Assembly (NCBI GenBank): GCA_965230925.1
Contig: OZ246403.1
Span: 138,455 to 202,454, forward strand
Length of the DNA: 64,000 nucleotides
Reading direction: 5' to 3'
Source of the DNA: an uncultured Candidatus Saccharibacteria bacterium
GTDB taxonomy: Bacteria > Patescibacteriota > Minisyncoccia > Phycocordibacterales > JACOZG01
The position numbers were made by a program, and so were the translations under genes. Under the pieces are notes generated by a model. It saw only the letters and a program-made list of their open reading frames with translations, made no database searches and had not been told where the DNA came from. Below are positions 1 through 64,000 of the stretch, in pieces; the first letter of the stretch is position 1, and the number at the start of each line of letters is the position of its first letter.

Positions 1-7
1 AAAAACC

Positions 8-637
8 ATGAAGGCAGGCTGGATTATTGTAGCGATCGTTATTATCATTGGCTTAATCTTCGTTTTCTCCGGTAAAAAAACAGAAACTCCTACTCCAGAA
101 CCTACTCCTATTAATAATGCTGCTAATAATCAAATTCCCAATAACACCATGACGTCAACTAACGTGACTTTAAAAACTAATCTTGGCGACATCACCATCG
201 AGCTTTACCCAGACAAGGCGCCAAAAACTGTTGAGAACTTCGTTAAACTCGCAAAGGAAGGCTTCTATAATGGCACGCTCTTCCACCGCGTGATTAAGGA
301 CTTCATGATCCAAGGCGGCGACCCAAACACCAAAAGTGAGCCGACAAATTGGGCGATCCACGGCACCGGCGGACCAGGTTACAAGTTCGCTGATGAATTT
401 AATGATGTGAAGATCGTAAACGGCGTCCTCGCGATGGCAAATAGCGGCCCCAACACCAATGGCTCACAATTCTTTATTGTTACCGCCGAGGCCACGCCAT
501 GGCTTGATGGTAAACACACCGCCTTCGGTCGCGTCACCGCCGGTATGGATATTGTCGACAAAATCGAAGCCGTCGCGACAGGAACAAACGATCACCCCAC
601 TCAGGACGTAATCTTGCAAGAAGTGGTGGTGAAGTGA
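8..637 (+). CDS. ppiB: membrane-anchored cyclophilin-type peptidyl-prolyl cis-trans isomerase
   Basis: N-terminal TM helix followed by cyclophilin signature FHRVIKDFMIQGGDP and a conserved C-terminal PPIase core. Confidence 0.85.
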   Translation: MKAGWIIVAIVIIIGLIFVFSGKKTETPTPEPTPINNAANNQIPNNTMTSTNVTLKTNLGDITIELYPDKAPKTVENFVKLAKEGFYNGTLFHRVIKDFMIQGGDPNTKSEPTNWAIHGTGGPGYKFADEFNDVKIVNGVLAMANSGPNTNGSQFFIVTAEATPWLDGKHTAFGRVTAGMDIVDKIEAVATGTNDHPTQDVILQEVVVK

Positions 638-856
638 TACTATTCGTCCAAATCTAGTACCTTGGTTATCAGTGGAAAGGTTGCGCGCTACTGCAACAAG
701 CGTGTCTGAAGGGCCAGCGACCCAAAACCGATCCAAACATGGTCACCAAGTTAAAGTTGTCTAAACGAAAGGAGACCAAACGCTAATAGTCAAAATGTTC
801 TGTCTCTCTTGAAGAGGGACCACGCCACGGGACCTCCAGAGACAGAAGGCCTTCAA

Positions 857-898
857 CACCCTGCGCACAAAGCCACGGCGGCGCAGGGTGTTTTTCTT
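857..898 (+). terminator. rho-independent terminator (caccctgcgc...gcgcagggtg + T-run), about 220 nt after the ppiB stop
   Basis: 10-bp GC-rich inverted repeat followed by TTTTTCTT. Confidence 0.6.
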
Positions 899-1742
899 AT
901 CCCCTCAAAAAATCTTCCCAACTCATTTCTTTTTTACCTTCGGGGAGGACACGAACGATAATAAACTTGTCGTCGCTAAGATGAGCTTCTTTCACAATGA
1001 CTCGAATCTTTTTGCCGTGACGGTAATGGAAAAAATAAGTCCCAGGCCAAGGAGTATAAGCTAAAAATTTCCGGTAATTTAGGTTCGGGTCGTCGCTCGA
1101 GCGGATCTCGCCGTCTTCTTTATTAATCTTTTTAGTAAACGTGGCTTTAGCGTGATCCTGCTCTATTGGTTTAATTTCCCCAGCCAACCATTTCGGCATA
1201 ATTTCTAAAAACAACTCAGCGCCAAACCTCGCAAGCCCATCACGCAACTCCGGGTATGTCTTTCCACTTTCAACTTTTAACTTCCCACTTTTAATTATTG
1301 GCCCATGATCCACTTCTTCATCCATGACCATAATTGTCACACCTGGGGTGGCGCCAGCAAGAATCGTATTTTGAATTGGCGCTGGACCGCGGAAAGCGGG
1401 GAGGAGCGAGGGATGAATATTAAGCGTGCCATGTTTCGGTAAATCAATCACTTCGCGGGGCAAAATTTTGCCGTAGGAGGCAACAAGAGCAAGATCGGGA
1501 TTAAGTTTCTGCAAATCTGGTAGGGCTTCTTTTAATTTATCCAGTTGAATAAATTCAAGCTTGTTTTTGAGAGCAAAGCTTTTTACTGCCGGGGAAGTCA
1601 TTACCGATTTTCGCCCCGCGGGCTTATCGGGCGTGGTAACAATAAGAGCTGGTCTCAAACCCCGTTCAAGCAGAGTGGCCAAGACGGCCACCGCAAACTC
1701 GTCCGTACCAAAGAAAATTAATTTAGTTTTTTCTAATATCAT
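897..1742 (-). CDS. fmt: methionyl-tRNA formyltransferase
   Basis: N-terminal formyltransferase fold motif IFFGTDEFAV..LL and C-terminal Fmt domain. Confidence 0.9.
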   Translation of the reverse strand: MILEKTKLIFFGTDEFAVAVLATLLERGLRPALIVTTPDKPAGRKSVMTSPAVKSFALKNKLEFIQLDKLKEALPDLQKLNPDLALVASYGKILPREVIDLPKHGTLNIHPSLLPAFRGPAPIQNTILAGATPGVTIMVMDEEVDHGPIIKSGKLKVESGKTYPELRDGLARFGAELFLEIMPKWLAGEIKPIEQDHAKATFTKKINKEDGEIRSSDDPNLNYRKFLAYTPWPGTYFFHYRHGKKIRVIVKEAHLSDDKFIIVRVLPEGKKEMSWEDFLRG

Positions 1743-2214
1743 GAATATCGGTGGCGTGGTCGATGAAAAGAACGCCGTCTAAGTGATCCGTCTCATGTTG
1801 GAAGATTTGGGCTAGTAACCCGGAACCAGAATGTTCAAATTTCTTACCATCTCGGTCGTAGGCCACTACGGTCACCTTCTCGGCTCGTTCCACGAGACCG
1901 TAAAGATGCGGCACACTAAGACAGCCTTCTTCGATCCGGCTCTTCTTGCGCGACGTTTTTTTAATTACCGGATTAATAAATTCTTGATCGGGTTTCTGCT
2001 CATTCTCATCAGAAAAAATTTTTCCCGAGACAATAAAAATCCGCTGACTCACCCCAATTTGCGGTGCCGCCAGCGCCACACCATCTTCCCGACTGGCCAA
2101 TGACTTACTCATCGCCCTAAGAGTTGCCTCTAGTTCAGGGGTAGAAAAAAGCTTCTCGGGTACCGGCTGGGCCACCGCGCGCAATACAGGACTATCGGTT
2201 AAAATTGGCTTCAT
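1723..2214 (-). CDS. def: peptide deformylase
   Basis: Def motifs EGCLSVP and QHETDHLDG; overlaps the fmt start in the classic def-fmt pair. Confidence 0.9.
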   Translation of the reverse strand: MKPILTDSPVLRAVAQPVPEKLFSTPELEATLRAMSKSLASREDGVALAAPQIGVSQRIFIVSGKIFSDENEQKPDQEFINPVIKKTSRKKSRIEEGCLSVPHLYGLVERAEKVTVVAYDRDGKKFEHSGSGLLAQIFQHETDHLDGVLFIDHATDIHDIRKN

Positions 2215-2223
2215 TGAGAGGTT

Positions 2224-4140
2224 TTAGAGAATAGTCTCGGGCTCGACATTAATAATAAATCGAGGCGGTAATGCCTTCAGACTAGCAAGTAATTCTTCCT
2301 CTGGCCACCGCTTGGGCTCGAGTTTAAGGAGCAGGTGCATGATGTATTCTCCCTTCACTTCCGAGGTAAAAGCGGGGAATGTTTCTGGTTCATAATCATT
2401 GAGTGAGGTCGCGAGGTGTTGGATCTCAGGAAGAATCTCGAGTCGTTTACCTTCCCGAGTAATTTTTAATAACAACTTAAACGGCGGATAACCAAAGCGC
2501 TCGCGATCAGTAATTTCTTTACGATAAAACTCAAGCAAGTTTCCGGTCATCGCTTGCTCAAAGAATGGCCAATCACCGTGCTTGGTCTGAACGAGAAATT
2601 GCTTGGTCGCCAGTTCCCGCGCGCGCAAGAGTAAGTTAAAAGCCTTCTCGCCAATGCGAAAATCGGGAATTGTAAACAATCCATCAAGCGACACCACCGC
2701 CACGTTCTCTACTTTATCTTTCAAGTAATGTAGCGCGAGCTCGGTCCCAAGAAGACAAGCTCCCGGCGTAGCAAAAAAACGTGAAATAATTTCTTTGGCT
2801 TTCTTGCCTGTCGGCGCCAAATCACTATCGAGCCGGAAAATTTCGAGGTCGGGGACCAGCTTCTTTAGTGCGAGCTCAACACCCTCGATAGCAATGCCGA
2901 GTTGCTCGAGCCGCCAGCCGCCGCAGTTGCGACAGCGTTCTTCTACCGCTCTTGTCTCACGACATTTATGGCAAACGAGGCGGTAATCGGCGGCCGCCCC
3001 ACCACCATCGGTGCGGAAGCGATGTAAGACCATTGGATTTGCGCAACGCCGACAGCGAATACTCTCGCCGCAATCACGACAAATAATGAGCGGCGATGTC
3101 CCTCGACGATTAACGAGAAAGAAGCTACGTTCGCCGCGGCGCATGGCTTGAGCCAAGAGCCACTCGAGACGCGCAGTGACAGGACGGAATTCCTCACCAG
3201 TTTCGCGCTCGAAGGGAATAATTTCTTGCCGCGCCGGAGAAAAGGCGCGGTGCTTCAACGGTGAGGCAGACATAATCTCGCCGCGCTCCACGCGGTGATT
3301 AGTTTCTGACCGCAACAAGGTGTCACCAAAATAAATTTTACAACCGAGCGCTGAAGCAAAAAATTCTCCAAACCGTCGATAATCAAGAAAGGGTCGCGAG
3401 AGTTGCTTATAACTTCCTGAACTCTCACGATCAAACACAATTGAACCGAGATCTGCCCGCGGGAGAGAAAGGAAGGCGGGTGTGGCTAAAACAAGCACCG
3501 GATGCGACTGGCTCACGGCGTCACGCCAATTTTCCCACAACACCTTCGAACCCAGTTTACTGTGGAGGATAAACATATATTCGCGAATCCCTTTCTCGAG
3601 AAGTGTCGCGGCGTGCTCGATCTCGGCCACCGTCGGAAGAATGAGAAAAACGGAAGCATTACGCGCAAACTCCGAGCGAATGAGGCTCTTGTAGAAAGCG
3701 AGTCGCTCAACTTCTGGTTCTTGAAGGGCAAAAAGTTCGGGATGCTTACGCGGCAAACGCTTAACTTCCTTTTTCACCGTGGGCAACTTTTCCTTCCCGC
3801 TCAAGTAACGATCAAGAACGGGCTGGCTAACCACGCTCTTTAACACCTGGCCCAAACTGGAAGCAAAATGATCCGACGCTCTCCGGGCGGCGTCAAGAAA
3901 GCTGGGCAACAGGAAATTACTAACCGACGCCGTGGGCAACTTCTTGAGCTGGAAACTGGCTCCCCGAAGGCTCGTTTTCTGCGCCGCGGCATCAGTAACC
4001 GCTGTAATAATCGCCGGCACCTTCTTGCCACGAACATTAACCTCGAGCAAAGAGCCGAGCATAGGGGGCTCTTTGGCAAAGTAAGACAGCCGATCTCTAA
4101 AAACACCGCGGGCAATGGGTAATACTTCCACTACTTTCAT
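2224..4140 (-). CDS. priA: primosomal protein N' (PriA helicase)
   Basis: Helicase domains plus Cys4 zinc-binding cluster CRDCG..CRRCANPMVLH. The ORF extends to 4221, but the PriA-typical N-terminus MKVVEVLPIA begins at 4140, so I take 4140 as the start. Confidence 0.85.
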   Translation of the reverse strand: MKVVEVLPIARGVFRDRLSYFAKEPPMLGSLLEVNVRGKKVPAIITAVTDAAAQKTSLRGASFQLKKLPTASVSNFLLPSFLDAARRASDHFASSLGQVLKSVVSQPVLDRYLSGKEKLPTVKKEVKRLPRKHPELFALQEPEVERLAFYKSLIRSEFARNASVFLILPTVAEIEHAATLLEKGIREYMFILHSKLGSKVLWENWRDAVSQSHPVLVLATPAFLSLPRADLGSIVFDRESSGSYKQLSRPFLDYRRFGEFFASALGCKIYFGDTLLRSETNHRVERGEIMSASPLKHRAFSPARQEIIPFERETGEEFRPVTARLEWLLAQAMRRGERSFFLVNRRGTSPLIICRDCGESIRCRRCANPMVLHRFRTDGGGAAADYRLVCHKCRETRAVEERCRNCGGWRLEQLGIAIEGVELALKKLVPDLEIFRLDSDLAPTGKKAKEIISRFFATPGACLLGTELALHYLKDKVENVAVVSLDGLFTIPDFRIGEKAFNLLLRARELATKQFLVQTKHGDWPFFEQAMTGNLLEFYRKEITDRERFGYPPFKLLLKITREGKRLEILPEIQHLATSLNDYEPETFPAFTSEVKGEYIMHLLLKLEPKRWPEEELLASLKALPPRFIINVEPETIL

Positions 4141-4176
4141 TGCTTTAGAAGATAACACGATGATAAAATAAACTGA

Positions 4177-4998
4177 ATGCCGAGCGAGAAGTACATCGGC
4201 GCTTTGGAAGTGGCGGGGCATGATGAAAAAAAGCTCGCCGCTCTTGAGTCTTTGTGCCGCGAAGGGAAGGTGAAAGCCAAACTCGTGGGTAATTCTTGGT
4301 ACGTGACTGAATCAGTGCGAGATAATCTCAAGGCGCATCTCTCAGAATTTAAGCCAAAAACAAACTATCTCCACCACGCCGAACCAGCTGGTCGAGCGGT
4401 GGCGGCGCTTGCGGTAGTCATTGCCCTTGGTATTGGCCTTGCGGCTGAAGGACAAGTTAGTTCTACAATCGCTACGCGCCTCAAAGAAAATGAGGTGGGT
4501 ACTCCAGCACTCACGGCAAGCCTTGCTCCCGTGTTCCGAGATGTTACCGAGGCGCTCGCGGCACTCTTTGAAGATATTTCTCGGATGAAAAATTATGTTA
4601 GTGATCAGTGGTTCTATTATGGTTCACGGATCAAGCTAGCTTGGGGAGGCTTCTTAACGGAAGAAGAAACGCAAAAAATAGAGCAGGTGGCTAACACCGT
4701 CAACACTGGCACCACAATTGATCGCGAACAATTGCGCGCGGAAATTCGAGAAGAATTAAGTGCGGCCCTGCGCGCGAGTGGCGTCCCAGCGGAAGTTACC
4801 CAGCAAGGCCTAATCGTCGTGCCTTCTACCGGCGATCCGGCCACCGACCGCCTGAGCATCTCGGAAATTAACGCTCTTTTCTCCGACGAGGTAAGCGTGC
4901 GCTTCGACGAAAGTGGTCGAGCGGGAGTCATTACACCCAAGTTTAAGACCGGGGAATCAAACGACTACCTCTTTCTCCTAACGCCGGTGAATCACTAA
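4177..4998 (+). CDS. hypothetical membrane protein (one TM helix near residue 80)
   Basis: Long ORF, divergent from priA; TM segment AVAALAVVIALGIGLAA; no recognisable domain. Confidence 0.5.
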   Translation: MPSEKYIGALEVAGHDEKKLAALESLCREGKVKAKLVGNSWYVTESVRDNLKAHLSEFKPKTNYLHHAEPAGRAVAALAVVIALGIGLAAEGQVSSTIATRLKENEVGTPALTASLAPVFRDVTEALAALFEDISRMKNYVSDQWFYYGSRIKLAWGGFLTEEETQKIEQVANTVNTGTTIDREQLRAEIREELSAALRASGVPAEVTQQGLIVVPSTGDPATDRLSISEINALFSDEVSVRFDESGRAGVITPKFKTGESNDYLFLLTPVNH

Positions 4999-5745
4999 AT
5001 GATCAGCCTCACGCCCGCTAAACTTGAATTCTCGGTGTCGCCCGGCCAAAGCGTAACTAAGCTGATTACGCTTAAAAACGAGAGCGCGGAGAACCTAGTG
5101 GGGGAAGTGTTGATCGAGAACTTCGGCCCCGAGCAATATGCGCTCAATCGCTTTCTCACACCTGGCGTACGCACCTTTGCGCTTGGGGCGGGAGAAACAC
5201 GCAGCCTACCCATCACCGTCAGCTTGCCTGCCAATCAAGGTCCGGGCGGCCTCTACACCTCGGTGGTCACCAGCTTTCGCCTCGCGAGCGAGACTGTAGC
5301 CAAAGCAGAAAGTCGCTTAGCCAGCCTCGTCTTTGTAAAAGTCCCTGGCCAAGCAAAAGAAGAGGGGCAACTAACCAACTTTCAAAAACAAGAAAACTCT
5401 CTGTATCTAACTTTCAAAAACACCGGCAATGTTTATCTCAATCCATATGGCGGTGTCAAAATCAAAAATTCAATTTCTGGCGCCGAACAAATTATTTCTG
5501 TCGATCCTTGGTTCGTGCTTCCTGGGGATACTCGGATTCGCGAAATCGAAATTAAAAACTCGCTAGGCCTTGGTCGCTGGCAAGCCACCGCAGAACTAAA
5601 CAGGGGTTATGGCGACCTCATCGACACCCGCGCCATCGCCTTCTGGATCTTACCGCCAATTTGGACGATGGTGGTTGTTGGACTTGTGATTTTGGCTGTC
5701 TTGTTTGGCCTTGGTTGGAAATTCTGGCGACGTGGTAAAATTTAA
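4999..5745 (+). CDS. hypothetical beta-rich protein with C-terminal TM anchor
   Basis: Starts immediately after the TAA of the preceding ORF in the same frame; Ig-like or chaperone-like beta-strand pattern; C-terminal TM plus basic tail WKFWRRGKI. Confidence 0.5.
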   Translation: MISLTPAKLEFSVSPGQSVTKLITLKNESAENLVGEVLIENFGPEQYALNRFLTPGVRTFALGAGETRSLPITVSLPANQGPGGLYTSVVTSFRLASETVAKAESRLASLVFVKVPGQAKEEGQLTNFQKQENSLYLTFKNTGNVYLNPYGGVKIKNSISGAEQIISVDPWFVLPGDTRIREIEIKNSLGLGRWQATAELNRGYGDLIDTRAIAFWILPPIWTMVVVGLVILAVLFGLGWKFWRRGKI

Positions 5746-5748
5746 AAT

Positions 5749-6489
5749 ATGAAATGGGGCTGGGGATTAATTATTTTGACCTGCTTACTCGGCGCACAAG
5801 GGGCGGCGGCGTATGTAGCCTCGAGCAATAATTATAGAATCCAAACCGACAGCGTTAATGTGGGCGGCGGACTTTCAACTTCGACTAATTACGCTATGGA
5901 AAGCACGGCGGGGGAAATTGCGAGTGGGGAATCAAGTAGTACTAATTACAAAATCAAGGCTGGTTATCAGCAAATGCTCGTGAGTTCAATCTCAATCTCA
6001 GCGCCAAGCGATGTGAGCTTGGGTTCTATTGATGGCACCACGGGCGGCAGTGCGCTTGGCTCAACCGCTTGGACCGTGATTACCGACAACGCTGCTGGTT
6101 ACATTTTAGCCGTCCGCTCAAGCACTAATCCGGCTCTCACTTCTGGTGGAAACAGCGTTAGCAATTACACACCCGCTGGCGCCACACCTGATTACACTTG
6201 GTCGGTGGCTGCGAGTGCCAGCGAATTCGGCTTTAGTCCTGAAGGCACGCACGTGGTCCAGCGTTATCTCGACAATGGATCAAGCTGTAATGCTGGCGCA
6301 AGCAACAACACCAACACTTGCTGGGATCCATTTTCCACCTCCAACACCACCGTAGCCTCAAGCGCAAGCGCCAACTCTCCCAGCGGCACGGCCACCACCC
6401 TTAAGCTCCAAGCCGAACTCGGCGCTGACCTCGAGCCCACCGACGGCGCCTACTCAGCCACCATTATTGCCACCGCCACCGCGCAATGA
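5749..6489 (+). CDS. secreted Ser/Thr/Asn-rich protein
   Basis: Signal peptide MKWGWGLIILTCLLGAQGAAA; repeated xTNY motifs; low-complexity S/T/A-rich C-terminus. Confidence 0.5.
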   Translation: MKWGWGLIILTCLLGAQGAAAYVASSNNYRIQTDSVNVGGGLSTSTNYAMESTAGEIASGESSSTNYKIKAGYQQMLVSSISISAPSDVSLGSIDGTTGGSALGSTAWTVITDNAAGYILAVRSSTNPALTSGGNSVSNYTPAGATPDYTWSVAASASEFGFSPEGTHVVQRYLDNGSSCNAGASNNTNTCWDPFSTSNTTVASSASANSPSGTATTLKLQAELGADLEPTDGAYSATIIATATAQ

Positions 6490-8516
6490 TTAAACTCGCC
6501 TCGCTCAAAATTATCGCCGCCGCCATTCTTCTTTTAATCGTCGGCGGCATCGGGCTCAGAACCTTCGCCGCTAACGATAGTGTAAATGTGAGCCTCGAAA
6601 TTGCTTGTCCGGGAGACGACTGCGCCCCCTCAGGAGGTGGTGGCGGGCCGCCCCCACCTCCTCCGCCGCCTCCGCCACCGAGCCCGATATTGGGCTGCAC
6701 CGACTCCGATGCCACCAATTACAACGCTTCAGCCACCCAAGATGATGGTTCTTGCGTGTACCCCAGCGACGCCGTTCCAAATGTCTCTGACTTCGACGGT
6801 GAATACGACGAGGATAATGAAGAAATTGATTTAAGCTGGACCAACCCCGATTTCCCCGAATTTGCCAGTGTTCGTATTATGCGAAGCACCAGCTTTTTCC
6901 CCACTAACCCAAGCAGTGGCGACCTTGTATACACCGGTAGCGGCGAAAGTGCCGTCGACAATGATGTAGAACCGGGCACCACCTACTATTACGCCATCTT
7001 TGTTCGCAATACCAATGGCGATTATTCATCAGGCGCAGTTACGAGCGTGAATGTGCCCGAGCCAGAAGAAGAGCCACCGGAAGAAGAACCAGAGGACGAA
7101 GAACCGCCGGTTGATGAGGACGGAAACGGTATTCCTGACGATGAGGAACCGCCGGACCCCTTCGCCGATCTACCACAAGCGCCAATTGTTGACCCTCTTG
7201 TGGAAGTTCTAAACTTTGGCGACTTTATCTTCGTTCAACCAGGCGAGGGGAGGCAATTCTTCGGTAGTGGCAGTGTGCTCCGGATTAATGGCAAAAAAGA
7301 TCTGACTGTTCTCCTGGAGGCAAACAAGGTACCGGGGAATCTAAAAACCATCGCTATAACTCTGCGCGACCCAAGCGATTGGAAAAAAACTTTTTCTTTT
7401 CTCCTTAAATTAAATGAAACGGGAACAGCCTACACCGCCACCATTGCTCCGCTTGGGAGATCGGGTAATTATCCGGTTTATATTTCTATCGTCGACTTCC
7501 AAAATCAAAGTATAAAAAGAATTGAGGGGCGCCTTCTCGTGGCCGCGGCCGGAGCCGCACCAATAGCGAATATCGCAGGAAGAATCGCTTCACCTTTTGT
7601 TGTCGCATCCGGTCTTATCCTTGGTGTGGCCGAAGGATTTTCGCTTGTTGCGCATATCAAATCATTTTCTGATCTCTATTGGCTTCTCCTTCACGGCTTC
7701 AACCTCATCACCCGCTTCTTCGGCTTCCGGAAAAAGGTTAAACCTTGGGGCGTGGTCTACGACTCAGTAACCAAGCGACCGCTTGACCCAGCTTACGTGA
7801 TCGTGAAGCAATCCGACAGCGACGTAAACACAGCCATCACCGACCTCGACGGCCGCTACGGCTTTTTACTCCAATCCGGAACCTACTCTCTGATGGCAAA
7901 CAAAACCCACTATCAATTTCCCTCGGTAAAGCTCGCAGGAAGAACGAGCGATGAGCTCTACGATAATCTCTACCATGGCGGCGACTTCCAAACCCTCACT
8001 GGTGAAGTGATTAATCGCAATATTCCGCTCGACCCAATTGCCTTCGACTGGAATGAATTTGCAAAAGATAAGCAGGGCTTCTTCATTCTCCACACCAAGA
8101 AGGAGAAGCGACGCGCGCGCCTTCTCAACGGCGTTTTCATTATCGGCTTTGCCCTCTCGGCCTACAACCTCGTGTTCAACCCGAGCTGGTTAAACATTCT
8201 CGCGATCGCCTTCTATCTCGCGACGCCACTCGGCCGTCTCTGGTGGCGCCACCGCCGACCCGTCGTACAAGTGAAAAGTCTCACAAGTGGCTTGCCTTCG
8301 CCGTACGCTATCGTGAAAGCGTTTATTCCGAAAGTTAATCAACAAGTGCGTCAGGTGGTGGCGGATCAATTGGGTCGCTTCTTCCTTCTCACCCCGCCAG
8401 GGGAATATTATCTCACCGTAGAAGAAAAACAGGATGATGGCACCTACAAAAAAGTTCTGGAGACTCCTCCGCTACTTCTCTCTCGCGGTGTGCTAGATAA
8501 AAACTTAGTTTTCTAG
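6486..8516 (+). CDS. large multidomain envelope protein (signal anchor, G5-P12 linker, FN3-like domain, acidic PE-rich linker, TM segments, CarboxypepD_reg-like modules)
   Basis: ATGA overlap with the upstream gene; poly-Pro encoded by mixed codons; FN3-like consensus DLSWTNP...TYYYAIFVRNTNGDYSS; CarbopepD-reg-like VYDSVTKRPLDPAYVIVKQ..DLDGRYGF. Confidence 0.6.
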   Translation: MIKLASLKIIAAAILLLIVGGIGLRTFAANDSVNVSLEIACPGDDCAPSGGGGGPPPPPPPPPPPSPILGCTDSDATNYNASATQDDGSCVYPSDAVPNVSDFDGEYDEDNEEIDLSWTNPDFPEFASVRIMRSTSFFPTNPSSGDLVYTGSGESAVDNDVEPGTTYYYAIFVRNTNGDYSSGAVTSVNVPEPEEEPPEEEPEDEEPPVDEDGNGIPDDEEPPDPFADLPQAPIVDPLVEVLNFGDFIFVQPGEGRQFFGSGSVLRINGKKDLTVLLEANKVPGNLKTIAITLRDPSDWKKTFSFLLKLNETGTAYTATIAPLGRSGNYPVYISIVDFQNQSIKRIEGRLLVAAAGAAPIANIAGRIASPFVVASGLILGVAEGFSLVAHIKSFSDLYWLLLHGFNLITRFFGFRKKVKPWGVVYDSVTKRPLDPAYVIVKQSDSDVNTAITDLDGRYGFLLQSGTYSLMANKTHYQFPSVKLAGRTSDELYDNLYHGGDFQTLTGEVINRNIPLDPIAFDWNEFAKDKQGFFILHTKKEKRRARLLNGVFIIGFALSAYNLVFNPSWLNILAIAFYLATPLGRLWWRHRRPVVQVKSLTSGLPSPYAIVKAFIPKVNQQVRQVVADQLGRFFLLTPPGEYYLTVEEKQDDGTYKKVLETPPLLLSRGVLDKNLVF

Positions 8517-8635
8517 TAAACTTTTTCTCGGAAAGTGTTCCAACATCTCCAACCCTCCTTTCACACATCACTTCTTGCCCAACCAAGATCTTACCGGGCA
8601 GATTGACGATCGGGAGGAACACACCCCAACCAGAT

Positions 8636-8686
8636 GGATCCCAACTTGCCGCGCCCGTTTTTGCAAGTTGGGATCCTTTTATTTTG
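8636..8686 (+). terminator. strong rho-independent terminator (14-bp stem ggatcccaacttgc/gcaagttgggatcc + T-run)
   Basis: Perfect inverted repeat followed by TTTTATTTT. Confidence 0.75.
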
Positions 8687-8773
8687 CTCAACCAACCTTG
8701 ACTTTTTTTAATAAAGTGATAGTTATTTAAATAGTTTCGTTTACGTTTTAGAGGACCTGTTAGGAGGTGAACC

Positions 8774-9319
8774 TTGAAATACTTGGCAGTCATAAGTTCC
8801 GTTATCGCCACATTGGCGATTTTGGCCTTCGGGGTACAAATCTGGAAAACCAACACCCCGCAAAATGTTGCTAGCTGGTTAATGTGGCTAATTCTCAACA
8901 CGATATTATTGTTCGCCTCGATTTCCGCAGGCAATAAGAAGTCATGGATGTTGAGTCTGGGCTACGTAATTGGAGGAGCAGCAGGAACAGCCGCGTTGCT
9001 TTTCCGAGGTCAATGGCATTGGGGAAAAACAGAAACAGTTTGTGCTGTTGGCGCAGCAGTTAGCATGATGGTGTGGAAAAAACTAGGTCCCAAAAAGGGC
9101 TTGGTCGTTAGTGCGATTGCAATCACCATGGCAGGAATACCCGCTCTGAGCGAAGCGTGGCAAACCCACAATCGTGAAAGCTGGTGGCTTTGGACAATCA
9201 TTGCTTTCTGCTGCCTCCTCACCACCATCGGCGCAGAGCGGTGGACTCTGCAAGATCGCTTGTTCCCTATTGTCAGTATGATTTTCAATGGCACGATGGC
9301 CGTCCTTGTTCTTTTGTAA
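8774..9319 (+). CDS. polytopic membrane protein, paralog 1 (possible PQ-loop/PnuC-like fold)
   Basis: TTG start with strong SD AGGAGGT; about 6 predicted TM helices; TPQ motif; homologous to the downstream ORF. Confidence 0.55.
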   Translation: MKYLAVISSVIATLAILAFGVQIWKTNTPQNVASWLMWLILNTILLFASISAGNKKSWMLSLGYVIGGAAGTAALLFRGQWHWGKTETVCAVGAAVSMMVWKKLGPKKGLVVSAIAITMAGIPALSEAWQTHNRESWWLWTIIAFCCLLTTIGAERWTLQDRLFPIVSMIFNGTMAVLVLL

Positions 9320-9324
9320 AACAA

Positions 9325-9372
9325 CCTGTTCTCGTACGCAGAAAAACCTGCTGAGGACAGGTTTTTCTTTTT
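9325..9372 (+). terminator. rho-independent terminator
   Basis: cctgttctc...gaggacagg hairpin + TTTTTCTTTTT. Confidence 0.65.
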
Positions 9373-9511
9373 AGTTATTGACTATTTGAAAGCCTTGACT
9401 TATTCCTTATAGAATGCTAGTCTGTTGGCAGTAAAAGATCGTTGATTTAAGCCAAAAGTGCGGGCTTTTCTAATACGCACTTAAACCATAAAGAGGAAGG
9501 AGGGCTGACAA

Positions 9512-10093
9512 TTGTCAGTAAAAGATATTCTTTCGGCAGCTGCCGGATTACTGTTCCTTGCAGGTTATGTTCCATATATCATTAGTATCTTTCGGGGTAA
9601 CAAGCCGGCAAAGGCCTCCTGGTTAATCTGGGTTAGCCTCGACACCATTAGTTTGGTCGCCATGTATTACGAGAAAACGGTAAACGGCCAAATTCTTGGT
9701 ACAGTAGCAGGAGCCTGGGTAGTTACGGCCCTCGCGATGAAGTACGGCAAACCGGGGTGGAGCAACCTTGATAAGTTCTGCTTGGTTGGGGCAGTCGTGG
9801 GAATCGCTTTGTGGCAATACTTCGATAGTCCAGTCTTGGGTTTGGTTACCAGTCAGGCGGTCACTTTTTTGGGGTCAGTTCCAACATTCGTTTCAGCTTG
9901 GAAAGATCCCTCGCAAGAAGACCGTTTTGCCTGGACTCTCTACTGGCTATCTTGTGTTGCTGCAATGTTTGCAATTCCCTCACCGACAATTGCCCACGTT
10001 ACTCAACCTACAACCTTCTTTATCATCGAGAGTGTCATGATGTACTTACTCTTTGTCAGAAAAAGAGTGAGAATCATTCCTGTTACCGATTAA
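9512..10093 (+). CDS. polytopic membrane protein, paralog 2
   Basis: TTG start with strong SD AGGAAGGAGGG; alignable to paralog 1 (ASWL.W..L.T, SAW..WT motifs). Confidence 0.55.
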   Translation: MSVKDILSAAAGLLFLAGYVPYIISIFRGNKPAKASWLIWVSLDTISLVAMYYEKTVNGQILGTVAGAWVVTALAMKYGKPGWSNLDKFCLVGAVVGIALWQYFDSPVLGLVTSQAVTFLGSVPTFVSAWKDPSQEDRFAWTLYWLSCVAAMFAIPSPTIAHVTQPTTFFIIESVMMYLLFVRKRVRIIPVTD

Positions 10094-10120
10094 GATCGCC
10101 CTCTAAAAATCGATCTGTGA

Positions 10121-10163
10121 GCCCGCTGTCAGTTCCAATGGAACGCGGCGGGCTTTTTCTTTT
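10121..10163 (+). terminator. rho-independent terminator
   Basis: gcccgc...gcgggc hairpin + TTTTTCTTTT. Confidence 0.65.
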
Positions 10164-10247
10164 CTTGGTTTTTATGATAAAAAGATTAGCTGTTGGATAG
10201 AACCTTCCCAAACCATTTTTTCTATAACACGAAAGGAGTCGACGTAA

Positions 10248-10438
10248 TGACAGACTATGACGGTTCCGACACCAGACGTCCCTACGAATGGCCATACATT
10301 GATGACGCAAGGCGAAACAGAAACGGAAGGGTTGAACTCGGGGCGCGACAACGAAAGACGAAAAGCTTTCTTGCCAGCCTTGTCGTGATCGGCGCAGTCG
10401 TTATCGTGTTTTGGAAAATATTTTGGCCTTCGGACTAA
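10248..10438 (+). CDS. small tail-anchored membrane protein (63 aa)
   Basis: ATG with SD AAAGGAG 9 nt upstream; C-terminal TM LASLVVIGAVVIVFW; the listed ORF begins earlier at 10193. Confidence 0.35.
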
Positions 10439-10465
10439 AGGAGGAAAATGGGTTGATAGTTAAGG

Positions 10466-10500
10466 CCTGCCTCGGGGCGGGCTTTATCTTTGTCTTTTTC
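10466..10500 (+). terminator. rho-independent terminator carrying the 22-nt tail CGGGCTTTATCTTTGTCTTTTT
   Basis: Hairpin cctgcc-tcgg-ggcggg + T-rich tail; the tail is identical to the one at 11686-11707. Confidence 0.6.
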
Positions 10501-10611
10501 AGTATGGAACTTGACGAAATCTATTTAATAAGCTAGTTTAATAACCAGTTCGGGCCTTGGCCTGAAAGAGTATGTCCTTTGTTGTTTTGTTGCTATTAGG
10601 GAGAAAAAGCA

Positions 10612-11619
10612 ATGGCAAAGAAAAGGAAGGCCTCCAAGCGTATGGGGGTCAAGGAAACGGGGGCGAGATCGCCCAGGAAAAGATCACCACAAAAGAGAAT
10701 GAGCACGGAAACAGATTCGGTAATTCCGGTCACCGTAGTGAAAACTCCTTCAACACCCCAAGTTGACGTGAAAGAAATGGCAAGGGAAACCGGAATTCCA
10801 CTCGACGCCATTAAGTTGGCGCTCGGTTTGCCGACTGACATCTCATTTTCTGATCAGATGTACTTTGGGGACCTCAAACACCTCGGTCCTCTGTGTCGAG
10901 GTCGGGTCCTCATCCAAACGAATCACTTCGCGGCAGAAGCCATCGACCCCGACAAGCTCGAGCGGGTCGTCCTTCCTCTTACACACCAACTGCACAAGCT
11001 AGCCTGTGCCGAATTGGAAAAGGCCAACACCGTTGGATGCAGCAGGGAACGTTGGCGAGAAATCGCCGACGCTCTCGAACCAGGGTCATCGACCTGGTTC
11101 AAAGCTCAAGCGAGAGTAGAAGACATGGGCTTCGAAGAAATTGTCAACGAAACCAATCTTCGCAATTTGATTACAACTCTGAATGGGGGCAAGATCCCCA
11201 TCGGCAGTGGGTTATGGAGCAGGGCAGTTGATGTCTTCCGGGGCTTACTCGAAACAGACTTGCGACGAGCTGGCACGAATGAAAACGTCGAATGGCTACT
11301 CGCACAACGCCAGGGGTTGGAACACCTTGTGTCATTGGATTTCTTTTACAATTGCATGGAGGAATGGTTCCGTGTCACCGACGATGCGGCTGCCCTCGCT
11401 GAAAAACTAGCGGGCAGCGACATCAACCAAAGAAGTCTCGCCTGGAAGGTGGGATCGCAAAAACTCAGTGGAATACTCAGTGATGAGATGAAAACGAACG
11501 ACGAGATTCCACTCGAACGACTCGTCGCAATCTATCAGATGGCTCCTGCAGGAAGCGAAGTCAAGCAGGAAGCGATCCTGAGAATGTCCGAACTCTTCCA
11601 AACATCGGCAGCGGCGTAA
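10612..11619 (+). CDS. hypothetical protein with Lys/Arg-rich N-terminus
   Basis: SD AGGGAG 8 nt upstream of the ATG; TTGACG -35-like box upstream; all-helical body without recognisable motifs. Confidence 0.5.
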   Translation: MAKKRKASKRMGVKETGARSPRKRSPQKRMSTETDSVIPVTVVKTPSTPQVDVKEMARETGIPLDAIKLALGLPTDISFSDQMYFGDLKHLGPLCRGRVLIQTNHFAAEAIDPDKLERVVLPLTHQLHKLACAELEKANTVGCSRERWREIADALEPGSSTWFKAQARVEDMGFEEIVNETNLRNLITTLNGGKIPIGSGLWSRAVDVFRGLLETDLRRAGTNENVEWLLAQRQGLEHLVSLDFFYNCMEEWFRVTDDAAALAEKLAGSDINQRSLAWKVGSQKLSGILSDEMKTNDEIPLERLVAIYQMAPAGSEVKQEAILRMSELFQTSAAA

Positions 11620-11657
11620 ACTGTCGGGAAGTTCCAATAGCACCAACCTTTAGCGAA

Positions 11658-11707
11658 GCCCGTCGTTTGTTCACCAGAACAGCGACGGGCTTTATCTTTG
11701 TCTTTTT
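11658..11707 (+). terminator. rho-independent terminator, second copy of the 22-nt tail
   Basis: 8-bp stem gcccgtcg/cgacgggc + the same tail CGGGCTTTATCTTTGTCTTTTT. Confidence 0.65.
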
Positions 11708-11735
11708 GGGTAAAAGAGACTAGAATATCGAAACT

Positions 11736-13049
11736 ATGGCAAGTAGTGGAAAATTTGTAATAAAGGGCTCAGCAAATAGCCGGAATTTGACGGGTGAGGT
11801 GAAGGTGAGCGGGGCGAAAAATGACGCCTTGCCGGCCTTTGCTTCGGCCTTATTGTTCAAAGACGAATTGAACTTGAGTAATGTGCCGGCGATTTCTGAC
11901 ATCGACGCGATGGCCAAACTCTTGAGTGGTCTGGGTGCCACAGTGGAAAGTGAGGGTGGAGAAAGTGGAAGGCCTGCCTTGCCGGCAGGCAGGTGGAAAG
12001 TAGTGTTGGGAAAAAAAATTAGTTCTACCCTCGATCCCGAGATTGCCAAGCGCTTCCGTGGTTCTATTACACTTCTTGGCCCAGTGCTCGCCCGGACACA
12101 TGAAGTAGTTTTTCCACACCCGGGCGGCTGCGTCATTGGCGAGCGGCCAATTGATATTTTCCTCAAAGGCTTCGAGGCGCTTGGCGCCACCGTAACGGAG
12201 CACGATAATCGCTATCACCTCAAGGCACCGGAAGGTCTACATGGTGCAGAGTTTTTCTTTAAATATCAAAGTGTCACCGCCACAGAAACCTTGATGATGG
12301 CCGCGGTTCTCGCGAAGGGAAAAACCGTTTTGAAAAACGCTGCCATGGAACCTGAGGTCATCGCCCTCGGCGAATTCTTGATCCAAGCGGGAGCAAAAAT
12401 TACAGGACTCGGCAGTAATACGATTGAAATTGTGGGTGGCGAATTATTGTCGGGTCAAAACCTTGTTCGCGAAATTATTCCCGATCGCATTGAGGCGGGA
12501 AGCTTCGTGATTCTCGGTGCCCTAGCGGGTAAAAACGTCGCAGTTAAAAATTTAAACGCTAATCATCTCCAATCTCTCACCAACACGCTGACCGAAATGG
12601 GCGTGCAGTTAGAAATTAAACCTGACCAAATTACTATTTTGGGCCGAGCAGAAAAATTGAAGCCGGTGAATCTCCGCACTCATGAATATCCGGGTTTTCC
12701 CACCGATCTCCAGGCACCAATGGCCGTGCTCCTCACTCAAGCGAGTGGCCGAAGCACCATCTTTGAAACTATTTTTGAAGGTCGACTCGGCTATTTAGAA
12801 ACGCTCAAAATGATGGGTGCGCAAGCCTGGATTCATGACCCTCATCAAGCTACGGTTGAAGGACCAACCCCGCTAAGTGGTCAAGAAGTGGTGAGTCCTG
12901 ACCTCCGCGCTGGTCTGGCCTATATTCTCGCGGGTATTGTCGCCAACGGTCAAACGATTGTACACAATGTGCATTACGTGGAGCGGGGATACGAAAAAAT
13001 TGAAGAAAAACTCGCTGGTCTTGGCGTTCAGATTGTTAAAGAAGGGTAA
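11736..13049 (+). CDS. murA: UDP-N-acetylglucosamine 1-carboxyvinyltransferase
   Basis: MurA motifs VSGAKNDALP and C-terminal EPT fold; 437 aa. Confidence 0.9.
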   Translation: MASSGKFVIKGSANSRNLTGEVKVSGAKNDALPAFASALLFKDELNLSNVPAISDIDAMAKLLSGLGATVESEGGESGRPALPAGRWKVVLGKKISSTLDPEIAKRFRGSITLLGPVLARTHEVVFPHPGGCVIGERPIDIFLKGFEALGATVTEHDNRYHLKAPEGLHGAEFFFKYQSVTATETLMMAAVLAKGKTVLKNAAMEPEVIALGEFLIQAGAKITGLGSNTIEIVGGELLSGQNLVREIIPDRIEAGSFVILGALAGKNVAVKNLNANHLQSLTNTLTEMGVQLEIKPDQITILGRAEKLKPVNLRTHEYPGFPTDLQAPMAVLLTQASGRSTIFETIFEGRLGYLETLKMMGAQAWIHDPHQATVEGPTPLSGQEVVSPDLRAGLAYILAGIVANGQTIVHNVHYVERGYEKIEEKLAGLGVQIVKEG

Positions 13050-14063
13050 ATGTCGATTTTCACCAGACAATTGGGCATTGACCTCGGGACAGCGAACACC
13101 TTGGTCTTCATGCCGGGCAAGGGAATTGTGCTCAATGAGCCGTCAGTCGTTGCCATTTCTCTCTTCGATAATAAAATTGTGGCGGTAGGCCTGGAAGCGA
13201 AGGACATGGTAGGCAAAACGCCTGACACGATTAAAGCCTATCGGCCGATGAGAGATGGAGTGATTGCCGATTATCGTGTGACGGAAGCCATGTTGCGCTA
13301 TTACATTAACAAGGCGCTCGGAAAATTTAATATTTGGAAGCCAGAAGTAATGATCTCCGTCCCAGCTGGCGTCACAAGCACCGAGCGGCGCGCGGTGGTG
13401 GAGGCGGCGATTAAGGCGGGAGCGAAAAACGCCTTCGTGGTGAAGGAACCAATTCTTGCGGCCATTGGCGCCGGTGTCCCAATTCAAGAAGCGCGAGGAC
13501 ACATGATTGTAGATATTGGCGGCGGAACCACGGATGTGGCCGTAATTTCTCTCGGCGGTATTGTGGCCGCAACTTCCGTGAAGCATGCGGGCAATAAGCT
13601 CGACCAAGCGATTGTGGACTATATTAAAAAGACTTTTAACCTCGCGATTGGCGACAAAACCGCGGAAGAAGTGAAAATAAAAATTGGCTCAGCCGTGCCG
13701 ATTGAAGATGAGCTCGTGCACACGATTAAAGGCCGCGACTTAATGACAGGCTTACCGCGCTTTGCCGAAGTGAAGACGAATGAAATTACAAAAGCAATTG
13801 AGCCAGAACTAAAAGAAATTATTAAAGCGATTCGCACCGTCTTCCAAGAAACGCCGCCCGAGCTCGCGGCAGATATTATTGACCACAGCATTATCATGAG
13901 TGGCGGTTCATCACTCTTGCGCAATCTTCCTGAACTCGTGTATCGCCGCACGGGGGTGAAGGCCACGGTGGCCGACGACGCTCTCTTTTGCGTAGTAAAG
14001 GGAACCGGCGTGGCTCTTGATCACCTCGGGACGTATAAAAAGAGTGTGCTCGCCAAGCGCTAA
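13050..14063 (+). CDS. mreB: rod-shape determining actin homolog MreB (copy 1)
   Basis: GIDLGTANTLVF phosphate-1 motif; MreB/Hsp70 actin-like fold throughout. Confidence 0.9.
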   Translation: MSIFTRQLGIDLGTANTLVFMPGKGIVLNEPSVVAISLFDNKIVAVGLEAKDMVGKTPDTIKAYRPMRDGVIADYRVTEAMLRYYINKALGKFNIWKPEVMISVPAGVTSTERRAVVEAAIKAGAKNAFVVKEPILAAIGAGVPIQEARGHMIVDIGGGTTDVAVISLGGIVAATSVKHAGNKLDQAIVDYIKKTFNLAIGDKTAEEVKIKIGSAVPIEDELVHTIKGRDLMTGLPRFAEVKTNEITKAIEPELKEIIKAIRTVFQETPPELAADIIDHSIIMSGGSSLLRNLPELVYRRTGVKATVADDALFCVVKGTGVALDHLGTYKKSVLAKR

Positions 14064-14681
14064 ATGAAACTCGAACATCATGCGTATTTGATAATTGGGG
14101 AAGCGGGGGAATTGATTGCTGATTTAAAAAATTCGCATCCGAGCGCGCGGCATCATAAATTTGAGAGGCTGGGCATTGACGATAGCCGCGCACTTGCCGC
14201 TGATCAAAGTCAAACGGCCTGGAGTGGCGAAATTAAGCTCTTTATTCTCGAAATTGTTGATGCTACAGTTGAGGCCCAAAACGCTCTTTTGAAAATGTTG
14301 GAGGAGCCAACAGCTGGAACTCACTTTATTCTCATCGTACCCTCGGCCGAGATTTTACTCTCAACAGTACGCTCACGATTACAAAAGATATCACCACCCC
14401 CTGCCTACCGGCAGGCAGGCCAACCCTCTTCCCAAAGGGGAGGGGAACACGCTCAAGAATTCCTGAAAATGATTCCCGCCAAGCGGCTTGAGTGGCTTAA
14501 GAACACTGAATTACCAAGTAATTTCCTCGACCAACTTGAGCAAGTGATAGCAGAAAAAAAAGACTTAACCGCTTACGCCGAACTCGCCTTGGTACGAAAA
14601 AAGTGGCACATACCAGGAGCGAGTCATAAATTACTTTTAGAACATTTGGCTGTTACTTTACCGGTTTTTGTATTAAGATAG
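14064..14681 (+). CDS. holB: DNA polymerase III delta-prime-like clamp-loader subunit (short)
   Basis: HAYLIIG with degenerate P-loop; LLKMLEEP..THFILI..STVRSR box typical of delta-prime. Confidence 0.65.
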   Translation: MKLEHHAYLIIGEAGELIADLKNSHPSARHHKFERLGIDDSRALAADQSQTAWSGEIKLFILEIVDATVEAQNALLKMLEEPTAGTHFILIVPSAEILLSTVRSRLQKISPPPAYRQAGQPSSQRGGEHAQEFLKMIPAKRLEWLKNTELPSNFLDQLEQVIAEKKDLTAYAELALVRKKWHIPGASHKLLLEHLAVTLPVFVLR

Positions 14682-14686
14682 CGGAT

Positions 14687-15241
14687 ATGGCATACGATTT
14701 TGGTAGTTTTAAGAGCAAAGTGAAAGAGGTCGAGACCTGGTTTAGTAAAGAACTTTCCTCGGTGCGGACGGGTCGGGCCACGCCCGCGATTCTTGATGGA
14801 ATTACGGTCAAGGCTTATGGCGGCGAGCGCACACCCGTGTCTCATCTCGCGAGCATTGCGGTCGAAGATGCGCGGACTTTGCGCGTGACCCCGTGGGACA
14901 AGGCTCAGATTAAAGAAATTGACGCCGCCATTGCCACCGCCAATTTGGGGGTCTCGGTCGCGGCTGACGGCACTGGCCTGCGGGTAATTTTTCCTTCGCT
15001 CACAGAAGAAAACCGCGGCACGCTGGCGAAGGTCGTGAGCAAAAAACTTGAAGAAGCTAGAATTAGTTTGCGCCGTGAGCGTGAAGAAGTGTGGAATGAT
15101 ATTCAGGCGAAGGAAAAGGAAGGGAAGTTAAGTGAGGACGAGAAATTTAAAGGTAAAACAGAACTTCAGAAACTGGTTGATGAGGGAAATGCAATGCTAG
15201 ATAAAATTGCGACCAGTAAAGAAACCGAGATTCGCGGCTAA
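14687..15241 (+). CDS. frr: ribosome recycling factor
   Basis: Full-length RRF similarity (VRTGRA...PWDK). Confidence 0.9.
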   Translation: MAYDFGSFKSKVKEVETWFSKELSSVRTGRATPAILDGITVKAYGGERTPVSHLASIAVEDARTLRVTPWDKAQIKEIDAAIATANLGVSVAADGTGLRVIFPSLTEENRGTLAKVVSKKLEEARISLRREREEVWNDIQAKEKEGKLSEDEKFKGKTELQKLVDEGNAMLDKIATSKETEIRG

Positions 15242-15247
15242 ATTATT

Positions 15248-16369
15248 ATGAATATTATTATCTTTCTAATCATTTTGGGTTTACTCGTCTTTACCCATGA
15301 ATTGGGACACTTTTTGGCCGCCAAGAAGTCGGGGATTCGCGTGGATGAATTTGGCCTCGGCTTCCCACCGCGCGTGTGGGGAGTAAAGCGCGGCGAAACT
15401 ATTTATTCGATCAACTGGCTACCGTTTGGCGGCTTCGTAAAAATCTTTGGCGAAAATCCGGATGAAGAATCAACTTCGGGCCCCGATTCGGGCCGAAGCA
15501 TGATTCATAAGCCAAAACATATTCAAGCAATGGTCTTGGTCGCTGGAGTTTTCTTCAACTTCCTTTTTGCTTGGATCTTGATCGCGCTAGGGTTCGCCAC
15601 GGTTGGCATTCCTACAGCAGAAAGTAATTTTGGTAATAATTATCCCCTCGAGAATGCCGCACTGGTGGTGACTGGCGTTCTCCCTGGTTCACCCGCCGAG
15701 ATGGCCGGCTTAGAAGTCGGTGATAAAGTTTTAAAAGTTAGCAATACTGACGGCACAAAGGTTCTCACCGAACCGAGCGCCGAAGAAACGCGACAATTCA
15801 TTGCGGGTTCAAACGGCAAGATAATAATGAGCTTGATCCGCCAACCTGAGCAAAGCACACAGGAAATCACGGTTGAACCCATCACCGGCCTCATTGCTGG
15901 CGAGCCAAACAAGTTCGCTGTTGGCATTGGCCTCGATCGGGCCGGGATTCTTAAATTACCTTTACACCTAGCTATCTGGGAAGGCGGGAGGGCGACAATT
16001 AACCTCACGGTGGCCACGGTGCTCGGCTTCGGCCAACTTATTTCTGAACTCATTAAAGGCGAGGGTAATTTACTCGCGCAAGTGACCGGGCCAGTCGGAC
16101 TCGTAGGTCTCGTAGGTGATGCCAGTCGGCTCGGGATTGCTTACTTACTCTCATTCACTGCGCTTATTTCCATTAACCTTGCCGTGCTCAATCTCGTCCC
16201 ATTCCCGGCGCTTGATGGCGGCCGCTTACTCTTCCTCTTGATTGAGAAAATTAAAGGCTCACCCATCACGCCCAAGATCGCCAATGCCGTTAATCTTGCC
16301 GGTTTTGCCCTCCTTCTCCTTCTCATGCTCGCCGTGACCTATAAAGATATTGTTCGACTCGTTTCTTAA
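15248..16369 (+). CDS. rseP: RIP zinc metalloprotease RseP (site-2 protease) with PDZ domain
   Basis: HELGH zinc motif in first TM region, PDZ domain, LDGG motif. Confidence 0.85.
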   Translation: MNIIIFLIILGLLVFTHELGHFLAAKKSGIRVDEFGLGFPPRVWGVKRGETIYSINWLPFGGFVKIFGENPDEESTSGPDSGRSMIHKPKHIQAMVLVAGVFFNFLFAWILIALGFATVGIPTAESNFGNNYPLENAALVVTGVLPGSPAEMAGLEVGDKVLKVSNTDGTKVLTEPSAEETRQFIAGSNGKIIMSLIRQPEQSTQEITVEPITGLIAGEPNKFAVGIGLDRAGILKLPLHLAIWEGGRATINLTVATVLGFGQLISELIKGEGNLLAQVTGPVGLVGLVGDASRLGIAYLLSFTALISINLAVLNLVPFPALDGGRLLFLLIEKIKGSPITPKIANAVNLAGFALLLLLMLAVTYKDIVRLVS

Positions 16370-16402
16370 TTGTTTGCTATTGTAAAGCTTTTTCAGTAAG
16401 AT

Positions 16403-17638
16403 TTGGGGGTAATGCGACAAACGCAGCTTTTTAGTAAAACGAGGAAAGAGGGGCCGAAGGATGAGGTGGCGAAGAATGCGTCGCTTCTGGTTCGGGCTGG
16501 TTTCGTCGACAAAGAAATGGCGGGTGTTTACTCTTACTTGCCGCTTGGTTTGCAAGTGTTAAAAAATATTGAAAACTTGATTCGGGAGGAAATGAACGCG
16601 CTCGGTGCTCAGGAAGTGTTGTTGCCATCGCTTCAACCAAAGGAAAATTGGCAAAAAACCGGTCGTTGGGACTCGATGGACGATCTCTATAAAATCCGCG
16701 ATTCGAGCGATCGCGAATTGGCGCTTGGTCCGACACATGAAGAAGTTGTCACGCCGCTAGTGGGACAATTCTTGAGCTCTTATCACGATTTACCATTCTC
16801 GGTTTACCAATTCCAGAATAAATTCCGGATGGAAAAGCGCGCTAAATCTGGCCTCCTGCGCGGGCGCGAGTTCTTGATGAAGGATCTTTACTCTTTCCAC
16901 CGTACGGAAGGTGATTTGAATGAATTTTACGAGCGTGCGATTACCGCGTATCAAAATATTTTTAAGGCTGTTGGTCTGGGTGAAAAAACGTATTTAACTC
17001 TCGCTTCTGGCGGTGCTTTCTCGAGCGAATTCTCACATGAATTCCAAACGGTCACTGATTCTGGTGAGGACACTATCCATCTGTGCGAATCATGCAAGGT
17101 CGCAATTAATGATGAAATTTTTGAGAATCAAAAAACTTGTCCGAAATGTGGTAGCGATAAATTAGAAACTAAAAAATCGATTGAGGTTGGTAATATTTTC
17201 AAACTGGGAACGAAGTATACCAGCGCCTTCGGCGTGAGTTACAAGGACGAATCGGGTACGAACCAAACGCCGATTATGGGCTGTTATGGCCTTGGCTTGG
17301 GCCGCCTCATGGGCACGGTGGCGGAAGTCTTAAGCGATGAAAAGGGCTTAGTGTGGCCGCAAAACATCTCACCGTTTGATCTACATGTTATCGAGTTGCC
17401 AGGCGGTGACGCAAAAATTGTTCAAGACTTAGAGGCTAAAGGTGTAACCATTCTTCATGACGATCGTGACAAGCGGGCGGGGGAAAAGTTTACCGAGAGC
17501 GAACTCCTTGGTCTCTCGTGGCGACTGGTAATAAGCGAAAAAAGTCGCGAAGGTAATTGGGAACTTAAGAATCGCCGCACGGGCGAAGTAATGACCGCAA
17601 AAAATGTGGAAGAAATTTTACGAATTATTCAGAAATGA
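16403..17638 (+). CDS. proS: prolyl-tRNA synthetase, short form lacking the INS editing domain
   Basis: Bacterial ProRS N-terminus (LLVRAGF..YSYLPLG), class II motifs, C-terminal anticodon-binding domain; 411 aa. Confidence 0.85.
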   Translation: MGVMRQTQLFSKTRKEGPKDEVAKNASLLVRAGFVDKEMAGVYSYLPLGLQVLKNIENLIREEMNALGAQEVLLPSLQPKENWQKTGRWDSMDDLYKIRDSSDRELALGPTHEEVVTPLVGQFLSSYHDLPFSVYQFQNKFRMEKRAKSGLLRGREFLMKDLYSFHRTEGDLNEFYERAITAYQNIFKAVGLGEKTYLTLASGGAFSSEFSHEFQTVTDSGEDTIHLCESCKVAINDEIFENQKTCPKCGSDKLETKKSIEVGNIFKLGTKYTSAFGVSYKDESGTNQTPIMGCYGLGLGRLMGTVAEVLSDEKGLVWPQNISPFDLHVIELPGGDAKIVQDLEAKGVTILHDDRDKRAGEKFTESELLGLSWRLVISEKSREGNWELKNRRTGEVMTAKNVEEILRIIQK

Positions 17639-18656
17639 TATCGGGATTGATCTCGGTACCGCCAACACTCTCGTGTATCTCAAGGGACACGGGATTGTGA
17701 TTAATGAACCGTCAATCGTCGCGCTTAATCAGAAAACGGGCCAACTCGTGGCCATCGGCAATGACGCCAAACAAATGGTGGGCCGCACGCCAAACCACAT
17801 CATGATCGCGCGGCCGCTCACCGACGGCGTGATCTCGAACTTCGAAGTAACGGAAGAAATGTTAGCCTACTTCCTACGCAAGGTGGCCAAGCTCGAGCCG
17901 CGCAAGTTCTTGCGCCCGCGCGTGGTAATTGGCGTCCCGTCTGGAATTACGAACGTGGAAATTCGCGCCGTCCGTGACGCCGCCGTGAGCGCGGGCGCGG
18001 GGGAAGTGCATACCATCGAGGAACCGGTGGCCGCGGCCATTGGTATTCGTTTACCAATCAATGATCCTGTCGGCAGCATGGTCATCGATATCGGCGGTGG
18101 AACTACCGACATTGCCGTCATCTCCCTCGGCGGCATTGTGCAAACGAAAAACCTAAGAATCGCTGGCGATAAACTTAATCAAGATATTATCAATTACATC
18201 CGAGATGAATTTAAAATTTTGCTCGGGGAGAAAACAGCGGAGGATGTGAAAATGGCAATCGGCGCCGTAACCAAACAACCAGAACCCTTGGAGGCCATGA
18301 TCCGCGGCCGCGACCTGGTGACCGGTCTACCAAAAGAAGTGGCGATTACTGATGCCGACATTATGGAAGCCATCGGGCCCTCAGTCGCACTTATCATGGA
18401 GGGGATTAAAGAGGTACTCGAGACCACGCCGCCAGAAGTAGTGTCCGACATTATGCATAAAGGAATTGTTTTTGTGGGTGGCGGATCACTTCTCCAAGGC
18501 CTCATTGATCTCGCGGAAAAGGAACTCAAAATTCCCGTTCATCTCGCGCCTGATCCGCTCACGGCCGTGGTTCGCGGCACTGGTTTAATTTTAGAAGATG
18601 TAGACACATATCGAAACGTTTTACTCGATGACGACAACAGCGTATCAGCGCAATAA
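17604..18656 (+). CDS. mreB: MreB (copy 2), first gene of mreBCD-PBP2 operon
   Basis: MWKKFYELFRNDIGIDLGTANTLVY matches the full-length MreB N-terminus; overlaps the proS 3' end by 35 nt. Confidence 0.85.
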   Translation: MWKKFYELFRNDIGIDLGTANTLVYLKGHGIVINEPSIVALNQKTGQLVAIGNDAKQMVGRTPNHIMIARPLTDGVISNFEVTEEMLAYFLRKVAKLEPRKFLRPRVVIGVPSGITNVEIRAVRDAAVSAGAGEVHTIEEPVAAAIGIRLPINDPVGSMVIDIGGGTTDIAVISLGGIVQTKNLRIAGDKLNQDIINYIRDEFKILLGEKTAEDVKMAIGAVTKQPEPLEAMIRGRDLVTGLPKEVAITDADIMEAIGPSVALIMEGIKEVLETTPPEVVSDIMHKGIVFVGGGSLLQGLIDLAEKELKIPVHLAPDPLTAVVRGTGLILEDVDTYRNVLLDDDNSVSAQ

Positions 18657-19443
18657 GGAAAGCTCGAATCGGCGGCGAAAAATCTTTTTCGCTATCGGCA
18701 CGGTGATAATTCTCATTCTCCTCGCTACCACTGCGCTCGGCACCTGGGCAAGTCGAGCGGCCACCGTGGCAACCCGACCAGTCTGGAGCGCTGGCGGCTT
18801 CTTCGGCCGTGAGATCGATGCTCTTATTGCTATTCTTTCCAGTAAAGTCCGTCTCGCTGAGGAAAATGAAACCTGGCGAACGGAAGTAGCGCGAGCGAGA
18901 GTCGCGCTTATTGGTCAAAATGCTTTACGCGCCGAGAATGAAGAACTTCGGGCTATCCTTGGACGCACAGGAACAAGCACGGCGCCCTTCTATGGTCGCG
19001 TTCTCAGCAAGCCCAATCAATCACCCTACGATATTCTCTTTGTTGATCTCGGCGCGGAAAATACTAACCGTCTCTTCAGGGCGGGTGATCGAGTAATGAC
19101 CAGCGAAGAATTGATTGTAGGTGAGGTCGCCGCGGTATATGGGAAAACGGCAAAAATTCGTCTCTTCTCAAGCCCTGGGGTCGAGCGACCAGTGCTTGTG
19201 GGCGAGAATGAAATTGCCTCGCTCTCGCATGGACAAGGCGGTGGCAACTTCTCGGTCAACTTGCCGCGTAGTCTGGAAGTAAAAGAAGGCGACCCGGTAA
19301 AAACAAATTTTAATGGCGAACTTTTCCTGATGGGTATTGTCACTAGACGGAAGAGCGACCCGAGCGACGCCTTCCAAGAAGTTAGCTTCAAGAATCCAGC
19401 CAATATCTACGAACTTAAGTCGGTCGAGATTTATCATGATTAA
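18628..19443 (+). CDS. mreC: rod shape-determining protein MreC
   Basis: N-terminal TM, coiled-coil, beta-rich C-terminal MreC domain. Confidence 0.8.
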   Translation: MTTTAYQRNKESSNRRRKIFFAIGTVIILILLATTALGTWASRAATVATRPVWSAGGFFGREIDALIAILSSKVRLAEENETWRTEVARARVALIGQNALRAENEELRAILGRTGTSTAPFYGRVLSKPNQSPYDILFVDLGAENTNRLFRAGDRVMTSEELIVGEVAAVYGKTAKIRLFSSPGVERPVLVGENEIASLSHGQGGGNFSVNLPRSLEVKEGDPVKTNFNGELFLMGIVTRRKSDPSDAFQEVSFKNPANIYELKSVEIYHD

Positions 19444-19711
19444 CCTCGACTGGAAACTTGTTCTCGCCTTGCTTCTTTCCATCATCTTTTTCCCGTGGTG
19501 GCTCAATCTTCTCTGCATGATCGTCTTGGCCTTGCTTCTGGAAAACAAGTGGTGGCTTTTGCCTTTCACTGTGCTCTGGGACATGATGTACGAGGATCCG
19601 AATGCGGCCTGGTTTTCGCGCTTCGGCCTCACCATTCTCACCCTGGTGATCATCTTGGGAGTTAACTATATATATGAAAACGTATCTTTCCCCGGACGAA
19701 ATCTTTCTTGA
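19436..19711 (+). CDS. mreD: MreD-like small membrane protein
   Basis: ATG overlapping the mreC stop (ATGATTAA); 91-aa hydrophobic protein in the canonical mreD position. The listed ORF starts at 19337 inside mreC. Confidence 0.45.
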   Translation: MINLDWKLVLALLLSIIFFPWWLNLLCMIVLALLLENKWWLLPFTVLWDMMYEDPNAAWFSRFGLTILTLVIILGVNYIYENVSFPGRNLS

Positions 19712-21329
19712 TTCGAGCAATCTCCCAGAGTTCAACACTCAGCAACTAGAGGGGCGCCTAGAGCGACCTATTAGTCGTAAGGCGCTCTACTTCTTCGGCC
19801 TTGTCTTTGGACTTGTTTGCTTGGCTTTCACCGTGCAGGCTGGGCGGCTAGAGATTAACCAGGGCGCCACCTTCGCCGAGCGAAGTAAAAATAATACCCT
19901 CAGACAAATTACCGTCTTCGCCGAGCGTGGAGTGGTATACGACAGAAATGGTGAAGAATTAGCCTGGAATGATCCTGGGCGCGTCTATCGGCCGGGCGAA
20001 GCTACCGCGCATGTGCTTGGCTACGTAAGTTATCCAAATCAAAAAGAGCTCGAAACTGGTTATCACCCACAAGACTTCATTGGCCGAGCGGGAGTAGAAA
20101 ATATTTATAATGAATGGCTAGCTGGCACACCGGGCAAGAAGATCGAGGAAGTAAATGTTCATGGTGAAATTTATTCCGACCATCTCTACCAAGAACCAGA
20201 GAACGGCGAGGATCTGACTCTCTCACTTGATGTCCGCCTGCAAGAAAAATTATTTGACCTAATTAAAACAACGGTTCACGAGCGCGGCTTCCACGGCGGA
20301 GCGGGGATTATTATGGACGTGGAAACTGGAGAACTCGTTAGTCTCACAAGCTATCCGGCCTATGACCCGAGCATAATGTCGACTGGTAAAGACGCCGCAA
20401 AAATTAAAGAATATCTAACTACCCCAAACAAACCATTTCTCAATCGCGCCGCGGCCGGACTATATCCACCCGGTTCAACCATTAAACCCATTATGGCTCT
20501 CGGCGCGCTCAGTGAGGGAATCATTACTCCAGAGAAAGAAATTCTCAGTACTGGCGCCCTCATTCTGCCAAATCCCTACAATCCCGATTTGCCTTCGGTC
20601 TTCAAAGACTGGAAGGCTCATGGCTGGGTAAACATGCGACGCGCTTTGGCTATTTCTTCCGACGTCTATTTCTATCAAATTGGTGGTGGCTTCGAGAGCC
20701 AGAAAGGTCTCGGAATTCAAAATATTAATAAATACGCCAAACTCTTCCATCTCGCTGAAGCAACGGGCTTCCCGCTTGAAGGTAATGATCCGGGGGTTAT
20801 TCCAAGTCCAGAGTGGAAAGAAAAAGTTTTCGGTGAGCCGTGGCGGGTGGGCAATACTTACCATACGGCAATTGGCCAATATGGCTTCCAAATCACACCG
20901 CTTCAGCTCGTGCGAGCCATTGGCGCCATTGCGACCAGTGGGAAATTAGTTACACCAACGCTCGCAAAAGGTGGCGGCTTGAGCAACAAATCTGAGCAAA
21001 TCAATCTTGATCCGGCCGACTTTCAAATTGTAAAAGATGGTATGCGGGCGGCGGTTACCGAGGGCACAGCTTCAGGCTTAAGCATTCCGCAAGTCCAAAT
21101 TGCGGCCAAAACCGGAACCGCTGAAATTGGCTCGACAAAAAAGGAAACTAACTCGTGGATCACCGGCTTTTTCCCATATCAGAAACCACGCTACGCCTTC
21201 GTTGTTCTTCTCGAGCGGGGACCAAGTACAAATCTTATTGGTGGTGTCTTCGTAATGCGCCAATTCCTCGATTGGCTCAAGGTTGAAGCCCCAGAATATA
21301 TCAGGTTGACTCAAGGACCCCAAATCTAG
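19674..21329 (+). CDS. mrdA: penicillin-binding protein 2 (elongasome transpeptidase)
   Basis: N-terminal TM, PBP dimerisation domain, transpeptidase motifs STIK, SSD, KTGTA. Confidence 0.85.
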   Translation: MKTYLSPDEIFLDSSNLPEFNTQQLEGRLERPISRKALYFFGLVFGLVCLAFTVQAGRLEINQGATFAERSKNNTLRQITVFAERGVVYDRNGEELAWNDPGRVYRPGEATAHVLGYVSYPNQKELETGYHPQDFIGRAGVENIYNEWLAGTPGKKIEEVNVHGEIYSDHLYQEPENGEDLTLSLDVRLQEKLFDLIKTTVHERGFHGGAGIIMDVETGELVSLTSYPAYDPSIMSTGKDAAKIKEYLTTPNKPFLNRAAAGLYPPGSTIKPIMALGALSEGIITPEKEILSTGALILPNPYNPDLPSVFKDWKAHGWVNMRRALAISSDVYFYQIGGGFESQKGLGIQNINKYAKLFHLAEATGFPLEGNDPGVIPSPEWKEKVFGEPWRVGNTYHTAIGQYGFQITPLQLVRAIGAIATSGKLVTPTLAKGGGLSNKSEQINLDPADFQIVKDGMRAAVTEGTASGLSIPQVQIAAKTGTAEIGSTKKETNSWITGFFPYQKPRYAFVVLLERGPSTNLIGGVFVMRQFLDWLKVEAPEYIRLTQGPQI

Positions 21330-21333
21330 TAAA

Positions 21334-21810
21334 ATGCCCGCGATGAACAAAGACAAGGATTACTTATCGAAGGAGAAATTTACTGAGCTTGAGAAAGAGC
21401 TCGAGGACCTTAAAACCACTAAACGCAAGGCTGTGGCCGAGCGCCTTGACTTTGCCAAGTCGATGGGTGATCTCTCCGAGAACGCTGAGTACCACGCCGC
21501 GCGTGATGAACAAGCCGAGATCGAAACACGGATTGCTCAAGTGGAAATAATTCTAAAAAGCGCCACCATTGTTACCGAACATCACAGCGTGAAGGTTGAG
21601 GTCGGTTCTACAATTCTGGTAAAGAAAGATGGCGCCAGAGAAGAACTGCAACTGACTATCGTTGGTTCTGAAGAAGCTGATATTAAGAAAGGGAAAATCT
21701 CTTACCAGTCGCCGCTTGGTGAGGCGCTTCTTGGCAAGAAAGCTGGGGACACCGTGGCCGTAAGCACGCCCAAAGGAGACATTTCCTACGAAATTGTTAA
21801 AATCAATTAA
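21334..21810 (+). CDS. greA: transcription elongation factor GreA
   Basis: GreA coiled-coil plus FKBP-like C-domain; acidic tip motif DLSENAEY. Confidence 0.9.
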   Translation: MPAMNKDKDYLSKEKFTELEKELEDLKTTKRKAVAERLDFAKSMGDLSENAEYHAARDEQAEIETRIAQVEIILKSATIVTEHHSVKVEVGSTILVKKDGAREELQLTIVGSEEADIKKGKISYQSPLGEALLGKKAGDTVAVSTPKGDISYEIVKIN

Positions 21811-23267
21811 TGGCGTCGATTGAAGAATTGCGCGCGGCGCGACTCGCAAAATTAGAGAAATTAAAGGCGGCAGGACGCGAACCGTACCCGGCTCGCCTTG
21901 GGCGGGACTTTTCTCTGGCTGAAACGATAGCGAAATTTGCCGAGCTTGAGTCAGAAAAGAAAACGGTCACTCTCGTCGGGCGCGTGATGGCCTTGCGCGG
22001 GCAGGGTGGTTTAATCTTTCTCGACTTCACTGATGGGTCAGGGAGTCTGCAGGCCATGCTCAAGCTCGGCGATACGCCGGAAAACGAGTTTAATCTGTTT
22101 ACCGAAACCGTAGACATTGGCGACTTCATCTCTTTCACCGGAGAACTCTTCACCGCCAAGCGGGGAGAGAAAAGCATTCTCGTAAAAAGCTGGCACATGG
22201 GCTCGAAGTCGCTCTTGCCTTTACCCGAGAAGTGGCACGGCTTGCAAGATCCGGACGAGCGCTATCGCTTGCGCTACTTGGATCTCTTGATGACACCCGA
22301 ACTCCGCGCAACCTTCGAGCGTAAAGCGAAATTTTGGGATGCGACCCGTACCTATCTTAAAACCCGCGGCTTCCTCGAGGTAGAAACGCCAACCCTCGAG
22401 CTCACCACCGGCGGTGCTGAGGCGAGACCGTTTAAAACTCACCACAATGACTTTGATCTCGATGTTTATTTGAGAATTTCTGTAGGGGAATTGTGGCAAA
22501 AGCGCTTGATGGCCGCGGGAATTCCGCGCACCTTCGAGATCGGCCGCGTCTTCCGCAATGAAGGCACCAGCGCCGAACACTTGCAGGAATTCACCAATAT
22601 GGAATTCTACGCGGCGTACATGGACTTTGCCGACGGAAAAAAGTTAATTCGCGATTTGTATATTACGCTCGCCCAAGAAGTCTTCGGCAAAACAAATTTT
22701 GAACACAAGGGTCACCAGTTCGACCTCGCGAGCGAGTGGCCAGATATTGATTATGTTTCGACGATTGAGAAAAATACGGGCGTGAATGTGCTCGAGGCTA
22801 CCGAAGTCGAGCTGGAGAACAAACTCAAAGAACTTGGGGTAGAATACACCGGGAAAACTCGCGAGCGCCTTACTGATTCGCTCTGGAAGCATTGCCGCAA
22901 ACAAATTGCCGGGCCAGCTTTCCTCGTTGGTCATCCCAAAATGGTGGCACCGCTCTCGAAGGTGAGAGAGGATGATCCGCGCCTGACCTACACCACGCAA
23001 GTCATTATCGCCGGGACCGAGATTGGTCGCGCGCACGCTGAACTTAATGATCCGCTCGACCAACGCACCCGGTTCGAAGAACAAGCCAAACTCATTGAAC
23101 GCGGGGATGAAGAAGCAATGATGCCTGACTTCGAATTTGTTGAGATGCTCGAGCACGGCATGCCGCCGACCTTCGGCTTCGGCTTCGGCGAACGCCTCTT
23201 CGCCACCCTCGAAGGCAAACCTATCCGCGAGACGCAACTATTTCCGCTGTTGAGGCCCAAAAAATAA
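21810..23267 (+). CDS. lysS: lysyl-tRNA synthetase (class II)
   Basis: OB-fold anticodon domain plus class II motifs (FRNEG, GGAERL-like). Confidence 0.9.
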   Translation: MASIEELRAARLAKLEKLKAAGREPYPARLGRDFSLAETIAKFAELESEKKTVTLVGRVMALRGQGGLIFLDFTDGSGSLQAMLKLGDTPENEFNLFTETVDIGDFISFTGELFTAKRGEKSILVKSWHMGSKSLLPLPEKWHGLQDPDERYRLRYLDLLMTPELRATFERKAKFWDATRTYLKTRGFLEVETPTLELTTGGAEARPFKTHHNDFDLDVYLRISVGELWQKRLMAAGIPRTFEIGRVFRNEGTSAEHLQEFTNMEFYAAYMDFADGKKLIRDLYITLAQEVFGKTNFEHKGHQFDLASEWPDIDYVSTIEKNTGVNVLEATEVELENKLKELGVEYTGKTRERLTDSLWKHCRKQIAGPAFLVGHPKMVAPLSKVREDDPRLTYTTQVIIAGTEIGRAHAELNDPLDQRTRFEEQAKLIERGDEEAMMPDFEFVEMLEHGMPPTFGFGFGERLFATLEGKPIRETQLFPLLRPKK

Positions 23268-23281
23268 TTTTAAAAAGTGGA

Positions 23282-23315
23282 AACCCGTCACGTGACAGTG
23301 ACGGGTTATTTGATT
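23282..23315. terminator. bidirectional hairpin terminator between lysS and the minus-strand ORF
   Basis: aacccgtcac-gtgaca-gtgacgggtt flanked by A-run and T-run. Confidence 0.6.
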
Positions 23316-23656
23316 GTGGCCCCACATTCGGTGCAGGCTCCGGAAACGTTACCAGTGAGACTGTAGCCGCACTTTAGGCATAAACCACTTACCTCCCGAT
23401 AATATGCCTCATATCTCTTAAAATCACGCCTTTTCATAAATGCACGGACGACAAAGGAAGCTGTCATAGCAAGACCAAAAGAGACAGCAAGAAAGGCATT
23501 TTTACGCGGGACATTCCCACCCAGAAAGCGACAGCTAATGAAAACACTTAAAAACATGAAAAACGTCGAGGTGGCTATACACATAGCCATATCAAACCGA
23601 ATCCACCAAAGATGGGTCTTAAACTGTTTTATCGTGTTATCCCTAAAACTCTTCAT
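23306..23656 (-). CDS. small membrane protein with C-terminal zinc ribbon
   Basis: Two TM helices and CLKCGYS...CTECG. Confidence 0.45.
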   Translation of the reverse strand: MKSFRDNTIKQFKTHLWWIRFDMAMCIATSTFFMFLSVFISCRFLGGNVPRKNAFLAVSFGLAMTASFVVRAFMKRRDFKRYEAYYREVSGLCLKCGYSLTGNVSGACTECGATIK

Positions 23657-23765
23657 TATTGACCTCCTTTCTGGTCAAAGAACCATCAACATCATACCCA
23701 ATAACAGTTTTCTGTCAACCTTGCTGAAAACTCACTTTCGAGACGTAAGTTATCCACTTTGGCGA

Positions 23766-23811
23766 GTGGGGAATAGTGGGATATACTTTCAGCCAAGTGG
23801 GATAAAGTGGG
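23766..23811 (+). promoter_or_regulatory. four GTGGG direct repeats (10-bp phased pairs) upstream of mraZ, candidate MraZ operator
   Basis: GTGGG at 23766, 23776, 23797 and 23807. MraZ is known to bind TGGGN direct repeats with 10-bp spacing in its own promoter. Confidence 0.55.
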
Positions 23812-23823
23812 AAATAAAAAATC

Positions 23824-24258
23824 ATGCTAATTGGCGAGTACCGACACACGATTGATGACAAGAAACGCCTCGCCATTCCCGCCAAGTTCCGCAAGGAGAT
23901 CGGCAAGAAGGTGGTAATCACCAACGGTCTCGATAATTGTTTGTTCCTTTACACCATGAAAGAGTGGGAGAGTGTGGCCGGTAAGCTCGGTGGCCTCGCC
24001 ATGGGTCAAGCTGATAGCCGCGGCTTCAATCGCTTTATGCTCGCGGGCGCGGTGGATACCGAAGTGGATGAACTCGGTCGCGTCTTGATCCCAGATTTCT
24101 TGCGCGAATTTGCTTGCCTCAAAACCAAGGTGGTTATCACGGGCGTGCACAACAGGCTCGAAATTTGGGATGAGAAACGCTGGACCGATTACAAAGCGCG
24201 CGTGGCGAGTCAAGCCGATCGCTTGGCCGAGAAGTTGGGCGAGATTGGTGTCTTCTAG
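23824..24258 (+). CDS. mraZ: transcriptional regulator MraZ
   Basis: Duplicated SpoVT/AbrB-like MraZ domains. Confidence 0.9.
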   Translation: MLIGEYRHTIDDKKRLAIPAKFRKEIGKKVVITNGLDNCLFLYTMKEWESVAGKLGGLAMGQADSRGFNRFMLAGAVDTEVDELGRVLIPDFLREFACLKTKVVITGVHNRLEIWDEKRWTDYKARVASQADRLAEKLGEIGVF

Positions 24259-24271
24259 ATTTATCCTGGGG

Positions 24272-25153
24272 ATGAAAATTCTGCATCAACCAGTTTTGCT
24301 CCAAGAAACGCTCGCGGCACTAGCGCCTAAGCCTGGCGATGTGATCGTGGACGGTACAGCCGGGAGCGCGGGGCATAGTGTTGAGATTGGGAAGGCTCTC
24401 GGCGAGAGCGGCCGCTTGATTCTCATTGACGCTGACCAAGCGGCACTTGAGCGAAGTAAAGCCAGACTCACAGACGCGAAATGTAAGCTTGATCTCGTTC
24501 ACGATAATTTCCGGAATTTAAATCAAATTTTGGAAAAACTTGGAGTGAATGAAATTAATAGTTTACTCCTCGACCTCGGTTTCAGCTCAGAAGAGATCGA
24601 GATCTCTGGTAGGGGATTTTCTTTCCAGAAAGACGAGCCTTTACTCATGACGCTTGCTAACAATCCTGGACCAGATGATCTTACCGCAGAAAAAATAGTA
24701 AACGAGTGGCCAGAAGAAGAGCTGGCGAATCTCATTTACGAATACGGTGAGGAGCGAAATTCGCGGAAGATTGCCAAGGCTATTGTTGAGGCGCGGCACA
24801 AGACAAGAATCACTCGCACAAGTGATCTAGTCCAGATCATCGAGAGCGTGGTGCCACGCCGCGGTCGCCTCCATCCAGCTACTAAGACCTTCCAAGCCTT
24901 ACGTGTTGCGGTCAATGACGAGCTCGGCGCTCTCCGCGAGACACTCAAAGCCGGTTGGTCACACCTAGCGCCTGGTGGCACTATCGCCGTAATCACCTTC
25001 CAGGGGCTCGAAGGCAAGATCTTTAAAGAATTTGGTAAATCGCTCAAGCAAAATAGCGAAGTGACACTAAAGAAGATCGCTCCCACTCGATCAGAAATTT
25101 TACAAAATCCTCGTTCCCGCAGCGCGCAGTTACGTTTAATTAAAAAAACATGA
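24272..25153 (+). CDS. rsmH: 16S rRNA (cytosine1402-N4)-methyltransferase RsmH
   Basis: MKILHQPVLL..DGTAGSAGHS SAM-binding motif. The listed ORF (24110) has an N-terminal extension overlapping mraZ; ATG at 24272 preferred. Confidence 0.9.
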   Translation: MKILHQPVLLQETLAALAPKPGDVIVDGTAGSAGHSVEIGKALGESGRLILIDADQAALERSKARLTDAKCKLDLVHDNFRNLNQILEKLGVNEINSLLLDLGFSSEEIEISGRGFSFQKDEPLLMTLANNPGPDDLTAEKIVNEWPEEELANLIYEYGEERNSRKIAKAIVEARHKTRITRTSDLVQIIESVVPRRGRLHPATKTFQALRVAVNDELGALRETLKAGWSHLAPGGTIAVITFQGLEGKIFKEFGKSLKQNSEVTLKKIAPTRSEILQNPRSRSAQLRLIKKT

Positions 25154-25470
25154 TGGCAAAAAAATTTTATTGGTATAGCTTACTCATGACCAACTTGGTC
25201 TTGGTTTTTGCCTATCTCTACTTGGTCAATCAAGTGGTTTTAAATATTGCGGAGAAGGAAAATTTGGAACGAGAAAGCAGCTCGCTGGTGGCCACCGTGG
25301 CCAAGCTCGAGTCTCGGCGGACCGAGCTCTCGCGGCAGTTCACCATCGACTTTGCCTACTCGCTCGGCTTTGAGGATGCGGCCGGGCGAACCCTCTTTGC
25401 TCGTCGCGACAATAATCCTAGTTTGTTCTCCTACGTCGAGAACAACCTCACGCTCGAGAATGGATTCTAA
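25150..25470 (+). CDS. ftsL: FtsL-like cell division protein (single TM + coiled coil)
   Basis: Position between rsmH and ftsI; TM then heptad-like leucine repeats. Confidence 0.5.
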   Translation: MMAKKFYWYSLLMTNLVLVFAYLYLVNQVVLNIAEKENLERESSSLVATVAKLESRRTELSRQFTIDFAYSLGFEDAAGRTLFARRDNNPSLFSYVENNLTLENGF

Positions 25471-27172
25471 GGGACGAGGACGGTTGCAATTAATCTCAGG
25501 TGTTATCTTTTTCTTTGCGGCCATTATTGTGGCCAAACTTTTTTTTGTTCAAGTTGTTCGCGGTGAATATTATCAAGAACTCTCTGATCGCCAGGCCGTG
25601 CCGCAACACAGCCTGTTTGATCGCGGAGACATCTTCTTTACCCGCAAGGATGGCACGCGCGCCGCGGCCGCCACAGTGCAAAATGGCTTCACTCTGGCGC
25701 TAAAGCCAGACAGCATTCCGTCTGGCACTGATCTGGAAAGTTTATACACCAAGATCAATGCCATCGTGCCACTTGATCGCGACAGTTTTCTCAAGAAAGC
25801 CCAAATGACCAATGACCCCTATGAGGCCCTCGCCGAGCGCCTCGACACCGCAACAGCGGAGAAAATTAAGATGCTCGAGCTTGAGGGTGTTGAGATCGCG
25901 AGTGAACGCTGGCGCTTCTACCCATCTAGTTCTCTGGCCTCTCATGTCATTGGCTTCATGGGTTATCAGGGTGATTACTTTGGCGGCCGGTACGGGCTTG
26001 AACGACAGTATGATAAAACACTAAGTCGCGAGGGAAATACGAGCTTTAGCAATTTCTTTGCTGAAGTTTTTTCTGGCATTAGCCGCACCTTTGCGGAAAA
26101 CAAGGAAGACCAAGAAGGGGATTTGGTCACGACCATTGAGCCGGAAGTTCAAAACTTTTTTGAAACTGAGCTCACGGCCCTTGCCGAGCGCTGGAGCACC
26201 AAGTCGGTGGGTGGCATCGTGATGGATCCGCAAACTGGGGAAATTGTGGCCATGGCGGCGCGACCCGACTTCGACCCCGGCAAACGCCAAGGTGACATTG
26301 CACCGCTCCCGAACCCGCTGGTGGAACGCGTGTTTGAAATGGGTTCAATTGTGAAGCCACTTACCATGGCGGCCGCCCTCGACGCTGGTGTGGTTACGCC
26401 CAGCACCACCTATGAGGATCGTGGCTCGGTGACCTTCAACCAAGCCACGCTCAAGAACTATGACGGCCGAGCGCACGGTCGCGTCTCGATGCAAGAGGTA
26501 CTCAATCTCTCGCTCAACACTGGTTCCGTTTTCGCTATGCAACAACTTGGCGGTGAGAAATTCAAAAATTATTTCCTTGGCTATCAACTTGGAGAATTAA
26601 CAGGAATTGATTTGCCAAATGAATCAAAAGGCCTGGTAAAAAATCTCCAAAGCGGTCGCGAAATTGATTATGCCACCGCTTCCTTCGGCCAAGGCATCGC
26701 CATGTCGCCCATCAACATCACCCGCGCGCTTGCCACGCTCGGTAATGGCGGCAAACTGGTGACACCTCATGTGGTCAAAGAATTATTGTATCGTCACGTT
26801 CCAGATAAAAAAACCGAGATTGATGCGCCTCGCTCGGTCTTAAAGCCCGAGACAAGTGAGACCATTACCAAAATGCTGGTGGAAGTGGTAGACAAGGCTC
26901 TCCTCGGCGGCACGGTGAAGCTCGAGCATTACCAAGTGGCGGCAAAAACGGGCACCGCGCAGATTGCTAAATCGGGCGGCGGTGGGTATTATGACGATCG
27001 CTTCTTGCACTCATTCTTTGGCTATTTCCCAGCTTCTAAGCCACGGTTTATCGTCTTTCTCTATGCCGAAGAGCCGCAAGGAGTAAATTATGCCGCCAAC
27101 ACCTTGACCGAACCATTTATGAACGTAAGCGAATTTCTTCTCAATTACTATAAAATTCCGCCCGATCGTTAA
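25460..27172 (+). CDS. ftsI: penicillin-binding protein (FtsI/PBP3-class transpeptidase)
   Basis: Start MDSKGRGRLQLISGVIFFFAAI (TM) preferred over the longer listed ORF; motifs SIVK, SLN, KTGTA. Confidence 0.8.
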   Translation: MDSKGRGRLQLISGVIFFFAAIIVAKLFFVQVVRGEYYQELSDRQAVPQHSLFDRGDIFFTRKDGTRAAAATVQNGFTLALKPDSIPSGTDLESLYTKINAIVPLDRDSFLKKAQMTNDPYEALAERLDTATAEKIKMLELEGVEIASERWRFYPSSSLASHVIGFMGYQGDYFGGRYGLERQYDKTLSREGNTSFSNFFAEVFSGISRTFAENKEDQEGDLVTTIEPEVQNFFETELTALAERWSTKSVGGIVMDPQTGEIVAMAARPDFDPGKRQGDIAPLPNPLVERVFEMGSIVKPLTMAAALDAGVVTPSTTYEDRGSVTFNQATLKNYDGRAHGRVSMQEVLNLSLNTGSVFAMQQLGGEKFKNYFLGYQLGELTGIDLPNESKGLVKNLQSGREIDYATASFGQGIAMSPINITRALATLGNGGKLVTPHVVKELLYRHVPDKKTEIDAPRSVLKPETSETITKMLVEVVDKALLGGTVKLEHYQVAAKTGTAQIAKSGGGGYYDDRFLHSFFGYFPASKPRFIVFLYAEEPQGVNYAANTLTEPFMNVSEFLLNYYKIPPDR

Positions 27173-27175
27173 ACC

Positions 27176-28498
27176 ATGCTTACCGCGTTTAAAAAAATTG
27201 TTAGTGCGATTTTAATCTTCGAGGCGCGACTCGTCCTCGCTAAGTATCACCCGAAAGTCATCGCCGTTACCGGCAGTGTGGGAAAAACGGGAACCAAAGA
27301 AGCAGTCTATCAAGCATTGAAAAATATTTATTCCATCCGTGAGAGTGAGAAGAGCTACAATAGCGAGATCGGCCTCCCGCTCACTGTGCTCGGGGCAAAA
27401 AATGCTTGGCATGACCCCTTAGGTTGGCTTGAAGTGTTTCTCCACGGTCTTGGTCTCATTTTCCGTAAGCGAGAATACCCGAAATGGCTGGTGGTAGAAG
27501 TTGGGGTTGATCGCCCCGGCGACATGCACGCGGTAACAAAGTGGCTCAAGACCGACATTGTGATCATTACGGCGCTGCCCGAAACACCGGTGCACGTGGA
27601 ATTCTTTCCTTCTAGCGAGAGTTTGATTAGAGAAAAAAGTTTAATCTTAGAAACCTTGCGCCACGGCGGCACCGCTATTTTAAACGGCGATGATGAACGG
27701 ATTCGCCAAGTGCGCGAGTGGAAGAAAGCCAATCTCATGGCCAAAAATGTTCGCGTTTTAACCTACGGCTTCGAGACCGGCAATGACTTGCAAGTAGAAG
27801 CTATCGGCCCGCTCTACGAGGGCGAAGAGGGGAATCAGCGGCCAGCGGGCTTGAACATCAGAATTGATTATCGTGGCAATTCTCTGCCCGTTAAGCTCCC
27901 CGGAATTCTTGGTCGTCATCAAGTTTACGCCGCTCTTGCCGCCCTCTCGGTTGGCCTCGCTCGCGATCTTAATCTTATCGAAATCATTTCCTCGCTTGAG
28001 CATTACACGGCACCGCCAGGTCGCTTGCGCCTAATTGCGGGGAAGGAAAACACCACCATTCTCGACGACACCTACAACTCTTCTCCCGCGGCGCTCACGG
28101 CAGCTCTTGAGACCTTGTCCTCGTTCGAAACTGGTGGAAGAAAAATCGCGGTCTTAGGCGACATGCTAGAGCTGGGCGAACACACCGTCGCCGCCCATCG
28201 CGCGGCAGGTAAACAAGCCGCAACTTTCCTTGATCTCTTAATCACCGTGGGACCGCGGGCGAAATTTATTTCTGACGAAGCCACCAAACGAAAAATGGGC
28301 AAGCGCAAACTCCGTCACTTCGATACTATCGCGAGCGTGATCACCGAGCTCCCGCCACTTCTCAAATCTGGTGATCTCATTCTGGTGAAGGGCTCACAAG
28401 GCGTAAGAATGGAAAAAATTGTGGCCGCACTTATGGCCAATCCCGACCAACAAAACACTCTCCTCTGCCGCCAAGACCCCGAGTGGCAAAAACGCTAA
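27176..28498 (+). CDS. murF: UDP-N-acetylmuramoyl-tripeptide--D-alanyl-D-alanine ligase
   Basis: Mur ligase P-loop VTGSVGKTGTKE, central and C-terminal Mur ligase domains. Confidence 0.85.
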   Translation: MLTAFKKIVSAILIFEARLVLAKYHPKVIAVTGSVGKTGTKEAVYQALKNIYSIRESEKSYNSEIGLPLTVLGAKNAWHDPLGWLEVFLHGLGLIFRKREYPKWLVVEVGVDRPGDMHAVTKWLKTDIVIITALPETPVHVEFFPSSESLIREKSLILETLRHGGTAILNGDDERIRQVREWKKANLMAKNVRVLTYGFETGNDLQVEAIGPLYEGEEGNQRPAGLNIRIDYRGNSLPVKLPGILGRHQVYAALAALSVGLARDLNLIEIISSLEHYTAPPGRLRLIAGKENTTILDDTYNSSPAALTAALETLSSFETGGRKIAVLGDMLELGEHTVAAHRAAGKQAATFLDLLITVGPRAKFISDEATKRKMGKRKLRHFDTIASVITELPPLLKSGDLILVKGSQGVRMEKIVAALMANPDQQNTLLCRQDPEWQKR

Positions 28499-28563
28499 AG
28501 GGCTGATATAGTCAGGCAAACCAGATCTTTTCACCTTAAACCCCAAGAAAGGAGGAAACTCGG

Positions 28564-29058
28564 GTGAGTGTTTACTGGAGCAGAGAATTAGAACAACGGT
28601 TAGACCGAGCAAGACACTATACCCACCTATGGTGGGTGGGACGAGAAGTACTCCGGCGAATGCCAACCCCGGTCGTGGCTGTTTCTGGTCCCATCTCAAC
28701 CGGAGGCTTTGGTTCGATTGATGAAAATTGTCGAGCTTTTGAGTTGGCAATAAGGTATCTTGAAGGGCGGGGGCATATTGTTTTCAACCCGCTACCGTTT
28801 CAAGACAAGATGATTGAGTTCATCAAAAAATTCCAGATAAACAATCCTGGCGTGTATGATATGAGGCTCTTGGAACGATTTTACGGACCATTCTTTGATT
28901 CAGGTCTTGTTGGTGCCGTGTACTTCTTGCCCGGATGGAGAAAATCAACGGGAGCCTCATGGGAACGAGAGCGAGTGAAATTACGAAAAATCCCAATGTT
29001 CAGGTTTCCATCAAGGGCATTCAGCACAATCAAGGACCGAATTCAACGAAGCGCCTAA
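28564..29058 (+). CDS. DUF4406-like (nucleoside 2-deoxyribosyltransferase-like) domain protein
   Basis: GTG start with SD AAAGGAGG; motifs VAVSGPISTGG...NCRAFELA..GHIVFNP and YFLPGWRKSTGASWERE match the family pattern as I remember it. Confidence 0.5.
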   Translation: MSVYWSRELEQRLDRARHYTHLWWVGREVLRRMPTPVVAVSGPISTGGFGSIDENCRAFELAIRYLEGRGHIVFNPLPFQDKMIEFIKKFQINNPGVYDMRLLERFYGPFFDSGLVGAVYFLPGWRKSTGASWERERVKLRKIPMFRFPSRAFSTIKDRIQRSA

Positions 29059-29189
29059 GTAGTGTTTTCTTGGAAGAACTTAAGCAAAGCCCCGGCTGCA
29101 AACGCACCGGGGCTCCATCATCTCTGGGCTGGCAAAAAGGGTGAAAAAGTGTTAGATTTTGTCGAACATTCGCCCCGCGAATGGTTCAA

Positions 29190-29261
29190 GGCCCTATCGT
29201 CTAACGGTTAGGACGGAAGCTTCTCAAGCTTTAAATCCGGGTTCGATTCCCGGTAGGGTCA
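29190..29261 (+). tRNA. tRNA-Glu (anticodon CTC)
   Basis: Manual fold: 7-bp acceptor stem, D-arm GTCT/GGAC, anticodon loop TTCTCAA, T-arm CCGGG-TTCGATT-CCCGG, discriminator A; CCA not encoded. Confidence 0.8.
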
Positions 29262-29446
29262 CATTCAGAAACTTGGTCGATAAAAAAACCAGAATAAGGC
29301 ATAATACTTATTATTCACTTAAGCTAAAATCATGATGTACACAACAATGTTTAGCTGGTCATCACCGGTTGGGTTGGGAATTTTTATCCTCTGCCTTGGC
29401 CTCGCCGTTTACTTCTTCAGCAAGTCCAGCAAACGGTAATAGAGTT

Positions 29447-30268
29447 TTATTTTTCCAACGCAGATCTTAATGCTCGATTGTGGTCTATTTTTTGCCCACC
29501 TTTTTTCACAAACTCAAACATATCTTTAAGAAACGCTGTCATGCTGTGATTGGTAATCTCGATTGCCACTTCTTCACGCCAATTGATTAAAAGAGAGGTG
29601 TTTTTAAAAAGCCACAATTCCGCATCGTGGTTAAAGTGATTGTCAGCAAAGCAAGTGTAATCGGCCATACGTCCTTCTAAACTTTGGACAGAGTCTTGAT
29701 ATTTTTTTGGGTTAGCACTGATCTCCTGCCGATAAGCCTTATAAGCACTCGCGTTTAACATTCCTTCAATAATGAGGTGGTTTTTGATAATAGCCTTATT
29801 GAAAGCAACTAACTGAGCGGGAGTTATTTTCTCCAGAAGTTCATTATATGAACGGTGATGCTGGATACCCTTAATACGCTCGTTCTTATTCTCAGAAGCA
29901 ATACGTGCGTAAGCGGGGATAATTTCTTTAGTTCCCACGTGAATAATAAATTCATCTTCCTTGGTGGTTTTTATCCGGGCACCTTTTTGATTGGTACTGC
30001 TAGTTCTTGCCTCGTTCAAAATCAATTGCAGGTGATCTATTAACTCGTTCTCTGTTAAGGCAATGTACGATTTTCTCTTACCTTCTCGGACCACGCGCAC
30101 CAGACCTCTTTTCTCCAGAATATTAAGCCGGTAAATAATCCCGGTTCTAGAGATTCCTGCTTCTAGAACCAAATTATTGATGTTTTTGACACCAGACAAA
30201 GCCTCAAGAATCTTCTTTTCGTTGGTACTTAAACCCAAGGCTTCATATATTCGTCTCCGGGTATTCAC
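29447..30268 (-). CDS. TrmB/MarR-like winged-HTH transcriptional regulator with uncharacterised C-terminal domain
   Basis: N-terminal wHTH (ILEALSGVKNINNLVLEAGISRTGIIYRLNILEKRGLV). Confidence 0.5.
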   Translation of the reverse strand: MNTRRRIYEALGLSTNEKKILEALSGVKNINNLVLEAGISRTGIIYRLNILEKRGLVRVVREGKRKSYIALTENELIDHLQLILNEARTSSTNQKGARIKTTKEDEFIIHVGTKEIIPAYARIASENKNERIKGIQHHRSYNELLEKITPAQLVAFNKAIIKNHLIIEGMLNASAYKAYRQEISANPKKYQDSVQSLEGRMADYTCFADNHFNHDAELWLFKNTSLLINWREEVAIEITNHSMTAFLKDMFEFVKKGGQKIDHNRALRSALEK

Positions 30269-30410
30269 ACGCTAGAGCATAGTGTATAACTAATTTTTAG
30301 TCAAACCACTAAAGACAATATAGCCATATTTAGAGCCATAAACTTGTAAAATCAAACCATTTTAAATCTAGCTCTATATAACAAACTCTTTAGCTTGTAT
30401 ACTACTCGTC

Positions 30411-31535
30411 ATGAATAAAAATAAAGTCATTTGGGTGGTTGTGGTCCTCGTCCTAATTGTAGTAGCTTTTGCGGTAATAGATTCTAAAAAGCCTAGCGGT
30501 CCCGAAGGGGATTTTAAGTTGGGAATTATTGCACCTCTAACAGGAGACTTTGGGGCCGTGGGGGAAAATGTAGTTAGGGGAATGAAAACCGCTCAAGCGG
30601 TATATGAAGCAGAAACGGGAAACAAACTTGATTTAATTATCGAGAACGATGAAGCCGACGCCGCCACCGGTTTGAGCGCGTATAAAAAATTGACTGAAAT
30701 TGACGAGGTAAAAGGTCTAATCAACACCTTCACCTCTACCATGGATGCTATTTATCAGCCAGCTAAATCACTTGGTTACCCGGTAATGATGGAGTTCCTG
30801 CAAGCCAACAACGTGGCTGACGATTATGTATTCCAGATGACCCTTGGCAATGACCATGTCTGGGATCGATATGCTAAATATATTTCTCAATCAAACTTTG
30901 ATCAATCCAAGGTCGTAGTGGTTCACTCCATTGATGCTGCTCAGGCCTCATTTGCCAACACTTTCACCCCTTCATATGGCAAACCCGTGACAACAATTGT
31001 GGCTTCTTCTGATAAAAACGGCCTACGCTCTGACGCAGCAAAAATTGCGGCCTTAAAACCCACCTTGGTAATCTTCTTCATGACCCCAGAAAACGGGGCA
31101 ATCTTAACGAAAGAACTTCTACCCTTGCTTAGCTCGTCAACCAAATTGGCCTACGACATCCAGTTAACTACCGGCATGTCCTACTACCAACAGCAACTAG
31201 GCGGGAACCTTTCTAAAATTGATGGTGCCATTGCGCTCATGTTTGAGGGCGACCAGACGAGCGAAGAATATAAACAATTCTTAGCTGAATATCAGAAACT
31301 CTATCCTGGAGAACAGCCGGGCTTCTTGGCAGATTATGGCTACGACACCTTGTTAACCTACATGAACACTTACGACAAAGATAATGCTAAATGGATTCAA
31401 AACCTTAAAGATTTTAGAAGTGGAGGAGCTAGCGGGGAAGTGATGTTTGATGAAAAGGGTGTTCGCATTTCTCCGCTGGTTATCAAAACAGTCGCAAACG
31501 GCGAGCTGCAAACCACCTCAAGACTGCCGTTTTAA
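30411..31535 (+). CDS. ABC transporter substrate-binding protein, LivJ/branched-chain-amino-acid-binding (Peripla_BP_6) type
   Basis: Signal anchor, KLGIIAPLTGDFGAVGE..GLSAYKKL type I PBP fold motifs; TATACT -10 seven nt before the ATG (leaderless). Confidence 0.75.
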   Translation: MNKNKVIWVVVVLVLIVVAFAVIDSKKPSGPEGDFKLGIIAPLTGDFGAVGENVVRGMKTAQAVYEAETGNKLDLIIENDEADAATGLSAYKKLTEIDEVKGLINTFTSTMDAIYQPAKSLGYPVMMEFLQANNVADDYVFQMTLGNDHVWDRYAKYISQSNFDQSKVVVVHSIDAAQASFANTFTPSYGKPVTTIVASSDKNGLRSDAAKIAALKPTLVIFFMTPENGAILTKELLPLLSSSTKLAYDIQLTTGMSYYQQQLGGNLSKIDGAIALMFEGDQTSEEYKQFLAEYQKLYPGEQPGFLADYGYDTLLTYMNTYDKDNAKWIQNLKDFRSGGASGEVMFDEKGVRISPLVIKTVANGELQTTSRLPF

Positions 31536-31765
31536 AAAAGAAAAAACCGCCCCGAGAGTTCGAGACGGCTTCGCCACATTCTGGGCAAACACCCGAGGTG
31601 TTGCCGGTCAGGTTGTAGCCCCCGGTTCAAGATTAACTTCTTTCACCCGAGGATCAATCAGAAATGATGCAAAAAATTCTTCTCCGGCCGAGAAGGCTGT
31701 TCCTGATAAAAACATTGCTCCAAGAAGGACCGCAATCAGAAACTTCCGCATGCTATAATTCTTGC

Positions 31766-34441
31766 ATGGTGGTAAAGCGGTGGCAAGAAATGAGGCCAAA
31801 AACCCAGCCGTGGTATCGGTTGGGTGCGGCTGATGTGGCGATGAAGTTGAGCACCGACGTCAAGGTCGGCCTCGCTGGTGAAGAAATTGAGAAGCGGCGC
31901 GAGCGCTTTGGCGAAAACACTTTCAAGAAAGGGCGGGAATTATTTTTCTTCGATTTGGTTTATAAGCAGGTTAAAAGCCCCCTCGTGCTCCTACTTTTCG
32001 GCGCGGCTTTACTTACTCTCATTCTCGCTGAGTTTGCCGATGCTCTGGTTATTTTTCTTGTGGCCGCCGCCAATGTTCTCCTCGGTGCACGGCAAGAAGG
32101 GCGGGCGAGTCAAGCGTTTAAGAAAATTGCCGCCGCTCATGAGAACTTTGCTACCGTCATTCGCGGCGGCGAGAAGTTGATTGTCCGAGCCGCGGAGCTC
32201 GTGCCTGGCGACCTCGTTATCCTCTCGGCGGGCGACGTGGTCCCCGCCGACGGCCGCTTGGTGGAGACAAATAATCTCTGGATCAGCGAGGCGGCGCTCA
32301 CGGGTGAGTGGCTCTCGGTGCCCAAGGATACCGAACGCATTGCCCGCGAAGTGAGGCTCACCGAGGCCAAGAACATGGTTTGGCTTGGGACCACCATCGC
32401 CTCCGGCACCGGCCTAGTGATCATTACCGAGACCGGTGAAAAGAGTGAGATGGGAAAAATTGCAGCCACGCTCGTGGATCCTCTCGAGCAAGAAACGCCG
32501 TTCCAGCGCGAGATTAAACGACTTTCTAAGATTATCAGCATCATTATTCTTGGACTTATTGTCATTCTCGCTATAGTGGGTCTGGCTCGGGGCCTCGGCT
32601 TCGGCGAGACGTTAACCTTAAGCATTGCCATGGCCGTGGCCGCACTACCGGCCGGCCTACCTGTTGTCGTTACCATCATTCTTGCCATTGGTCTTGAGCT
32701 TATTTTGCGCCGTGGCGGCTTGGTAAAGAACTTGGTCGCCGCCGAAACTTTAGGTAGCACCACGGTTATTCTCACCGATAAAACCGGCACTCTTACCCGC
32801 GCCGAGATGACGGTCTCCACTCTTCTCACGCGCGACAATGAACTCAAAGATAATCAGAAATTACTCGAGCTTGCCCTCCGCGCCACCGATGCCTTCATTG
32901 ATAAGAGTAAGGCCGAAGTGTACCCGCCGCCACTCGTGGGTCGCCCCATCGATCGCGCCATTCTCGCTCACGCCATTGAGCAAGGAAGACTTGAGGATCA
33001 TCAAGCGCTCGTGGAAGAACGCCTCGCCTATATTCCATTTGATTCCGCCCAACGCTTCGCCGGTGTTCTCTATCAGCCACAGAAGAAAGGGGCGAAGCGA
33101 ACTTTTTCTCTCATCGGTGCGCCAGAACTCTTGCTCCAACATTCCAAATTTTATTCGCGCCTTGGTCGCAACCGAGTGCTTAAGAAAGCCGATCGCGAAT
33201 ATTTTGAAAACTATCTCGCCACCGAGGCCAAGGCTGGGGCTCGCGTGGTCGCCGTAGCCTTCAAGCAAGTTGGCTGGGATCATCTTGATCATGATCGACC
33301 AGAACTCTTGTCTGAACTCACCTTCGCTGGATTGGTGGTTCTCACTGACCCCATTCGCGAGGATGTGAGCGAGGCCATTAGTCTCGCGCGTGGCGCGGGC
33401 CTTCGAGTGATTATGGTCACGGGTGATAATGCGGCCACCGCACTCTCAGTGGCTCAAGCCACAGGCATTGTGAGCGGCGATCATAAAGTTATTCTTGGTG
33501 ATGATCTGTCTAAATTTACTGAGGAAGAACTTGATAAATCGCTTGCCGAGCATCAAGTTTTTGCCCGGCTCTTACCAGAAGATAAGTTGCGAATTCTCCG
33601 CGCTTTGCAGAAGCAAGGCGAGATTGTGGCCATGACCGGCGATGGGGTCAACGATGCCCCAACCTTGCGTCACGCCGATATTGGCCTGGCGCTCGGCTCA
33701 GGCACCGATCTCGCTAAGGAAGCGGCAGATCTCGTACTCGTCGACAACAGCTTCAATGTCATCACGGCGGCGATTGAGGAGGGGAGACGCATTTTGGATA
33801 ATCTAAAAAAGGCGACGATTTATCTCTTCTCTACCAGCTTGAGTGAGATCGTACTGGTTGGTAGTGCTCTCGTACTAGGTTTAGGCCTCCCAATTCTCCC
33901 GACCCAAATTCTCTGGACCAATGTGATCGAACAGGGCTTCATGGCCCTTGCTTTTGCGTTTGAGCCGGCTGGCGCTTATTTACTGAAACGGAATCCGCGC
34001 TCGCGCGAAATGAAAAATATTATCACCCCACCGATTCTCGTTTTCATCATCGCCCTCACCGCTCTCTCTGGTCTCATGCTCTTCGGCTTCTTCTTCTGGG
34101 CCAAGGGTTTACTCGGAGTGGAGACGGCTCGCACGCTCATGTTTATTGCCCTCTCACTCGACTCGCTCTTCCTCGTCTTCTCGCTCAAGAATCTCGATAT
34201 TCCCATTTGGAAAATTAATCCGTTCTCCAACCGTCATCTAGTTCTTGCCTTCGGCGCTAGTATCTTCGCCCTCGTTCTCGCTCTCGCTTTGCCACCATTG
34301 CGAAATTTGCTCCATCTCACCACGCCTAAGTTCTGGGAAATTATGGCAGGTATTGGCTTCGGCCTCCTTGTGCTTGGTATCGCCGAAATGGTTAAATATC
34401 TTGTCTTCAAGCGAACCATGGGACAATCAAAACATGCTTAA
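31766..34441 (+). CDS. P-type cation-transporting ATPase (type IIA/IIB Ca2+/Mg2+-like)
   Basis: DKTGTLT phosphorylation motif, TGDGVNDAP, PEGL-like region, 10 TM architecture. Start at 31766 fits the typical N-terminus and a TGcTATAAT -10 six nt upstream. Confidence 0.85.
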   Translation: MVVKRWQEMRPKTQPWYRLGAADVAMKLSTDVKVGLAGEEIEKRRERFGENTFKKGRELFFFDLVYKQVKSPLVLLLFGAALLTLILAEFADALVIFLVAAANVLLGARQEGRASQAFKKIAAAHENFATVIRGGEKLIVRAAELVPGDLVILSAGDVVPADGRLVETNNLWISEAALTGEWLSVPKDTERIAREVRLTEAKNMVWLGTTIASGTGLVIITETGEKSEMGKIAATLVDPLEQETPFQREIKRLSKIISIIILGLIVILAIVGLARGLGFGETLTLSIAMAVAALPAGLPVVVTIILAIGLELILRRGGLVKNLVAAETLGSTTVILTDKTGTLTRAEMTVSTLLTRDNELKDNQKLLELALRATDAFIDKSKAEVYPPPLVGRPIDRAILAHAIEQGRLEDHQALVEERLAYIPFDSAQRFAGVLYQPQKKGAKRTFSLIGAPELLLQHSKFYSRLGRNRVLKKADREYFENYLATEAKAGARVVAVAFKQVGWDHLDHDRPELLSELTFAGLVVLTDPIREDVSEAISLARGAGLRVIMVTGDNAATALSVAQATGIVSGDHKVILGDDLSKFTEEELDKSLAEHQVFARLLPEDKLRILRALQKQGEIVAMTGDGVNDAPTLRHADIGLALGSGTDLAKEAADLVLVDNSFNVITAAIEEGRRILDNLKKATIYLFSTSLSEIVLVGSALVLGLGLPILPTQILWTNVIEQGFMALAFAFEPAGAYLLKRNPRSREMKNIITPPILVFIIALTALSGLMLFGFFFWAKGLLGVETARTLMFIALSLDSLFLVFSLKNLDIPIWKINPFSNRHLVLAFGASIFALVLALALPPLRNLLHLTTPKFWEIMAGIGFGLLVLGIAEMVKYLVFKRTMGQSKHA

Positions 34442-35492
34442 TCTTGGCTTAATCATTGGAGGAATTCTCGGCGGCCTACTAATAGCGGGCTTAATTTTCT
34501 ATTTTTTAAAGAAGCAACAACCGGCAACTGAAGAAAATAGTGGCGCCATGACTCTTCTCCAAAACCAGCTTCACGAACTCACTCGCGTTCTCGACACCAA
34601 GCTTACCGACTCCAGCACCAAACTTCATCAATCAATGCAAACACAGGCGAGCGAGTCGAACCGGATTATCCGCGATGTCACCGAGCGGCTCACTAAGCTC
34701 GACGAGACCAATAAACAAGTCATTGGCTTCACCGATCAACTTAAGTCGCTACAAGATGTGCTTAAGAATCCGAAACAGCGGGGGATTTTGGGTGAATACT
34801 TTTTAGAAACCTTGCTCAAGAATGTTTTGCCCACCGGTAGTTACCAGATGCAATACCCATTCCGCGACGGCAATATTGTGGACGCCGCCGTCTTCGTGAA
34901 AGATAAAATTGTGCCGATTGATTCCAAATTTTCGCTCGAGAATTACAACCGTCTCACGGAAGCAAGTGACCCAAGCGAGCGCGATCGGCTCGAGAAAGTC
35001 TTCGTTAGTGATTTAAAAAACAGAATTCTTGAAACATCAAAATATATTCGTCCCGAGGAGGGGACCATGGACTTCGCCTTCATGTTTATTCCACACGAGG
35101 CAATTTATTATGATCTTTTGGTCAACAAAATTGGGGCGGTAACAGAAGATACCGAGAATCTGATCCAGCGCGCGGCAGGAAAGTATCGGGTGATTATCGT
35201 CTCACCAACATCCTTCCTCGCTTACTTACAAACCGTATTACAAGGTTTGAAAGCGTTGCAAATTGAGGAATCAGCCAAAGAAATCCGGGCGCGAGTAGAA
35301 GAATTAGGCAAACACCTCGGCGCTTATGATCAATATATGAATAAGCTCGGCAATGCCCTCGGCACCACCGTGAATCATTACAACACCGCCTATAAAGAAT
35401 TAAAAAAGGTAGACAAAGACGTGCTCCGCATCGCCGGCACCAATAACGGTATCGAAACCCTCACTATTGATAAGCCAACCTTGGAGGAATGA
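34434..35492 (+). CDS. rmuC: DNA recombination protein RmuC
   Basis: N-terminal TM, long coiled-coil, C-terminal RmuC nuclease-like domain (IVSPTSFLAYLQ). Confidence 0.8.
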   Translation: MLNLGLIIGGILGGLLIAGLIFYFLKKQQPATEENSGAMTLLQNQLHELTRVLDTKLTDSSTKLHQSMQTQASESNRIIRDVTERLTKLDETNKQVIGFTDQLKSLQDVLKNPKQRGILGEYFLETLLKNVLPTGSYQMQYPFRDGNIVDAAVFVKDKIVPIDSKFSLENYNRLTEASDPSERDRLEKVFVSDLKNRILETSKYIRPEEGTMDFAFMFIPHEAIYYDLLVNKIGAVTEDTENLIQRAAGKYRVIIVSPTSFLAYLQTVLQGLKALQIEESAKEIRARVEELGKHLGAYDQYMNKLGNALGTTVNHYNTAYKELKKVDKDVLRIAGTNNGIETLTIDKPTLEE

Positions 35493-35510
35493 AATCGCGT
35501 TTGACGCGAT

Positions 35511-35541
35511 AGAAAAAGGGAACGCCATTACTGACGTTCCC
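35511..35541 (-). terminator. rho-independent terminator for a minus-strand transcript
   Basis: gggaacg..cgttccc hairpin followed on the minus strand by TTTTTCT. Confidence 0.6.
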
Positions 35542-35568
35542 CAAACTACTACGGCACCCAGAAACTGT

Positions 35569-35769
35569 TCAGATTCCGCTACCATCCGTGTGCATGGGTG
35601 GCGGGGTTTGTGGTTTAGTCCGAAAAGTTTTCCGGACAATCACTCGACCGCATATTGCACAAGATGTATCGTTCGGTTGCTTTTGTCTCGGTTGCGGGCA
35701 TTCGCAAGATGATCCACCTCGCGCCTGCGACTTATCTGATGTCCTGGCCATTGATTCGTCGTAACTCAT
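35569..35769 (-). CDS. small zinc-ribbon-like protein (66 aa)
   Basis: Strong SD GGGAGG 5 nt upstream of the ATG; CxC...CxxC; its own terminator downstream; palindromic motif upstream. Confidence 0.4.
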   Translation of the reverse strand: MSYDESMARTSDKSQARGGSSCECPQPRQKQPNDTSCAICGRVIVRKTFRTKPQTPPPMHTDGSGI

Positions 35770-35868
35770 ACGGACCTCCCTCGTTTATCCAGCATAATGA
35801 CGATTAGCCCACTGCCAACCGCGTTCAAATCCAAATTTAGGTTACCACAAGAGGGGAATTAGTCTAGA

Positions 35869-35910
35869 TGTTCAACATCCGATGTTGAACATTCAATGTC
35901 CAACAAAAGG
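35869..35910. promoter_or_regulatory. operator-like triple half-site palindrome TGTTCAACA-tccga-TGTTGAACA-ttcaa-TGTCCAACA
   Basis: Read directly; near-identical copy at 38105-38131. Confidence 0.5.
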
Positions 35911-35917
35911 GGAGGAG

Positions 35918-37018
35918 TTATGAGAGTCTCTCCCAAGCCATTTGGGCGGCGAGGTCAGAGAGGGGAAGGCCGGTTTTGGCGTGGCGGGCGAGGGCGGCGG
36001 AGACACTTTTGCCGATTTTTTCTTTCACCAATTTAAACATTTTGTCGGCGCTGTAGCCCTTGTGTTCGGCGAAGGAAGAAATCACGCCGCCAGCATTAGC
36101 GAGTACGCCAGGGACAATGAGCACACCGCGGTCGTGGAGCTTCTTCTCGGCTTCGGTGGTCATCGAGATATTGGCGCCTTCCACAATAATCTTTGCCTTC
36201 ACGGCATTCATGTTTTTCTCATTAATCACGTCGGGAAGCGCGGCGGGAATGAGCACATCGACGGGCAACTCAAAAATATCTTTGCCTGCCCTGAGCGAAG
36301 TCGAAGGGCCGTTTCGATAATTTGTCACCGAACCCGTTTTCTTTTTAGTCTTCATTAATTCAGCATAATTCAAGCCGTCGGCCGAATAAATCGTGCCCTT
36401 TGAGTCAGAAACAGCCACCACTTTTGCACCAAGCTCGGTGAGAAATTGCATCGCAAATGTCCCCACATTGCCAAAACCTTCGATCGCTACCGTCGCACCC
36501 TTAATATCAATTTTCTTAAATTTTAGCGCTAACTTCACGGCCTCCACCACGCCGTAGCCGGTCGAGCCGAGTTCGTGAGGCAGACCTTTGAGACGCTTCG
36601 GCTTACCCGTCGCGGCCTTGCGATCCTTAGCGGCGGCCACAAACCAAGCCATTTCTTCTTCGCCCATGTTTACGTCCGGGCCAGCAATATAAAATTTTGG
36701 TAAGAGCGGCTTAAGTTCCTTAGCGAACCATTCCACCAGCTTCTTCTTCGCTGCCTTATTAGCTGATCGAGGGTCGAAGGCAATACCAGACTTGGCACCA
36801 CCGAAAGCGATACCGGCGAGCGCATTTTTGAGCGTCATAGCCCGCGCCAAGCGACTCACTTCTTCTTCACTCACCGTCGGTGTCATCCGAATCCCTCCTT
36901 TACCCGGCCCGAGCTTGGTGTTATCGATCACCAGAAAGCCCCAAGCATCAAATTCTTTATTATAAACTTTCACCACATACCGCGGTCCGATCTTATCCCC
37001 TAGAATTTTATTTTCCAT
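35918..37018 (-). CDS. Glu/Leu/Phe/Val dehydrogenase family protein (short, GDH/LeuDH-like)
   Basis: Catalytic motif KGGIRMTP...GGAKSGI, Rossmann GFGNVG. Start MENKILGDK preferred (37018), with TACAAT -10 six nt upstream (leaderless). Confidence 0.8.
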   Translation of the reverse strand: MENKILGDKIGPRYVVKVYNKEFDAWGFLVIDNTKLGPGKGGIRMTPTVSEEEVSRLARAMTLKNALAGIAFGGAKSGIAFDPRSANKAAKKKLVEWFAKELKPLLPKFYIAGPDVNMGEEEMAWFVAAAKDRKAATGKPKRLKGLPHELGSTGYGVVEAVKLALKFKKIDIKGATVAIEGFGNVGTFAMQFLTELGAKVVAVSDSKGTIYSADGLNYAELMKTKKKTGSVTNYRNGPSTSLRAGKDIFELPVDVLIPAALPDVINEKNMNAVKAKIIVEGANISMTTEAEKKLHDRGVLIVPGVLANAGGVISSFAEHKGYSADKMFKLVKEKIGKSVSAALARHAKTGLPLSDLAAQMAWERLS

Positions 37019-37032
37019 CGCCGGATTGTAGC

Positions 37033-37057
37033 AAAAAGGCTCGACCAAAGTCGAGCC
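37033..37057 (-). terminator. rho-independent terminator for the upstream small minus-strand gene
   Basis: ggctcgac-caaa-gtcgagcc hairpin + T5 on the minus strand, immediately upstream of the gdh-like -10. Confidence 0.55.
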
Positions 37058-37092
37058 TTAAAAATCCACCTTTTGTTGCCAAACATTAACCC

Positions 37093-37302
37093 TCACTTCA
37101 CGAAACCCAAATGGAACCCTATTGGTGGAATCAACGCCACCAAAGCGCAAGCGCTCCAGCAACTTGAAGAACCAAAGGATCGTCCGTCCGTGGCCCAAGC
37201 AAGCAAAGGGGTAATTATCCCGAGGGTAACGAGGAACAACATGGCGTAAACCGCAACGCGACAACCGTTCCACTCTCCCTCTTTCTTTTTCTTTTTTCCC
37301 AC
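37093..37302 (-). CDS. small Lys-rich single-TM protein (about 69 aa)
   Basis: GTG start with SD GGGAGG 7 nt upstream; KKKKK then hydrophobic helix; terminator right after the stop. Confidence 0.3.
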   Translation of the reverse strand: MGKKKKKEGEWNGCRVAVYAMLFLVTLGIITPLLAWATDGRSFGSSSCWSACALVALIPPIGFHLGFVK

Positions 37303-37413
37303 AGCCAAGCCTCCCAAAAGAAGAACTGATTTACCGATACTACCCGAAGATTACCACTCTAATGTTAAACGTCAAGTAGCCAAAAACGGCTTAATGGTGT
37401 AGGATTCTGGGTT

Positions 37414-37734
37414 ATGAAAATGGCGGTAATTAAGACGGGTGGGAAGCAATATCTCGTCAAGGAAGGCGACATGGTCAAGATCGAGAAAATCGACGCGTCA
37501 GCGCGAGAAGGGAATGCCACCACCTTTCCCGAGGTTTTGCTCGTCTCTGATGAGGGTACGGTAAAAGTGGGCAACCCCACTGTCGCTGGCGCATCGGTAA
37601 CCGCCGAGATCGTCAAAGATGATCGTCACGACAAGATCACCGTCATCCACTACAAGGCCAAGGTTCGCCATCGCAAAAAAGCCGGCCACCGCCAACCCTA
37701 CACCGAGGTTAAAATCACAGGGATTAAGGGTTAA
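37414..37734 (+). CDS. rplU: 50S ribosomal protein L21
   Basis: MKMAVIKTGGKQYLVKEGD N-terminus and full-length L21 similarity. Confidence 0.9.
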   Translation: MKMAVIKTGGKQYLVKEGDMVKIEKIDASAREGNATTFPEVLLVSDEGTVKVGNPTVAGASVTAEIVKDDRHDKITVIHYKAKVRHRKKAGHRQPYTEVKITGIKG

Positions 37735-38064
37735 TTAACGCATCTCGAGCTTCTTCTCAATTTTCACTACACGTTCTTGAAGCTCGATTAAATCTACTTC
37801 AGAAAAAAGCTGGCGCAGGGTTTTGAGGCTGCTTTCCACATGGTCCATTCTTTCTTCCAAGGTACCCAATCTCGCATTAGTTATCTTTTGCTCCTGAACC
37901 AGCTTCTCCGTCGTATTTTCTAAAGAATCAAGTCGATTAACCACCCTGCCCATAGTCTGGTTCATCTCGTTCACCACTCGGATCTCGTCTCGAAACTCCT
38001 CAATCACGGCCATCAGGTGGTCGGGGTTTTTGGAATCAAGTTTCTTAGTTATTTTGGGCACCAT
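37735..38064 (-). CDS. hypothetical coiled-coil protein (109 aa)
   Basis: Heptad-rich; palindromic motif B lies 40-70 nt upstream of its start. Confidence 0.45.
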   Translation of the reverse strand: MVPKITKKLDSKNPDHLMAVIEEFRDEIRVVNEMNQTMGRVVNRLDSLENTTEKLVQEQKITNARLGTLEERMDHVESSLKTLRQLFSEVDLIELQERVVKIEKKLEMR

Positions 38065-38104
38065 ATTTACCTATAATCATATCAAGCACCCCTTGGTGGT
38101 CAAA

Positions 38105-38131
38105 TGTTGGACATTCAATGTTCAACAAAGG
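38105..38131. promoter_or_regulatory. second copy of the operator-like palindrome TGTTGGACA-ttcaa-TGTTCAACA
   Basis: 2 mismatches in 28 nt versus the 35883-35910 copy, same orientation. Confidence 0.5.
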
Positions 38132-38136
38132 ATAAA

Positions 38137-38178
38137 GGCCCGACTACGCATCCGTGCGCGTCGGGCCTTTCTCGTTTT
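38137..38178 (+). terminator. rho-independent terminator-like hairpin (ggcccgac...gtcgggcc + TTTCTCGTTTT)
   Basis: 8-bp GC stem and T-rich tail directly after motif B; no obvious plus-strand gene upstream. Confidence 0.45.
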
Positions 38179-38191
38179 GGTAAAACCAAGT

Positions 38192-38482
38192 TCATTCATC
38201 CTTGGCGATGGTAATGTGGACCCCACGAAGAGAAATCTGGGCGCCAACCTCAATTACTCCCGATCGTTCCAGAGCCTCTCTGACTTCAGGAGGCAAAGAA
38301 ATTACCGGAACTCCCAAAGCAGGATCTATTCGTTCGGCCGCTTTCTGTTCCGGTCCGGGACGGTGGGCATTGGTATCACCAAACCTCTTTGCTGCCCTTT
38401 CATACATGTCACGTTGCTGTGGGGTAACTGATGGAACTTTCGGCCCACCACCATCATCGTCATCCTTTACCAGTCTGAGCAT
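38192..38482 (-). CDS. hypothetical protein (about 96 aa)
   Basis: ATG at 38482 preceded by ACGGAG; Asp/Gly-rich N-terminus, conserved-looking C-terminus; the listed ORF extends to 38578. Confidence 0.4.
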   Translation of the reverse strand: MLRLVKDDDDGGGPKVPSVTPQQRDMYERAAKRFGDTNAHRPGPEQKAAERIDPALGVPVISLPPEVREALERSGVIEVGAQISLRGVHITIAKDE

Positions 38483-38582
38483 ATGCAAACTCCGTAACTC
38501 AAAATTTCCCAGTTCACACTCTTGGAAACTTCGAGTTTGGGTAACTCTCCAAGTTAACTTTATCTGAAAATAAACCATCTTG

Positions 38583-39182
38583 TCAACCCCTATTCTTCAG
38601 CGCACTCTTGAGCGTATCAGTGTCAGAATATTCGAGTTCGGTGCCGGTGGAAAGACCTCGGCCGAGGGTGGAAATTTTGAGGGTGGGAGAGGCAAGGACT
38701 TTTTTGAGATATTCTACGGTGTAATCGCCTTCGGTGGTGGCGCTAAGGGCGAGAATTAGTTCTTTTGTTTCACCTTTCGCCAACCGCGCTTTCAGTTCTT
38801 TGACCCGAACTTTCTCTTCGGGATTTTTCTCAAGAATTGGAATATTACCACCGAGAACAAAGAAGTGACCGTCGTAAATCCCGGCCTTGCGCACGGCTTC
38901 GAGATCAATATCTTTCTCCACAACCATCAAGAGTTCCCTATTTCTGTTTAAATCAGTGCAAATCAAGCAGGCACCTGCCCCGACAGTAGTGGAGGGGAAA
39001 AAGCGTCCACAATCCACACAGCGATTAATTTTATCTTTGAGCGCTAAGAGTTCGCTCGAGAGGCGAGTGATATAGCCTTCGCCCTCACCGAGCAAAAAGT
39101 AAACGAAGCGTCGCGCCTGCCGCGGACCAATACCCGGGAATTGCCTAAAGCTCTCAACAAGGCGATCAATGAGTTGATTCAC
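38583..39182 (-). CDS. recR: recombination protein RecR
   Basis: HhH motif GIGPRQARR, C4 zinc finger CVDCG..CLIC, Toprim domain. Confidence 0.9.
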   Translation of the reverse strand: MNQLIDRLVESFRQFPGIGPRQARRFVYFLLGEGEGYITRLSSELLALKDKINRCVDCGRFFPSTTVGAGACLICTDLNRNRELLMVVEKDIDLEAVRKAGIYDGHFFVLGGNIPILEKNPEEKVRVKELKARLAKGETKELILALSATTEGDYTVEYLKKVLASPTLKISTLGRGLSTGTELEYSDTDTLKSALKNRG

Positions 39183-39202
39183 CCTAACAATCTACCAAAC
39201 TT

Positions 39203-40687
39203 TTAGAATCCGCCAAAGTCTTGCTTCTCGAGATTAGTGAAGGAAACACGCTTGTCGTCGAAGTAGAGTTCCACCTTGCCGGTCGGGCCATTGCGATGCT
39301 TCTCAATTAAAATTTCGGCAATATTTTTCCGCTCACTTTCCTCATTGTTTCTGTCTTCGCGATGAATGAACATCACCACGTCGGCGTCTTGTTCAATAGA
39401 ACCAGAGTCGCGCAAGTCCGAGAGGCGAGGCCGGCCGCCACGTTGCTCCACCGAGCGATTAAGCTGGGAGAGAGCGAGCACCGGCACTTCAAGCTCGCGC
39501 GCCAATCCCTTTAAGGACCGCGAAATTTCGGTGACTTGTTGCACCAGCGAATCAGAATCCTTGCGCGGCACCATGAGCTGGAGATAGTCCACGATGATTA
39601 GGCCCAAACCATTTTCAGCTTTGAGCCGCCGTGCCACCGACTTCATCTTGAGAATATTGTTGGAAGAATCGTCGTCGATATAAAGCGGTGCCTTGGAGAG
39701 CGAGTCGAGGGTGTCGCGAATGCGAGCGAATTCTTCATCCGCCGTGAGCCGCCCGGTGCGCAGCTTCCACGAGTCCACCTTACTCTCCGCGGCAATCAGG
39801 CGATCGACGAGCTGTTGCGAGCTCATTTCGAGCGAGAAGATGCCAACCGGAATATTCTCGCGGCACGCCACGTGGCGGGCAATATCAAGCGCGAGCGAAG
39901 TCTTACCCACCGATGGCCGCGCGGCCAAGATCACCAGGTCGGACTTCTGCAAACCCGAGAGATGATTATCGAGATCTTTAAAGCCCGTCGGCACACCGCG
40001 CAAACCTTCTTTACTTTTATGCAAATTCTCGAAGCGCTCCCAGGCCTCCACTAAGCCATCTTTCAAGCTAATAAAACTTTTCTTCGAGAAATCAACAAGA
40101 TTAAAAATCGCTTTCTCCGCGCGGTCGAAGATCGAATCAATTTCTTCATTTTCCTCATAGCCGAGTCCGGAGATGTGATCTGCCGCGGCGATGAGATTAC
40201 GCAAGGCCGACTTCTTCCGCACCAGCTCGGCATAATATTTAAGATTCGCGGCCGAGGGCACCACACTGGTGAGTTCCGCGAGATAAGAAGAACCGCCAGC
40301 GCGCTCGAGCGATTTCTTATTCTTGAGTTCTGCCGTCACGGAGACGAGGTCGATCGGGTTGCTATCGGTCGCGAGGCGCAGCATAGCCTCGTAAATGAGC
40401 TTGTGGCGATCAGAATAGAAGTCCGCGGCCTTAATAATATCGAGCACATCTTGCATCGCGGCCGGGCGGATAAGAATAGAGCCCAAGAGCGCCTTCTCGG
40501 CGTCGAGATCTTGAGGCGGCAAGCGCACCGCCGTCGTCAAAAATGGGGCATCTTTTACAAGCATCACCCCGGATTTTACCATGATGGTGGTAAAACCGTT
40601 CAAGCCCCAACAGGGGATTAAAAGTGGATAAAGAAAACACCCCGCAACTAATTCATAGTTACGGGGCATTGAAATTACGAAGGGCAA
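39203..40687 (-). CDS. dnaB: replicative DNA helicase DnaB
   Basis: N-terminal DnaB domain (DAEKALLGSIL), Walker A GARPSVGKT, RecA-like C-domain; true start may be internal (MLVKDAPF). Confidence 0.85.
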   Translation of the reverse strand: MPFVISMPRNYELVAGCFLYPLLIPCWGLNGFTTIMVKSGVMLVKDAPFLTTAVRLPPQDLDAEKALLGSILIRPAAMQDVLDIIKAADFYSDRHKLIYEAMLRLATDSNPIDLVSVTAELKNKKSLERAGGSSYLAELTSVVPSAANLKYYAELVRKKSALRNLIAAADHISGLGYEENEEIDSIFDRAEKAIFNLVDFSKKSFISLKDGLVEAWERFENLHKSKEGLRGVPTGFKDLDNHLSGLQKSDLVILAARPSVGKTSLALDIARHVACRENIPVGIFSLEMSSQQLVDRLIAAESKVDSWKLRTGRLTADEEFARIRDTLDSLSKAPLYIDDDSSNNILKMKSVARRLKAENGLGLIIVDYLQLMVPRKDSDSLVQQVTEISRSLKGLARELEVPVLALSQLNRSVEQRGGRPRLSDLRDSGSIEQDADVVMFIHREDRNNEESERKNIAEILIEKHRNGPTGKVELYFDDKRVSFTNLEKQDFGGF

Positions 40688-40694
40688 GAACTAG

Positions 40695-40976
40695 CTACTT
40701 CCGTTCCTCTTTCACCCATTTCATGTCGCCTGTAAAATTGCGAAGGTCTTCATCGTCGTCTGACAAGAAGTGGGGTTTGAGCCATACGGCAAACTTCCCT
40801 TTGGAGTCTTCTGGCACTTCTGTCCAAAAGACACTAAGCACTTCGCAGGCACAGTGAGACTCATTGACAATTAAATTCATTTTCATTCCCACGGCAGGAA
40901 TGAAGTTTATTTCAACACCATGACGAGCGAAGACACCCCTAGTACCCAGATACACAACAAACTTAAAGGTATACAC
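40695..40976 (-). CDS. hypothetical protein (93 aa) immediately upstream of dnaB
   Basis: ORF only; no motif recognised. Confidence 0.35.
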   Translation of the reverse strand: MYTFKFVVYLGTRGVFARHGVEINFIPAVGMKMNLIVNESHCACEVLSVFWTEVPEDSKGKFAVWLKPHFLSDDDEDLRNFTGDMKWVKEERK

Positions 40977-41090
40977 GACTTCCTCCCTTTCTGGTTGTTA
41001 AGGAATTTTGAATTTCGAAAGCTGATTACATTAATAACCAGCAGGACTTTCTGCCGATATCCTAGCACACACTAGGTATATTTGTCAAGT

Positions 41091-42398
41091 TTAGCTTTTC
41101 CTCACCCTCGGACCATCAGATTTATCCTCAACCGTGTAGCCAAGCTTAGAAATTTCAGCTCTTAGTTCGTCGGCTTTGGTCCAATCATTGTTTTGGCGGG
41201 CAAGTTCGCGGTCAGCGACGAGTTTTTGGACATTTTCGGGGATTGGGGCAGCGTGGGTCGAGGCGGCGAGATTGAGACCGAAGACTTGGTCCCATTTGAG
41301 AAGCGTGGCGAGCTTGTCGGCCGGAGCAATGTTCTCGTCTTTAATTAATTCCCATACGAGAGCCAACGTTTGCGGCAGATTGAGATCATCTTCAAGGCAA
41401 GAAACAAATTTCTGATTCCAATCGGGTGAAACGAGGTCTTCTCTGGAGTCACCCTTACTGTCAACTAAATCGGAAACCGTGTTCAATAATTTCTGATACG
41501 CCGTTTGCGCGCCTTCTAGCGCTTCCCAGGTAAAGTTCGCAATTTTGCGATAATGCGTGCTCAAGAGGAAGTAGCGGTAAGCGAGGGGGCTAAACCCTTT
41601 TTCTTTAAGATCAGTCAGAGTGAAGATATTCCCGAGCGACTTACTCATCTTCTCTTCGGCAATGTTGAGGAAACCGCCGTGGAGCCAGAATTTGGCCAAG
41701 GTTTTCCCGCTCGCGCCTTCCGACTGCGCGATCTCGTTGGTATGATGAGGGAAAATGAGGTCACTGCCACCCACGTGGATATCAATGGTCTCGCCGAGCG
41801 TCTCTTTAATCATCGCCGAGCATTCTAAGTGCCAACCCGGCCGCCCTTTACCCCAAGGCGAATCCCAACTTACGTCGCCATCTTCGGCTTTATGTAATTT
41901 CCAAAGGGCAAAATCGCCCTCGGGATCAAAGTTGCCTGCCAACTTCCCATAATCCTCGCTCTTATTAATGGCAAAATAAACGCCATCTTCGGCTTGATAT
42001 GCCAAGCCTTTCGTCATTAAGGTCTCGATCAGTTTAATCATCGCCGGCACAAATTCGGTAGCATGAGGCAAGGCGTCGGGCTCAAGTAAATTTAATTCTC
42101 CGCGCTCGGCGAGATACACCTCTTCGTATTTTTTCGTGAACTCGGCGAGAGAAATCCCGGCTTCGTGTGCACCTTTTATTGTCTTATCATCTACGTCGGT
42201 AATATTAGTCACAAACTTTACGGTATAACCCAAGTAGGTGAGCGCGCGGCGCAACCAGTCATTAAAAATAAAGCTGCGCCAATTGCCGAGGTGTACCGGC
42301 GCATACACCGTTGGCCCGCACGCATAAATCTTCACCGCGCCATCGGCCGTGAATTCTTGCTCGGAGCGCGTTAAGGTGTTGTAAAGCTTTAGAGCCAC
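41091..42398 (-). CDS. cysS: cysteinyl-tRNA synthetase
   Basis: HLGN (HIGH) and KMSKS motifs; CysRS zinc-binding residues. Confidence 0.9.
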   Translation of the reverse strand: MALKLYNTLTRSEQEFTADGAVKIYACGPTVYAPVHLGNWRSFIFNDWLRRALTYLGYTVKFVTNITDVDDKTIKGAHEAGISLAEFTKKYEEVYLAERGELNLLEPDALPHATEFVPAMIKLIETLMTKGLAYQAEDGVYFAINKSEDYGKLAGNFDPEGDFALWKLHKAEDGDVSWDSPWGKGRPGWHLECSAMIKETLGETIDIHVGGSDLIFPHHTNEIAQSEGASGKTLAKFWLHGGFLNIAEEKMSKSLGNIFTLTDLKEKGFSPLAYRYFLLSTHYRKIANFTWEALEGAQTAYQKLLNTVSDLVDSKGDSREDLVSPDWNQKFVSCLEDDLNLPQTLALVWELIKDENIAPADKLATLLKWDQVFGLNLAASTHAAPIPENVQKLVADRELARQNNDWTKADELRAEISKLGYTVEDKSDGPRVRKS

Positions 42399-43324
42399 TT
42401 CTTATTCTTAGCAATTTGCCACATCACGGCGAGCACCGCAATCATGATAATAACGACAATATAAAAATCATATGGTCCGCCCACGAAGGGGAGGTGAGTA
42501 TTCATCCCGAAAATCTGACCAATCAAAGTGAGCGGGAAGAAGATGAAGGCCACCACCGTGAGCGTCTTCACCGTCTCATTGGTCTTAATGGAAAGCAAGG
42601 ATTCATTGGTCTCGCGCAAGTCTTGGAAGGTCTCGCGATTACTCTCGATCATCTGCCAAATTTTCTCATATTGCCCATTAATTGAACGCAAATAATAGCG
42701 GAATTTGTCGCCAAAGAAATCCTCGCCCGCGAGCTCCAAGGATCCCAACACCTCGCGATGCGATTTAAGCGCCCAACGGCAATCAAGGAGATCACGATTG
42801 ATCTCGGAAAGCACTTTGACCATGGGCTTTTCCTCGCCGGCAAAAATTCTACCCTCCGCACGTTTGAGGCGGTCATTAATGAAGTCGAGGCCCGTTTCGA
42901 GCGAGCGATACAATTCTTTGAGAATGCGAAAGAACATCATGCCGGCATGGACTTTACCATTCTTCGTTTTCTCCCAAGTACTATCGAGTTCAAAAATTTT
43001 TGAGAGTTCGTGGAGCGAATCCACTGTTTCGTAATGCGTGGTAATAAGAAAGTCTTTGCCGATCACAAAATCAACCTCCTGACTCACCGGGTCGCTGCCC
43101 TCGGGCACATTTGGACCTAAGCAAACCTTGCAGGGCGGGAAGTGAAGTATGAGATACAAATAATCGTTATACACATCCACCTTGGAGCGAGCGGAAGGAG
43201 AGAGGAGTTCGCTCGCCACGAGGGAATGGAGATTAAAATCGCGGGCCAGTGCCTCCACTTCCTCCTTGGTTGGCGCCTCGAGATCGATCCAGGTAATGTC
43301 GTGATACTTGAATTTCCGAAGCAT
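42389..43324 (-). CDS. corA: magnesium/cobalt transporter CorA
   Basis: C-terminal two-TM with signature GMN (IFGMNTHLPF). Confidence 0.85.
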   Translation of the reverse strand: MLRKFKYHDITWIDLEAPTKEEVEALARDFNLHSLVASELLSPSARSKVDVYNDYLYLILHFPPCKVCLGPNVPEGSDPVSQEVDFVIGKDFLITTHYETVDSLHELSKIFELDSTWEKTKNGKVHAGMMFFRILKELYRSLETGLDFINDRLKRAEGRIFAGEEKPMVKVLSEINRDLLDCRWALKSHREVLGSLELAGEDFFGDKFRYYLRSINGQYEKIWQMIESNRETFQDLRETNESLLSIKTNETVKTLTVVAFIFFPLTLIGQIFGMNTHLPFVGGPYDFYIVVIIMIAVLAVMWQIAKNKKWL

Positions 43325-43385
43325 GTCTGATTATAAACTGCTCTCCGATTGACCGCAATTGGCGGCTCTGCGATAATGCAGCGCA

Positions 43386-44648
43386 ATGTTGATAAAAGGA
43401 TTTCTAAAAGTTGTTGGGTATCTCTTCGGCGTCATCGTCATCATCGGCGGCACCTTGCTCGTCGGCATTTATCTCGGCTATGAGAACCGTCCTGCTATTG
43501 CCAAAGTCACCAATGTTATCGGCAAGGAGCAACCCGCTGATCTGGAACAAGTAGATTTTTCTCCCTTCTGGAAAGCGTGGGAAATCATCAATAATAAATA
43601 CGTAACGGTGGCCACTTCTACCGCCACCACCACGAGCCCGAAAGTTGTAACTGATGAAGAAAAGGTCTATGGCGCCATCGCCGGTCTCGTGGATTCGCTT
43701 GGCGATCCGTATTCTGTTTTTCTCCCACCAGTAGAGAATAAAATCTTCGAGGACGATATCTCTGGCAACTTTGGCGGTATTGGGGTTGAAATTGATTTGC
43801 GCGAGGGTGTCCCGACTGTGGTCTCACCCCTGGAGGGGAGTCCGGCCAAGAAGGCGGGAATGCTCCCTGGCGATCGAGTCATTATGGTAGACGATCACTC
43901 GGTGGTGAAAATTCCGCTCAACGAGGCAATTCGTTATATCCGCGGAGAAGTTGGGACTAAGGTCACGCTAACGGTCCGGCGCGAGGGAGTACGCGAGTCG
44001 CTTAAGTTTACCTTGACACGAGACAATATTCAGGTTCCAACGATTAAAACGCTCAAGCGCGAGAAAGAAAAAACTTTTGTTATCCAACTTTATAACTTTG
44101 GCGCAACTTCGTCCCAACTCTTCCGCACCGCGCTCAAAGAATTTGCCGGAACGGGTTGGAACCGTCTCGTTCTCGATCTGCGAGGTAATCCCGGTGGCTA
44201 TTTGGAAGCATCTGTAGACATGGCTAGCTGGTTCTTACCAGCCGGAGAAATTGTAGTCACAGAAGATCATGGTCCAAATGGAGTTCACAAAGAATACAAA
44301 AGCCGCGGCCACAGTGGTTTAAAAGATAAATTAAAACTCGTCGTTCTGGTAGACGGCGGTAGCGCCTCAGCCTCAGAAATTCTGGCTGGCGCAATTGTCG
44401 AGAACGGTCGAGGGACCTTAGTGGGGCAAAAAACGTTTGGCAAAGGCTCGGTTCAAGAATTAATTCCAGTTACCAAAGACACTTCTATTAAGATAACTAT
44501 CGCGCGCTGGCTCACTCCGCTCGGCCACTCACTCTCAGAAAATGGCTTAGTACCGGAAGTGGTGGTAGAACCAAACAAAGAGGACAAAGAAAAAGGCATT
44601 GACACTCAACTCGAGAAGGCAATTGAAGTTTTGTCTAAAATGAAGTAA
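43386..44648 (+). CDS. ctpA: carboxyl-terminal processing protease (S41) with PDZ domain
   Basis: N-terminal TM, PDZ (GDRVIMVDD), S41 catalytic region VVLVDGGSASASEILAGA. Confidence 0.85.
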   Translation: MLIKGFLKVVGYLFGVIVIIGGTLLVGIYLGYENRPAIAKVTNVIGKEQPADLEQVDFSPFWKAWEIINNKYVTVATSTATTTSPKVVTDEEKVYGAIAGLVDSLGDPYSVFLPPVENKIFEDDISGNFGGIGVEIDLREGVPTVVSPLEGSPAKKAGMLPGDRVIMVDDHSVVKIPLNEAIRYIRGEVGTKVTLTVRREGVRESLKFTLTRDNIQVPTIKTLKREKEKTFVIQLYNFGATSSQLFRTALKEFAGTGWNRLVLDLRGNPGGYLEASVDMASWFLPAGEIVVTEDHGPNGVHKEYKSRGHSGLKDKLKLVVLVDGGSASASEILAGAIVENGRGTLVGQKTFGKGSVQELIPVTKDTSIKITIARWLTPLGHSLSENGLVPEVVVEPNKEDKEKGIDTQLEKAIEVLSKMK

Positions 44649-44657
44649 AAATAAGGT

Positions 44658-45092
44658 ATGGAAGTAATCCTTTTACAAGATGTGGCCAAAGTAGGCCGTC
44701 GCAATGAGCTTAAAGAGGTAAAAGAAGGCTTCGCCCGTAACTTCTTGTTTAAGAAAGGTCTTGCAGTAGCCGCCACCGCGGCCACCAAAGAGGCCTTGGC
44801 TACTCGGATTAAACTAAACGCGGCCGAAGACGCAAAGAATCAAGAGCTAAAACAACTCGCCATGAAGAAACTAGCGGGGATTGTGGTAACCATAGGCGGT
44901 AAAGCGAGCGACAAAGGACACTTATTTGAAGGGATTAAAAAAGAAGAAATTCTCTCAACCCTAGAGCGCGACCATCGACTAATCTTAGAAGCCGCCGACC
45001 TCCTTCTAGATAAACCATTAAAGGCCGTAGGAGAAACAAAAATCCCCATCCAAGGGGGCGGGGAATTGAAGGTGAACGTGGTAGGGAAATAA
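44658..45092 (+). CDS. rplI: 50S ribosomal protein L9
   Basis: MEVILLQDV..G..GE...V N-terminus and L9 two-domain layout. Confidence 0.85.
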   Translation: MEVILLQDVAKVGRRNELKEVKEGFARNFLFKKGLAVAATAATKEALATRIKLNAAEDAKNQELKQLAMKKLAGIVVTIGGKASDKGHLFEGIKKEEILSTLERDHRLILEAADLLLDKPLKAVGETKIPIQGGGELKVNVVGK

Positions 45093-45096
45093 AAAC

Positions 45097-45369
45097 TTAG
45101 GCAACACTCACTGTTTTCAAGGTCTTGGTGCGGCCGTTGAAATTAGTTTTGCGACGTGAGCCAAATTTGACCGTACCGTCTTTGAGGGCAAATATGGTGT
45201 GGTCTTTACCAAGACCAACATTGGTACCGGGCAAGATCACGGTACCGCGCTGGCGGACAATAATATTGCCAGCAACAACCTTCTCGCCAGCAAACTTCTT
45301 AACCCCGAGGAACTTCGGGTTTGAGTCTCTTAAATTTCGCGCTGTTCCGCCTGCTTTCCGATGTGCCAT
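45097..45369 (-). CDS. rpmA: 50S ribosomal protein L27
   Basis: [20 protein letters not shown] conserved L27 N-terminus. Confidence 0.9.
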
Positions 45370-45371
45370 AA

Positions 45372-45776
45372 TTGGTTATAATTTACCCGATGAGTCTAGC
45401 AAACTGGCAAGAAAAGTTCAAGTCTCAGTCGCTAACTGTCGCGGTGAGCCTCATTACAATCCTCGGCTTTACCTTTGGCTTCGGCCTAGGCCGACTTTCT
45501 AAAATTGAAGAGGGGAGATCCCCGATTAAAATTGAGCAAGCCACCGCAACTGACACCTCTAGCCATCAAATTTCAGCCACAGGGTCCAAGCCCTTAGAAC
45601 TTAGTAAAACGACTGGGGGCAAACTGGTGGCTTCAAGGAATGGCAAAAAATATTATCTGCCGTGGTGCGGTGGAGTAGACCGAATCAAACCAGAAAACTT
45701 AATTAGCTTCGCTTCCGCCGCTGAGGCGCGGGCGAGGGGATATACACCAGCAGCTAATTGTCCTGGTCTCGAGTAG
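45372..45776 (+). CDS. membrane-anchored protein with Ada-like metal-binding domain
   Basis: TM anchor then C-terminal [10 protein letters not shown]...[23 protein letters not shown] resembling the Ada_Zn_binding pattern. Confidence 0.4.
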
Positions 45777-45860
45777 TTTAAGTTTACGGAAGGGGAAAGA
45801 TTAATATAACGTCGCACAATAATACTTTTGCGACGTTACCCTGGGGCTTTTTAAGAGGGC

Positions 45861-46343
45861 TTACTTTGCAAGCGCTAGCTCATGCTTACTCCAACAAGGC
45901 TTGCTGGCCTTCCAAGGCTTTGAACCAGAATGCTTCAGCATCCACATGGCATACCCAGTATTACCTTCAGCAGTATAAATATCGAATCCGAGCTCGGCGC
46001 TTTTCTTCTTATGGAATTGCTCGTTGATCTGGAAAAGACCGACGTCGTAGCGGTTTACCCGGCCACGGATCACTGAGCCGTCTTTCAAATGATGGGTTAA
46101 ACCACTTTCACAACGGGCAATAGCGAGAGCCAGATTAGCGTCTGTCTCGTATTTATGACTCAAGGCCACAATAAGGTCCTCGAGCTCAGGCTCAGGCAAG
46201 ACAACTTCTACTTTAGGGAAGATACTAGGTTCATCGGTAACGGACACAGCTAAAGACGCAACAGCTTCTTGGCTATCGGCAGAAAGGGGTAAATTGTCTT
46301 CAGGAGTGGCCGGGACGAACTGGCTGGCAAACTGTCCCGCCAA
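45861..46343 (-). CDS. lytic transglycosylase (SLT/lysozyme-like domain) protein
   Basis: IARCESG...DVGLFQIN catalytic Glu-Ser motif; apparent TTG start; no signal peptide in the ORF as delimited. Confidence 0.6.
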   Translation of the reverse strand: MAGQFASQFVPATPEDNLPLSADSQEAVASLAVSVTDEPSIFPKVEVVLPEPELEDLIVALSHKYETDANLALAIARCESGLTHHLKDGSVIRGRVNRYDVGLFQINEQFHKKKSAELGFDIYTAEGNTGYAMWMLKHSGSKPWKASKPCWSKHELALAK

Positions 46344-46383
46344 TATGAGGCTTGTGAGACCTATTTTTGAGATCGTGGTAAAA

Positions 46384-46440
46384 ATAAGGAAAAGTGTCGG
46401 TTTTAAGCCATTTTCTGACCTTACTGCACTACAGCAACCG
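46384..46440 (-). terminator. hairpin terminator downstream of nrnA (minus strand)
   Basis: gtgtcggtt...aaccgacac 9-bp stem followed by TTTTCCTTATTTTT on the minus strand. Confidence 0.45.
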
Positions 46441-46519
46441 ACACTACGTCAAGACTATAGCATACTTGACAAAACCTGTCTAGACCCTGAAAAAGTTATC
46501 CACAGGTACCAGAAATAAG

Positions 46520-47530
46520 TCAATTTTCCCTTTCTCCTGCCAAAACAGGATAAATCTTTGGTAAAATTTCTCTGAGCTTGGCTTTTGCCGTCGCAATGTC
46601 CCCCACAATCCTGGCACCCGCCGCTGCCCTATGCCCTCCCCCGCCCAAAGCAGTGGCTAATTTAGAAACATCAAACTTTTCCGGATCTCGCGTGCGTGAA
46701 GAAACTTTCACTATTCCTGGCTCTATTTCATGCATGGCGATACCAAGATCCCACCCAACCACAGATTTAAGTTTAGTACTCATACCAACGGCTCCCACAT
46801 GCTCAGGTCTAACACCTTGTGAAGCCATTTCAGCAAAACTTACTGATGACACCGCCACTTTGCCAAATATCACCTCTATACTGTTTAGTGCCAAAGCTTC
46901 GTAGTAAAGGGTTTCTGGTTGGCGGTTATTATCAAGAGTAAAAATAATTTTGGAAAAATCTGGTATCAGCTCCACCAACTTGGCTACAGTAGCAAAGGTC
47001 TGCGCGCTCGTACCCAGATATCGGAACCCTCCGGTGTCGCCATACATACCGAGGAAAAGACAGGTGGCAATATTACGGTTCAGTTTTATCTCCCAATCAG
47101 CAAAGAGGTCAAACAAAAGCTGGCAGTTGGCTGGATAATCTGGTCGGACTAGATTAATCTTCCCGAAAGCCGTATTACTTTTGTGGTGGTCAATTACGAT
47201 AGTATTAAGATCTTCAGGAAATCTTACTTCTCCTTGAGTAGAAACCATCTGTGGTGAGCCAGAGTCAAGGATGATCATCAGATCATAGTCGGCAAGCGTA
47301 ATTTCAAAAAAGTTTTTTGGTAAGATCTCTTCATAACCAGGAAAAAGGGGCGCGAAGTCAGGTAACTCAGAGTCACCGCGGATAACCGTCGGGTTTTTAC
47401 CAAGCTGTTTGATCGCCCAAGCCATACCCAAAGCGCTACCCATGCTATCGAGATCAGGTCCGGGGTGCAGGTGGAGAAGAATCTTATTCGCCTTCTCAAC
47501 AATTGCTCTAATTTCCTTTGAATTTTCCAT
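46520..47530 (-). CDS. nrnA: DHH-family phosphoesterase (NrnA-like oligoribonuclease/pAp phosphatase)
   Basis: DHH motifs (HPGPDLDSMGS, DHH) and DHHA1 C-domain with GGGH. Confidence 0.8.
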   Translation of the reverse strand: MENSKEIRAIVEKANKILLHLHPGPDLDSMGSALGMAWAIKQLGKNPTVIRGDSELPDFAPLFPGYEEILPKNFFEITLADYDLMIILDSGSPQMVSTQGEVRFPEDLNTIVIDHHKSNTAFGKINLVRPDYPANCQLLFDLFADWEIKLNRNIATCLFLGMYGDTGGFRYLGTSAQTFATVAKLVELIPDFSKIIFTLDNNRQPETLYYEALALNSIEVIFGKVAVSSVSFAEMASQGVRPEHVGAVGMSTKLKSVVGWDLGIAMHEIEPGIVKVSSRTRDPEKFDVSKLATALGGGGHRAAAGARIVGDIATAKAKLREILPKIYPVLAGEREN

Positions 47531-47658
47531 ACAACTCTATCAGATAGTCTACCCACCCCCGCACGTCCACTTTGAAATAGTAAAGCAGCGCGACACCAAT
47601 AATGATAATGATGATTAGTTTAAAAAATCCTCCTTTGTTTGTCTGATTCATAACTTTA

Positions 47659-48921
47659 TTATAGATAATCCATTGGGTTTAGATAAGCTTTCGGATCAGC
47701 AATAGGCATGGTGTAGGTGCCAGCGCAAACCGTACTTTGACGAGAAGAAATTTGCACTCCTTGAGTAGCGTAGACCGTGAAGTGAAGGTGTGGACCCGTA
47801 GCATATCCAGTGTTCCCAGAATAGGCAATGGTACTCCCCACCATTACGGCATCACCGGGTTTTACTTTAATCAAAGACAAGTGCGCATACAAAGTGGAAA
47901 GGCCATTCGCATGACGCAAGAGAATCCATTTGCCGTAGGAAGCGCGGCGGCAAACCGTGTCGGTGTCACCAATCCCCACCACCACGCCAGAAGCGGCCGC
48001 TCGTATAGGCGTACCCACAGAAGCCCGCAAATCAATACCATTATGGCTACCAGAAGTGTAGAGTCGCTTAGAATCAGCCGTAACCCCAAAAGCTTGGGTG
48101 ATAAAGTGGTCAGCAATAGGCCACATAAGAGGCTTTGTCCCCAAGGTGGGCAATAAGCTTGGGTCAATCGCAATTTTAAGCTGGGATTCAAAATCAAATA
48201 ATTCTTTCTCAAAAGCTTGTTTTCGCGCCACGCTTTCCGAAAGAAGTTTTTTATAATTTGATTCTTTGTTGCTCGTGTCTTTCAGAAGCTTGTCTTTATT
48301 TGCCTTTTCTTTATCGGCTAAATATTTTTCATCTGCGAGATCCTCTTTAAAATTTGAGAGCTTGCTCTTCTCGGTAGTAACTGTGGCTTGATCAACCTCC
48401 AAAGCCCCTTTTAACTCCTCAAGCTCCTCTCTGTTCTCTTCCACTCGATCGGCGTATTGAAGTAACGATGTTTGTTCTTGCCAGAAATCGGCAAGGGTTG
48501 GCGTCACCAGCATCACTTCGAGCCAACTGTCCGCCGAGCGCCGCTGCATGAGACGCGCCGCCTCAGCAATCGCTTCTTTATTGCGCTTAATTCCTGCTTC
48601 TTTATCACCAATCTGAGAACCAAGCTGCTGAAGCTTCAGCGAAGTGGCCGAGATTTTATTTTCCGTTAATTTAATATCCGCTGCAAGCTTCTGACGATTT
48701 GTTTCTACCAGCTTGATAGCCCTCTGAAGCGAGTCCTTCTCGGCCGAAGTAAGATTAACTGCGGCTTGATATTTCTTGATCTCGCCCTCGAGCTTTTTTA
48801 TTTCTTCATTGTGGGCTGAGATCTTGGCTTGGAGCTGGTCCACGATTGCTTGCCCCGAGCAAAGCCGCGGAGCCACCGCAAATACGAGAATCAATAATAA
48901 AAACTTAAAGCTTCGCCGCAT
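47659..48921 (-). CDS. M23 family metallopeptidase with long N-terminal coiled coil (EnvC-like)
   Basis: Signal peptide, coiled coil, M23 motifs HNGIDL and GPHLHF. Confidence 0.8.
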   Translation of the reverse strand: MRRSFKFLLLILVFAVAPRLCSGQAIVDQLQAKISAHNEEIKKLEGEIKKYQAAVNLTSAEKDSLQRAIKLVETNRQKLAADIKLTENKISATSLKLQQLGSQIGDKEAGIKRNKEAIAEAARLMQRRSADSWLEVMLVTPTLADFWQEQTSLLQYADRVEENREELEELKGALEVDQATVTTEKSKLSNFKEDLADEKYLADKEKANKDKLLKDTSNKESNYKKLLSESVARKQAFEKELFDFESQLKIAIDPSLLPTLGTKPLMWPIADHFITQAFGVTADSKRLYTSGSHNGIDLRASVGTPIRAAASGVVVGIGDTDTVCRRASYGKWILLRHANGLSTLYAHLSLIKVKPGDAVMVGSTIAYSGNTGYATGPHLHFTVYATQGVQISSRQSTVCAGTYTMPIADPKAYLNPMDYL

Positions 48922-50110
48922 AGTCTAAACGCTTAAGCGTTTCTTGCTTACCGAGCATCTCGGCGAGGGCAAAAGGGTCAGGCGACTTCTCGCGACCAGA
49001 GAGAGCCACGCGCATTGGCCACAAGACCTCTCCCCTCCCCACTTCTGTAGCGTAATCCCAAATCGCGGCCTTAATATTTTCGACAGTAAAATCATCTTCT
49101 GGCAGAGCCATAATTAATTCTTGTAACTTCGCGAGATGGGCTTGATTTTTCAACAATTCCTTATCGTAACTTGGCTGGGCCGTAAGATAATTAAATTCTC
49201 CCGCGCGCGCGAGTGATTGCTCGAGATATTCTTTCTGCTTATCAAGCGGCAAGGCCTGCACATAATGCCGATTGAACCAATCGAGCTTTTTCTGATCAAA
49301 CACTGCCCCACCCTTTTGCACACGCTCGAGTTGAAACTCTTTCACCAGCTCATCGAGACTAAAAACTTCTTTATCGTTCTCTGGGTGCCAACCAATAAGC
49401 GCCAGAAAATTAATCATTGCTTCCGGCAAATAACCCTGATCGCGATAGTCGGTAAGGGCCACGGCGCCGTGACGCTTACTGAGCTTAGAGCGGTCGGTTC
49501 CAAGGATAAAAGGTAAATGACAGTAAACGGGTCGCGGGGCACCAAGTGCTTCTTGGATTAAAATTTGCCGTGGCGTATTCGCGATACCATCTTCGCCACG
49601 AATTACATGCGTCACCCCCGAGAGCCAGTCATCAGTTACAACCGCAAAGTGATAGAGGGGTGTCTCTGGAGTTTTTGCAATTACCATGTCCCCCAAATCA
49701 CTAATGTCTGTAACAATTTCCCCCCGCAAAAGATCAGTAAAAGTGATACTCCCGCCGGGATTCCGGAAGCGAATAACTTTCGAGAGACTACCGTCTTCGC
49801 GTTTTTCTTCTGCCCAATAAACCTTGTCACTCTCCAGCAATCTATTTATTTCCTTCGCATAAATTTCACCTCGTTCAGACTGACGGCAAAAGTCATCATA
49901 ATTAAGCCCGAGCCAGGCAAGACCGTCGAGAATGTTTTGCTCGAACTCTTTTGTTGAGCGAGTACGGTCGGTATCTTCACTCCGCAAAATAAATTTTCCC
50001 CCATTCTGCCGAGCAAAAAGCCAGTTAAAAAGCGCCGTGCGAGCACTACCAACATGAAGAGTGCCGGTAGGACTTGGCGGAAAACGAGTAACGACTTGAT
50101 TATTCTTCAT
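48905..50110 (-). CDS. gltX: glutamyl-tRNA synthetase (short form)
   Basis: PSPTGTLHVG (HIGH) and KLSKR (KMSKS) motifs; 401 aa, C-terminal anticodon-binding region shortened. Confidence 0.75.
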   Translation of the reverse strand: MKNNQVVTRFPPSPTGTLHVGSARTALFNWLFARQNGGKFILRSEDTDRTRSTKEFEQNILDGLAWLGLNYDDFCRQSERGEIYAKEINRLLESDKVYWAEEKREDGSLSKVIRFRNPGGSITFTDLLRGEIVTDISDLGDMVIAKTPETPLYHFAVVTDDWLSGVTHVIRGEDGIANTPRQILIQEALGAPRPVYCHLPFILGTDRSKLSKRHGAVALTDYRDQGYLPEAMINFLALIGWHPENDKEVFSLDELVKEFQLERVQKGGAVFDQKKLDWFNRHYVQALPLDKQKEYLEQSLARAGEFNYLTAQPSYDKELLKNQAHLAKLQELIMALPEDDFTVENIKAAIWDYATEVGRGEVLWPMRVALSGREKSPDPFALAEMLGKQETLKRLDYAAKL

Positions 50111-51224
50111 GTTCTAAACCAAGTTCGAGGATAGCTTCCGCAATGAGTCGACCGGCTTCTGGTCGGGCGAAGGTCTTGGCGCCGCGTTTCATCTCTTCTT
50201 GAACTCGGACATCGCCTAAAATCCGCAGAATTTCGGAAAGCAAAACTGATGGTGTTAAATTTTCTTGCTCAATCACTGTCGCGCCACCCGAGCGGGCGTA
50301 AGTAAAGGCGTTGGTCCGTTGGTCATGACTAATTGATTCGGGAATAGGAATAATAATGGCCGGCAAACTCCAAACCGCAAACTCAAACATGGCTGAGCCG
50401 GCGCGCGAGATCACGAGCTTGGCCACACCAGCCACCATTCGTAACGACGACTCATTGAGATAATCAAACACCTTGTAGCGACCGTGCATATCTGCCGGTA
50501 ACACCAAGCCAGAACGCTTAGTCACCTCTTCAAGATTCTGCGCGCCCACCTGATGAATGATCTGGGTGTGTTTGACGAGCTCGGGTAAAATCGCGAGCAC
50601 AGTGTCATTAATAGTTTGCGCCCCTTGTGAACCGCCGGTGATAAAAATAATTGGCAATTCTGGCGTGAGCGCAAGAAATTCGTGAGCCCCTGTGTGAATC
50701 GGTCGGAGAAGTTCTTGTCGAAGTGGATTCCCCGTCACTGCCGTCTTGGTGGCAGGAAAAAACTTTAACGCTTCAGGATACGAAACAGCAACGCGACGAG
50801 CAAATTTACCCGACCAGCGGTTGACTCGACCAGGCCGAGAATCTGACTCATGAATCACTACCGGAATACGCAAAATTCGCGCTGCGACGAGAATGGGAAA
50901 GCTCGCATACCCACCCTTACTGAAAACAACATCTGGATAAAGCAAATAAACTTTCCAAGTGGCGCGAATAATCCCCCACAAGGTACGGAACCCATCAAAA
51001 AAGTTAAGGATTGAGAAATAGCGCCGGACCTTGCCCGCCGGAATGTGACTGAAGGTAATATTGTTTTCAAACAACAGCCGCTCATCGTAAGGCGTATTGG
51101 CAAAGTAATAAAGTTGCGGTGGCACCAGCTTCCGCTCTTTGGCAATAAGGTTAATTTCTTGCGCCACCGCAATTAGTGGGTTGAAGTGCCCCCCCGTTCC
51201 CCCGCCTGTTAAGAGAATTTTCAT
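50100..51224 (-). CDS. murG: undecaprenyldiphospho-muramoylpentapeptide beta-N-acetylglucosaminyltransferase
   Basis: GGTGGH N-terminal motif and GT28 C-domain. Confidence 0.9.
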   Translation of the reverse strand: MKILLTGGGTGGHFNPLIAVAQEINLIAKERKLVPPQLYYFANTPYDERLLFENNITFSHIPAGKVRRYFSILNFFDGFRTLWGIIRATWKVYLLYPDVVFSKGGYASFPILVAARILRIPVVIHESDSRPGRVNRWSGKFARRVAVSYPEALKFFPATKTAVTGNPLRQELLRPIHTGAHEFLALTPELPIIFITGGSQGAQTINDTVLAILPELVKHTQIIHQVGAQNLEEVTKRSGLVLPADMHGRYKVFDYLNESSLRMVAGVAKLVISRAGSAMFEFAVWSLPAIIIPIPESISHDQRTNAFTYARSGGATVIEQENLTPSVLLSEILRILGDVRVQEEMKRGAKTFARPEAGRLIAEAILELGLEHEE

Positions 51225-51353
51225 AAAAACGAAGTATATCAGCCCTAATTAAGCTTATCTATTGACAGGAAAAAATGGTTGTGCTATTCTAGCACTCGGA
51301 AATAAGCAAGCCGCGTTGGTTTGCAACTTGATAAAAAAGGAAGGAGAATTGAG

Positions 51354-51833
51354 ATGCCGAAGCTAATGGAGTGGTTCCGAAACGAGATGGAAGAGATCGG
51401 AAGTAAGGACATCACCCCCCCCAACCATGAGATACAAGCTGGTGAAGTGGTGATCGGACAACTTACCGACCCGGAACTGAAAAAAATGTTTACCCTGAAC
51501 AGCGCCCTGAAGGATGGGGTAACGCAAGTGTTGCGAGAAATCCAGCACCAGATCATCGATCATGAACGAGGTTCGGAAAGCCCAGAAGATCACGAGCGAC
51601 GCTGCCCCGCGTGTTCACAAGCCCACAAAAACTCGCGCACTGTCGGCAGGGCCAAGTTTGTCGACGTTCTGTTTTGGGAAAGCGTCCGACAGGAATTAGA
51701 TGATGAGGGACTCAAAAAACTGATGCGCATTGAGATGAGGGGTGGGACCATCGGCCTTACGAAAAAATGGGAAATCGTGGCCGTTCCTCCGGAACCGAGA
51801 CCATCCCTCATTGAACTGCTCGGCCTCCGTTAA
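51354..51833 (+). CDS. hypothetical protein (159 aa), orphan gene inserted in opposite orientation within the murG-ftsW-mraY block
   Basis: Strong SD AAGGAAGGAG 7 nt before the ATG; own terminator; no recognisable motif. Confidence 0.45.
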   Translation: MPKLMEWFRNEMEEIGSKDITPPNHEIQAGEVVIGQLTDPELKKMFTLNSALKDGVTQVLREIQHQIIDHERGSESPEDHERRCPACSQAHKNSRTVGRAKFVDVLFWESVRQELDDEGLKKLMRIEMRGGTIGLTKKWEIVAVPPEPRPSLIELLGLR

Positions 51834-51858
51834 CCTTTCCGAAGAATTTGAACTCACA

Positions 51859-51900
51859 AGCCCAGGGATTATTGAATTATCCCTGGGCTGTTTTTTGTTT
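51859..51900 (+). terminator. rho-independent terminator
   Basis: agcccaggg...ccctgggct hairpin + TGTTTTTTGTTTT. Confidence 0.75.
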
Positions 51901-53012
51901 TACGCTGATTTTGAAATATTGAGGAGGATACCGATCTCGAGCAGAGTCGCAAGAAGGGCCGTGCCACCATGAGAGACAAAAGAAAGTGGTACACCAACAA
52001 TAGGTAAAAGTCCGACCATCGAGGCAATATTTACAAAAGCCCCGGCCGCGATGAGTGACACAATACCCGCCGCGAGAAGGCGACCAAACTGGTCTGTAGC
52101 ACCAGCCGCTAGCTTGAATCCCCAGAGAGCAAAAACAAGAAAGAGAGCGATGAGAAGGGTAGCGCCCAGGAAGCCGAACTCTTCACCCGCAACCGAGAAA
52201 ATAGAGTCACCGATCGGTTCCGGCAAAAATCGAAACTTCTGCGTACTCTGACCAAAGCCGCGACCAAACACACCTCCAGAACCAAGCGCAATGAGCGACT
52301 GATTAATCTGATACGCCGAACCCTGAATATCACGTGACGGGTCCCACAGGGTCATTAAGCGGTCGCGGACATACGGCTTAAAGTAGGCCATGGTAGCAAC
52401 AGTAACAAAAGAAAGTAAAACAATAAGCACCACCTGCTTCCACGGTGCGCCAGCTACAAAGAAAATTACAAAGGCCGCTGAGAACGCTACCAGAAAAGTC
52501 CCGAGATCAGGTTGAAGCAAAATAAGAATGGCCGGAAAAACGAGAATTAAAAGATAGGGCAAAAAGGTTTCTTGCCAATTATCGATCTTGGCTCGAGGCC
52601 TGGAAAACCAAGCAGCAAGATATAAAATGAGACCGAATTTGAGAAATTCTGAAGGCTGAAGCGAGAAAAACCCCAGATCAAGCCAACGCCGCGCCCCACC
52701 GAAAGCAAAACCAAGTCCGGGTATAAACACCGCCGCCGTGAGCGCTAGGGCACCGAGAAAAATGGGTAAAGCAAAGGAACGCAAACGCTTATAAGGAAAA
52801 CGAGCACAAGCTAAGAGGCCAAGAAAACCAAGAACAAGCACCCCCAACTGCTTCGTCACCACATGGAAAAAAGTGGCGCCGTCACGGCCATGGAGACCGA
52901 GGGCAGCAGAAGAAAAAATGAAGAAGCCCGCGCCAGCGAGCGCGAGAATGAAGATGAAAAACCATTTGTTCGCTCGCCGGCGCATCACTAAATTAGCGGC
53001 CAATGAGGACAA
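51900..53012 (-). CDS. ftsW: SEDS-family peptidoglycan glycosyltransferase (FtsW/RodA)
   Basis: 10-TM SEDS architecture, conserved loop motifs. Confidence 0.85.
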   Translation of the reverse strand: MSSLAANLVMRRRANKWFFIFILALAGAGFFIFSSAALGLHGRDGATFFHVVTKQLGVLVLGFLGLLACARFPYKRLRSFALPIFLGALALTAAVFIPGLGFAFGGARRWLDLGFFSLQPSEFLKFGLILYLAAWFSRPRAKIDNWQETFLPYLLILVFPAILILLQPDLGTFLVAFSAAFVIFFVAGAPWKQVVLIVLLSFVTVATMAYFKPYVRDRLMTLWDPSRDIQGSAYQINQSLIALGSGGVFGRGFGQSTQKFRFLPEPIGDSIFSVAGEEFGFLGATLLIALFLVFALWGFKLAAGATDQFGRLLAAGIVSLIAAGAFVNIASMVGLLPIVGVPLSFVSHGGTALLATLLEIGILLNISKSA

Positions 53013-54051
53013 CAGTCATCCCCAGTACGGCCATAATGATGCTAATAATCCAATACCGCATTACCACCTTGTATGACGGCCAGCCAATGGCCTCAAAGTG
53101 ATGATGAATCGGCGCAACCAGAAACACCTTCTTCCCGTTCCGTAATTTCTTGGAAGTCAGTTGAATCACATTAGCTACCACGGTAGCAAGAAGAGGGAAA
53201 GCAATAATAGGAAGCACGAGCACAGAGTCGGTGAGAAAGGCTACCACCGTGAGCGCGGTGGTTAACCCAAGAATTCCTGTCTCAGACATGTAAAAGCGCG
53301 CGGGTGGAATATTGAACCACAAGAAGGCGAGAATGCCGCCAGTAACAACGGCGCAGAAAGCCGCCAGATCAATCTGCTGTTGGAAAAAAGCAATGCCGGC
53401 ATAAGCGGCAAAAATGGTGGCCATTACCCCACCAGCAAGACCATCGAGACCGTCAATGACGCTTGAAGAAAAAAGACCAATCATCGTAAGCACAAAAAGT
53501 GGCATAATCCACCAGCCGATATCAACGAGGCCATCAAACGGAAGAGAAATTTCAGAAAGATCGAGCTTGTAATAGAACCACCAAGCGCCAATCACGGCGA
53601 TCACCAGCACAACGAATAAGCGCTTCTTAAACGAGAGACCACCTGAAATATATTTCCCTTGCCCACTGACCTCCAACCAGTCGTCGAGCAAACCTACAAG
53701 CGACGCGGCCACGAGCGTAAAGAGCGGCAACCAGGTTTGATTACGGCTCAAAAAGTTAAGCTTGGCTGTGGTATCAGATGGGAAAATTACGGAAACAAGC
53801 CAAACCGCCAGCATGGTGAGCAATACGCTTCCCCAAATAATAATGCCGCCCATACGCGGCGTACCCACCTCTTTGTGTTCGTGAAGCTTGTTAAAAATCG
53901 GTGTCTCGCGACCATCGGGCGCAATCTTGCCCGCCTTCTTCTTCCAACACTCATGCTTATAAAGGTAATGCGTCAAAATTGGCGTGATGGCAATACCCAC
54001 CGCGAAGGCAAAGATGCTCGGGGCAAAAACCTTGACGACATCGATAAACAT
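52993..54051 (-). CDS. mraY: phospho-N-acetylmuramoyl-pentapeptide transferase
   Basis: MraY signature PIHHHFE and polytopic layout. Confidence 0.9.
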   Translation of the reverse strand: MFIDVVKVFAPSIFAFAVGIAITPILTHYLYKHECWKKKAGKIAPDGRETPIFNKLHEHKEVGTPRMGGIIIWGSVLLTMLAVWLVSVIFPSDTTAKLNFLSRNQTWLPLFTLVAASLVGLLDDWLEVSGQGKYISGGLSFKKRLFVVLVIAVIGAWWFYYKLDLSEISLPFDGLVDIGWWIMPLFVLTMIGLFSSSVIDGLDGLAGGVMATIFAAYAGIAFFQQQIDLAAFCAVVTGGILAFLWFNIPPARFYMSETGILGLTTALTVVAFLTDSVLVLPIIAFPLLATVVANVIQLTSKKLRNGKKVFLVAPIHHHFEAIGWPSYKVVMRYWIISIIMAVLGMTVVLIGR

Positions 54052-54065
54052 TGCAGGTAGTATAG

Positions 54066-54959
54066 CTAAATTGGCTGAGAATAGTAAGTGTAAGCCGCCC
54101 GAACCAGTTTGGTCATGTCGACAAAGCGTTCTTCAGGAGTCGAACCAAGAATCACGGCGACAACCGGCTGATTGAGGCCACGGTCGAAGACGGTGACCAA
54201 GTTTGCGCCAGCAAGCGGCGTGGTCCCGGTTTTAGAAGCGAGTAAATCAGGAATCTGGGCCACGGCTTTATTGGTATTCTCGGGATAATACAAACTGCCT
54301 CCAGAAGCGCGGATAATCAGGCCACTCTCTTTGGTCGCCTCAAGTAAAACGGGTTGTTCTTTAAGCACATATGCAAACAAAGTGGCAAGATCCTGGGCGG
54401 AGCTGTAACCACCAGCAAAGTTGTCTGACCAATCAAGACCGGAAGCATCGAGGAAAAAAGTTTGAGTAAGACCAAGCTCGCGGGCTCTAGAGTTCATGAG
54501 ATCAGTGAAAGACTGCTGCGTTTTCTCCCCCACTGCGGTGGCAATGACTTCGGCGGCCTCATTACTTGAGACTAAAAGCATAAGATTAATCATTTTCTGT
54601 AACGGGAAAGTATCAGCACCAAGAGTGAGTTCAGTCGTGGGTGGTAAATTCTCTACCGCTAGAAGTGCCGTCATCACCTTACCCACGGAGGCCGTGGCAA
54701 GCGGCGTGGTGGAAAATTGTTGATACAGATTCTTACCCGTTTCTACATCGTAAATAAGGGCAGCTTTAGCAGCGAGCTTGGTCGGTAGTGCAAAAACCGG
54801 CTTAGCCAACACTGCTTCTGGTGTAATTTCAATTGTTGATAAAGCCTTCCGGGAAGTAAAGAAAAACGGTAAGAAAAAAAACACCGCAAGGAGAAAGGCG
54901 GAAACTATAGCGAGCGCTTTAAGCTTGTTGGCCATTGGATGTTTGAATAAACGAGGCAA
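54066..54959 (-). CDS. dacA: D-alanyl-D-alanine carboxypeptidase (S11, PBP5-like)
   Basis: SVGK (SxxK), SSN and KTGTT motifs; N-terminal signal anchor. Confidence 0.75.
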   Translation of the reverse strand: MPRLFKHPMANKLKALAIVSAFLLAVFFFLPFFFTSRKALSTIEITPEAVLAKPVFALPTKLAAKAALIYDVETGKNLYQQFSTTPLATASVGKVMTALLAVENLPPTTELTLGADTFPLQKMINLMLLVSSNEAAEVIATAVGEKTQQSFTDLMNSRARELGLTQTFFLDASGLDWSDNFAGGYSSAQDLATLFAYVLKEQPVLLEATKESGLIIRASGGSLYYPENTNKAVAQIPDLLASKTGTTPLAGANLVTVFDRGLNQPVVAVILGSTPEERFVDMTKLVRAAYTYYSQPI

Positions 54960-55461
54960 GCTTCTCCTTCACCAACGCGAAATCCGGTGCATCTTCGAGT
55001 TTACTAATACCCAAGTGACTCAAGAGTTGGAAGGTTGGCCGGTAGAGAAAACTGCGGGCATCGTCCGGATTTGGTACTTTCTCTACAAGGCCACGGACCA
55101 GCAAGTGCCGCACAATGAAGCTCGAGTTCACCCCGCGAATATAATCAATCTGCGCGCGCGACACTGGTCCTTGATAGATAATTACCGCGAGCGTTTCGAG
55201 CCCGGCCTTACCAATATCCCGCGAGAGTTCCTCGCGCGTCAACTTCTCAATTAACTCGCCCACTTCTGGCGCAGTGCCGAGCATCACTTCATCGTCTTTC
55301 TTAACCAATCTTAATCCCCTCCCCGCCAGTGCAGTTTCTAAATTATTTAGCGCCTCCTGAACTTCAACTACTCCCACGCCCAACATCTTCGCGAGTTCGG
55401 CCGAACTCGCTGGTTCAGCTTTCCAAAACAAAATGGCCTCAATGTTATTTTCTAAACTCAT
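54919..55461 (-). CDS. scpB: segregation and condensation protein B
   Basis: Tandem winged-helix ScpB N-terminus (IEAILFWKAEP). Confidence 0.85.
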   Translation of the reverse strand: MSLENNIEAILFWKAEPASSAELAKMLGVGVVEVQEALNNLETALAGRGLRLVKKDDEVMLGTAPEVGELIEKLTREELSRDIGKAGLETLAVIIYQGPVSRAQIDYIRGVNSSFIVRHLLVRGLVEKVPNPDDARSFLYRPTFQLLSHLGISKLEDAPDFALVKEKLASFIQTSNGQQA

Positions 55462-56226
55462 CTAATTATATTTGGGCACGCCGGGATTAATTGTTTCCAT
55501 CTTTATATCATGAAAGTGCGCTTCTTGCCGCACATCGAGGAGACCGCGGCGCACGAGCTCCAGCATCCCGAGGAAGCTCACAATCACATTCACCTTCTCT
55601 TTTTTATCCTTCACAAATTCGCGGAAGCTAAGGTTAAGCGCGCGCTCGGCACGCGAGGCGAGATCGGTAATCACTTCTTCGAGACTAATCACTTTCTTAA
55701 TCACCACCTGCGCGAGCTTCTCGGGCACGGGCAAAGCTTGGAGCAAACTTTTAATCGCTTGCGCCAAGTTACTCAAAATAATTTCTGGCGTCACCGTAAA
55801 GACAGGTTCAACATTTCTCGCTTCCTGCTTGAAAAAAATAGGTTGCGCGCCCCAGGCCTCCTTCAACCTCGGCACAGCATCACGAATCGCCTGATACATC
55901 TTGAGCCGTCGCTCGAGTTCCTCCACACTCGCCTTCTCTTCTTCACTCAATTGCAGCGTGGGCAAAAGCGTGACTGACTTAATGAGCATCAACGTTGCGG
56001 CCACGAGAATAAAATCCGCAATCGCCGACATGTTGGCCGTAGACTCAAACCGCTTCAAATATTCCACATAATCATCCGTCACCTTGGCGAGCGCCACTTC
56101 GCTCACATGCAACTTCTTCCGCTCAATCAAATCAAGAATGAGCTCGAGCGGCCCCTCATATTCCCCCACCTTCACACTAAAATCATTAGTCATTTTTACC
56201 CCAGAACTATAACTTTTTTTCACCAC
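55462..56226 (-). CDS. scpA: segregation and condensation protein A (kleisin)
   Basis: EGPLELILDLIERKKL kleisin N-terminal motif. Confidence 0.85.
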   Translation of the reverse strand: MVKKSYSSGVKMTNDFSVKVGEYEGPLELILDLIERKKLHVSEVALAKVTDDYVEYLKRFESTANMSAIADFILVAATLMLIKSVTLLPTLQLSEEEKASVEELERRLKMYQAIRDAVPRLKEAWGAQPIFFKQEARNVEPVFTVTPEIILSNLAQAIKSLLQALPVPEKLAQVVIKKVISLEEVITDLASRAERALNLSFREFVKDKKEKVNVIVSFLGMLELVRRGLLDVRQEAHFHDIKMETINPGVPKYN

Positions 56227-56237
56227 CTATTCGAGGG

Positions 56238-56402
56238 TTGACAAAAAAATTTGATGTGATAGTTTAAAAGGAGCTCGAATTGAGTCCTCGACACCTCGTT
56301 TCCGAGCGGCTAAGTGAGATTAGTGCCTCGTTTTCCCTTTGAGGTGTCCAGTGATTCTGACCCCCGTGTGCTGTGAACCAGCCGCGGGGTGTTTTATTTT
56401 TT
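56238..56402 (+). ncRNA. candidate small RNA (about 130 nt) with promoter-like TTGACA-N16-TAGTTT and intrinsic terminator, antisense-convergent to the aspS 3' end
   Basis: No protein ORF; internal long-range pairing cgacacctc/gaggtgtc; terminal hairpin ccccgtg..cgcgggg + TGTTTTATTTTTT. Confidence 0.25.
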
Positions 56403-57821
56403 GATGTTTAAACCCAACTCTTTAAGTTGCTTGTCTTCAATCTCGCTCGGCGCGTCCATCATGAGGTCGCGGCCTTCGCCGGTTTTGGGGAAGGCAATTA
56501 CTTCGCGGATATTCGGTTCACCGAGGAGCAAGGTCACAAGGCGATCTAAGCCCCATGCAATGCCCCCATGCGGCGGGCAACCCGAACCGAGCGCTGCGAG
56601 CATATGACCAAAGTTGCGCTCGATCCGATCATTTTCATATCCCAAAATTTCAAACACTTTCCGCAAAGCTTCCGGTGCGTGATTGCGAATACTGCCACCA
56701 CCAATTTCAAAGCCATTGAGCGCCACGTCGTATTGGCTCGTGAGAATCTCACCAATTTTTTCTTTATTCACCAGCCAGTCTTTATGCTCCGGCTGCGGCG
56801 CGGAGAATGGATTGTGCGTAAAGGTCCAAGAGCCGTCTTCAGCTTTCTCGAAGAATGGGAAGTCTACAACCCAACAAAAGGCGAGCAAATTTGGATCTTC
56901 TTTATTCTCCCGCAAATCCGGTCTATCCGTCCCATATTTCTCCATCGCCTCTTTGTAAGTGAGCCGCGGGAAAGGCTTCTCCTGAATCTTCTTCTCGGGG
57001 AAGAGTGTCTCCACAATCTTGATCAACAGTTCTTCATTGAGCGCCATCACATCCTCGCGCGTAGGGAAGCTCATCTCGAGGTCAAGCTGAGTAAACTCGG
57101 GCTGGCGATCGCCGCGCGTGTCTTCATCGCGGAAGCAACGCGCAATTTGGAAATATTTCTCTAGACCGGCGGCCATCAGGAGCTGCTTGTATTGCTGGGG
57201 CGATTGCGGCAAGGCATAAAACTTGCCTTGGTAAAGGCGAGACGGTACCACGTAATCGCGCGCGCCTTCGGGCGTACTCTTGGTGAGAATCGGCGTCTCC
57301 ACTTCGGTAAAACTTTTCTCAGACAAGTGATCGCGAATCAACTTCACCACCGCGTGACGACTACGCAAATTGTTTTGTAAACGCGCTCGGCGCAAGTCTA
57401 AGTAACGATATTTTAGCCGTGTCTCCTCGCCCACCTCGCGACCGTCGGTCGAGATATCAAGCGCCGGCGTCTCGGCTTCATTGAGAATTTCAATTTCCAA
57501 AAGTTCAATCTCGATATCGCCGTTCATCGCGCCAGCTTTCACGTTTTTCTCCGGGCGCTTATTGACCTTCCCGCGCACGGCGATCACCCATTCCGGCCGC
57601 ACCTTATCTGCCGTCGCAAGTGCCTCGCTCTTAGGAAGCGCGACCATCTGCACCTTGCCCGTCATGTCGCGCAAATCGAGGAAAATCATTTTCCCTTGAT
57701 CCCGCCGCACATCCACCCACCCCGCGAGCCGCACCTCCTCGCCCACATGAGCGCTTAAGTCTTTAGTATAGATTCTTTCCTTCATCGCGAGCATGATAGC
57801 AAAAACCCGTTTGAGACACAA
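56394..57821 (-). CDS. aspS: aspartyl-tRNA synthetase (short, lacking bacterial GAD insertion)
   Basis: OB-fold N-domain, class II motifs incl. FRDE, QLDLEMSF; about 465 aa. Confidence 0.85.
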   Translation of the reverse strand: MCLKRVFAIMLAMKERIYTKDLSAHVGEEVRLAGWVDVRRDQGKMIFLDLRDMTGKVQMVALPKSEALATADKVRPEWVIAVRGKVNKRPEKNVKAGAMNGDIEIELLEIEILNEAETPALDISTDGREVGEETRLKYRYLDLRRARLQNNLRSRHAVVKLIRDHLSEKSFTEVETPILTKSTPEGARDYVVPSRLYQGKFYALPQSPQQYKQLLMAAGLEKYFQIARCFRDEDTRGDRQPEFTQLDLEMSFPTREDVMALNEELLIKIVETLFPEKKIQEKPFPRLTYKEAMEKYGTDRPDLRENKEDPNLLAFCWVVDFPFFEKAEDGSWTFTHNPFSAPQPEHKDWLVNKEKIGEILTSQYDVALNGFEIGGGSIRNHAPEALRKVFEILGYENDRIERNFGHMLAALGSGCPPHGGIAWGLDRLVTLLLGEPNIREVIAFPKTGEGRDLMMDAPSEIEDKQLKELGLNIKK

Positions 57822-57876
57822 AAGAGGGGGAAGCGCGCAGCTTCCCCCGTGGTTTCATCTTCCCGCCCAACTTTCG

Positions 57877-58398
57877 TCAGGCTGCCAACCCCATCGCTCC
57901 CGCCATTATCTCAACCGTCTGGTTAACGGTCAGATAAGTGGTGTTGATAATTAGATCATAGTGATCTGGATCAGCCCAATTACGAATCTTGTAGAACCTC
58001 TTGTACCGCCTGGCGATAGATGCCTCACGGGCCAAGGTTTGCCGTTTTGCCTTCGCAAAAGAGATTTTCTCACGACTCGCAACACGCCAGAATCGCACCT
58101 CGTCGTTGCAAACAAGGAGAATACGAAGGGTGTGTCTGCCGCGCTTCAGTGCTCTCCAAGACAAACGCCCATCAAGCGCTCGTTTACCACGACCCCGGAA
58201 AAATCGTTCCGAACGCTCATCAACTTGTGTGTCGACGCTTGAATCGTTCTCGGTTGATTCTTCAAACTCGGTAAAATCACTGTAACCAGATTCCCGGAAT
58301 ATCTGACGGAAGTAACCCCCGGCAGATTTAACCTGACAACCAAGTTTGGCGAGCTTGTCTAAAGCCGCACTCTTGCCAACCCCGGCACCACCGCTCAC
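57877..58398 (-). CDS. cytidylate-kinase-like P-loop NMP kinase (archaeal-type Cmk-like)
   Basis: GTG start; P-loop SGGAGVGKS; overall NMP-kinase layout with LID-region arginines. Confidence 0.5.
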   Translation of the reverse strand: MSGGAGVGKSAALDKLAKLGCQVKSAGGYFRQIFRESGYSDFTEFEESTENDSSVDTQVDERSERFFRGRGKRALDGRLSWRALKRGRHTLRILLVCNDEVRFWRVASREKISFAKAKRQTLAREASIARRYKRFYKIRNWADPDHYDLIINTTYLTVNQTVEIMAGAMGLAA

Positions 58399-58519
58399 CG
58401 AAATGAGCCTGATTTGGGAACGAGGCTGGTGAGCCTTCGTCTTTGTTTTTATGCGTTTTTTGAAGACGCACCTCCTCTCTCTAAAAACAACGTTCTAGTT
58501 AAACTGGCTCTAAACTAAT

Positions 58520-59398
58520 ATGCTGTGGCGGTCTTGTCAAACAGTAACTCGCCTGGTACGCTGGCGGGACTTTATTCTGATGACCAAAATTCTCGATGGA
58601 AAAATGTTGAGTCAAAGCATTGCGGCCAAGTTGCGCCAAGCAATTAAAAAGCGTGGCAAGATCCCCACCCTCGCAATTATTCAAGTGGGCGACGTTCGTG
58701 CCTCCACCGCGTTTATCAATCGCAAGAAAGCGTTCGGCGAGCAGATTGGCGCGCGCGTACTTCATCGCCAATTCCCTGCGCGCGCTACCGAGCGGCAAGT
58801 TCTTGATGTCATTAAGAATTACAATGAAGACCGAACAGTTCACGGCATTATTGTGCAATTGCCTTTGCCATCTCATCTCGATAAAACCCGGATTATCGAG
58901 GCTATCGACCCGCAGAAAGACGTGGACGGTCTCACAAGCGCGAATATGAAGCTCCTCCTCGAAGGCAAGCCGGGCATCGTGCCGGCCACCACGCGCGGCA
59001 TTCTTACCCTTCTTGATCATTATCACCTCCCGCTCGCGGGTAAGCGCGTGGTGATCATTGGTCGTTCAACCTTAGTAGGCAAGCCTACCGCGATCGCTTT
59101 CCTTAATCACCATGCCACGGTCACCCTTTGCCACCGCCAAACGCGCAATCTAGCTCAAATTACCAAAACCGCTGATATTCTCATCGTTGCCGCAGGCCAC
59201 GCCAAGCTCATTACTCCGCGCCATGTTTCGCCGAAGCAAATTATTATTGATGTGGGAATTAATCCTCAAACCAAAGGCGTAATTGGTGACGTGGATCCGC
59301 GGGTAAGAACTCTGGTTCGCGCCATTAGCCCCGTCCCCAGCGGCGTTGGTCCCATGACCATCGCTTCTCTCTTCCAAAACTTAGTCGAGAACTATTGA
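58520..59398 (+). CDS. folD: bifunctional methylenetetrahydrofolate dehydrogenase/cyclohydrolase
   Basis: FolD catalytic and NAD(P)-binding motifs (DVDGL, GRSTLVGKP); true start probably MTKILDG about 58580. Confidence 0.85.
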   Translation: MLWRSCQTVTRLVRWRDFILMTKILDGKMLSQSIAAKLRQAIKKRGKIPTLAIIQVGDVRASTAFINRKKAFGEQIGARVLHRQFPARATERQVLDVIKNYNEDRTVHGIIVQLPLPSHLDKTRIIEAIDPQKDVDGLTSANMKLLLEGKPGIVPATTRGILTLLDHYHLPLAGKRVVIIGRSTLVGKPTAIAFLNHHATVTLCHRQTRNLAQITKTADILIVAAGHAKLITPRHVSPKQIIIDVGINPQTKGVIGDVDPRVRTLVRAISPVPSGVGPMTIASLFQNLVENY

Positions 59399-61185
59399 TG
59401 CAAACCAATTTGCAGTTCGTAGAGATGGCGATAGACGCCGTCTTTTTTCTTCACCAATTCATCATGCGTTCCCGATTCCACAATTTCCCCTTCTTGGAAG
59501 ACGAGAATCCGATCAGCGCGACGCACCGTGCTCAAGCGGTGAGCGATAATGAAAGTTGTGCGACCAGCCATCAGTTCCGCGAGCGATTCGGTAATTAATT
59601 TTTCTGATTCAGCATCAAGAGCCGACGTCGGCTCATCGAGAATCAAGATTTTTGGATCGCGTAAAATGGCCCTCGCAATTGCCACGCGTTGTTTCTGACC
59701 TACCGAGAGTTTAATCCCCCGCTCACCCACCAAAGTCCCATAACCTTGGGGCAATTTCTCCACAAATTCGGTTAAGTGCGCCTTCTCGGCCGCCGCTTTA
59801 ATTTGCTCATCGGTAACGGCGAAGGATCCGTAATGAATATTGGTTTTTAGGCTGTCATTGAAGAGTGCCACTTCTTGCGGCACCACCGCAATCTGCTGAC
59901 GAAGTTCCGTAAGACTCACCTGCGCCGTGTTCTTGCCATCAATCAAAACTTCCCCCGCAGTAGGGAAATAGTAGCCGGAGATGAGTGAGATAAATGTACT
60001 CTTGCCTACACCCGATTTGCCGACCAAGGCAATCACCTCGCCTGGCTTCACTTCCAAATTAATGTTCTTCAACACCGGCGGCTGATCTGCACCGTAACCG
60101 AAAGAAGCATTCTTGAACGCAATAGCCCCAGAAATTTTCCCCAGCGCCACCGCATTTTCCGGCTCGTATTTCTCTTCCGGCTCTTGGAAAATCTCTTCAG
60201 CATGAGCCGCAGCAATCACTCCGTTTTGCATGACTTGCCAGCTATAACCCAAGGAAACAAACGGACCAAAGAACATGGCCGCATAGCTATTAAGAGCCAC
60301 CAATTCACCAATAGAAATTGACCCAGACGCCACAAACTTAACGGAAAAAATAAAAATAGTGAGCTGGGTTAAGAAAACGATAAACCGCTGAAAGAATCCA
60401 ACATTACTCCAAATATGATCGAGCTTTGACCAGATTGATCTCGTTCTTCGAAGAAGCGCATCATCAACTTTTTTCATTTCGTATTCCTCCGTGGCCGCCT
60501 GTTTAACACTCTCAATTTGGTGAACAGCCGCGGCTGCCTCGTCCCACCCTTCATTCCACGATCGATGAGACTCCGAATCAACCCTGGCAACGGAACGCAA
60601 AATCTTGAAGAGCAAGAGAAGATACAAAATCACACCAACCACCAAAACGGCCGACAAAAAAGCGTTGATGCTAGCAGCAAGCACTAAACCCACCACCACA
60701 CTGAGAAGTTGTGGAACAATATTAACTAGATTTCTGAGAATTGCCGCCACTCGCCAACCGGCCTGGCTAATTTTCTGCAAAGCACCGTTCACATGAACAT
60801 TCTTGTGGTAAGACAAAGGCAGACGGAAAAGATGAGAAAAGGCGTTCACCTGAATGCCGATGTGAGATTCAAGATCAATTTTACGCTTGCGGCGATCCAT
60901 GAACCAGTCATTCAAGGTTGTGATGATTTGAACTATGGCCCAAAAACCCAAAATGACTTGCCACAAGGGAATAGATCGCCACACATTTAGTTCTCCTTGA
61001 GAAATCTGGATCAAAATATCAAAAAATCTCCCGGTAATGTATGGCACGGAACCGTTGACGATAGCTGAAACGACGCCCAACACAGACAAAATCACCACTT
61101 GTGATTTAAATGGTTGAAGGTGGCGCCATACGGCGCGGATTCCGGCCCGGATCTCGCCGGGTTTTATTTCATAATCTTGAGTCAT
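59392..61185 (-). CDS. ABC exporter, fused permease/ATPase (MsbA/type I exporter-like)
   Basis: 6-TM domain plus NBD with Walker A GKSGVGKST, signature LSVGQKQR, Walker B ILILDE. Confidence 0.85.
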   Translation of the reverse strand: MTQDYEIKPGEIRAGIRAVWRHLQPFKSQVVILSVLGVVSAIVNGSVPYITGRFFDILIQISQGELNVWRSIPLWQVILGFWAIVQIITTLNDWFMDRRKRKIDLESHIGIQVNAFSHLFRLPLSYHKNVHVNGALQKISQAGWRVAAILRNLVNIVPQLLSVVVGLVLAASINAFLSAVLVVGVILYLLLLFKILRSVARVDSESHRSWNEGWDEAAAAVHQIESVKQAATEEYEMKKVDDALLRRTRSIWSKLDHIWSNVGFFQRFIVFLTQLTIFIFSVKFVASGSISIGELVALNSYAAMFFGPFVSLGYSWQVMQNGVIAAAHAEEIFQEPEEKYEPENAVALGKISGAIAFKNASFGYGADQPPVLKNINLEVKPGEVIALVGKSGVGKSTFISLISGYYFPTAGEVLIDGKNTAQVSLTELRQQIAVVPQEVALFNDSLKTNIHYGSFAVTDEQIKAAAEKAHLTEFVEKLPQGYGTLVGERGIKLSVGQKQRVAIARAILRDPKILILDEPTSALDAESEKLITESLAELMAGRTTFIIAHRLSTVRRADRILVFQEGEIVESGTHDELVKKKDGVYRHLYELQIGLHQ

Positions 61186-61188
61186 AAT

Positions 61189-62181
61189 TTAATCTAGACC
61201 AACCAACTTCCGAACTTCTTGCATCTTCGCTCCCGCCACGGCTCGTGCTTTCTCGGCACCAGCGGCCAAAATTTCTTTCACTCTCTCGGGATTCTTCACA
61301 ATCTCCTTTCGCTTCTCGCGGAGTGGTGCCAAGTAAGCATTCATATTGTTGAACAAGATTTCTTTCGACTCCGCGTAACCAATTCCGCCTTCTTTGTACC
61401 GCCGCGTCAGCTCAGGCAAATCTTTCTCACTGAAAAGTTTATGGAAGGCAAAGACATTGCACGTTTCCGGATCCTTCACTTCCTCCACACCTTTCGAGTC
61501 CGTTTTGATACTCATGACCAATTTCTTCATTTCTTCAGGCTCAGAGAAAAGCGGGATGGTATTACCATAACTCTTACTCATCTTCTCACCGTCGAGACCC
61601 ATCACCGTTTTTACATTCTCCTCAATTAGGGGGGCAGGGAGTTTGAACGCTTCGCCATACACGCGATTAAATTTCTCCGCAATATCGCGCGTAATCTCGA
61701 GGTGTTGCTTCTGATCTTGACCCACCGGCACCACGTCGGGACTGTAGAGCAAGATATCGGTCGCCATCAGCACCGGGTAATCGAAGAGACCCATATTCAC
61801 TTCCTTATTCCGTGCCTCAGCGTCCTTGAAGGCGTGAGCCCGAGAAAGATAAGGCACCGTCACGAGACAATTGAAAATCCAAGCAAGCTCAGCGTGCGCC
61901 GGCACGGCCGATTGACGGAAGAGAACAACACGTTCAGGGTCGAGGCCAATGGTGAGGTAATCAATCGCGAGATCAAGCGTTGACTGCTGAAGCACCGCGG
62001 CATCACTCACCGTAGTGAGCGCATGGAGATCAGCAAGCATGATGAAAGAACGGTACTCGTTTTGAAGATCGACAAATTGCTTCATCGCGCCAAAATAATT
62101 ACCGATATGCGGCCGACCGGTCGGCTTCACGCCCGACAGTAAAATTTTCTGTTCTTTATTCATTTTTAACTCCCAGATCAT
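61189..62181 (-). CDS. trpS: tryptophanyl-tRNA synthetase
   Basis: HIGN (HIGH) and KMSKS motifs; TrpRS length and layout. Confidence 0.9.
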   Translation of the reverse strand: MIWELKMNKEQKILLSGVKPTGRPHIGNYFGAMKQFVDLQNEYRSFIMLADLHALTTVSDAAVLQQSTLDLAIDYLTIGLDPERVVLFRQSAVPAHAELAWIFNCLVTVPYLSRAHAFKDAEARNKEVNMGLFDYPVLMATDILLYSPDVVPVGQDQKQHLEITRDIAEKFNRVYGEAFKLPAPLIEENVKTVMGLDGEKMSKSYGNTIPLFSEPEEMKKLVMSIKTDSKGVEEVKDPETCNVFAFHKLFSEKDLPELTRRYKEGGIGYAESKEILFNNMNAYLAPLREKRKEIVKNPERVKEILAAGAEKARAVAGAKMQEVRKLVGLD

Positions 62182-62294
62182 ATCAAATTACTAAAGACTT
62201 GACAAACAATGTTTAAAAGGTTAATTTACCCATCAGGTTGTACACCCCAGGCTGTCTGGGAGCTCTAAATTCCGGTTTTCAACAAGGGAGTGTT

Positions 62295-62459
62295 GTGGTG
62301 AAGATTTCAGGGAAGCTTATCTTAACGGTAATAGCAACAATCGCCATCGGCCTGCTGACCGCGCAAGGGGTTCGAGAGATTATTTTGGACCAGCTTTACG
62401 AGCACCACTGCTTCGATGATGAAGGGTTCGAAGTGGTCGTGGTGCTAGCGACTAATTAG
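62295..62459 (+). CDS. small single-TM protein (about 54 aa)
   Basis: GTG start with SD AAGGGAG; hydrophobic helix LILTVIATIAIGLL; strong terminator follows. Confidence 0.3.
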   Translation: MVKISGKLILTVIATIAIGLLTAQGVREIILDQLYEHHCFDDEGFEVVVVLATN

Positions 62460-62493
62460 CGAGCGTCAACCCTCGGGAGGGAATATCCCCGGA

Positions 62494-62532
62494 CCCGGCG
62501 TCACATGAAGTGACGCCGGGCGTTTTGTGTTT
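62494..62532 (+). terminator. rho-independent terminator
   Basis: cccggcgtcac-atgaa-gtgacgccggg + CGTTTTGTGTTT. Confidence 0.7.
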
Positions 62533-62639
62533 GCTGATTATAAACAAATAAGCTAGACTAAATCGGCTAGTGGGTCTTTGAAAGACATTCGCCTGTAGGC
62601 AATGCAAGAGATCCGCGCTTATCAATTGGGAGGAACTTA

Positions 62640-63293
62640 ATGTTTCCTAAACTGTTTAGTGTTCTCCTGGTCTCGATCACCAGCTTAGCAAGTCTAAGCG
62701 GGAAGGAAGCGGTCGAGAAAAACGAAAGGACCACACCTCAAAAACTTGGAGGCATCGAACTACCCTTCGTCGGCGAAGGTTCCCTCGGTATGGTTGAGAA
62801 CGAGGATGGATCACGCGAGTGGATCATCGGAGTAAAAGTCAGCGAAGCAGAAAAGGCGGAGCTGGCTTGGTTCTTTGATCCTGGCGAAGGAACTCTCGAC
62901 GGCAACGGGCTCCCCAAGGAAGAGTTCGTTTTCGCGGGAGGGTTAGATATCGCCGTTGATGAAGATGGGACACTAACCATCGGCATACTCAACGAGGAAA
63001 CGAACGCCTTCCACGAACTCCGAACCAGTTTCTGGTCAGACACTGGTGACGGAGGATACCGAGTGACCGACAACGAGCAAGGTCAGGTGTTAGTAACAAC
63101 ACCAAGTGGCCCAATCGAAAACAATTCGGAGCTCTTCGCCGACAGTGGCGAGAGTTGTGCGGGTGGCAGCTGTTCATGCGAAGGAAAATGCAAGGCGTGT
63201 TGCCCGTCTGGCACAACGGCATATTGCAATTGTTCCGGGTCCGGCACATGCAGGTGCCCCGCGAATAAGGAGATCAACACCCCCTCACAGTAG
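62640..63293 (+). CDS. secreted protein with C-terminal cysteine-rich tail (12 Cys in about 35 aa)
   Basis: SD GGGAGG 7 nt before the ATG; signal peptide MFPKLFSVLLVSITSLASLSG; tail SCAGGSCSCEGKCKACCPSGTTAYCNCSGSGTCRCP. Confidence 0.5.
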   Translation: MFPKLFSVLLVSITSLASLSGKEAVEKNERTTPQKLGGIELPFVGEGSLGMVENEDGSREWIIGVKVSEAEKAELAWFFDPGEGTLDGNGLPKEEFVFAGGLDIAVDEDGTLTIGILNEETNAFHELRTSFWSDTGDGGYRVTDNEQGQVLVTTPSGPIENNSELFADSGESCAGGSCSCEGKCKACCPSGTTAYCNCSGSGTCRCPANKEINTPSQ

Positions 63294-63321
63294 TTAAGGA
63301 GGTGATCGAGTATCTAGGTTG

Positions 63322-63358
63322 GCCCCCGCGCTTTTTGCGCCGGGGGTCATCTTTTTTA
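63322..63358. terminator. GC-rich hairpin + T-run between convergent genes
   Basis: gcccccgcgc...gcgccggggg then TCATCTTTTTT. Confidence 0.5.
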
Positions 63359-64000
63359 TCCCAACTCAACAATAAATGTGCTCCCCTTGCCCTGCCCTTC
63401 TGATTCGGCCCAGATTTTGCCGCCATGCGCCTCCACAATTTGCTTGGCCACATAGAGCCCGAGGCCAGTGCCAATAATATTTGTCTTACCTGCATCGTGA
63501 GCACGAGAGAATTTTTCAAAAAGTTTTGGCATCGTCTCTGGCGCAATGCCAATACCCGTATCTGTGACCAATAATCTATTTTTCCCTCCTAATTTTTCTA
63601 ATCTCACCTTAATAGAGCCCGCGTGGGTATACTTCATCGCATTATCAATTAAATTAGAGACCACCTGACTAATCTTGCCCGAATCAGCCTTAACCTTAAA
63701 TTCCTCTGGCGCCGCTTCAAAACTAATCTTCAGCTTATTGCGCTCCACCGTTGGTTTAACGTCCCTCACAATCGCCTCCGTGAGCGCCTTAAAGTCGATC
63801 TCTGCCATCTCATACTTCATCGTCCCCAGCTCAATGCGTGTAATGTTAAGAAAGTCCTCAATCACCACCACCAGCTTCTGACTCGACTGGAAGATCCTCC
63901 CCACCGCCTCCGCCGCCTTCTCCGAGAGCGGACCAAATGACCCCTCAAGAAGCATTGACGCATACCCCTTCACCGAAGTCAGTGGACTCCTTAGCTGGTG
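63356..64000 (-). CDS. sensor histidine kinase, C-terminal HisKA + HATPase_c portion (5' part beyond window end)
   Basis: H-box region, N, G1 (DTGIGI) and G2 (GTGLGL) boxes. Confidence 0.8.
   Translation of the reverse strand, partial: HQLRSPLTSVKGYASMLLEGSFGPLSEKAAEAVGRIFQSSQKLVVVIEDFLNITRIELGTMKYEMAEIDFKALTEAIVRDVKPTVERNKLKISFEAAPEEFKVKADSGKISQVVSNLIDNAMKYTHAGSIKVRLEKLGGKNRLLVTDTGIGIAPETMPKLFEKFSRAHDAGKTNIIGTGLGLYVAKQIVEAHGGKIWAESEGQGKGSTFIVELG

Follow-up and report, generated by a model that had tools for sequence, protein, structure and literature searches.

The locus studied here raises the question of how a single gene came to lie between two identical copies of a short sequence: was the gene added by recombination, or was a terminator-containing segment duplicated in place? 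The window, i.e. the whole stretch of DNA that was analysed, measures 64 kb and represents about 9% of a genome of approximately 716 kb. It contains two exact copies of the 22-mer CGGGCTTTATCTTTGTCTTTTT, located at positions 10478–10499 and 11686–11707, both on the plus strand and spaced by 1208 nt. An earlier note on this DNA had described identical 22 nt on both sides of one gene, preceded by differing stems, which we could confirm in the sequence. Its coordinates were correct for the right-hand copy, whereas the left-hand copy had been placed one base off (10479–10500).

A unique repeat at two intrinsic terminators

The 22-mer is the longest exact direct repeat of the window and the only one of at least 18 nt, the runner-up measuring 16 nt. 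None of 100 shuffled sequences contained any 22-mer match. When up to three mismatches were allowed, no additional copies were found in the window, and a 14-nt core of the 22-mer had extra matches there only at chance level. For these 64 kb, to which statements on its frequency are limited, this rejects a common terminator tail, the objection that the earlier note had raised against its own reading. The 22-mer also had no match in the GTDB representative genomes or in IMG/VR. Allowing two mismatches the repeat extends to 27 nt. Past the 22 nt the identity breaks off sharply, and a gapped alignment toward the -10 region of the downstream gene murA added 5 score points, which is not significant.

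Each copy spans the T-tail of a strong hairpin together with the final 5 bases on the 3’ side of its stem. The left-hand copy belongs to T1 (10461–10499, plus strand), the intrinsic terminator of a gene for a 63-aa protein, in which a hairpin at 10461–10486 (core 10465–10482, GCCUGCC-UCGG-GGCGGGC; -20.1 kcal/mol and z -3.4 upon folding) leads into a T-rich tail. The consensus scan called T1 as well. The right-hand copy lies in T2 (11656–11707, plus strand), the intrinsic terminator of the enclosed gene, which folds into a two-tier hairpin of 33 nt (core 11658–11690, extended stem 11656–11694; -28 kcal/mol, z -5.5). A third terminator, T0 (10121–10175, plus strand), is located 3’ of a gene for a 193-aa membrane protein; its hairpin is also two-tiered and 33 nt long (10121–10153; -25.3 kcal/mol, z -3.7) and is followed by the tail TTTTTCTTTTCTTGGTTTTT. 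All three combine a stable GC-rich hairpin with a T-run at a distance of 23–40 nt past a stop codon, as is characteristic of intrinsic terminators. In Rfam, searched at E-values up to 1 with positions 8400–12000, no known RNA element was detected apart from a chance match to ctRNA.

Terminator tails of the window share a loose T3-6-A-T-C flavour (e.g. at 891, 38136, 40637 and 63347). Among the 19 strong terminators of the window the pair T1–T2 scores 44, whereas unrelated pairs reach a maximum of 27, so that the identity between T1 and T2 is well beyond generic terminator resemblance. T0 matches T1 at 22 of 24 positions of the 3’ arm and tail, and the pairs that include T0 score 28–30 over these elements, in comparison to the maximum of 27. 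The alignment of T0 with T2 spans 72 nt and scores 47 (null mean 19, sd 5.6); since one unrelated pair of terminators reaches 46, the kinship of T0 is only suggestive. T0 may descend from an earlier copy of the module that has since diverged, and we did not accept it as a third copy because it is just marginally over the background of unrelated terminators. That T0 resembles a third, older relative of the module could instead indicate repeated local duplication and counts against an addition of the gene by recombination.

The ends of the repeat fall within the terminator stem on one side and within a promoter spacer on the other. The repeat thus does not represent a functional unit, and its boundaries point to a recombination junction, not to selection.

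The right-hand copy is part of the predicted murA promoter

Downstream of T2 lies murA (11736–13049, plus strand; Pfam EPSP_synthase, E-value 1e-76), which heads the tightly packed core gene string murA-mreB-holB-frr. The promoter scan called a murA promoter at 11698–11726 on the plus strand, with the -35 box TTGTCT (11698–11703), a 17-nt spacer and the -10 box TAGAAT (11721–11726). The spacer holds a conserved inverted repeat, TCTTTT-N5-AAAAGA (11701–11717). The pattern TTG-N3-N16-18-TA[GT]AAT occurs three times in the window, each time right upstream of an ORF. As the -10 box ends 9 nt from the ATG and a Shine-Dalgarno sequence is absent, murA is probably transcribed without a leader.

Since the right-hand 22-mer contains the -35 box, the T-rich stretch is predicted to double as terminator tail and as upstream and -35 region of the promoter. 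The designation “terminator tail” given earlier is therefore adequate for both copies as far as their function as T-tails is concerned, but for the right-hand copy it misses the promoter. The left-hand copy is made up of 5 nt of the 3’ arm, the T-tail, a copy of the -35 hexamer and 4 nt of the spacer. Its TTGTCT (10490–10495) is not followed by a -10 box at 16–18 nt, where GACGAA or neighboring hexamers are found; the scan called no site, and the inverted repeat lacks its second half as well. Only the right-hand copy is thus part of a sigma-70-type promoter, predicted from the sequence and conserved at orthologous positions. This conservation marks the right-hand copy, as far as can be read from sequence, as the ancestral and selectively maintained one and the left-hand copy as a truncated duplicate.

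Conserved flanks and variable content in related genomes

The murA promoter module is conserved in three related lineages of Saccharibacteria (MurA 68–71% identical), and the promoter precedes murA in all four relatives compared (L001, L005, L006 and L007). Over 44 nt, from CGACGGGC to TAGAAT, the module aligns with the region upstream of murA in L001, L006 and L007; for L005 the alignment with the right-hand module covers 31 nt. The relatives’ alignments end in TAGAAT, 3–9 nt ahead of the start codon of murA. L005 has retained the T-rich and -35 part without any hairpin, indicating that the conserved element is the promoter and not the terminator. In L001, L006 and L007 the arm upstream of murA reads GGCGGG as in T1, whereas T2 has GACGGG instead, which fits T1 as the resident terminator.

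Upstream of the module the DNA is different in every relative. This includes L001 and L006, whose MurA proteins are 97% identical and between which the similarity is gone about 10 nt 5’ of the hairpin. In the window the whole variable region extends from 8517 to 11735 (plus strand), between a conserved gene for a 676-aa protein and murA. It holds the genes for two membrane proteins of 181 and 193 aa, which are tandem paralogues (27% identical, E-value 2e-15), the 63-aa ORF and the 335-aa orphan gene. The 63-aa ORF (10247–10438, plus strand) is preceded by the Shine-Dalgarno sequence AAAGGAG, encodes a C-terminal transmembrane helix and was predicted as a gene on every public contig; its product had no match in Pfam, PHROGs, PADLOC or NCBIfam.

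In the relatives the interval between the 676-aa gene and murA measures 0.5–0.6 kb and its content is unrelated. L005 carries a frameshifted PemK/MazF toxin gene there, and L001 an ORF that is unrelated to the 335-aa protein and is interrupted by a stop codon in L007. A partial membrane protein of L006 weakly matches the 193-aa protein (E-value 0.027). Neither the variable gene of L001 nor that of L006 is flanked by a second copy of the tail. We also considered the 193-aa protein as a guide to synteny of the left flank; its homologues in CPR bacteria are many and lie in unrelated contexts. With flanks conserved in L001, L005 and L007 (to the left the 676-aa gene preceded by three further genes, to the right murA-mreB-holB-frr) and content that is unrelated across lineages and includes a decaying toxin gene and orphan genes, the locus has the properties of a strain-variable integration hotspot. 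Known hotspots likewise combine conserved flanks with variable accessory content. Unlike them the present locus is tiny (0.5–3.2 kb, one to four genes) and without mobile-element genes, and its right boundary can be placed to about 10 nt from the terminator hairpin.

An empty site with a single copy of the 22-mer, the comparison that the earlier note had proposed, was not found in the relatives or in public contigs, because all six public contigs of the organism (recognized by identical MurA or 63-aa protein) are arranged in the same way and match the window at 100% identity. A contig break within the 335-aa gene in SRR12822861 turned out to be a 20-nt overlap of two contigs and no variant. 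The nearest relatives, with MurA about 70% identical, are too distant for gain or loss to be read from the comparison.

The enclosed gene

The 335-aa gene is located at 10612–11619 on the plus strand, with a Shine-Dalgarno sequence GGGAG (10599–10603) ending 8 nt ahead of the ATG and an alternative start at M30 (10699). A candidate promoter was read from the sequence at 10511–10539 (plus strand): TTGACG (10511–10516), 17 nt and a weak TAGTTT, a combination that the consensus promoter scan did not call. Of the expression signals ascribed to the gene before, GGGAG and TTGACG are thus present, while the sole -10 box at 17 nt is the weak TAGTTT.

The basic N-terminus of about 50 aa is probably disordered and the remainder is predicted to be all-helical. 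A single-sequence AlphaFold2 model (pLDDT 47) was too poor for a fold search. Searches of 5.8 billion proteins returned the protein itself only, as did an exhaustive HMMER search of 1.84 billion representatives. No match was obtained in Pfam, PHROGs, PADLOC, NCBIfam or PDB sequences, nor for the gene in phage and plasmid collections (tblastn) or in IMG/VR. As a homologue was found nowhere, the gene being lineage-specific is supported.

The annotated frame scores far above the other five frames. The codon score of 0.11 is below the minimum of 0.162 among 36 long ORFs of the window, which speaks for an addition. GC content (52%) and GC3 (0.565) are ordinary for the genome, an observation that counts against an addition, and with only the codon score being low we dismissed a foreign composition of the gene. 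The idea of a self-contained single gene bracketed by a non-random repeat is supported by the data.

Proposed addition by recombination and alternative origins

We consider with moderate confidence that the 22-mer is a duplicated piece of the junction between terminator tail and promoter, and that recombination at a variable hotspot brought in the 335-aa gene. In this junction the T-rich tail of the last upstream terminator would at the same time provide the -35 box and upstream region for the promoter of the murA-mreB-holB-frr operon, which is probably leaderless. Equipped with a ribosome-binding site, a weak promoter and a hairpin of its own, the gene would have been added just upstream of this junction. 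The terminator that already followed the 63-aa gene would have remained, with its tail, on the left as T1, separated from the -10 box, and an intact copy of tail plus promoter would have landed on the right as T2, keeping the essential murA operon expressed. The likeliest route, which we infer together with the direction of the event (a gain), the donor and the leaderless transcript, would be uptake of DNA from a related strain carrying the gene before its own murA module. The incoming DNA would have been anchored by homology in murA and joined on the left within the T-run, either illegitimately or through short homology, a process known as homology-facilitated illegitimate recombination (HFIR). 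The T-run at the left junction speaks for HFIR, as does the natural competence of the phylum. A donor or pre-insertion allele was not present in the collections searched.

HFIR beside a conserved anchor has been proposed for sequential effector-immunity arrays in T6SS clusters of Vibrio cholerae and in Rhs loci (PMC5361080, citing de Vries & Wackernagel 2002 and Prudhomme et al. 2002), and Saccharibacteria are naturally competent (PMC10633639). Common to those arrays and the present locus are new non-homologous genes next to a conserved anchor, older genes that are displaced yet kept, the absence of a dedicated recombinase, variation between close strains and a host from a competent phylum. 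In contrast to the toxin-gene 5’ region of those arrays, the anchor here would be the murA promoter or essential-gene module, and a 22-nt piece of it is duplicated, which HFIR does not require; for this locus HFIR is a proposal. HFIR alone does not predict that the left junction coincides with the end of these 22 nt. For such a coincidence, chance or a crossover at short homology within the tail would be needed.

The insertion by recombination that the earlier note had suggested thus gains from the unique repeat, the orphan gene and the variable locus, and loses its counterpart in enzymes and ends: a recombinase, a transposase, an attC site or terminal inverted repeats were not found. The second origin named there, duplication of a terminator-containing segment, we regard as rather unlikely. 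In this case a segment of 3’ arm, tail and promoter would have been copied in place by replication slippage or unequal crossing-over, perhaps repeatedly (T0, T1, T2); the genes between the copies would have been captured or have diverged later, and the repeat would not be the scar of the gene’s arrival. T0, T1 and T2 do form the three best non-trivial terminator pairs over 3’ arm and tail, and the shared 33-nt two-tier design of T0 and T2 is accompanied by TAAAAGA..TAG-like remnants within their 72-nt alignment. In addition AGTTCCAAT is found only twice in the 64 kb, in the loop of T0 and just ahead of T2, and the adjacent 181-aa and 193-aa paralogues show that duplication occurs at the locus. 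However, the 63-aa and 335-aa genes are unrelated to each other and to murA, so that a tandem duplication needs a separate second insertion to account for the 1.2 kb. The abrupt end of the T1/T2 identity and the marginal scores of T0 described above also speak against it.

Insertion of a circular single-gene cassette appears improbable. A circle of 1208 bp with the gene and one 22-mer would have been inserted in a site-specific or Campbell-type manner, the chromosomal 22-mer serving as an att-like site for a recombinase encoded elsewhere or for RecA acting on short homology. A length of 22–27 nt falls within the range of att cores and reaches the minimal length for homologous recombination. 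Perfect direct repeats enclosing exactly one gene with its own expression signals, at a locus that holds a different single gene in each relative, would be consistent with this. A circle or tandem would be recognized by a junction of the T2 hairpin and tail, ending in ...TTTGTCTTTTT, with CAGTATGGAACTTGACG; in the circular form T2 hairpin and tail would adjoin CAGTATGG. Against a cassette stand the lack of any integrase, recombinase or transposase within about 6 kb on either side, where Pfam identified core genes and unknowns as neighbors, and of further copies of the site in the 64 kb, the GTDB representative genomes and IMG/VR. The variable genes of L001 and L006 do without a second tail copy and diverge 5’ of the hairpin, and T2 is a normal GC-rich terminator and not an imperfect structure of the attC type.

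Integron cassettes consist of one promoterless ORF and an attC site and are captured by IntI at attI. The units of the present locus resemble them in being single genes in a row, each followed by a hairpin element, with related 3’ elements. They differ in that IntI is missing (no recombinase or integrase match in Pfam at 2699–19619), that the hairpins are canonical terminators with perfect GC-rich stems and T-runs instead of attC, that the gene seems to own a promoter and that the repeat belongs to a promoter. The att-site repeats of integrated elements and target-site duplications of transposons are exact direct repeats at both ends of an insert as well, and an exact 22-nt repeat is indeed present at both ends of the 1208-nt unit. 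In contrast to such elements the unit has no recombinase or transposase and no terminal inverted repeats; its one ORF, a non-mobility gene, is without a known domain in Pfam or NCBIfam. The only inverted repeat near the ends (10505–10517/11624–11636, 11 of 13 bases) does not exceed chance expectation and is not terminal. Typical target-site duplications of transposons comprise 2–14 bp, 22 nt being far longer. Bacterial group IIC introns sit just downstream of terminator motifs (PMC1702495), and also at the present locus new DNA starts right after a terminator hairpin and T-run. Unlike these introns it shows no ribozyme (Rfam, 8400–12000) and no reverse-transcriptase ORF or domain, and group II introns insert without a 22-nt target duplication.

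A more far-reaching and very improbable possibility is that Saccharibacteria capture single genes independently of a recombinase or with a trans-encoded one, using the murA tail/-35 junction as a reusable docking site. Every capture would then add a new copy of the junction together with the gene, and T0, T1 and T2 would be scars of successive captures. The locus would resemble an integron array, though no integron is involved, and would act as a nursery of orphan genes. That the copies share no event and owe their identity to selection for a shared function (a terminator tail, or a putative binding site for protein or RNA), to gene conversion or to chance is hardly credible: the tails do have the flavour of the genome’s terminators and both are predicted to work as T-tails of hairpins, but 22 of 22 identical positions, including non-T positions and 5 stem bases, are far outside other pairs and shuffles, and the left-hand copy without -10 box and half of the inverted repeat leaves the two without a common function.

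Implications

The locus is a real and fairly ordinary trace of genome plasticity. It adds a new and clean example to a known kind of event, introduces no new principle and leaves current concepts unchanged. The dual role of the stretch as terminator tail and promoter would explain both its sequence conservation and the need for one intact copy. With a repeat on either side the orphan gene could be lost precisely, a prediction for population data: recombination between the 22-mers would remove the 335-aa gene exactly and rebuild the junction of T1, promoter and murA. If the gene moves via the repeats, the predicted empty site reads T1 hairpin, ...TTTGTCTTTTT and then GGGTAAAAGAGACTAGAAT.

If the 335-aa gene was added by recombination as proposed, the locus would offer a view at the nucleotide level of lineage-specific gene gain in a host-dependent bacterium of ultrasmall size whose DNA totals about 700 kb. 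This gain would have occurred without obvious mobile elements and at a hotspot that is bounded on its right side by the promoter of an essential operon for the cell wall.

The repeat and its two terminators

The 22-mer CGGGCTTTATCTTTGTCTTTTT is present in two exact copies on the + strand, at 10478-10499 (copy 1) and 11686-11707 (copy 2), with a spacing of 1208 nt. An exact duplicate on either side of a single gene, as described in the earlier note, is thereby confirmed; the position given there for the second copy was right, but the first copy lies one base lower than stated. With up to three mismatches allowed, we found no further copies in the 64-kb window, which speaks against a common terminator tail within this stretch, and a shuffled-sequence control gave zero matches in any shuffle. 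The 22-mer is the longest exact direct repeat of the 64 kb (the runner-up has 16 nt), and its similarity extends to 27 nt with two mismatches.

Each copy contributes the final five 3'-arm bases and the T-rich tail of an intrinsic terminator. T1, downstream of a 63-aa ORF, folds as GCCUGCC-UCGG-GGCGGGC (-20 kcal/mol), and T2, downstream of the 335-aa gene, forms a 33-nt, two-tier hairpin (-28 kcal/mol). Outside the 22-mer bases the stems differ, so the picture of two flanking hairpins with different stems and the same tail holds. When 3' arm plus tail were compared among 19 strong terminators in the window, the T1-T2 pair scored 44 versus 27 at most for any unrelated pair. This indicates an identity beyond generic terminator resemblance.

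Gene content of the locus

The window derives from a Saccharibacteria (TM7) relative, whose nearest genome in GTDB is L001, the MAG of an uncultured Candidatus Saccharibacteria (MurA 71% identical). The genes of this locus, given here in order, lie on the + strand. A conserved four-gene block ends with a 676-aa protein gene (6486-8516); this gene and the three unknown genes 5' of it are conserved in L001 and in two further related loci, L005 and L007. The 676-aa protein combines a long stretch of prolines with acidic repeats and a CarboxypepD_reg-like domain, and transmembrane segments lie towards its C-terminus. Next come genes for paralogous membrane proteins of 181 aa (8774-9319) and 193 aa (9512-10093), 27% identical and in tandem, neither matching a Pfam or NCBIfam family. 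For the multi-pass 193-aa protein we found 239 homologues (56-66% identity) in many CPR phyla. Their genomic neighbourhoods are unrelated, with one homologue close to a PnuC-like NMN transporter, and the protein is better conserved than MurA (about 55%). By sequence comparison it represents a widespread, uncharacterised CPR membrane-protein family. A further terminator, T0, separates the 193-aa gene from the 63-aa ORF (10247-10438), and the 335-aa ORF (10612-11619) lies between T1 and T2. murA (11736-13049) is followed by mreB, holB, frr and more core genes end to end.

The 335-aa ORF is clearly the best among six reading frames and has a good ribosome-binding site, in agreement with the strong SD noted before. 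GC content and GC3 are ordinary; its codon score is 0.11 compared with a minimum of 0.162 among 36 long ORFs of the window. Both in 5.8 billion clustered proteins and when HMMER was run exhaustively against 1.84 billion representatives, the protein matched nothing but itself. There were no matches in Pfam, PHROGs, PADLOC, NCBIfam, PDB sequences, phage and plasmid records or IMG/VR. On sequence grounds the gene is a true orphan. A single-sequence AlphaFold2 model was unreliable (pLDDT 47); it points to an N-terminus that is basic and disordered, with only helices in the body of the protein after it.

Copy 2 overlaps a predicted, conserved murA promoter

A promoter scan predicted TTGTCT-17-TAGAAT at 11698-11726, with the -35 hexamer inside copy 2. 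The label "terminator tail" therefore fits both hairpins but is incomplete, since copy 2 also holds the predicted murA -35 box. This module of promoter and overlapping tail recurs in L001 and L007 (a single species from Hainich groundwater), L006 and L005, directly 5' of murA each time, in the form ...TCTTT(T)GTCTTTTTG-NNN-AAAAG-R-G-N-CTAGAAT, then 3-9 nt and the start codon; alignments between window and relatives cover 31-44 nt. L005 has the T-rich/-35 part without a hairpin 5' of it, which argues that the promoter is the conserved element and that one and the same DNA serves as promoter and as tail.

From promoter to start the sites span 11698-11738 in the window, 5960-6003 in L001, 1530-1574 in L005 and 232-272 in L006. 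In all four lineages TAGAAT ends 3-9 nt 5' of the start codon (9 nt from the ATG in the window) without a Shine-Dalgarno sequence; neighbouring genes carry strong ones. The pattern TTG-N3-N16-18-TA[GT]AAT is rare, with three occurrences in the whole window, all just 5' of an ORF. We infer from these features that the murA operon transcript is probably leaderless, the mRNA being translated without a leader. A second leaderless case may be present at ~43358 (- strand), with TATAAT 5 nt before an ORF start.

The spacer contains an inverted repeat, TCTTTT-N5-AAAAGA (11701-11717), at a position common to L001, L006, L007 and L005. Conserved arms enclose a centre that differs among lineages (GGGT, GCCG, GGGG), the pattern expected for a putative binding site of a dimeric regulator.

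Copy 1 keeps stem bases, tail, -35 hexamer and four spacer bases; reading the sequence directly, we found no -10-like box at the right distance after it. The 22-mer thus starts within a stem and ends within a promoter spacer. Since these ends lie off functional boundaries, the 22-mer is no functional unit, and this speaks for a recombination junction over selection or convergence.

The interval upstream of murA is variable

Each lineage compared has content of its own between the 676-aa orthologue and the murA module. In the window this interval comprises 3.2 kb with four genes. In L001 it measures 0.6 kb and holds an unrelated orphan ORF of 168 aa (5396-5902). The same ORF in the near-identical strain L007 (9134-9448, - strand) is interrupted in frame by a stop codon and differs at several further positions, suggesting that it is decaying or not a functional gene. 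In L005 (MurA 68% identical) 0.5 kb hold a frameshifted PemK/MazF toxin gene (1096-1477; Pfam E-value 1e-10) with no obvious antitoxin, and in L006 the 3' end of another membrane-protein gene abuts the hairpin. L001 and L006 (MurA 97% identical) are the same base for base from ~10 nt 5' of the hairpin onward and have nothing in common leftward, which places the right edge of variability at the terminator-promoter module.

An empty site was absent from the six public contigs of the organism (Logan, NCBI) with identical MurA or identical 63-aa protein. Their arrangement is that of the window throughout, and those compared base by base show zero differences from it. In one sample the assembly breaks within the 335-aa gene; the two contigs share a 20-nt overlap, which marks an ordinary assembly break and not a variant. 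The 22-mer was absent from GTDB representative genomes and IMG/VR, and a scan for the conserved promoter pattern in metagenome contigs yielded L007 only.

Origin of the arrangement

We give roughly an even chance to a gain of the 335-aa gene by recombination at this hotspot. The resident T1 would have been kept on the left of the incoming gene and an intact promoter module on the right; a resident T1 fits with its arm GGCGGG, which is the same as the relatives' arm, and T2 has GACGGG. The likeliest route would be homology-facilitated illegitimate recombination with DNA from a relative carrying the gene before its own murA module, anchored in murA on the right and joined in the T-run on the left. 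Natural competence is described for Saccharibacteria (PMC10633639), and this type of recombination has been proposed for gene arrays which, like the murA locus, lie beside a conserved anchor (PMC5361080).

Repeated local duplication of the module is a distinctly less probable origin. It would account for the similarity of T0 to both T1 and T2, for the shared two-tier, 33-nt hairpins of T0 and T2, and for AGTTCCAAT, which within the 64 kb occurs only in the T0 loop (10131-10139) and 20 nt 5' of the T2 hairpin (11630-11638), both times with CTGTC 5' of it. The T0/T2 similarity may go back to an older duplication; it is statistically marginal, and unrelated terminator pairs come close to the T0 scores. 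Terminators at ~40637 (- strand) and ~56390 (+ strand), at unrelated loci, align at score 46, nearly as high as T0 with T2, and the genome may contain families of related terminators. Insertion of a circular single-gene cassette at an att-like site is unlikelier still, as we found no recombinase at the locus, no further site copies in the 64-kb window and no second tail copy in the relatives. Convergence or chance is very improbable. Tested against the hallmarks of a transposon, an integron cassette and a group IIC intron, the locus showed none of the three sets.

Gain by recombination retains the insertion scar proposed in the earlier note insofar as the repeat is non-random, the hotspot variable and the gene an orphan; what is repeated is a piece of a terminator-tail/promoter junction. 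The interpretation in the earlier note is partly supported, with the repeat now read as a duplicated piece of this junction that flanks an orphan gene at a strain-variable hotspot. The locus is a neat trace of genome plasticity, familiar in concept.

Follow-up and report, generated by a model that had tools for sequence, protein, structure and literature searches.

A predicted secreted protein with a conserved ten-cysteine module in a Patescibacteria genome represents a rare protein family

Sequence comparison places P0001, a 217-a.a. protein encoded in the window (the whole 64-kb stretch of DNA analysed here), in a rare and previously undescribed protein family of about 22 members, and the conservation of its cysteine-rich tail argues for a real feature under selection and against low-complexity noise. 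The best explanation of the observations as a whole, which we hold to be somewhat probable, is that P0001 is an exported protein with a stack of five disulfides, that its family is mobile and stand-alone, and that the window copy is an acquired accessory factor acting at the cell surface or outside the cell.

The gene and its surrounding signals

The gene lies between the HK (sensor histidine kinase) and TrpRS genes, in a segment with the following features (window coordinates):

62206–63355, strand not assigned: insert specific to this lineage, with the TrpRS promoter/start on one side and the HK stop codon on the other (synteny with relatives)
62284–62290, + strand: Shine–Dalgarno sequence (SD) AAGGGAG of the small ORF, 7 nt before GTG 62298 (sequence reading)
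62298–62459, + strand: orphan 53-a.a. ORF with a GTG start, a single hydrophobic stretch (LILTVIATIAIGLLTA) and an acidic C-terminal half
62494–62533, + strand: intrinsic-terminator-like hairpin (11 bp, 9 of them GC) and T-rich tail, 3' of the small ORF
62628–62633, + strand: SD GGGAGG of the Cys-module gene, 6 nt before ATG 62640 (sequence reading)
62640–63293, + strand: P0001 gene, encoding a 217-a.a. secreted acidic protein, stop codon included
63321–63357, + strand: intrinsic-terminator-like hairpin 63321–63348 with T6 at 63352–63357, 3' of the P0001 gene

Several elements of the original prediction stand: the ORF at 62640–63293 with its SD, the convergent HK gene downstream, and the strong terminators that bound the unit. 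The hairpin at 62494–62520 has a folding energy of −26.5 kcal/mol (z −3.58) and the one at 63321–63348 has −28.2 kcal/mol (z −3.82 on the + strand; weaker, z −1.95, on the reverse strand), and for both hairpins 0/200 shuffled sequences were equally stable. The T-tract of the downstream terminator shares positions with the HK stop codon (63356–63358). An Rfam rdlD match at 63321–63357 was sub-threshold and corresponds to the terminator hairpin alone. No consensus promoter was found for the window copy. A protein identical to P0001 is present on five contigs, one of which is a 716-kb NCBI contig.

A 54-a.a. single-TM protein with its own SD had also been proposed upstream, in a unit starting at 62238. 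The ORF, its SD and its hydrophobic segment are there, but the protein has 53 a.a. from GTG 62298, and 62238 is simply the first in-frame TTG. Gene calling on the Logan contig also reports this small ORF, and its codon-usage score is 0.25 (the coding mean is 0.29; higher scores are seen in only 4% of non-coding-frame chunks). It has no homolog besides itself among 5.8 billion proteins. Comparison gave no support to the idea that it is a remnant of the PEP-CTERM gene seen at the same position in relatives.

Protein architecture and export

The following segments of P0001 were distinguished:

62640–62702, + strand: Sec-type signal peptide, about residues 1–21, lipobox Cys absent (sequence inspection and hydropathy)
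62742–63029, + strand: all-beta N-domain, about residues 35–130, with the family motifs LGGxxLPYxGxG and W61 (AF2, alignment A1)
63030–63155, + strand: linker, residues 131–172, of low confidence and poorly conserved (AF2, alignment)
63156–63257, + strand: ten-cysteine module, residues 173–206, C-x4-C-x-C-x3-C-x2-CC-x7-C-x-C-x5-C-x-C (alignment, AF2)
63258–63293, + strand: hydrophilic C-terminal tail and stop codon, without anchor or sorting signal

P0001 is probably exported by Sec, judging by eye from its signal peptide. Its N-terminus (MFPK followed by LFSVLLVSITSLASL) has small residues at −3/−1 (SLA-S or SLS-G, by eye and hydropathy), and the lipoprotein lipobox [LVI][ASTVI][GAS]C is absent, the first Cys of the protein being residue 173. 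An N-terminal h-region is found in 22/22 family members, and hydropathy indicates no second TM-grade segment in any of them. The signal peptide had been anticipated, as had an acidic and Gly-rich body: the mature part has 34 D+E against 14 K+R, together with 27 Gly, and 21 of the 22 members carry a net charge of −11 to −26. The N-domain is modelled by AF2 as six strands (pLDDT 78–92), and the linker has pLDDT 46–61 and a mean pairwise identity of 15%. The protein does not end at CRCP as had been stated; ANKEINTPSQ comes after it. Many relatives have, instead of this short tail, a longer C-terminal extension with an LExxxY-like strand.

A rare protein family

A phmmer search of 1.84 billion cluster representatives gave 24 matches, about 19 of which are proteins of 170–251 a.a. 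that align end to end; two extra members came from a profile search and one from IMG/VR. About 20 proteins share the same architecture (signal peptide, all-beta N-domain and ten-Cys module). Four long proteins in the HMMER list (P0017, P0018, P0022 and P0024) were discarded as spurious, since their scores add up weak matches to repeats in tandem, of the dsRBD, InlB B-repeat, Ig-like and MBG types. The InlB B-repeat (PF18998) has no Pfam match in 20 members, that is, none above the gathering score, and hhalign of A1 against a PF18998 repeat of P0018 gave a probability of 25% over 36 columns.

When 5.8 billion proteins were searched with a word-indexed method, P0001 found only itself and profile A1 gave only five matches. 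No relative was found in GTDB species genomes, and no family match in GenBank phages and PLSDB plasmids. IMG/VR queried with single proteins gave no match, and alignment A3 as the query gave one match in IMG/VR and one in JGI metagenomes. Neither Pfam, NCBIfam, PHROGs nor PADLOC has a match for the family, and searches of PDB sequences with A1 and A2 returned nothing significant, the best match being potempin A (PotA; 8b2m, 8b2n, 8b2q), of the beta-barrel protease inhibitors, with an E-value of 0.6 over 55 columns, which is outside the Foldseek PDB top 50. This non-significant match and the InlB B-repeat alignment are the nearest hints to a function of the N-domain. Foldseek gave no match at E ≤ 0.001 for the full model against PDB and BFVD or for the tail model against PDB. 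No paralog of P0001 was found in the window, and we found no description of the Cys-module family in the literature.

The ten-cysteine module

The homologs sought for the Cys-rich tail amount to about 20 relatives with a conserved pattern, and none of them brings a metallothionein or bacteriocin profile match. The module has 10 cysteines in 34 residues (173, 178, 180, 184, 187, 188, 196, 198, 204 and 206) where 12 had been counted; because Cys makes up 0.56% of residues in the long ORFs of the window, the probability of at least 10 Cys in 34 a.a. is about 4e-15. Its mean pairwise identity (54.5%, versus 24.7% for the N-domain) makes it the best-conserved segment of the protein, and the module columns other than Cys are still 36.8% identical, with G175, G176, A186 and G191 invariant or nearly so across the family. 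These values speak against a poorly conserved low-complexity tail, and the possibility that P0001 belongs to a known housekeeping lipoprotein family is likewise not borne out, as no such family matches.

The Cys spacing is the same in most family members, and the number of module cysteines is always even: 10 in most, 8 in P0019 (which has lost both C173 and C187) and 12 in P0016 (which has gained two), while P0020 still has 10, two of them relocated. The parity argument rests on these three variant sequences. AF2 models the module with pLDDT 88–93 and with short strands at 176–180, 184–188, 195–197 and 203–205, which form two beta-hairpins.

We propose that P0001, once exported by Sec and cleaved by signal peptidase I, would be a soluble, strongly acidic extracytoplasmic protein in two parts, an all-beta N-domain of about 100 residues and the C-terminal 34-residue module. 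The ten invariant cysteines would most likely form five disulfides that staple the two beta-hairpins into a compact stack without a hydrophobic core, an arrangement to which both the Cys parity and the AF2 hairpins point. In the connectivity that we propose, C173–C187 would lie on one face, and four cross-links would join hairpin 1 (C178, C180, C184, C188) with hairpin 2 (C196, C198, C204, C206). By strand alternation C187 is the sole hairpin-1 Cys that points away from hairpin 2, which, we infer, fits its joint loss with C173 in P0019. CPR bacteria are enriched in an MdbA-like oxidoreductase and VKOR (bioRxiv 10.1101/335083); motif inspection of the 64-kb window revealed no thiol oxidoreductase. 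The most plausible role, a speculative one, would be that of a stable binding module (adhesion or inhibitor-like) outside the cell.

An insert at the HK–TrpRS junction

In four related Paceibacteria (L003, L008, L009 and L011) HK and TrpRS share a strand and HK stops 50–65 nt short of TrpRS, and in the window about 1.15 kb lies between the two genes. Since this 1.15 kb sits where HK and TrpRS abut in relatives, synteny favours the acquired cassette that had been suggested, but the composition lends it no support: the GC content of the insert is 0.49–0.54 versus 0.49 for the window, codon usage is host-like and there is no island signal. No direct or inverted repeats flanking the insert were found either, so that it is only the comparison with relatives that points to a gain. 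HK itself is by synteny an ancestral neighbour of TrpRS and not a partner of the cassette; loss in several relatives, as the alternative to gene gain at this junction, is formally possible. The genes around the insert are housekeeping genes. The host genome is of a groundwater-type Patescibacteria.

Other inserts are found between HK and TrpRS in L002, L004 and L012 (homology of the window insert to those of L002 and L004 was rejected after comparison), and PEP-CTERM proteins are encoded at this junction in two relatives. No Cys-module family member was found in any of 80 TrpRS-anchored loci. The P0001 gene, a self-terminated unit, is oriented against both of its neighbours. It has its own SD and terminator, and the 1.15-kb insert that contains it would have been placed in an otherwise tight HK–TrpRS junction; from this location we take the P0001 gene to encode an accessory surface or extracellular factor, probably of horizontal origin.

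In ten independent contexts (±5 kb) the only common gene is that of the family itself, and these contexts therefore give no conserved maturase, transporter or small-TM partner; nearby modification enzymes or transporters had been suggested as worth looking for, and none is conserved. The family would thus consist of stand-alone secreted proteins, spread over unrelated bacterial chromosomes and phage-like contigs and without dedicated partner genes. No support was found for linking P0001 to the adjacent MsbA-like ABC exporter: the match is below every curated cut-off, P0001 itself bears a Sec signal, and other members have no such exporter beside them.

Alternative explanations

A rival to the disulfide stack is an extracytoplasmic metallothionein-like module: in an anoxic habitat Cu(I), Zn(II) or Cd(II) would be chelated by ten reduced thiolates, and the secreted protein would buffer or scavenge metals. 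Cys accounts for 29% of the module, which has CxC, CC and CCPxG motifs with Ser/Gly/Lys/Ala/Thr as filler, His adjoins the CC pair in many relatives (e.g. GFHPHC and GYHPRC), the body is strongly acidic, and hhalign to the human MT2 alpha-domain gave a probability of 45% over 24 columns. However, no Pfam or NCBIfam metallothionein profile matches any of 20 members at E ≤ 1, and known bacterial metallothioneins (SmtA/BmtA, MymT) are cytoplasmic. A metallothionein would be expected to be small and devoid of a signal peptide, with few aromatics and no regular secondary structure, whereas P0001 has 217 a.a., signal peptides are present in all members, aromatic positions are conserved in the family, and AF2 predicts regular hairpins (pLDDT above 88) without metal. 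The Cys count, moreover, shifts only in pairs, and a thiolate cluster sets no parity rule. The evidence leans towards disulfides over metal chelation, and we consider the metal-binding reading unlikely. Less likely still is a RiPP-type precursor, in which the Cys-rich tail would be the core peptide and a radical-SAM or Lan-type enzyme, encoded at another locus, would modify it: apart from the Cys density and the C-x3-C-x2-C string within the tail there is nothing to suggest it, and P0001, which has 217 a.a., a Sec signal peptide and an N-domain that is folded in the AF2 model, does not resemble the short leader–core precursors without a Sec signal and with an adjacent maturase that define SCIFF, ranthipeptides and lanthipeptides. 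As had been noted, no radical-SAM or Lan enzyme is evident in the window (no other ORF of at least 150 a.a. in the 64 kb has CxxxCxxC, and the neighbours are housekeeping genes), and with no gene conserved beside the family in ten contexts the proposed Cys-modifying maturation is close to refuted.

The insert as a whole could also be read as a two-gene toxin/immunity or bacteriocin/immunity cassette, in which the secreted Cys-knot protein would act as an antimicrobial toxin against which the 53-a.a. membrane protein gives immunity. Toxins are common among disulfide-rich secreted proteins, and the single-TM small ORF, with its own SD and coding-like codon usage, is directly upstream on the same strand of the same insert; but a strong terminator lies between them, the small ORF is without homologs, no small-TM ORF is found beside nine other family members, no bacteriocin, toxin or defence profile matches, and mature P0001, being large and strongly acidic, does not look like a typical cationic membrane-active peptide. 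The evidence does not support the unit as a functional pair, and we take this reading to be quite improbable. A phage origin has more in its favour, though it too seems rather doubtful: the gene would be a phage moron that acts at the cell surface (e.g. receptor block against superinfection) and was left behind or captured. Family members are found in phage-like contexts with PHROG matches on the contigs (L082, L084–L088 and L094) and on a 216-kb IMG/VR contig (L090), and in L084 and L087, which are collinear, the gene occupies different places (before a block of 121/132/290-a.a. genes versus after a DUF5131 gene), so that the variable position between conserved phage modules expected of morons is seen for relatives, while the window copy is chromosomal. 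The window gene is self-terminated and opposite to both neighbours, and P0002, P0003 and P0015 are likewise encoded by solitary genes with an orientation opposite to their neighbours. On the other hand, no phage genes, integrase or att-like repeats were found around the window insert, no PHROG family matches P0001, no deposited phage or plasmid has a family member, no terminators were found flanking the copies in L084, L087 and L090, and ordinary chromosomal settings also hold family members.

Implications

If the five-disulfide stack is correct, the module would be a new, very small, sequence-defined cystine fold from bacteria and phages (small cystine scaffolds are of use in protein engineering), and it would give rare access to extracellular biology in Patescibacteria, a group with hardly any host-interaction proteins known. 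For now, with about 22 members, the family is of value as a clearly bounded "dark" family and not as a mechanistic discovery. The HK–TrpRS junction is an apparent recurrent landing site for secreted/surface-protein genes in Paceibacteria, and it could direct searches for host-interaction genes in their genomes. A bolder and rather improbable extension would make the module a new mini-fold, disulfide-laddered (or metal-clustered), that defines a family of mobile, partly phage-borne secreted effectors on cell surfaces, one copy of which was captured by episymbiotic Patescibacteria at an HK–TrpRS hot spot for host attachment or manipulation.

Comparison with known systems

Like metallothioneins (the vertebrate MT alpha-domain and SmtA/BmtA), the P0001 module has about 30% Cys, CxC/CC motifs and small polar filler; it differs from them in being secreted within a 217-a.a. 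protein, in its even Cys parity, in its predicted hairpins and in the conserved aromatics. With phage morons P0001 shares the organisation of a lone accessory gene that brings its own SD and terminator and is oriented independently of its neighbours, and its relatives take variable positions on phage-like contigs; however, it is a bacterial chromosome that harbours the window copy, without a prophage around it, and the phage-borne copies are without recognisable terminators.

Cys-rich extracellular proteins have been described in Peribacteria (CPR), where attachment has been proposed and the content varies among strains (PMC4736985). Both these proteins and P0001 are Cys-rich, carry a signal peptide and come from CPR genomes, but the Peribacteria proteins average about 1655 a.a., with Cys along their whole length and a weak resemblance to Myxococcus Cys-rich repeats (PMC4736985), whereas P0001 has 217 a.a. 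with all its Cys in one 34-residue module, and no similarity was detected between them.

A further comparison is with the granulins, disulfide-laddered mini-domains built as beta-hairpin stacks: the P0001 module, too, is small and almost without a hydrophobic core, with predicted stacked hairpins that have Cys-lined faces and with a CCPxG[FY] motif. Among the weak Foldseek top matches is the granulin N-terminal subdomain 1g26 (22 columns, 41% identity, E-value 8.3; not significant), hhalign of granulin with the P0001 module gave a probability of 25%, and there is no Pfam granulin match. (Hevein-like chitin binding was rejected, with an hhalign probability of 0.06%.) The granulin consensus is CX5-6CX5CCX8CCX6CCX5CCX4CX5-6C; the P0001 module, in contrast, has ten Cys and not twelve, a single CC pair and not four (C4C1C3C2CC7C1C5C1C), and it is of bacterial/phage provenance and fused to an all-beta N-domain.

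A cysteine-rich, probably secreted protein between two terminator-like hairpins

The gene of interest lies between the genes for a histidine kinase (HK) and a tryptophanyl-tRNA synthetase (TrpRS), with the following features:

from GTG 62298: upstream small ORF, SD AAGGGAG, 53 aa, single hydrophobic segment
62494-62520: hairpin 1, then a T-rich tail (-26.5 kcal/mol, z -3.6)
62640-63293, + strand: Cys-module ORF, 217 aa
63321-63348: hairpin 2, then T6 (-28.2 kcal/mol, z -3.8)

The Cys-module ORF has an SD (GGGAGG) 6 nt before its ATG, and its product starts with MFPK-LFSVLLVSITSLASL-SGK, in the n/h/c arrangement of a Sec signal peptide and with no lipobox cysteine. In the mature part acidic residues outnumber basic ones (34 D+E versus 14 K+R) and glycine is frequent (27 G); the strong SD, signal peptide layout and acidic, Gly-rich body of the original prediction are all readable in this ORF. 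The tail had been described as carrying 12 cysteines and ending the protein: we count ten, every one within residues 173-206 (the Cys module, C-AGGS-C-S-C-EGK-C-KA-CC-PSGTTAY-C-N-C-SGSGT-C-R-C), and eleven further residues follow (ANKEINTPSQ). Save for these two points the observation was largely right. Ten Cys in 34 residues have a probability of ~4e-15, given the background of 0.56% Cys in long ORFs of the window.

Both hairpins, on either side of the gene as predicted, are much more stable than shuffled sequence: none of 200 shuffles equalled either. HK is convergent with the Cys-module gene, and its stop codon and the T-tract of hairpin 2 overlap. At 63305-63352 (+) Rfam gives a match to rdlD antitoxin RNA at 28.4 bits, below the gathering score of 50; it falls on the terminator hairpin, and a real rdlD RNA there was rejected.

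A rare protein family

A word-indexed search of 5.8 billion proteins matched the protein only to itself. An exhaustive phmmer search of 1.84 billion cluster representatives gave 24 matches: ~19 of them (170-251 aa) align end to end, and four long ones were rejected as spurious sums across tandem repeats. Two more members were found by profile search and one in IMG/VR. All are built alike: a hydrophobic, signal-like segment at the N-terminus is followed by an all-beta N-domain that is acidic (motifs LGGxxLPYxGxG, W61 and GWxF), a variable linker and the Cys module (consensus CPGGSCxCxGKCxACCPxGxxPxCxCxGxGxCxC). The Cys module is the best-conserved segment, with a mean pairwise identity of 54.5% (36.8% in its non-Cys columns) versus 24.7% for the N-domain and 14.7% for the linker; the tail is thus no poorly conserved low-complexity sequence. 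No member has a match in Pfam, NCBIfam, PHROGs or PADLOC, and the window protein matches no known housekeeping lipoprotein family. We regard the family as real, rare and not described before; its proteins are acidic and secreted and have a conserved ten-Cys module at the C-terminal end.

In the family alignment about half of the relatives have a 10-25-residue extension beyond the Cys module, absent from the window protein, with a short, hydrophobic motif at its end (LELVEYGV, LEVVYEVAP, IEMEYEVTA, MLDYTVTY). Many also have one additional N-domain Cys (xCTxxGW), which the window protein lacks.

Genomic contexts

The window neighbours are housekeeping genes (FtsW, MraY, ScpA/B, AspRS-type, cytidylate kinase, FolD, MsbA-like ABC exporter, TrpRS and HK). 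The nearest TrpRS genes (72% identity) are from Paceibacteria/Vogelbacteria-type Patescibacteria MAGs, and in four relatives (L003, L008, L009 and L011) HK lies upstream of TrpRS on its strand and stops 50-65 nt short of it, whereas ~1.15 kb (62206-63355) with two opposite-strand ORFs separates them here. HK is an ancestral neighbour of TrpRS and no partner of the cassette. Other relatives (L002, L004 and L012) have different genes at this junction:

L002:5133-5864 and L004:5114-5818, - strand: secreted PEP-CTERM protein, ~240 aa
L002:4578-4910 and L004:4629-4931, - strand: Cys-containing, lipoprotein-like ORF, ~100 aa
L012:3024-3704, + strand: 226-aa ORF on the same strand, with a SAM-methyltransferase-like VLDLGSGTGRNS motif

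The PEP-CTERM sorting domain (TIGR02595) scores 29.1 and 26.2 bits (cut-off 16); its presence is odd in Patescibacteria, as PEP-CTERM/exosortase is ordinarily tied to Gram-negative envelopes. The L002 and L004 inserts have a GC content of 0.51-0.53 versus 0.44-0.45 for their loci. Homology of the window insert to the L002, L004 and L012 inserts was rejected, and no family member occurs in 80 TrpRS-anchored loci. This HK|TrpRS site resembles a hot spot for genes of secreted proteins. The idea of an acquired cassette is thus supported by synteny, but not by GC (0.50-0.54 versus 0.49 for the window), codon usage (host-like) or flanking repeats (none around the insert). Gene order suggests that the Cys-module gene is an accessory gene with a terminator of its own, which a Paceibacteria genome acquired at a variable junction.

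The MsbA/HlyB-like ABC exporter gene (59392-61185, -) lies 3 nt downstream of TrpRS and is under all NCBIfam curated cut-offs. The 12 closest relatives have no copy of this gene or of FolD within 6 kb of TrpRS, which means that gene order is disrupted on this flank as well. The probable start of TrpRS is ATG 62163 (MNKEQKILLSG), in agreement with relatives and with the gene call on the Logan contig, and not the longer ORF start 62181; the latter is overlapped by a promoter-like site with an extended -10 (TTGTCA-17-TATGAT, 62205-62177, -). Directly upstream of HK, just past the window end, is a 340-aa ORF (L001:12256-13278, -) without NCBIfam match.

In ten independent contexts (the window, L082, L084, L087, L090, L091, L092, L094, L095 and L097) the family gene is the sole gene in common within +/-5 kb, with no conserved maturase, transporter or small membrane protein. 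Codon usage of the 53-aa ORF is coding-like, and the ORF is also a gene call on an independent Logan contig; no homologs of it were found at all, so the proposed two-gene unit with a mini TM protein is not a conserved system. Some contexts are phage-like (L082, L084-L088 and L094, with PHROG matches, DUF5131, NinI-like phosphatase, AAA_24, PDDEXK and RusA; L090, a 216-kb IMG/VR contig, is grouped with them), and others are ordinary chromosomal ones (L091, L092 with GcvH/T, and the 439-kb contig L097). The gene is at different positions in two collinear phage-like contigs, and in several chromosomes, including the window, it is solitary and opposite in strand to both neighbours. No deposited phage or plasmid searched carries it. 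Phage-like contigs bearing protein P0025 also encode a giant ORF (L084:1-7098, +; L085:1-3621, +) of >3,367 aa that runs past the locus edge, with no Pfam match on record.

Disulfides or metal

Cys-modifying (RiPP) maturation is excluded in practice, because CxxxCxxC is missing from the other window ORFs (>=150 aa). For the Cys module we consider a stack of hairpins that would be held by five disulfides most likely, at somewhat better than even odds. AlphaFold2 with a 20-sequence alignment is confident for both the beta-stranded N-domain (pLDDT 78-92) and the Cys module (88-93); modelled alone, the latter has a core pLDDT of 92 and strands at 176-180, 184-188, 195-197 and 203-205. By side-chain alternation in these predicted strands, C178/C180/C184/C188 of hairpin 1 and C196/C198/C204/C206 of hairpin 2 each share one face, and C187 points the opposite way, which may fit its joint loss with C173 in P0019 (eight module Cys). 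The count is always even: ten in most members, 12 in P0016 (two gained) and ten in P0020 (two at other positions). These even counts, the confident regular hairpins, the signal-like segment in every member and the invariant small residues (G175, G176, A186 and G191) favour disulfides. Against them, the parity evidence comes from three sequences only, the composition of the module is like that of metallothionein, and no thiol oxidoreductase was found by motif within the 64-kb window. Metal binding by the module is unlikely. Oxidative folding outside the cell is plausible, because MdbA-like oxidoreductases with VKOR are reported to be enriched in CPR bacteria (bioRxiv 10.1101/335083). The original interpretation was partly right, and for the role of the protein we infer only that it may be extracellular binding or inhibitor-like.

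PDB sequence profiles gave nothing significant (top: potempin A, E 0.6), and Foldseek found no match at E<=0.001 in PDB and BFVD; its top matches, all weak, pair the whole model with meander beta-barrels and the tail with a granulin subdomain and an EGF-like domain. In pairwise hhalign hevein has no match, granulin A has a probability of 25% over 9 columns and the MT2 alpha-domain 45% over 24 columns, the latter two being leads, not memberships.
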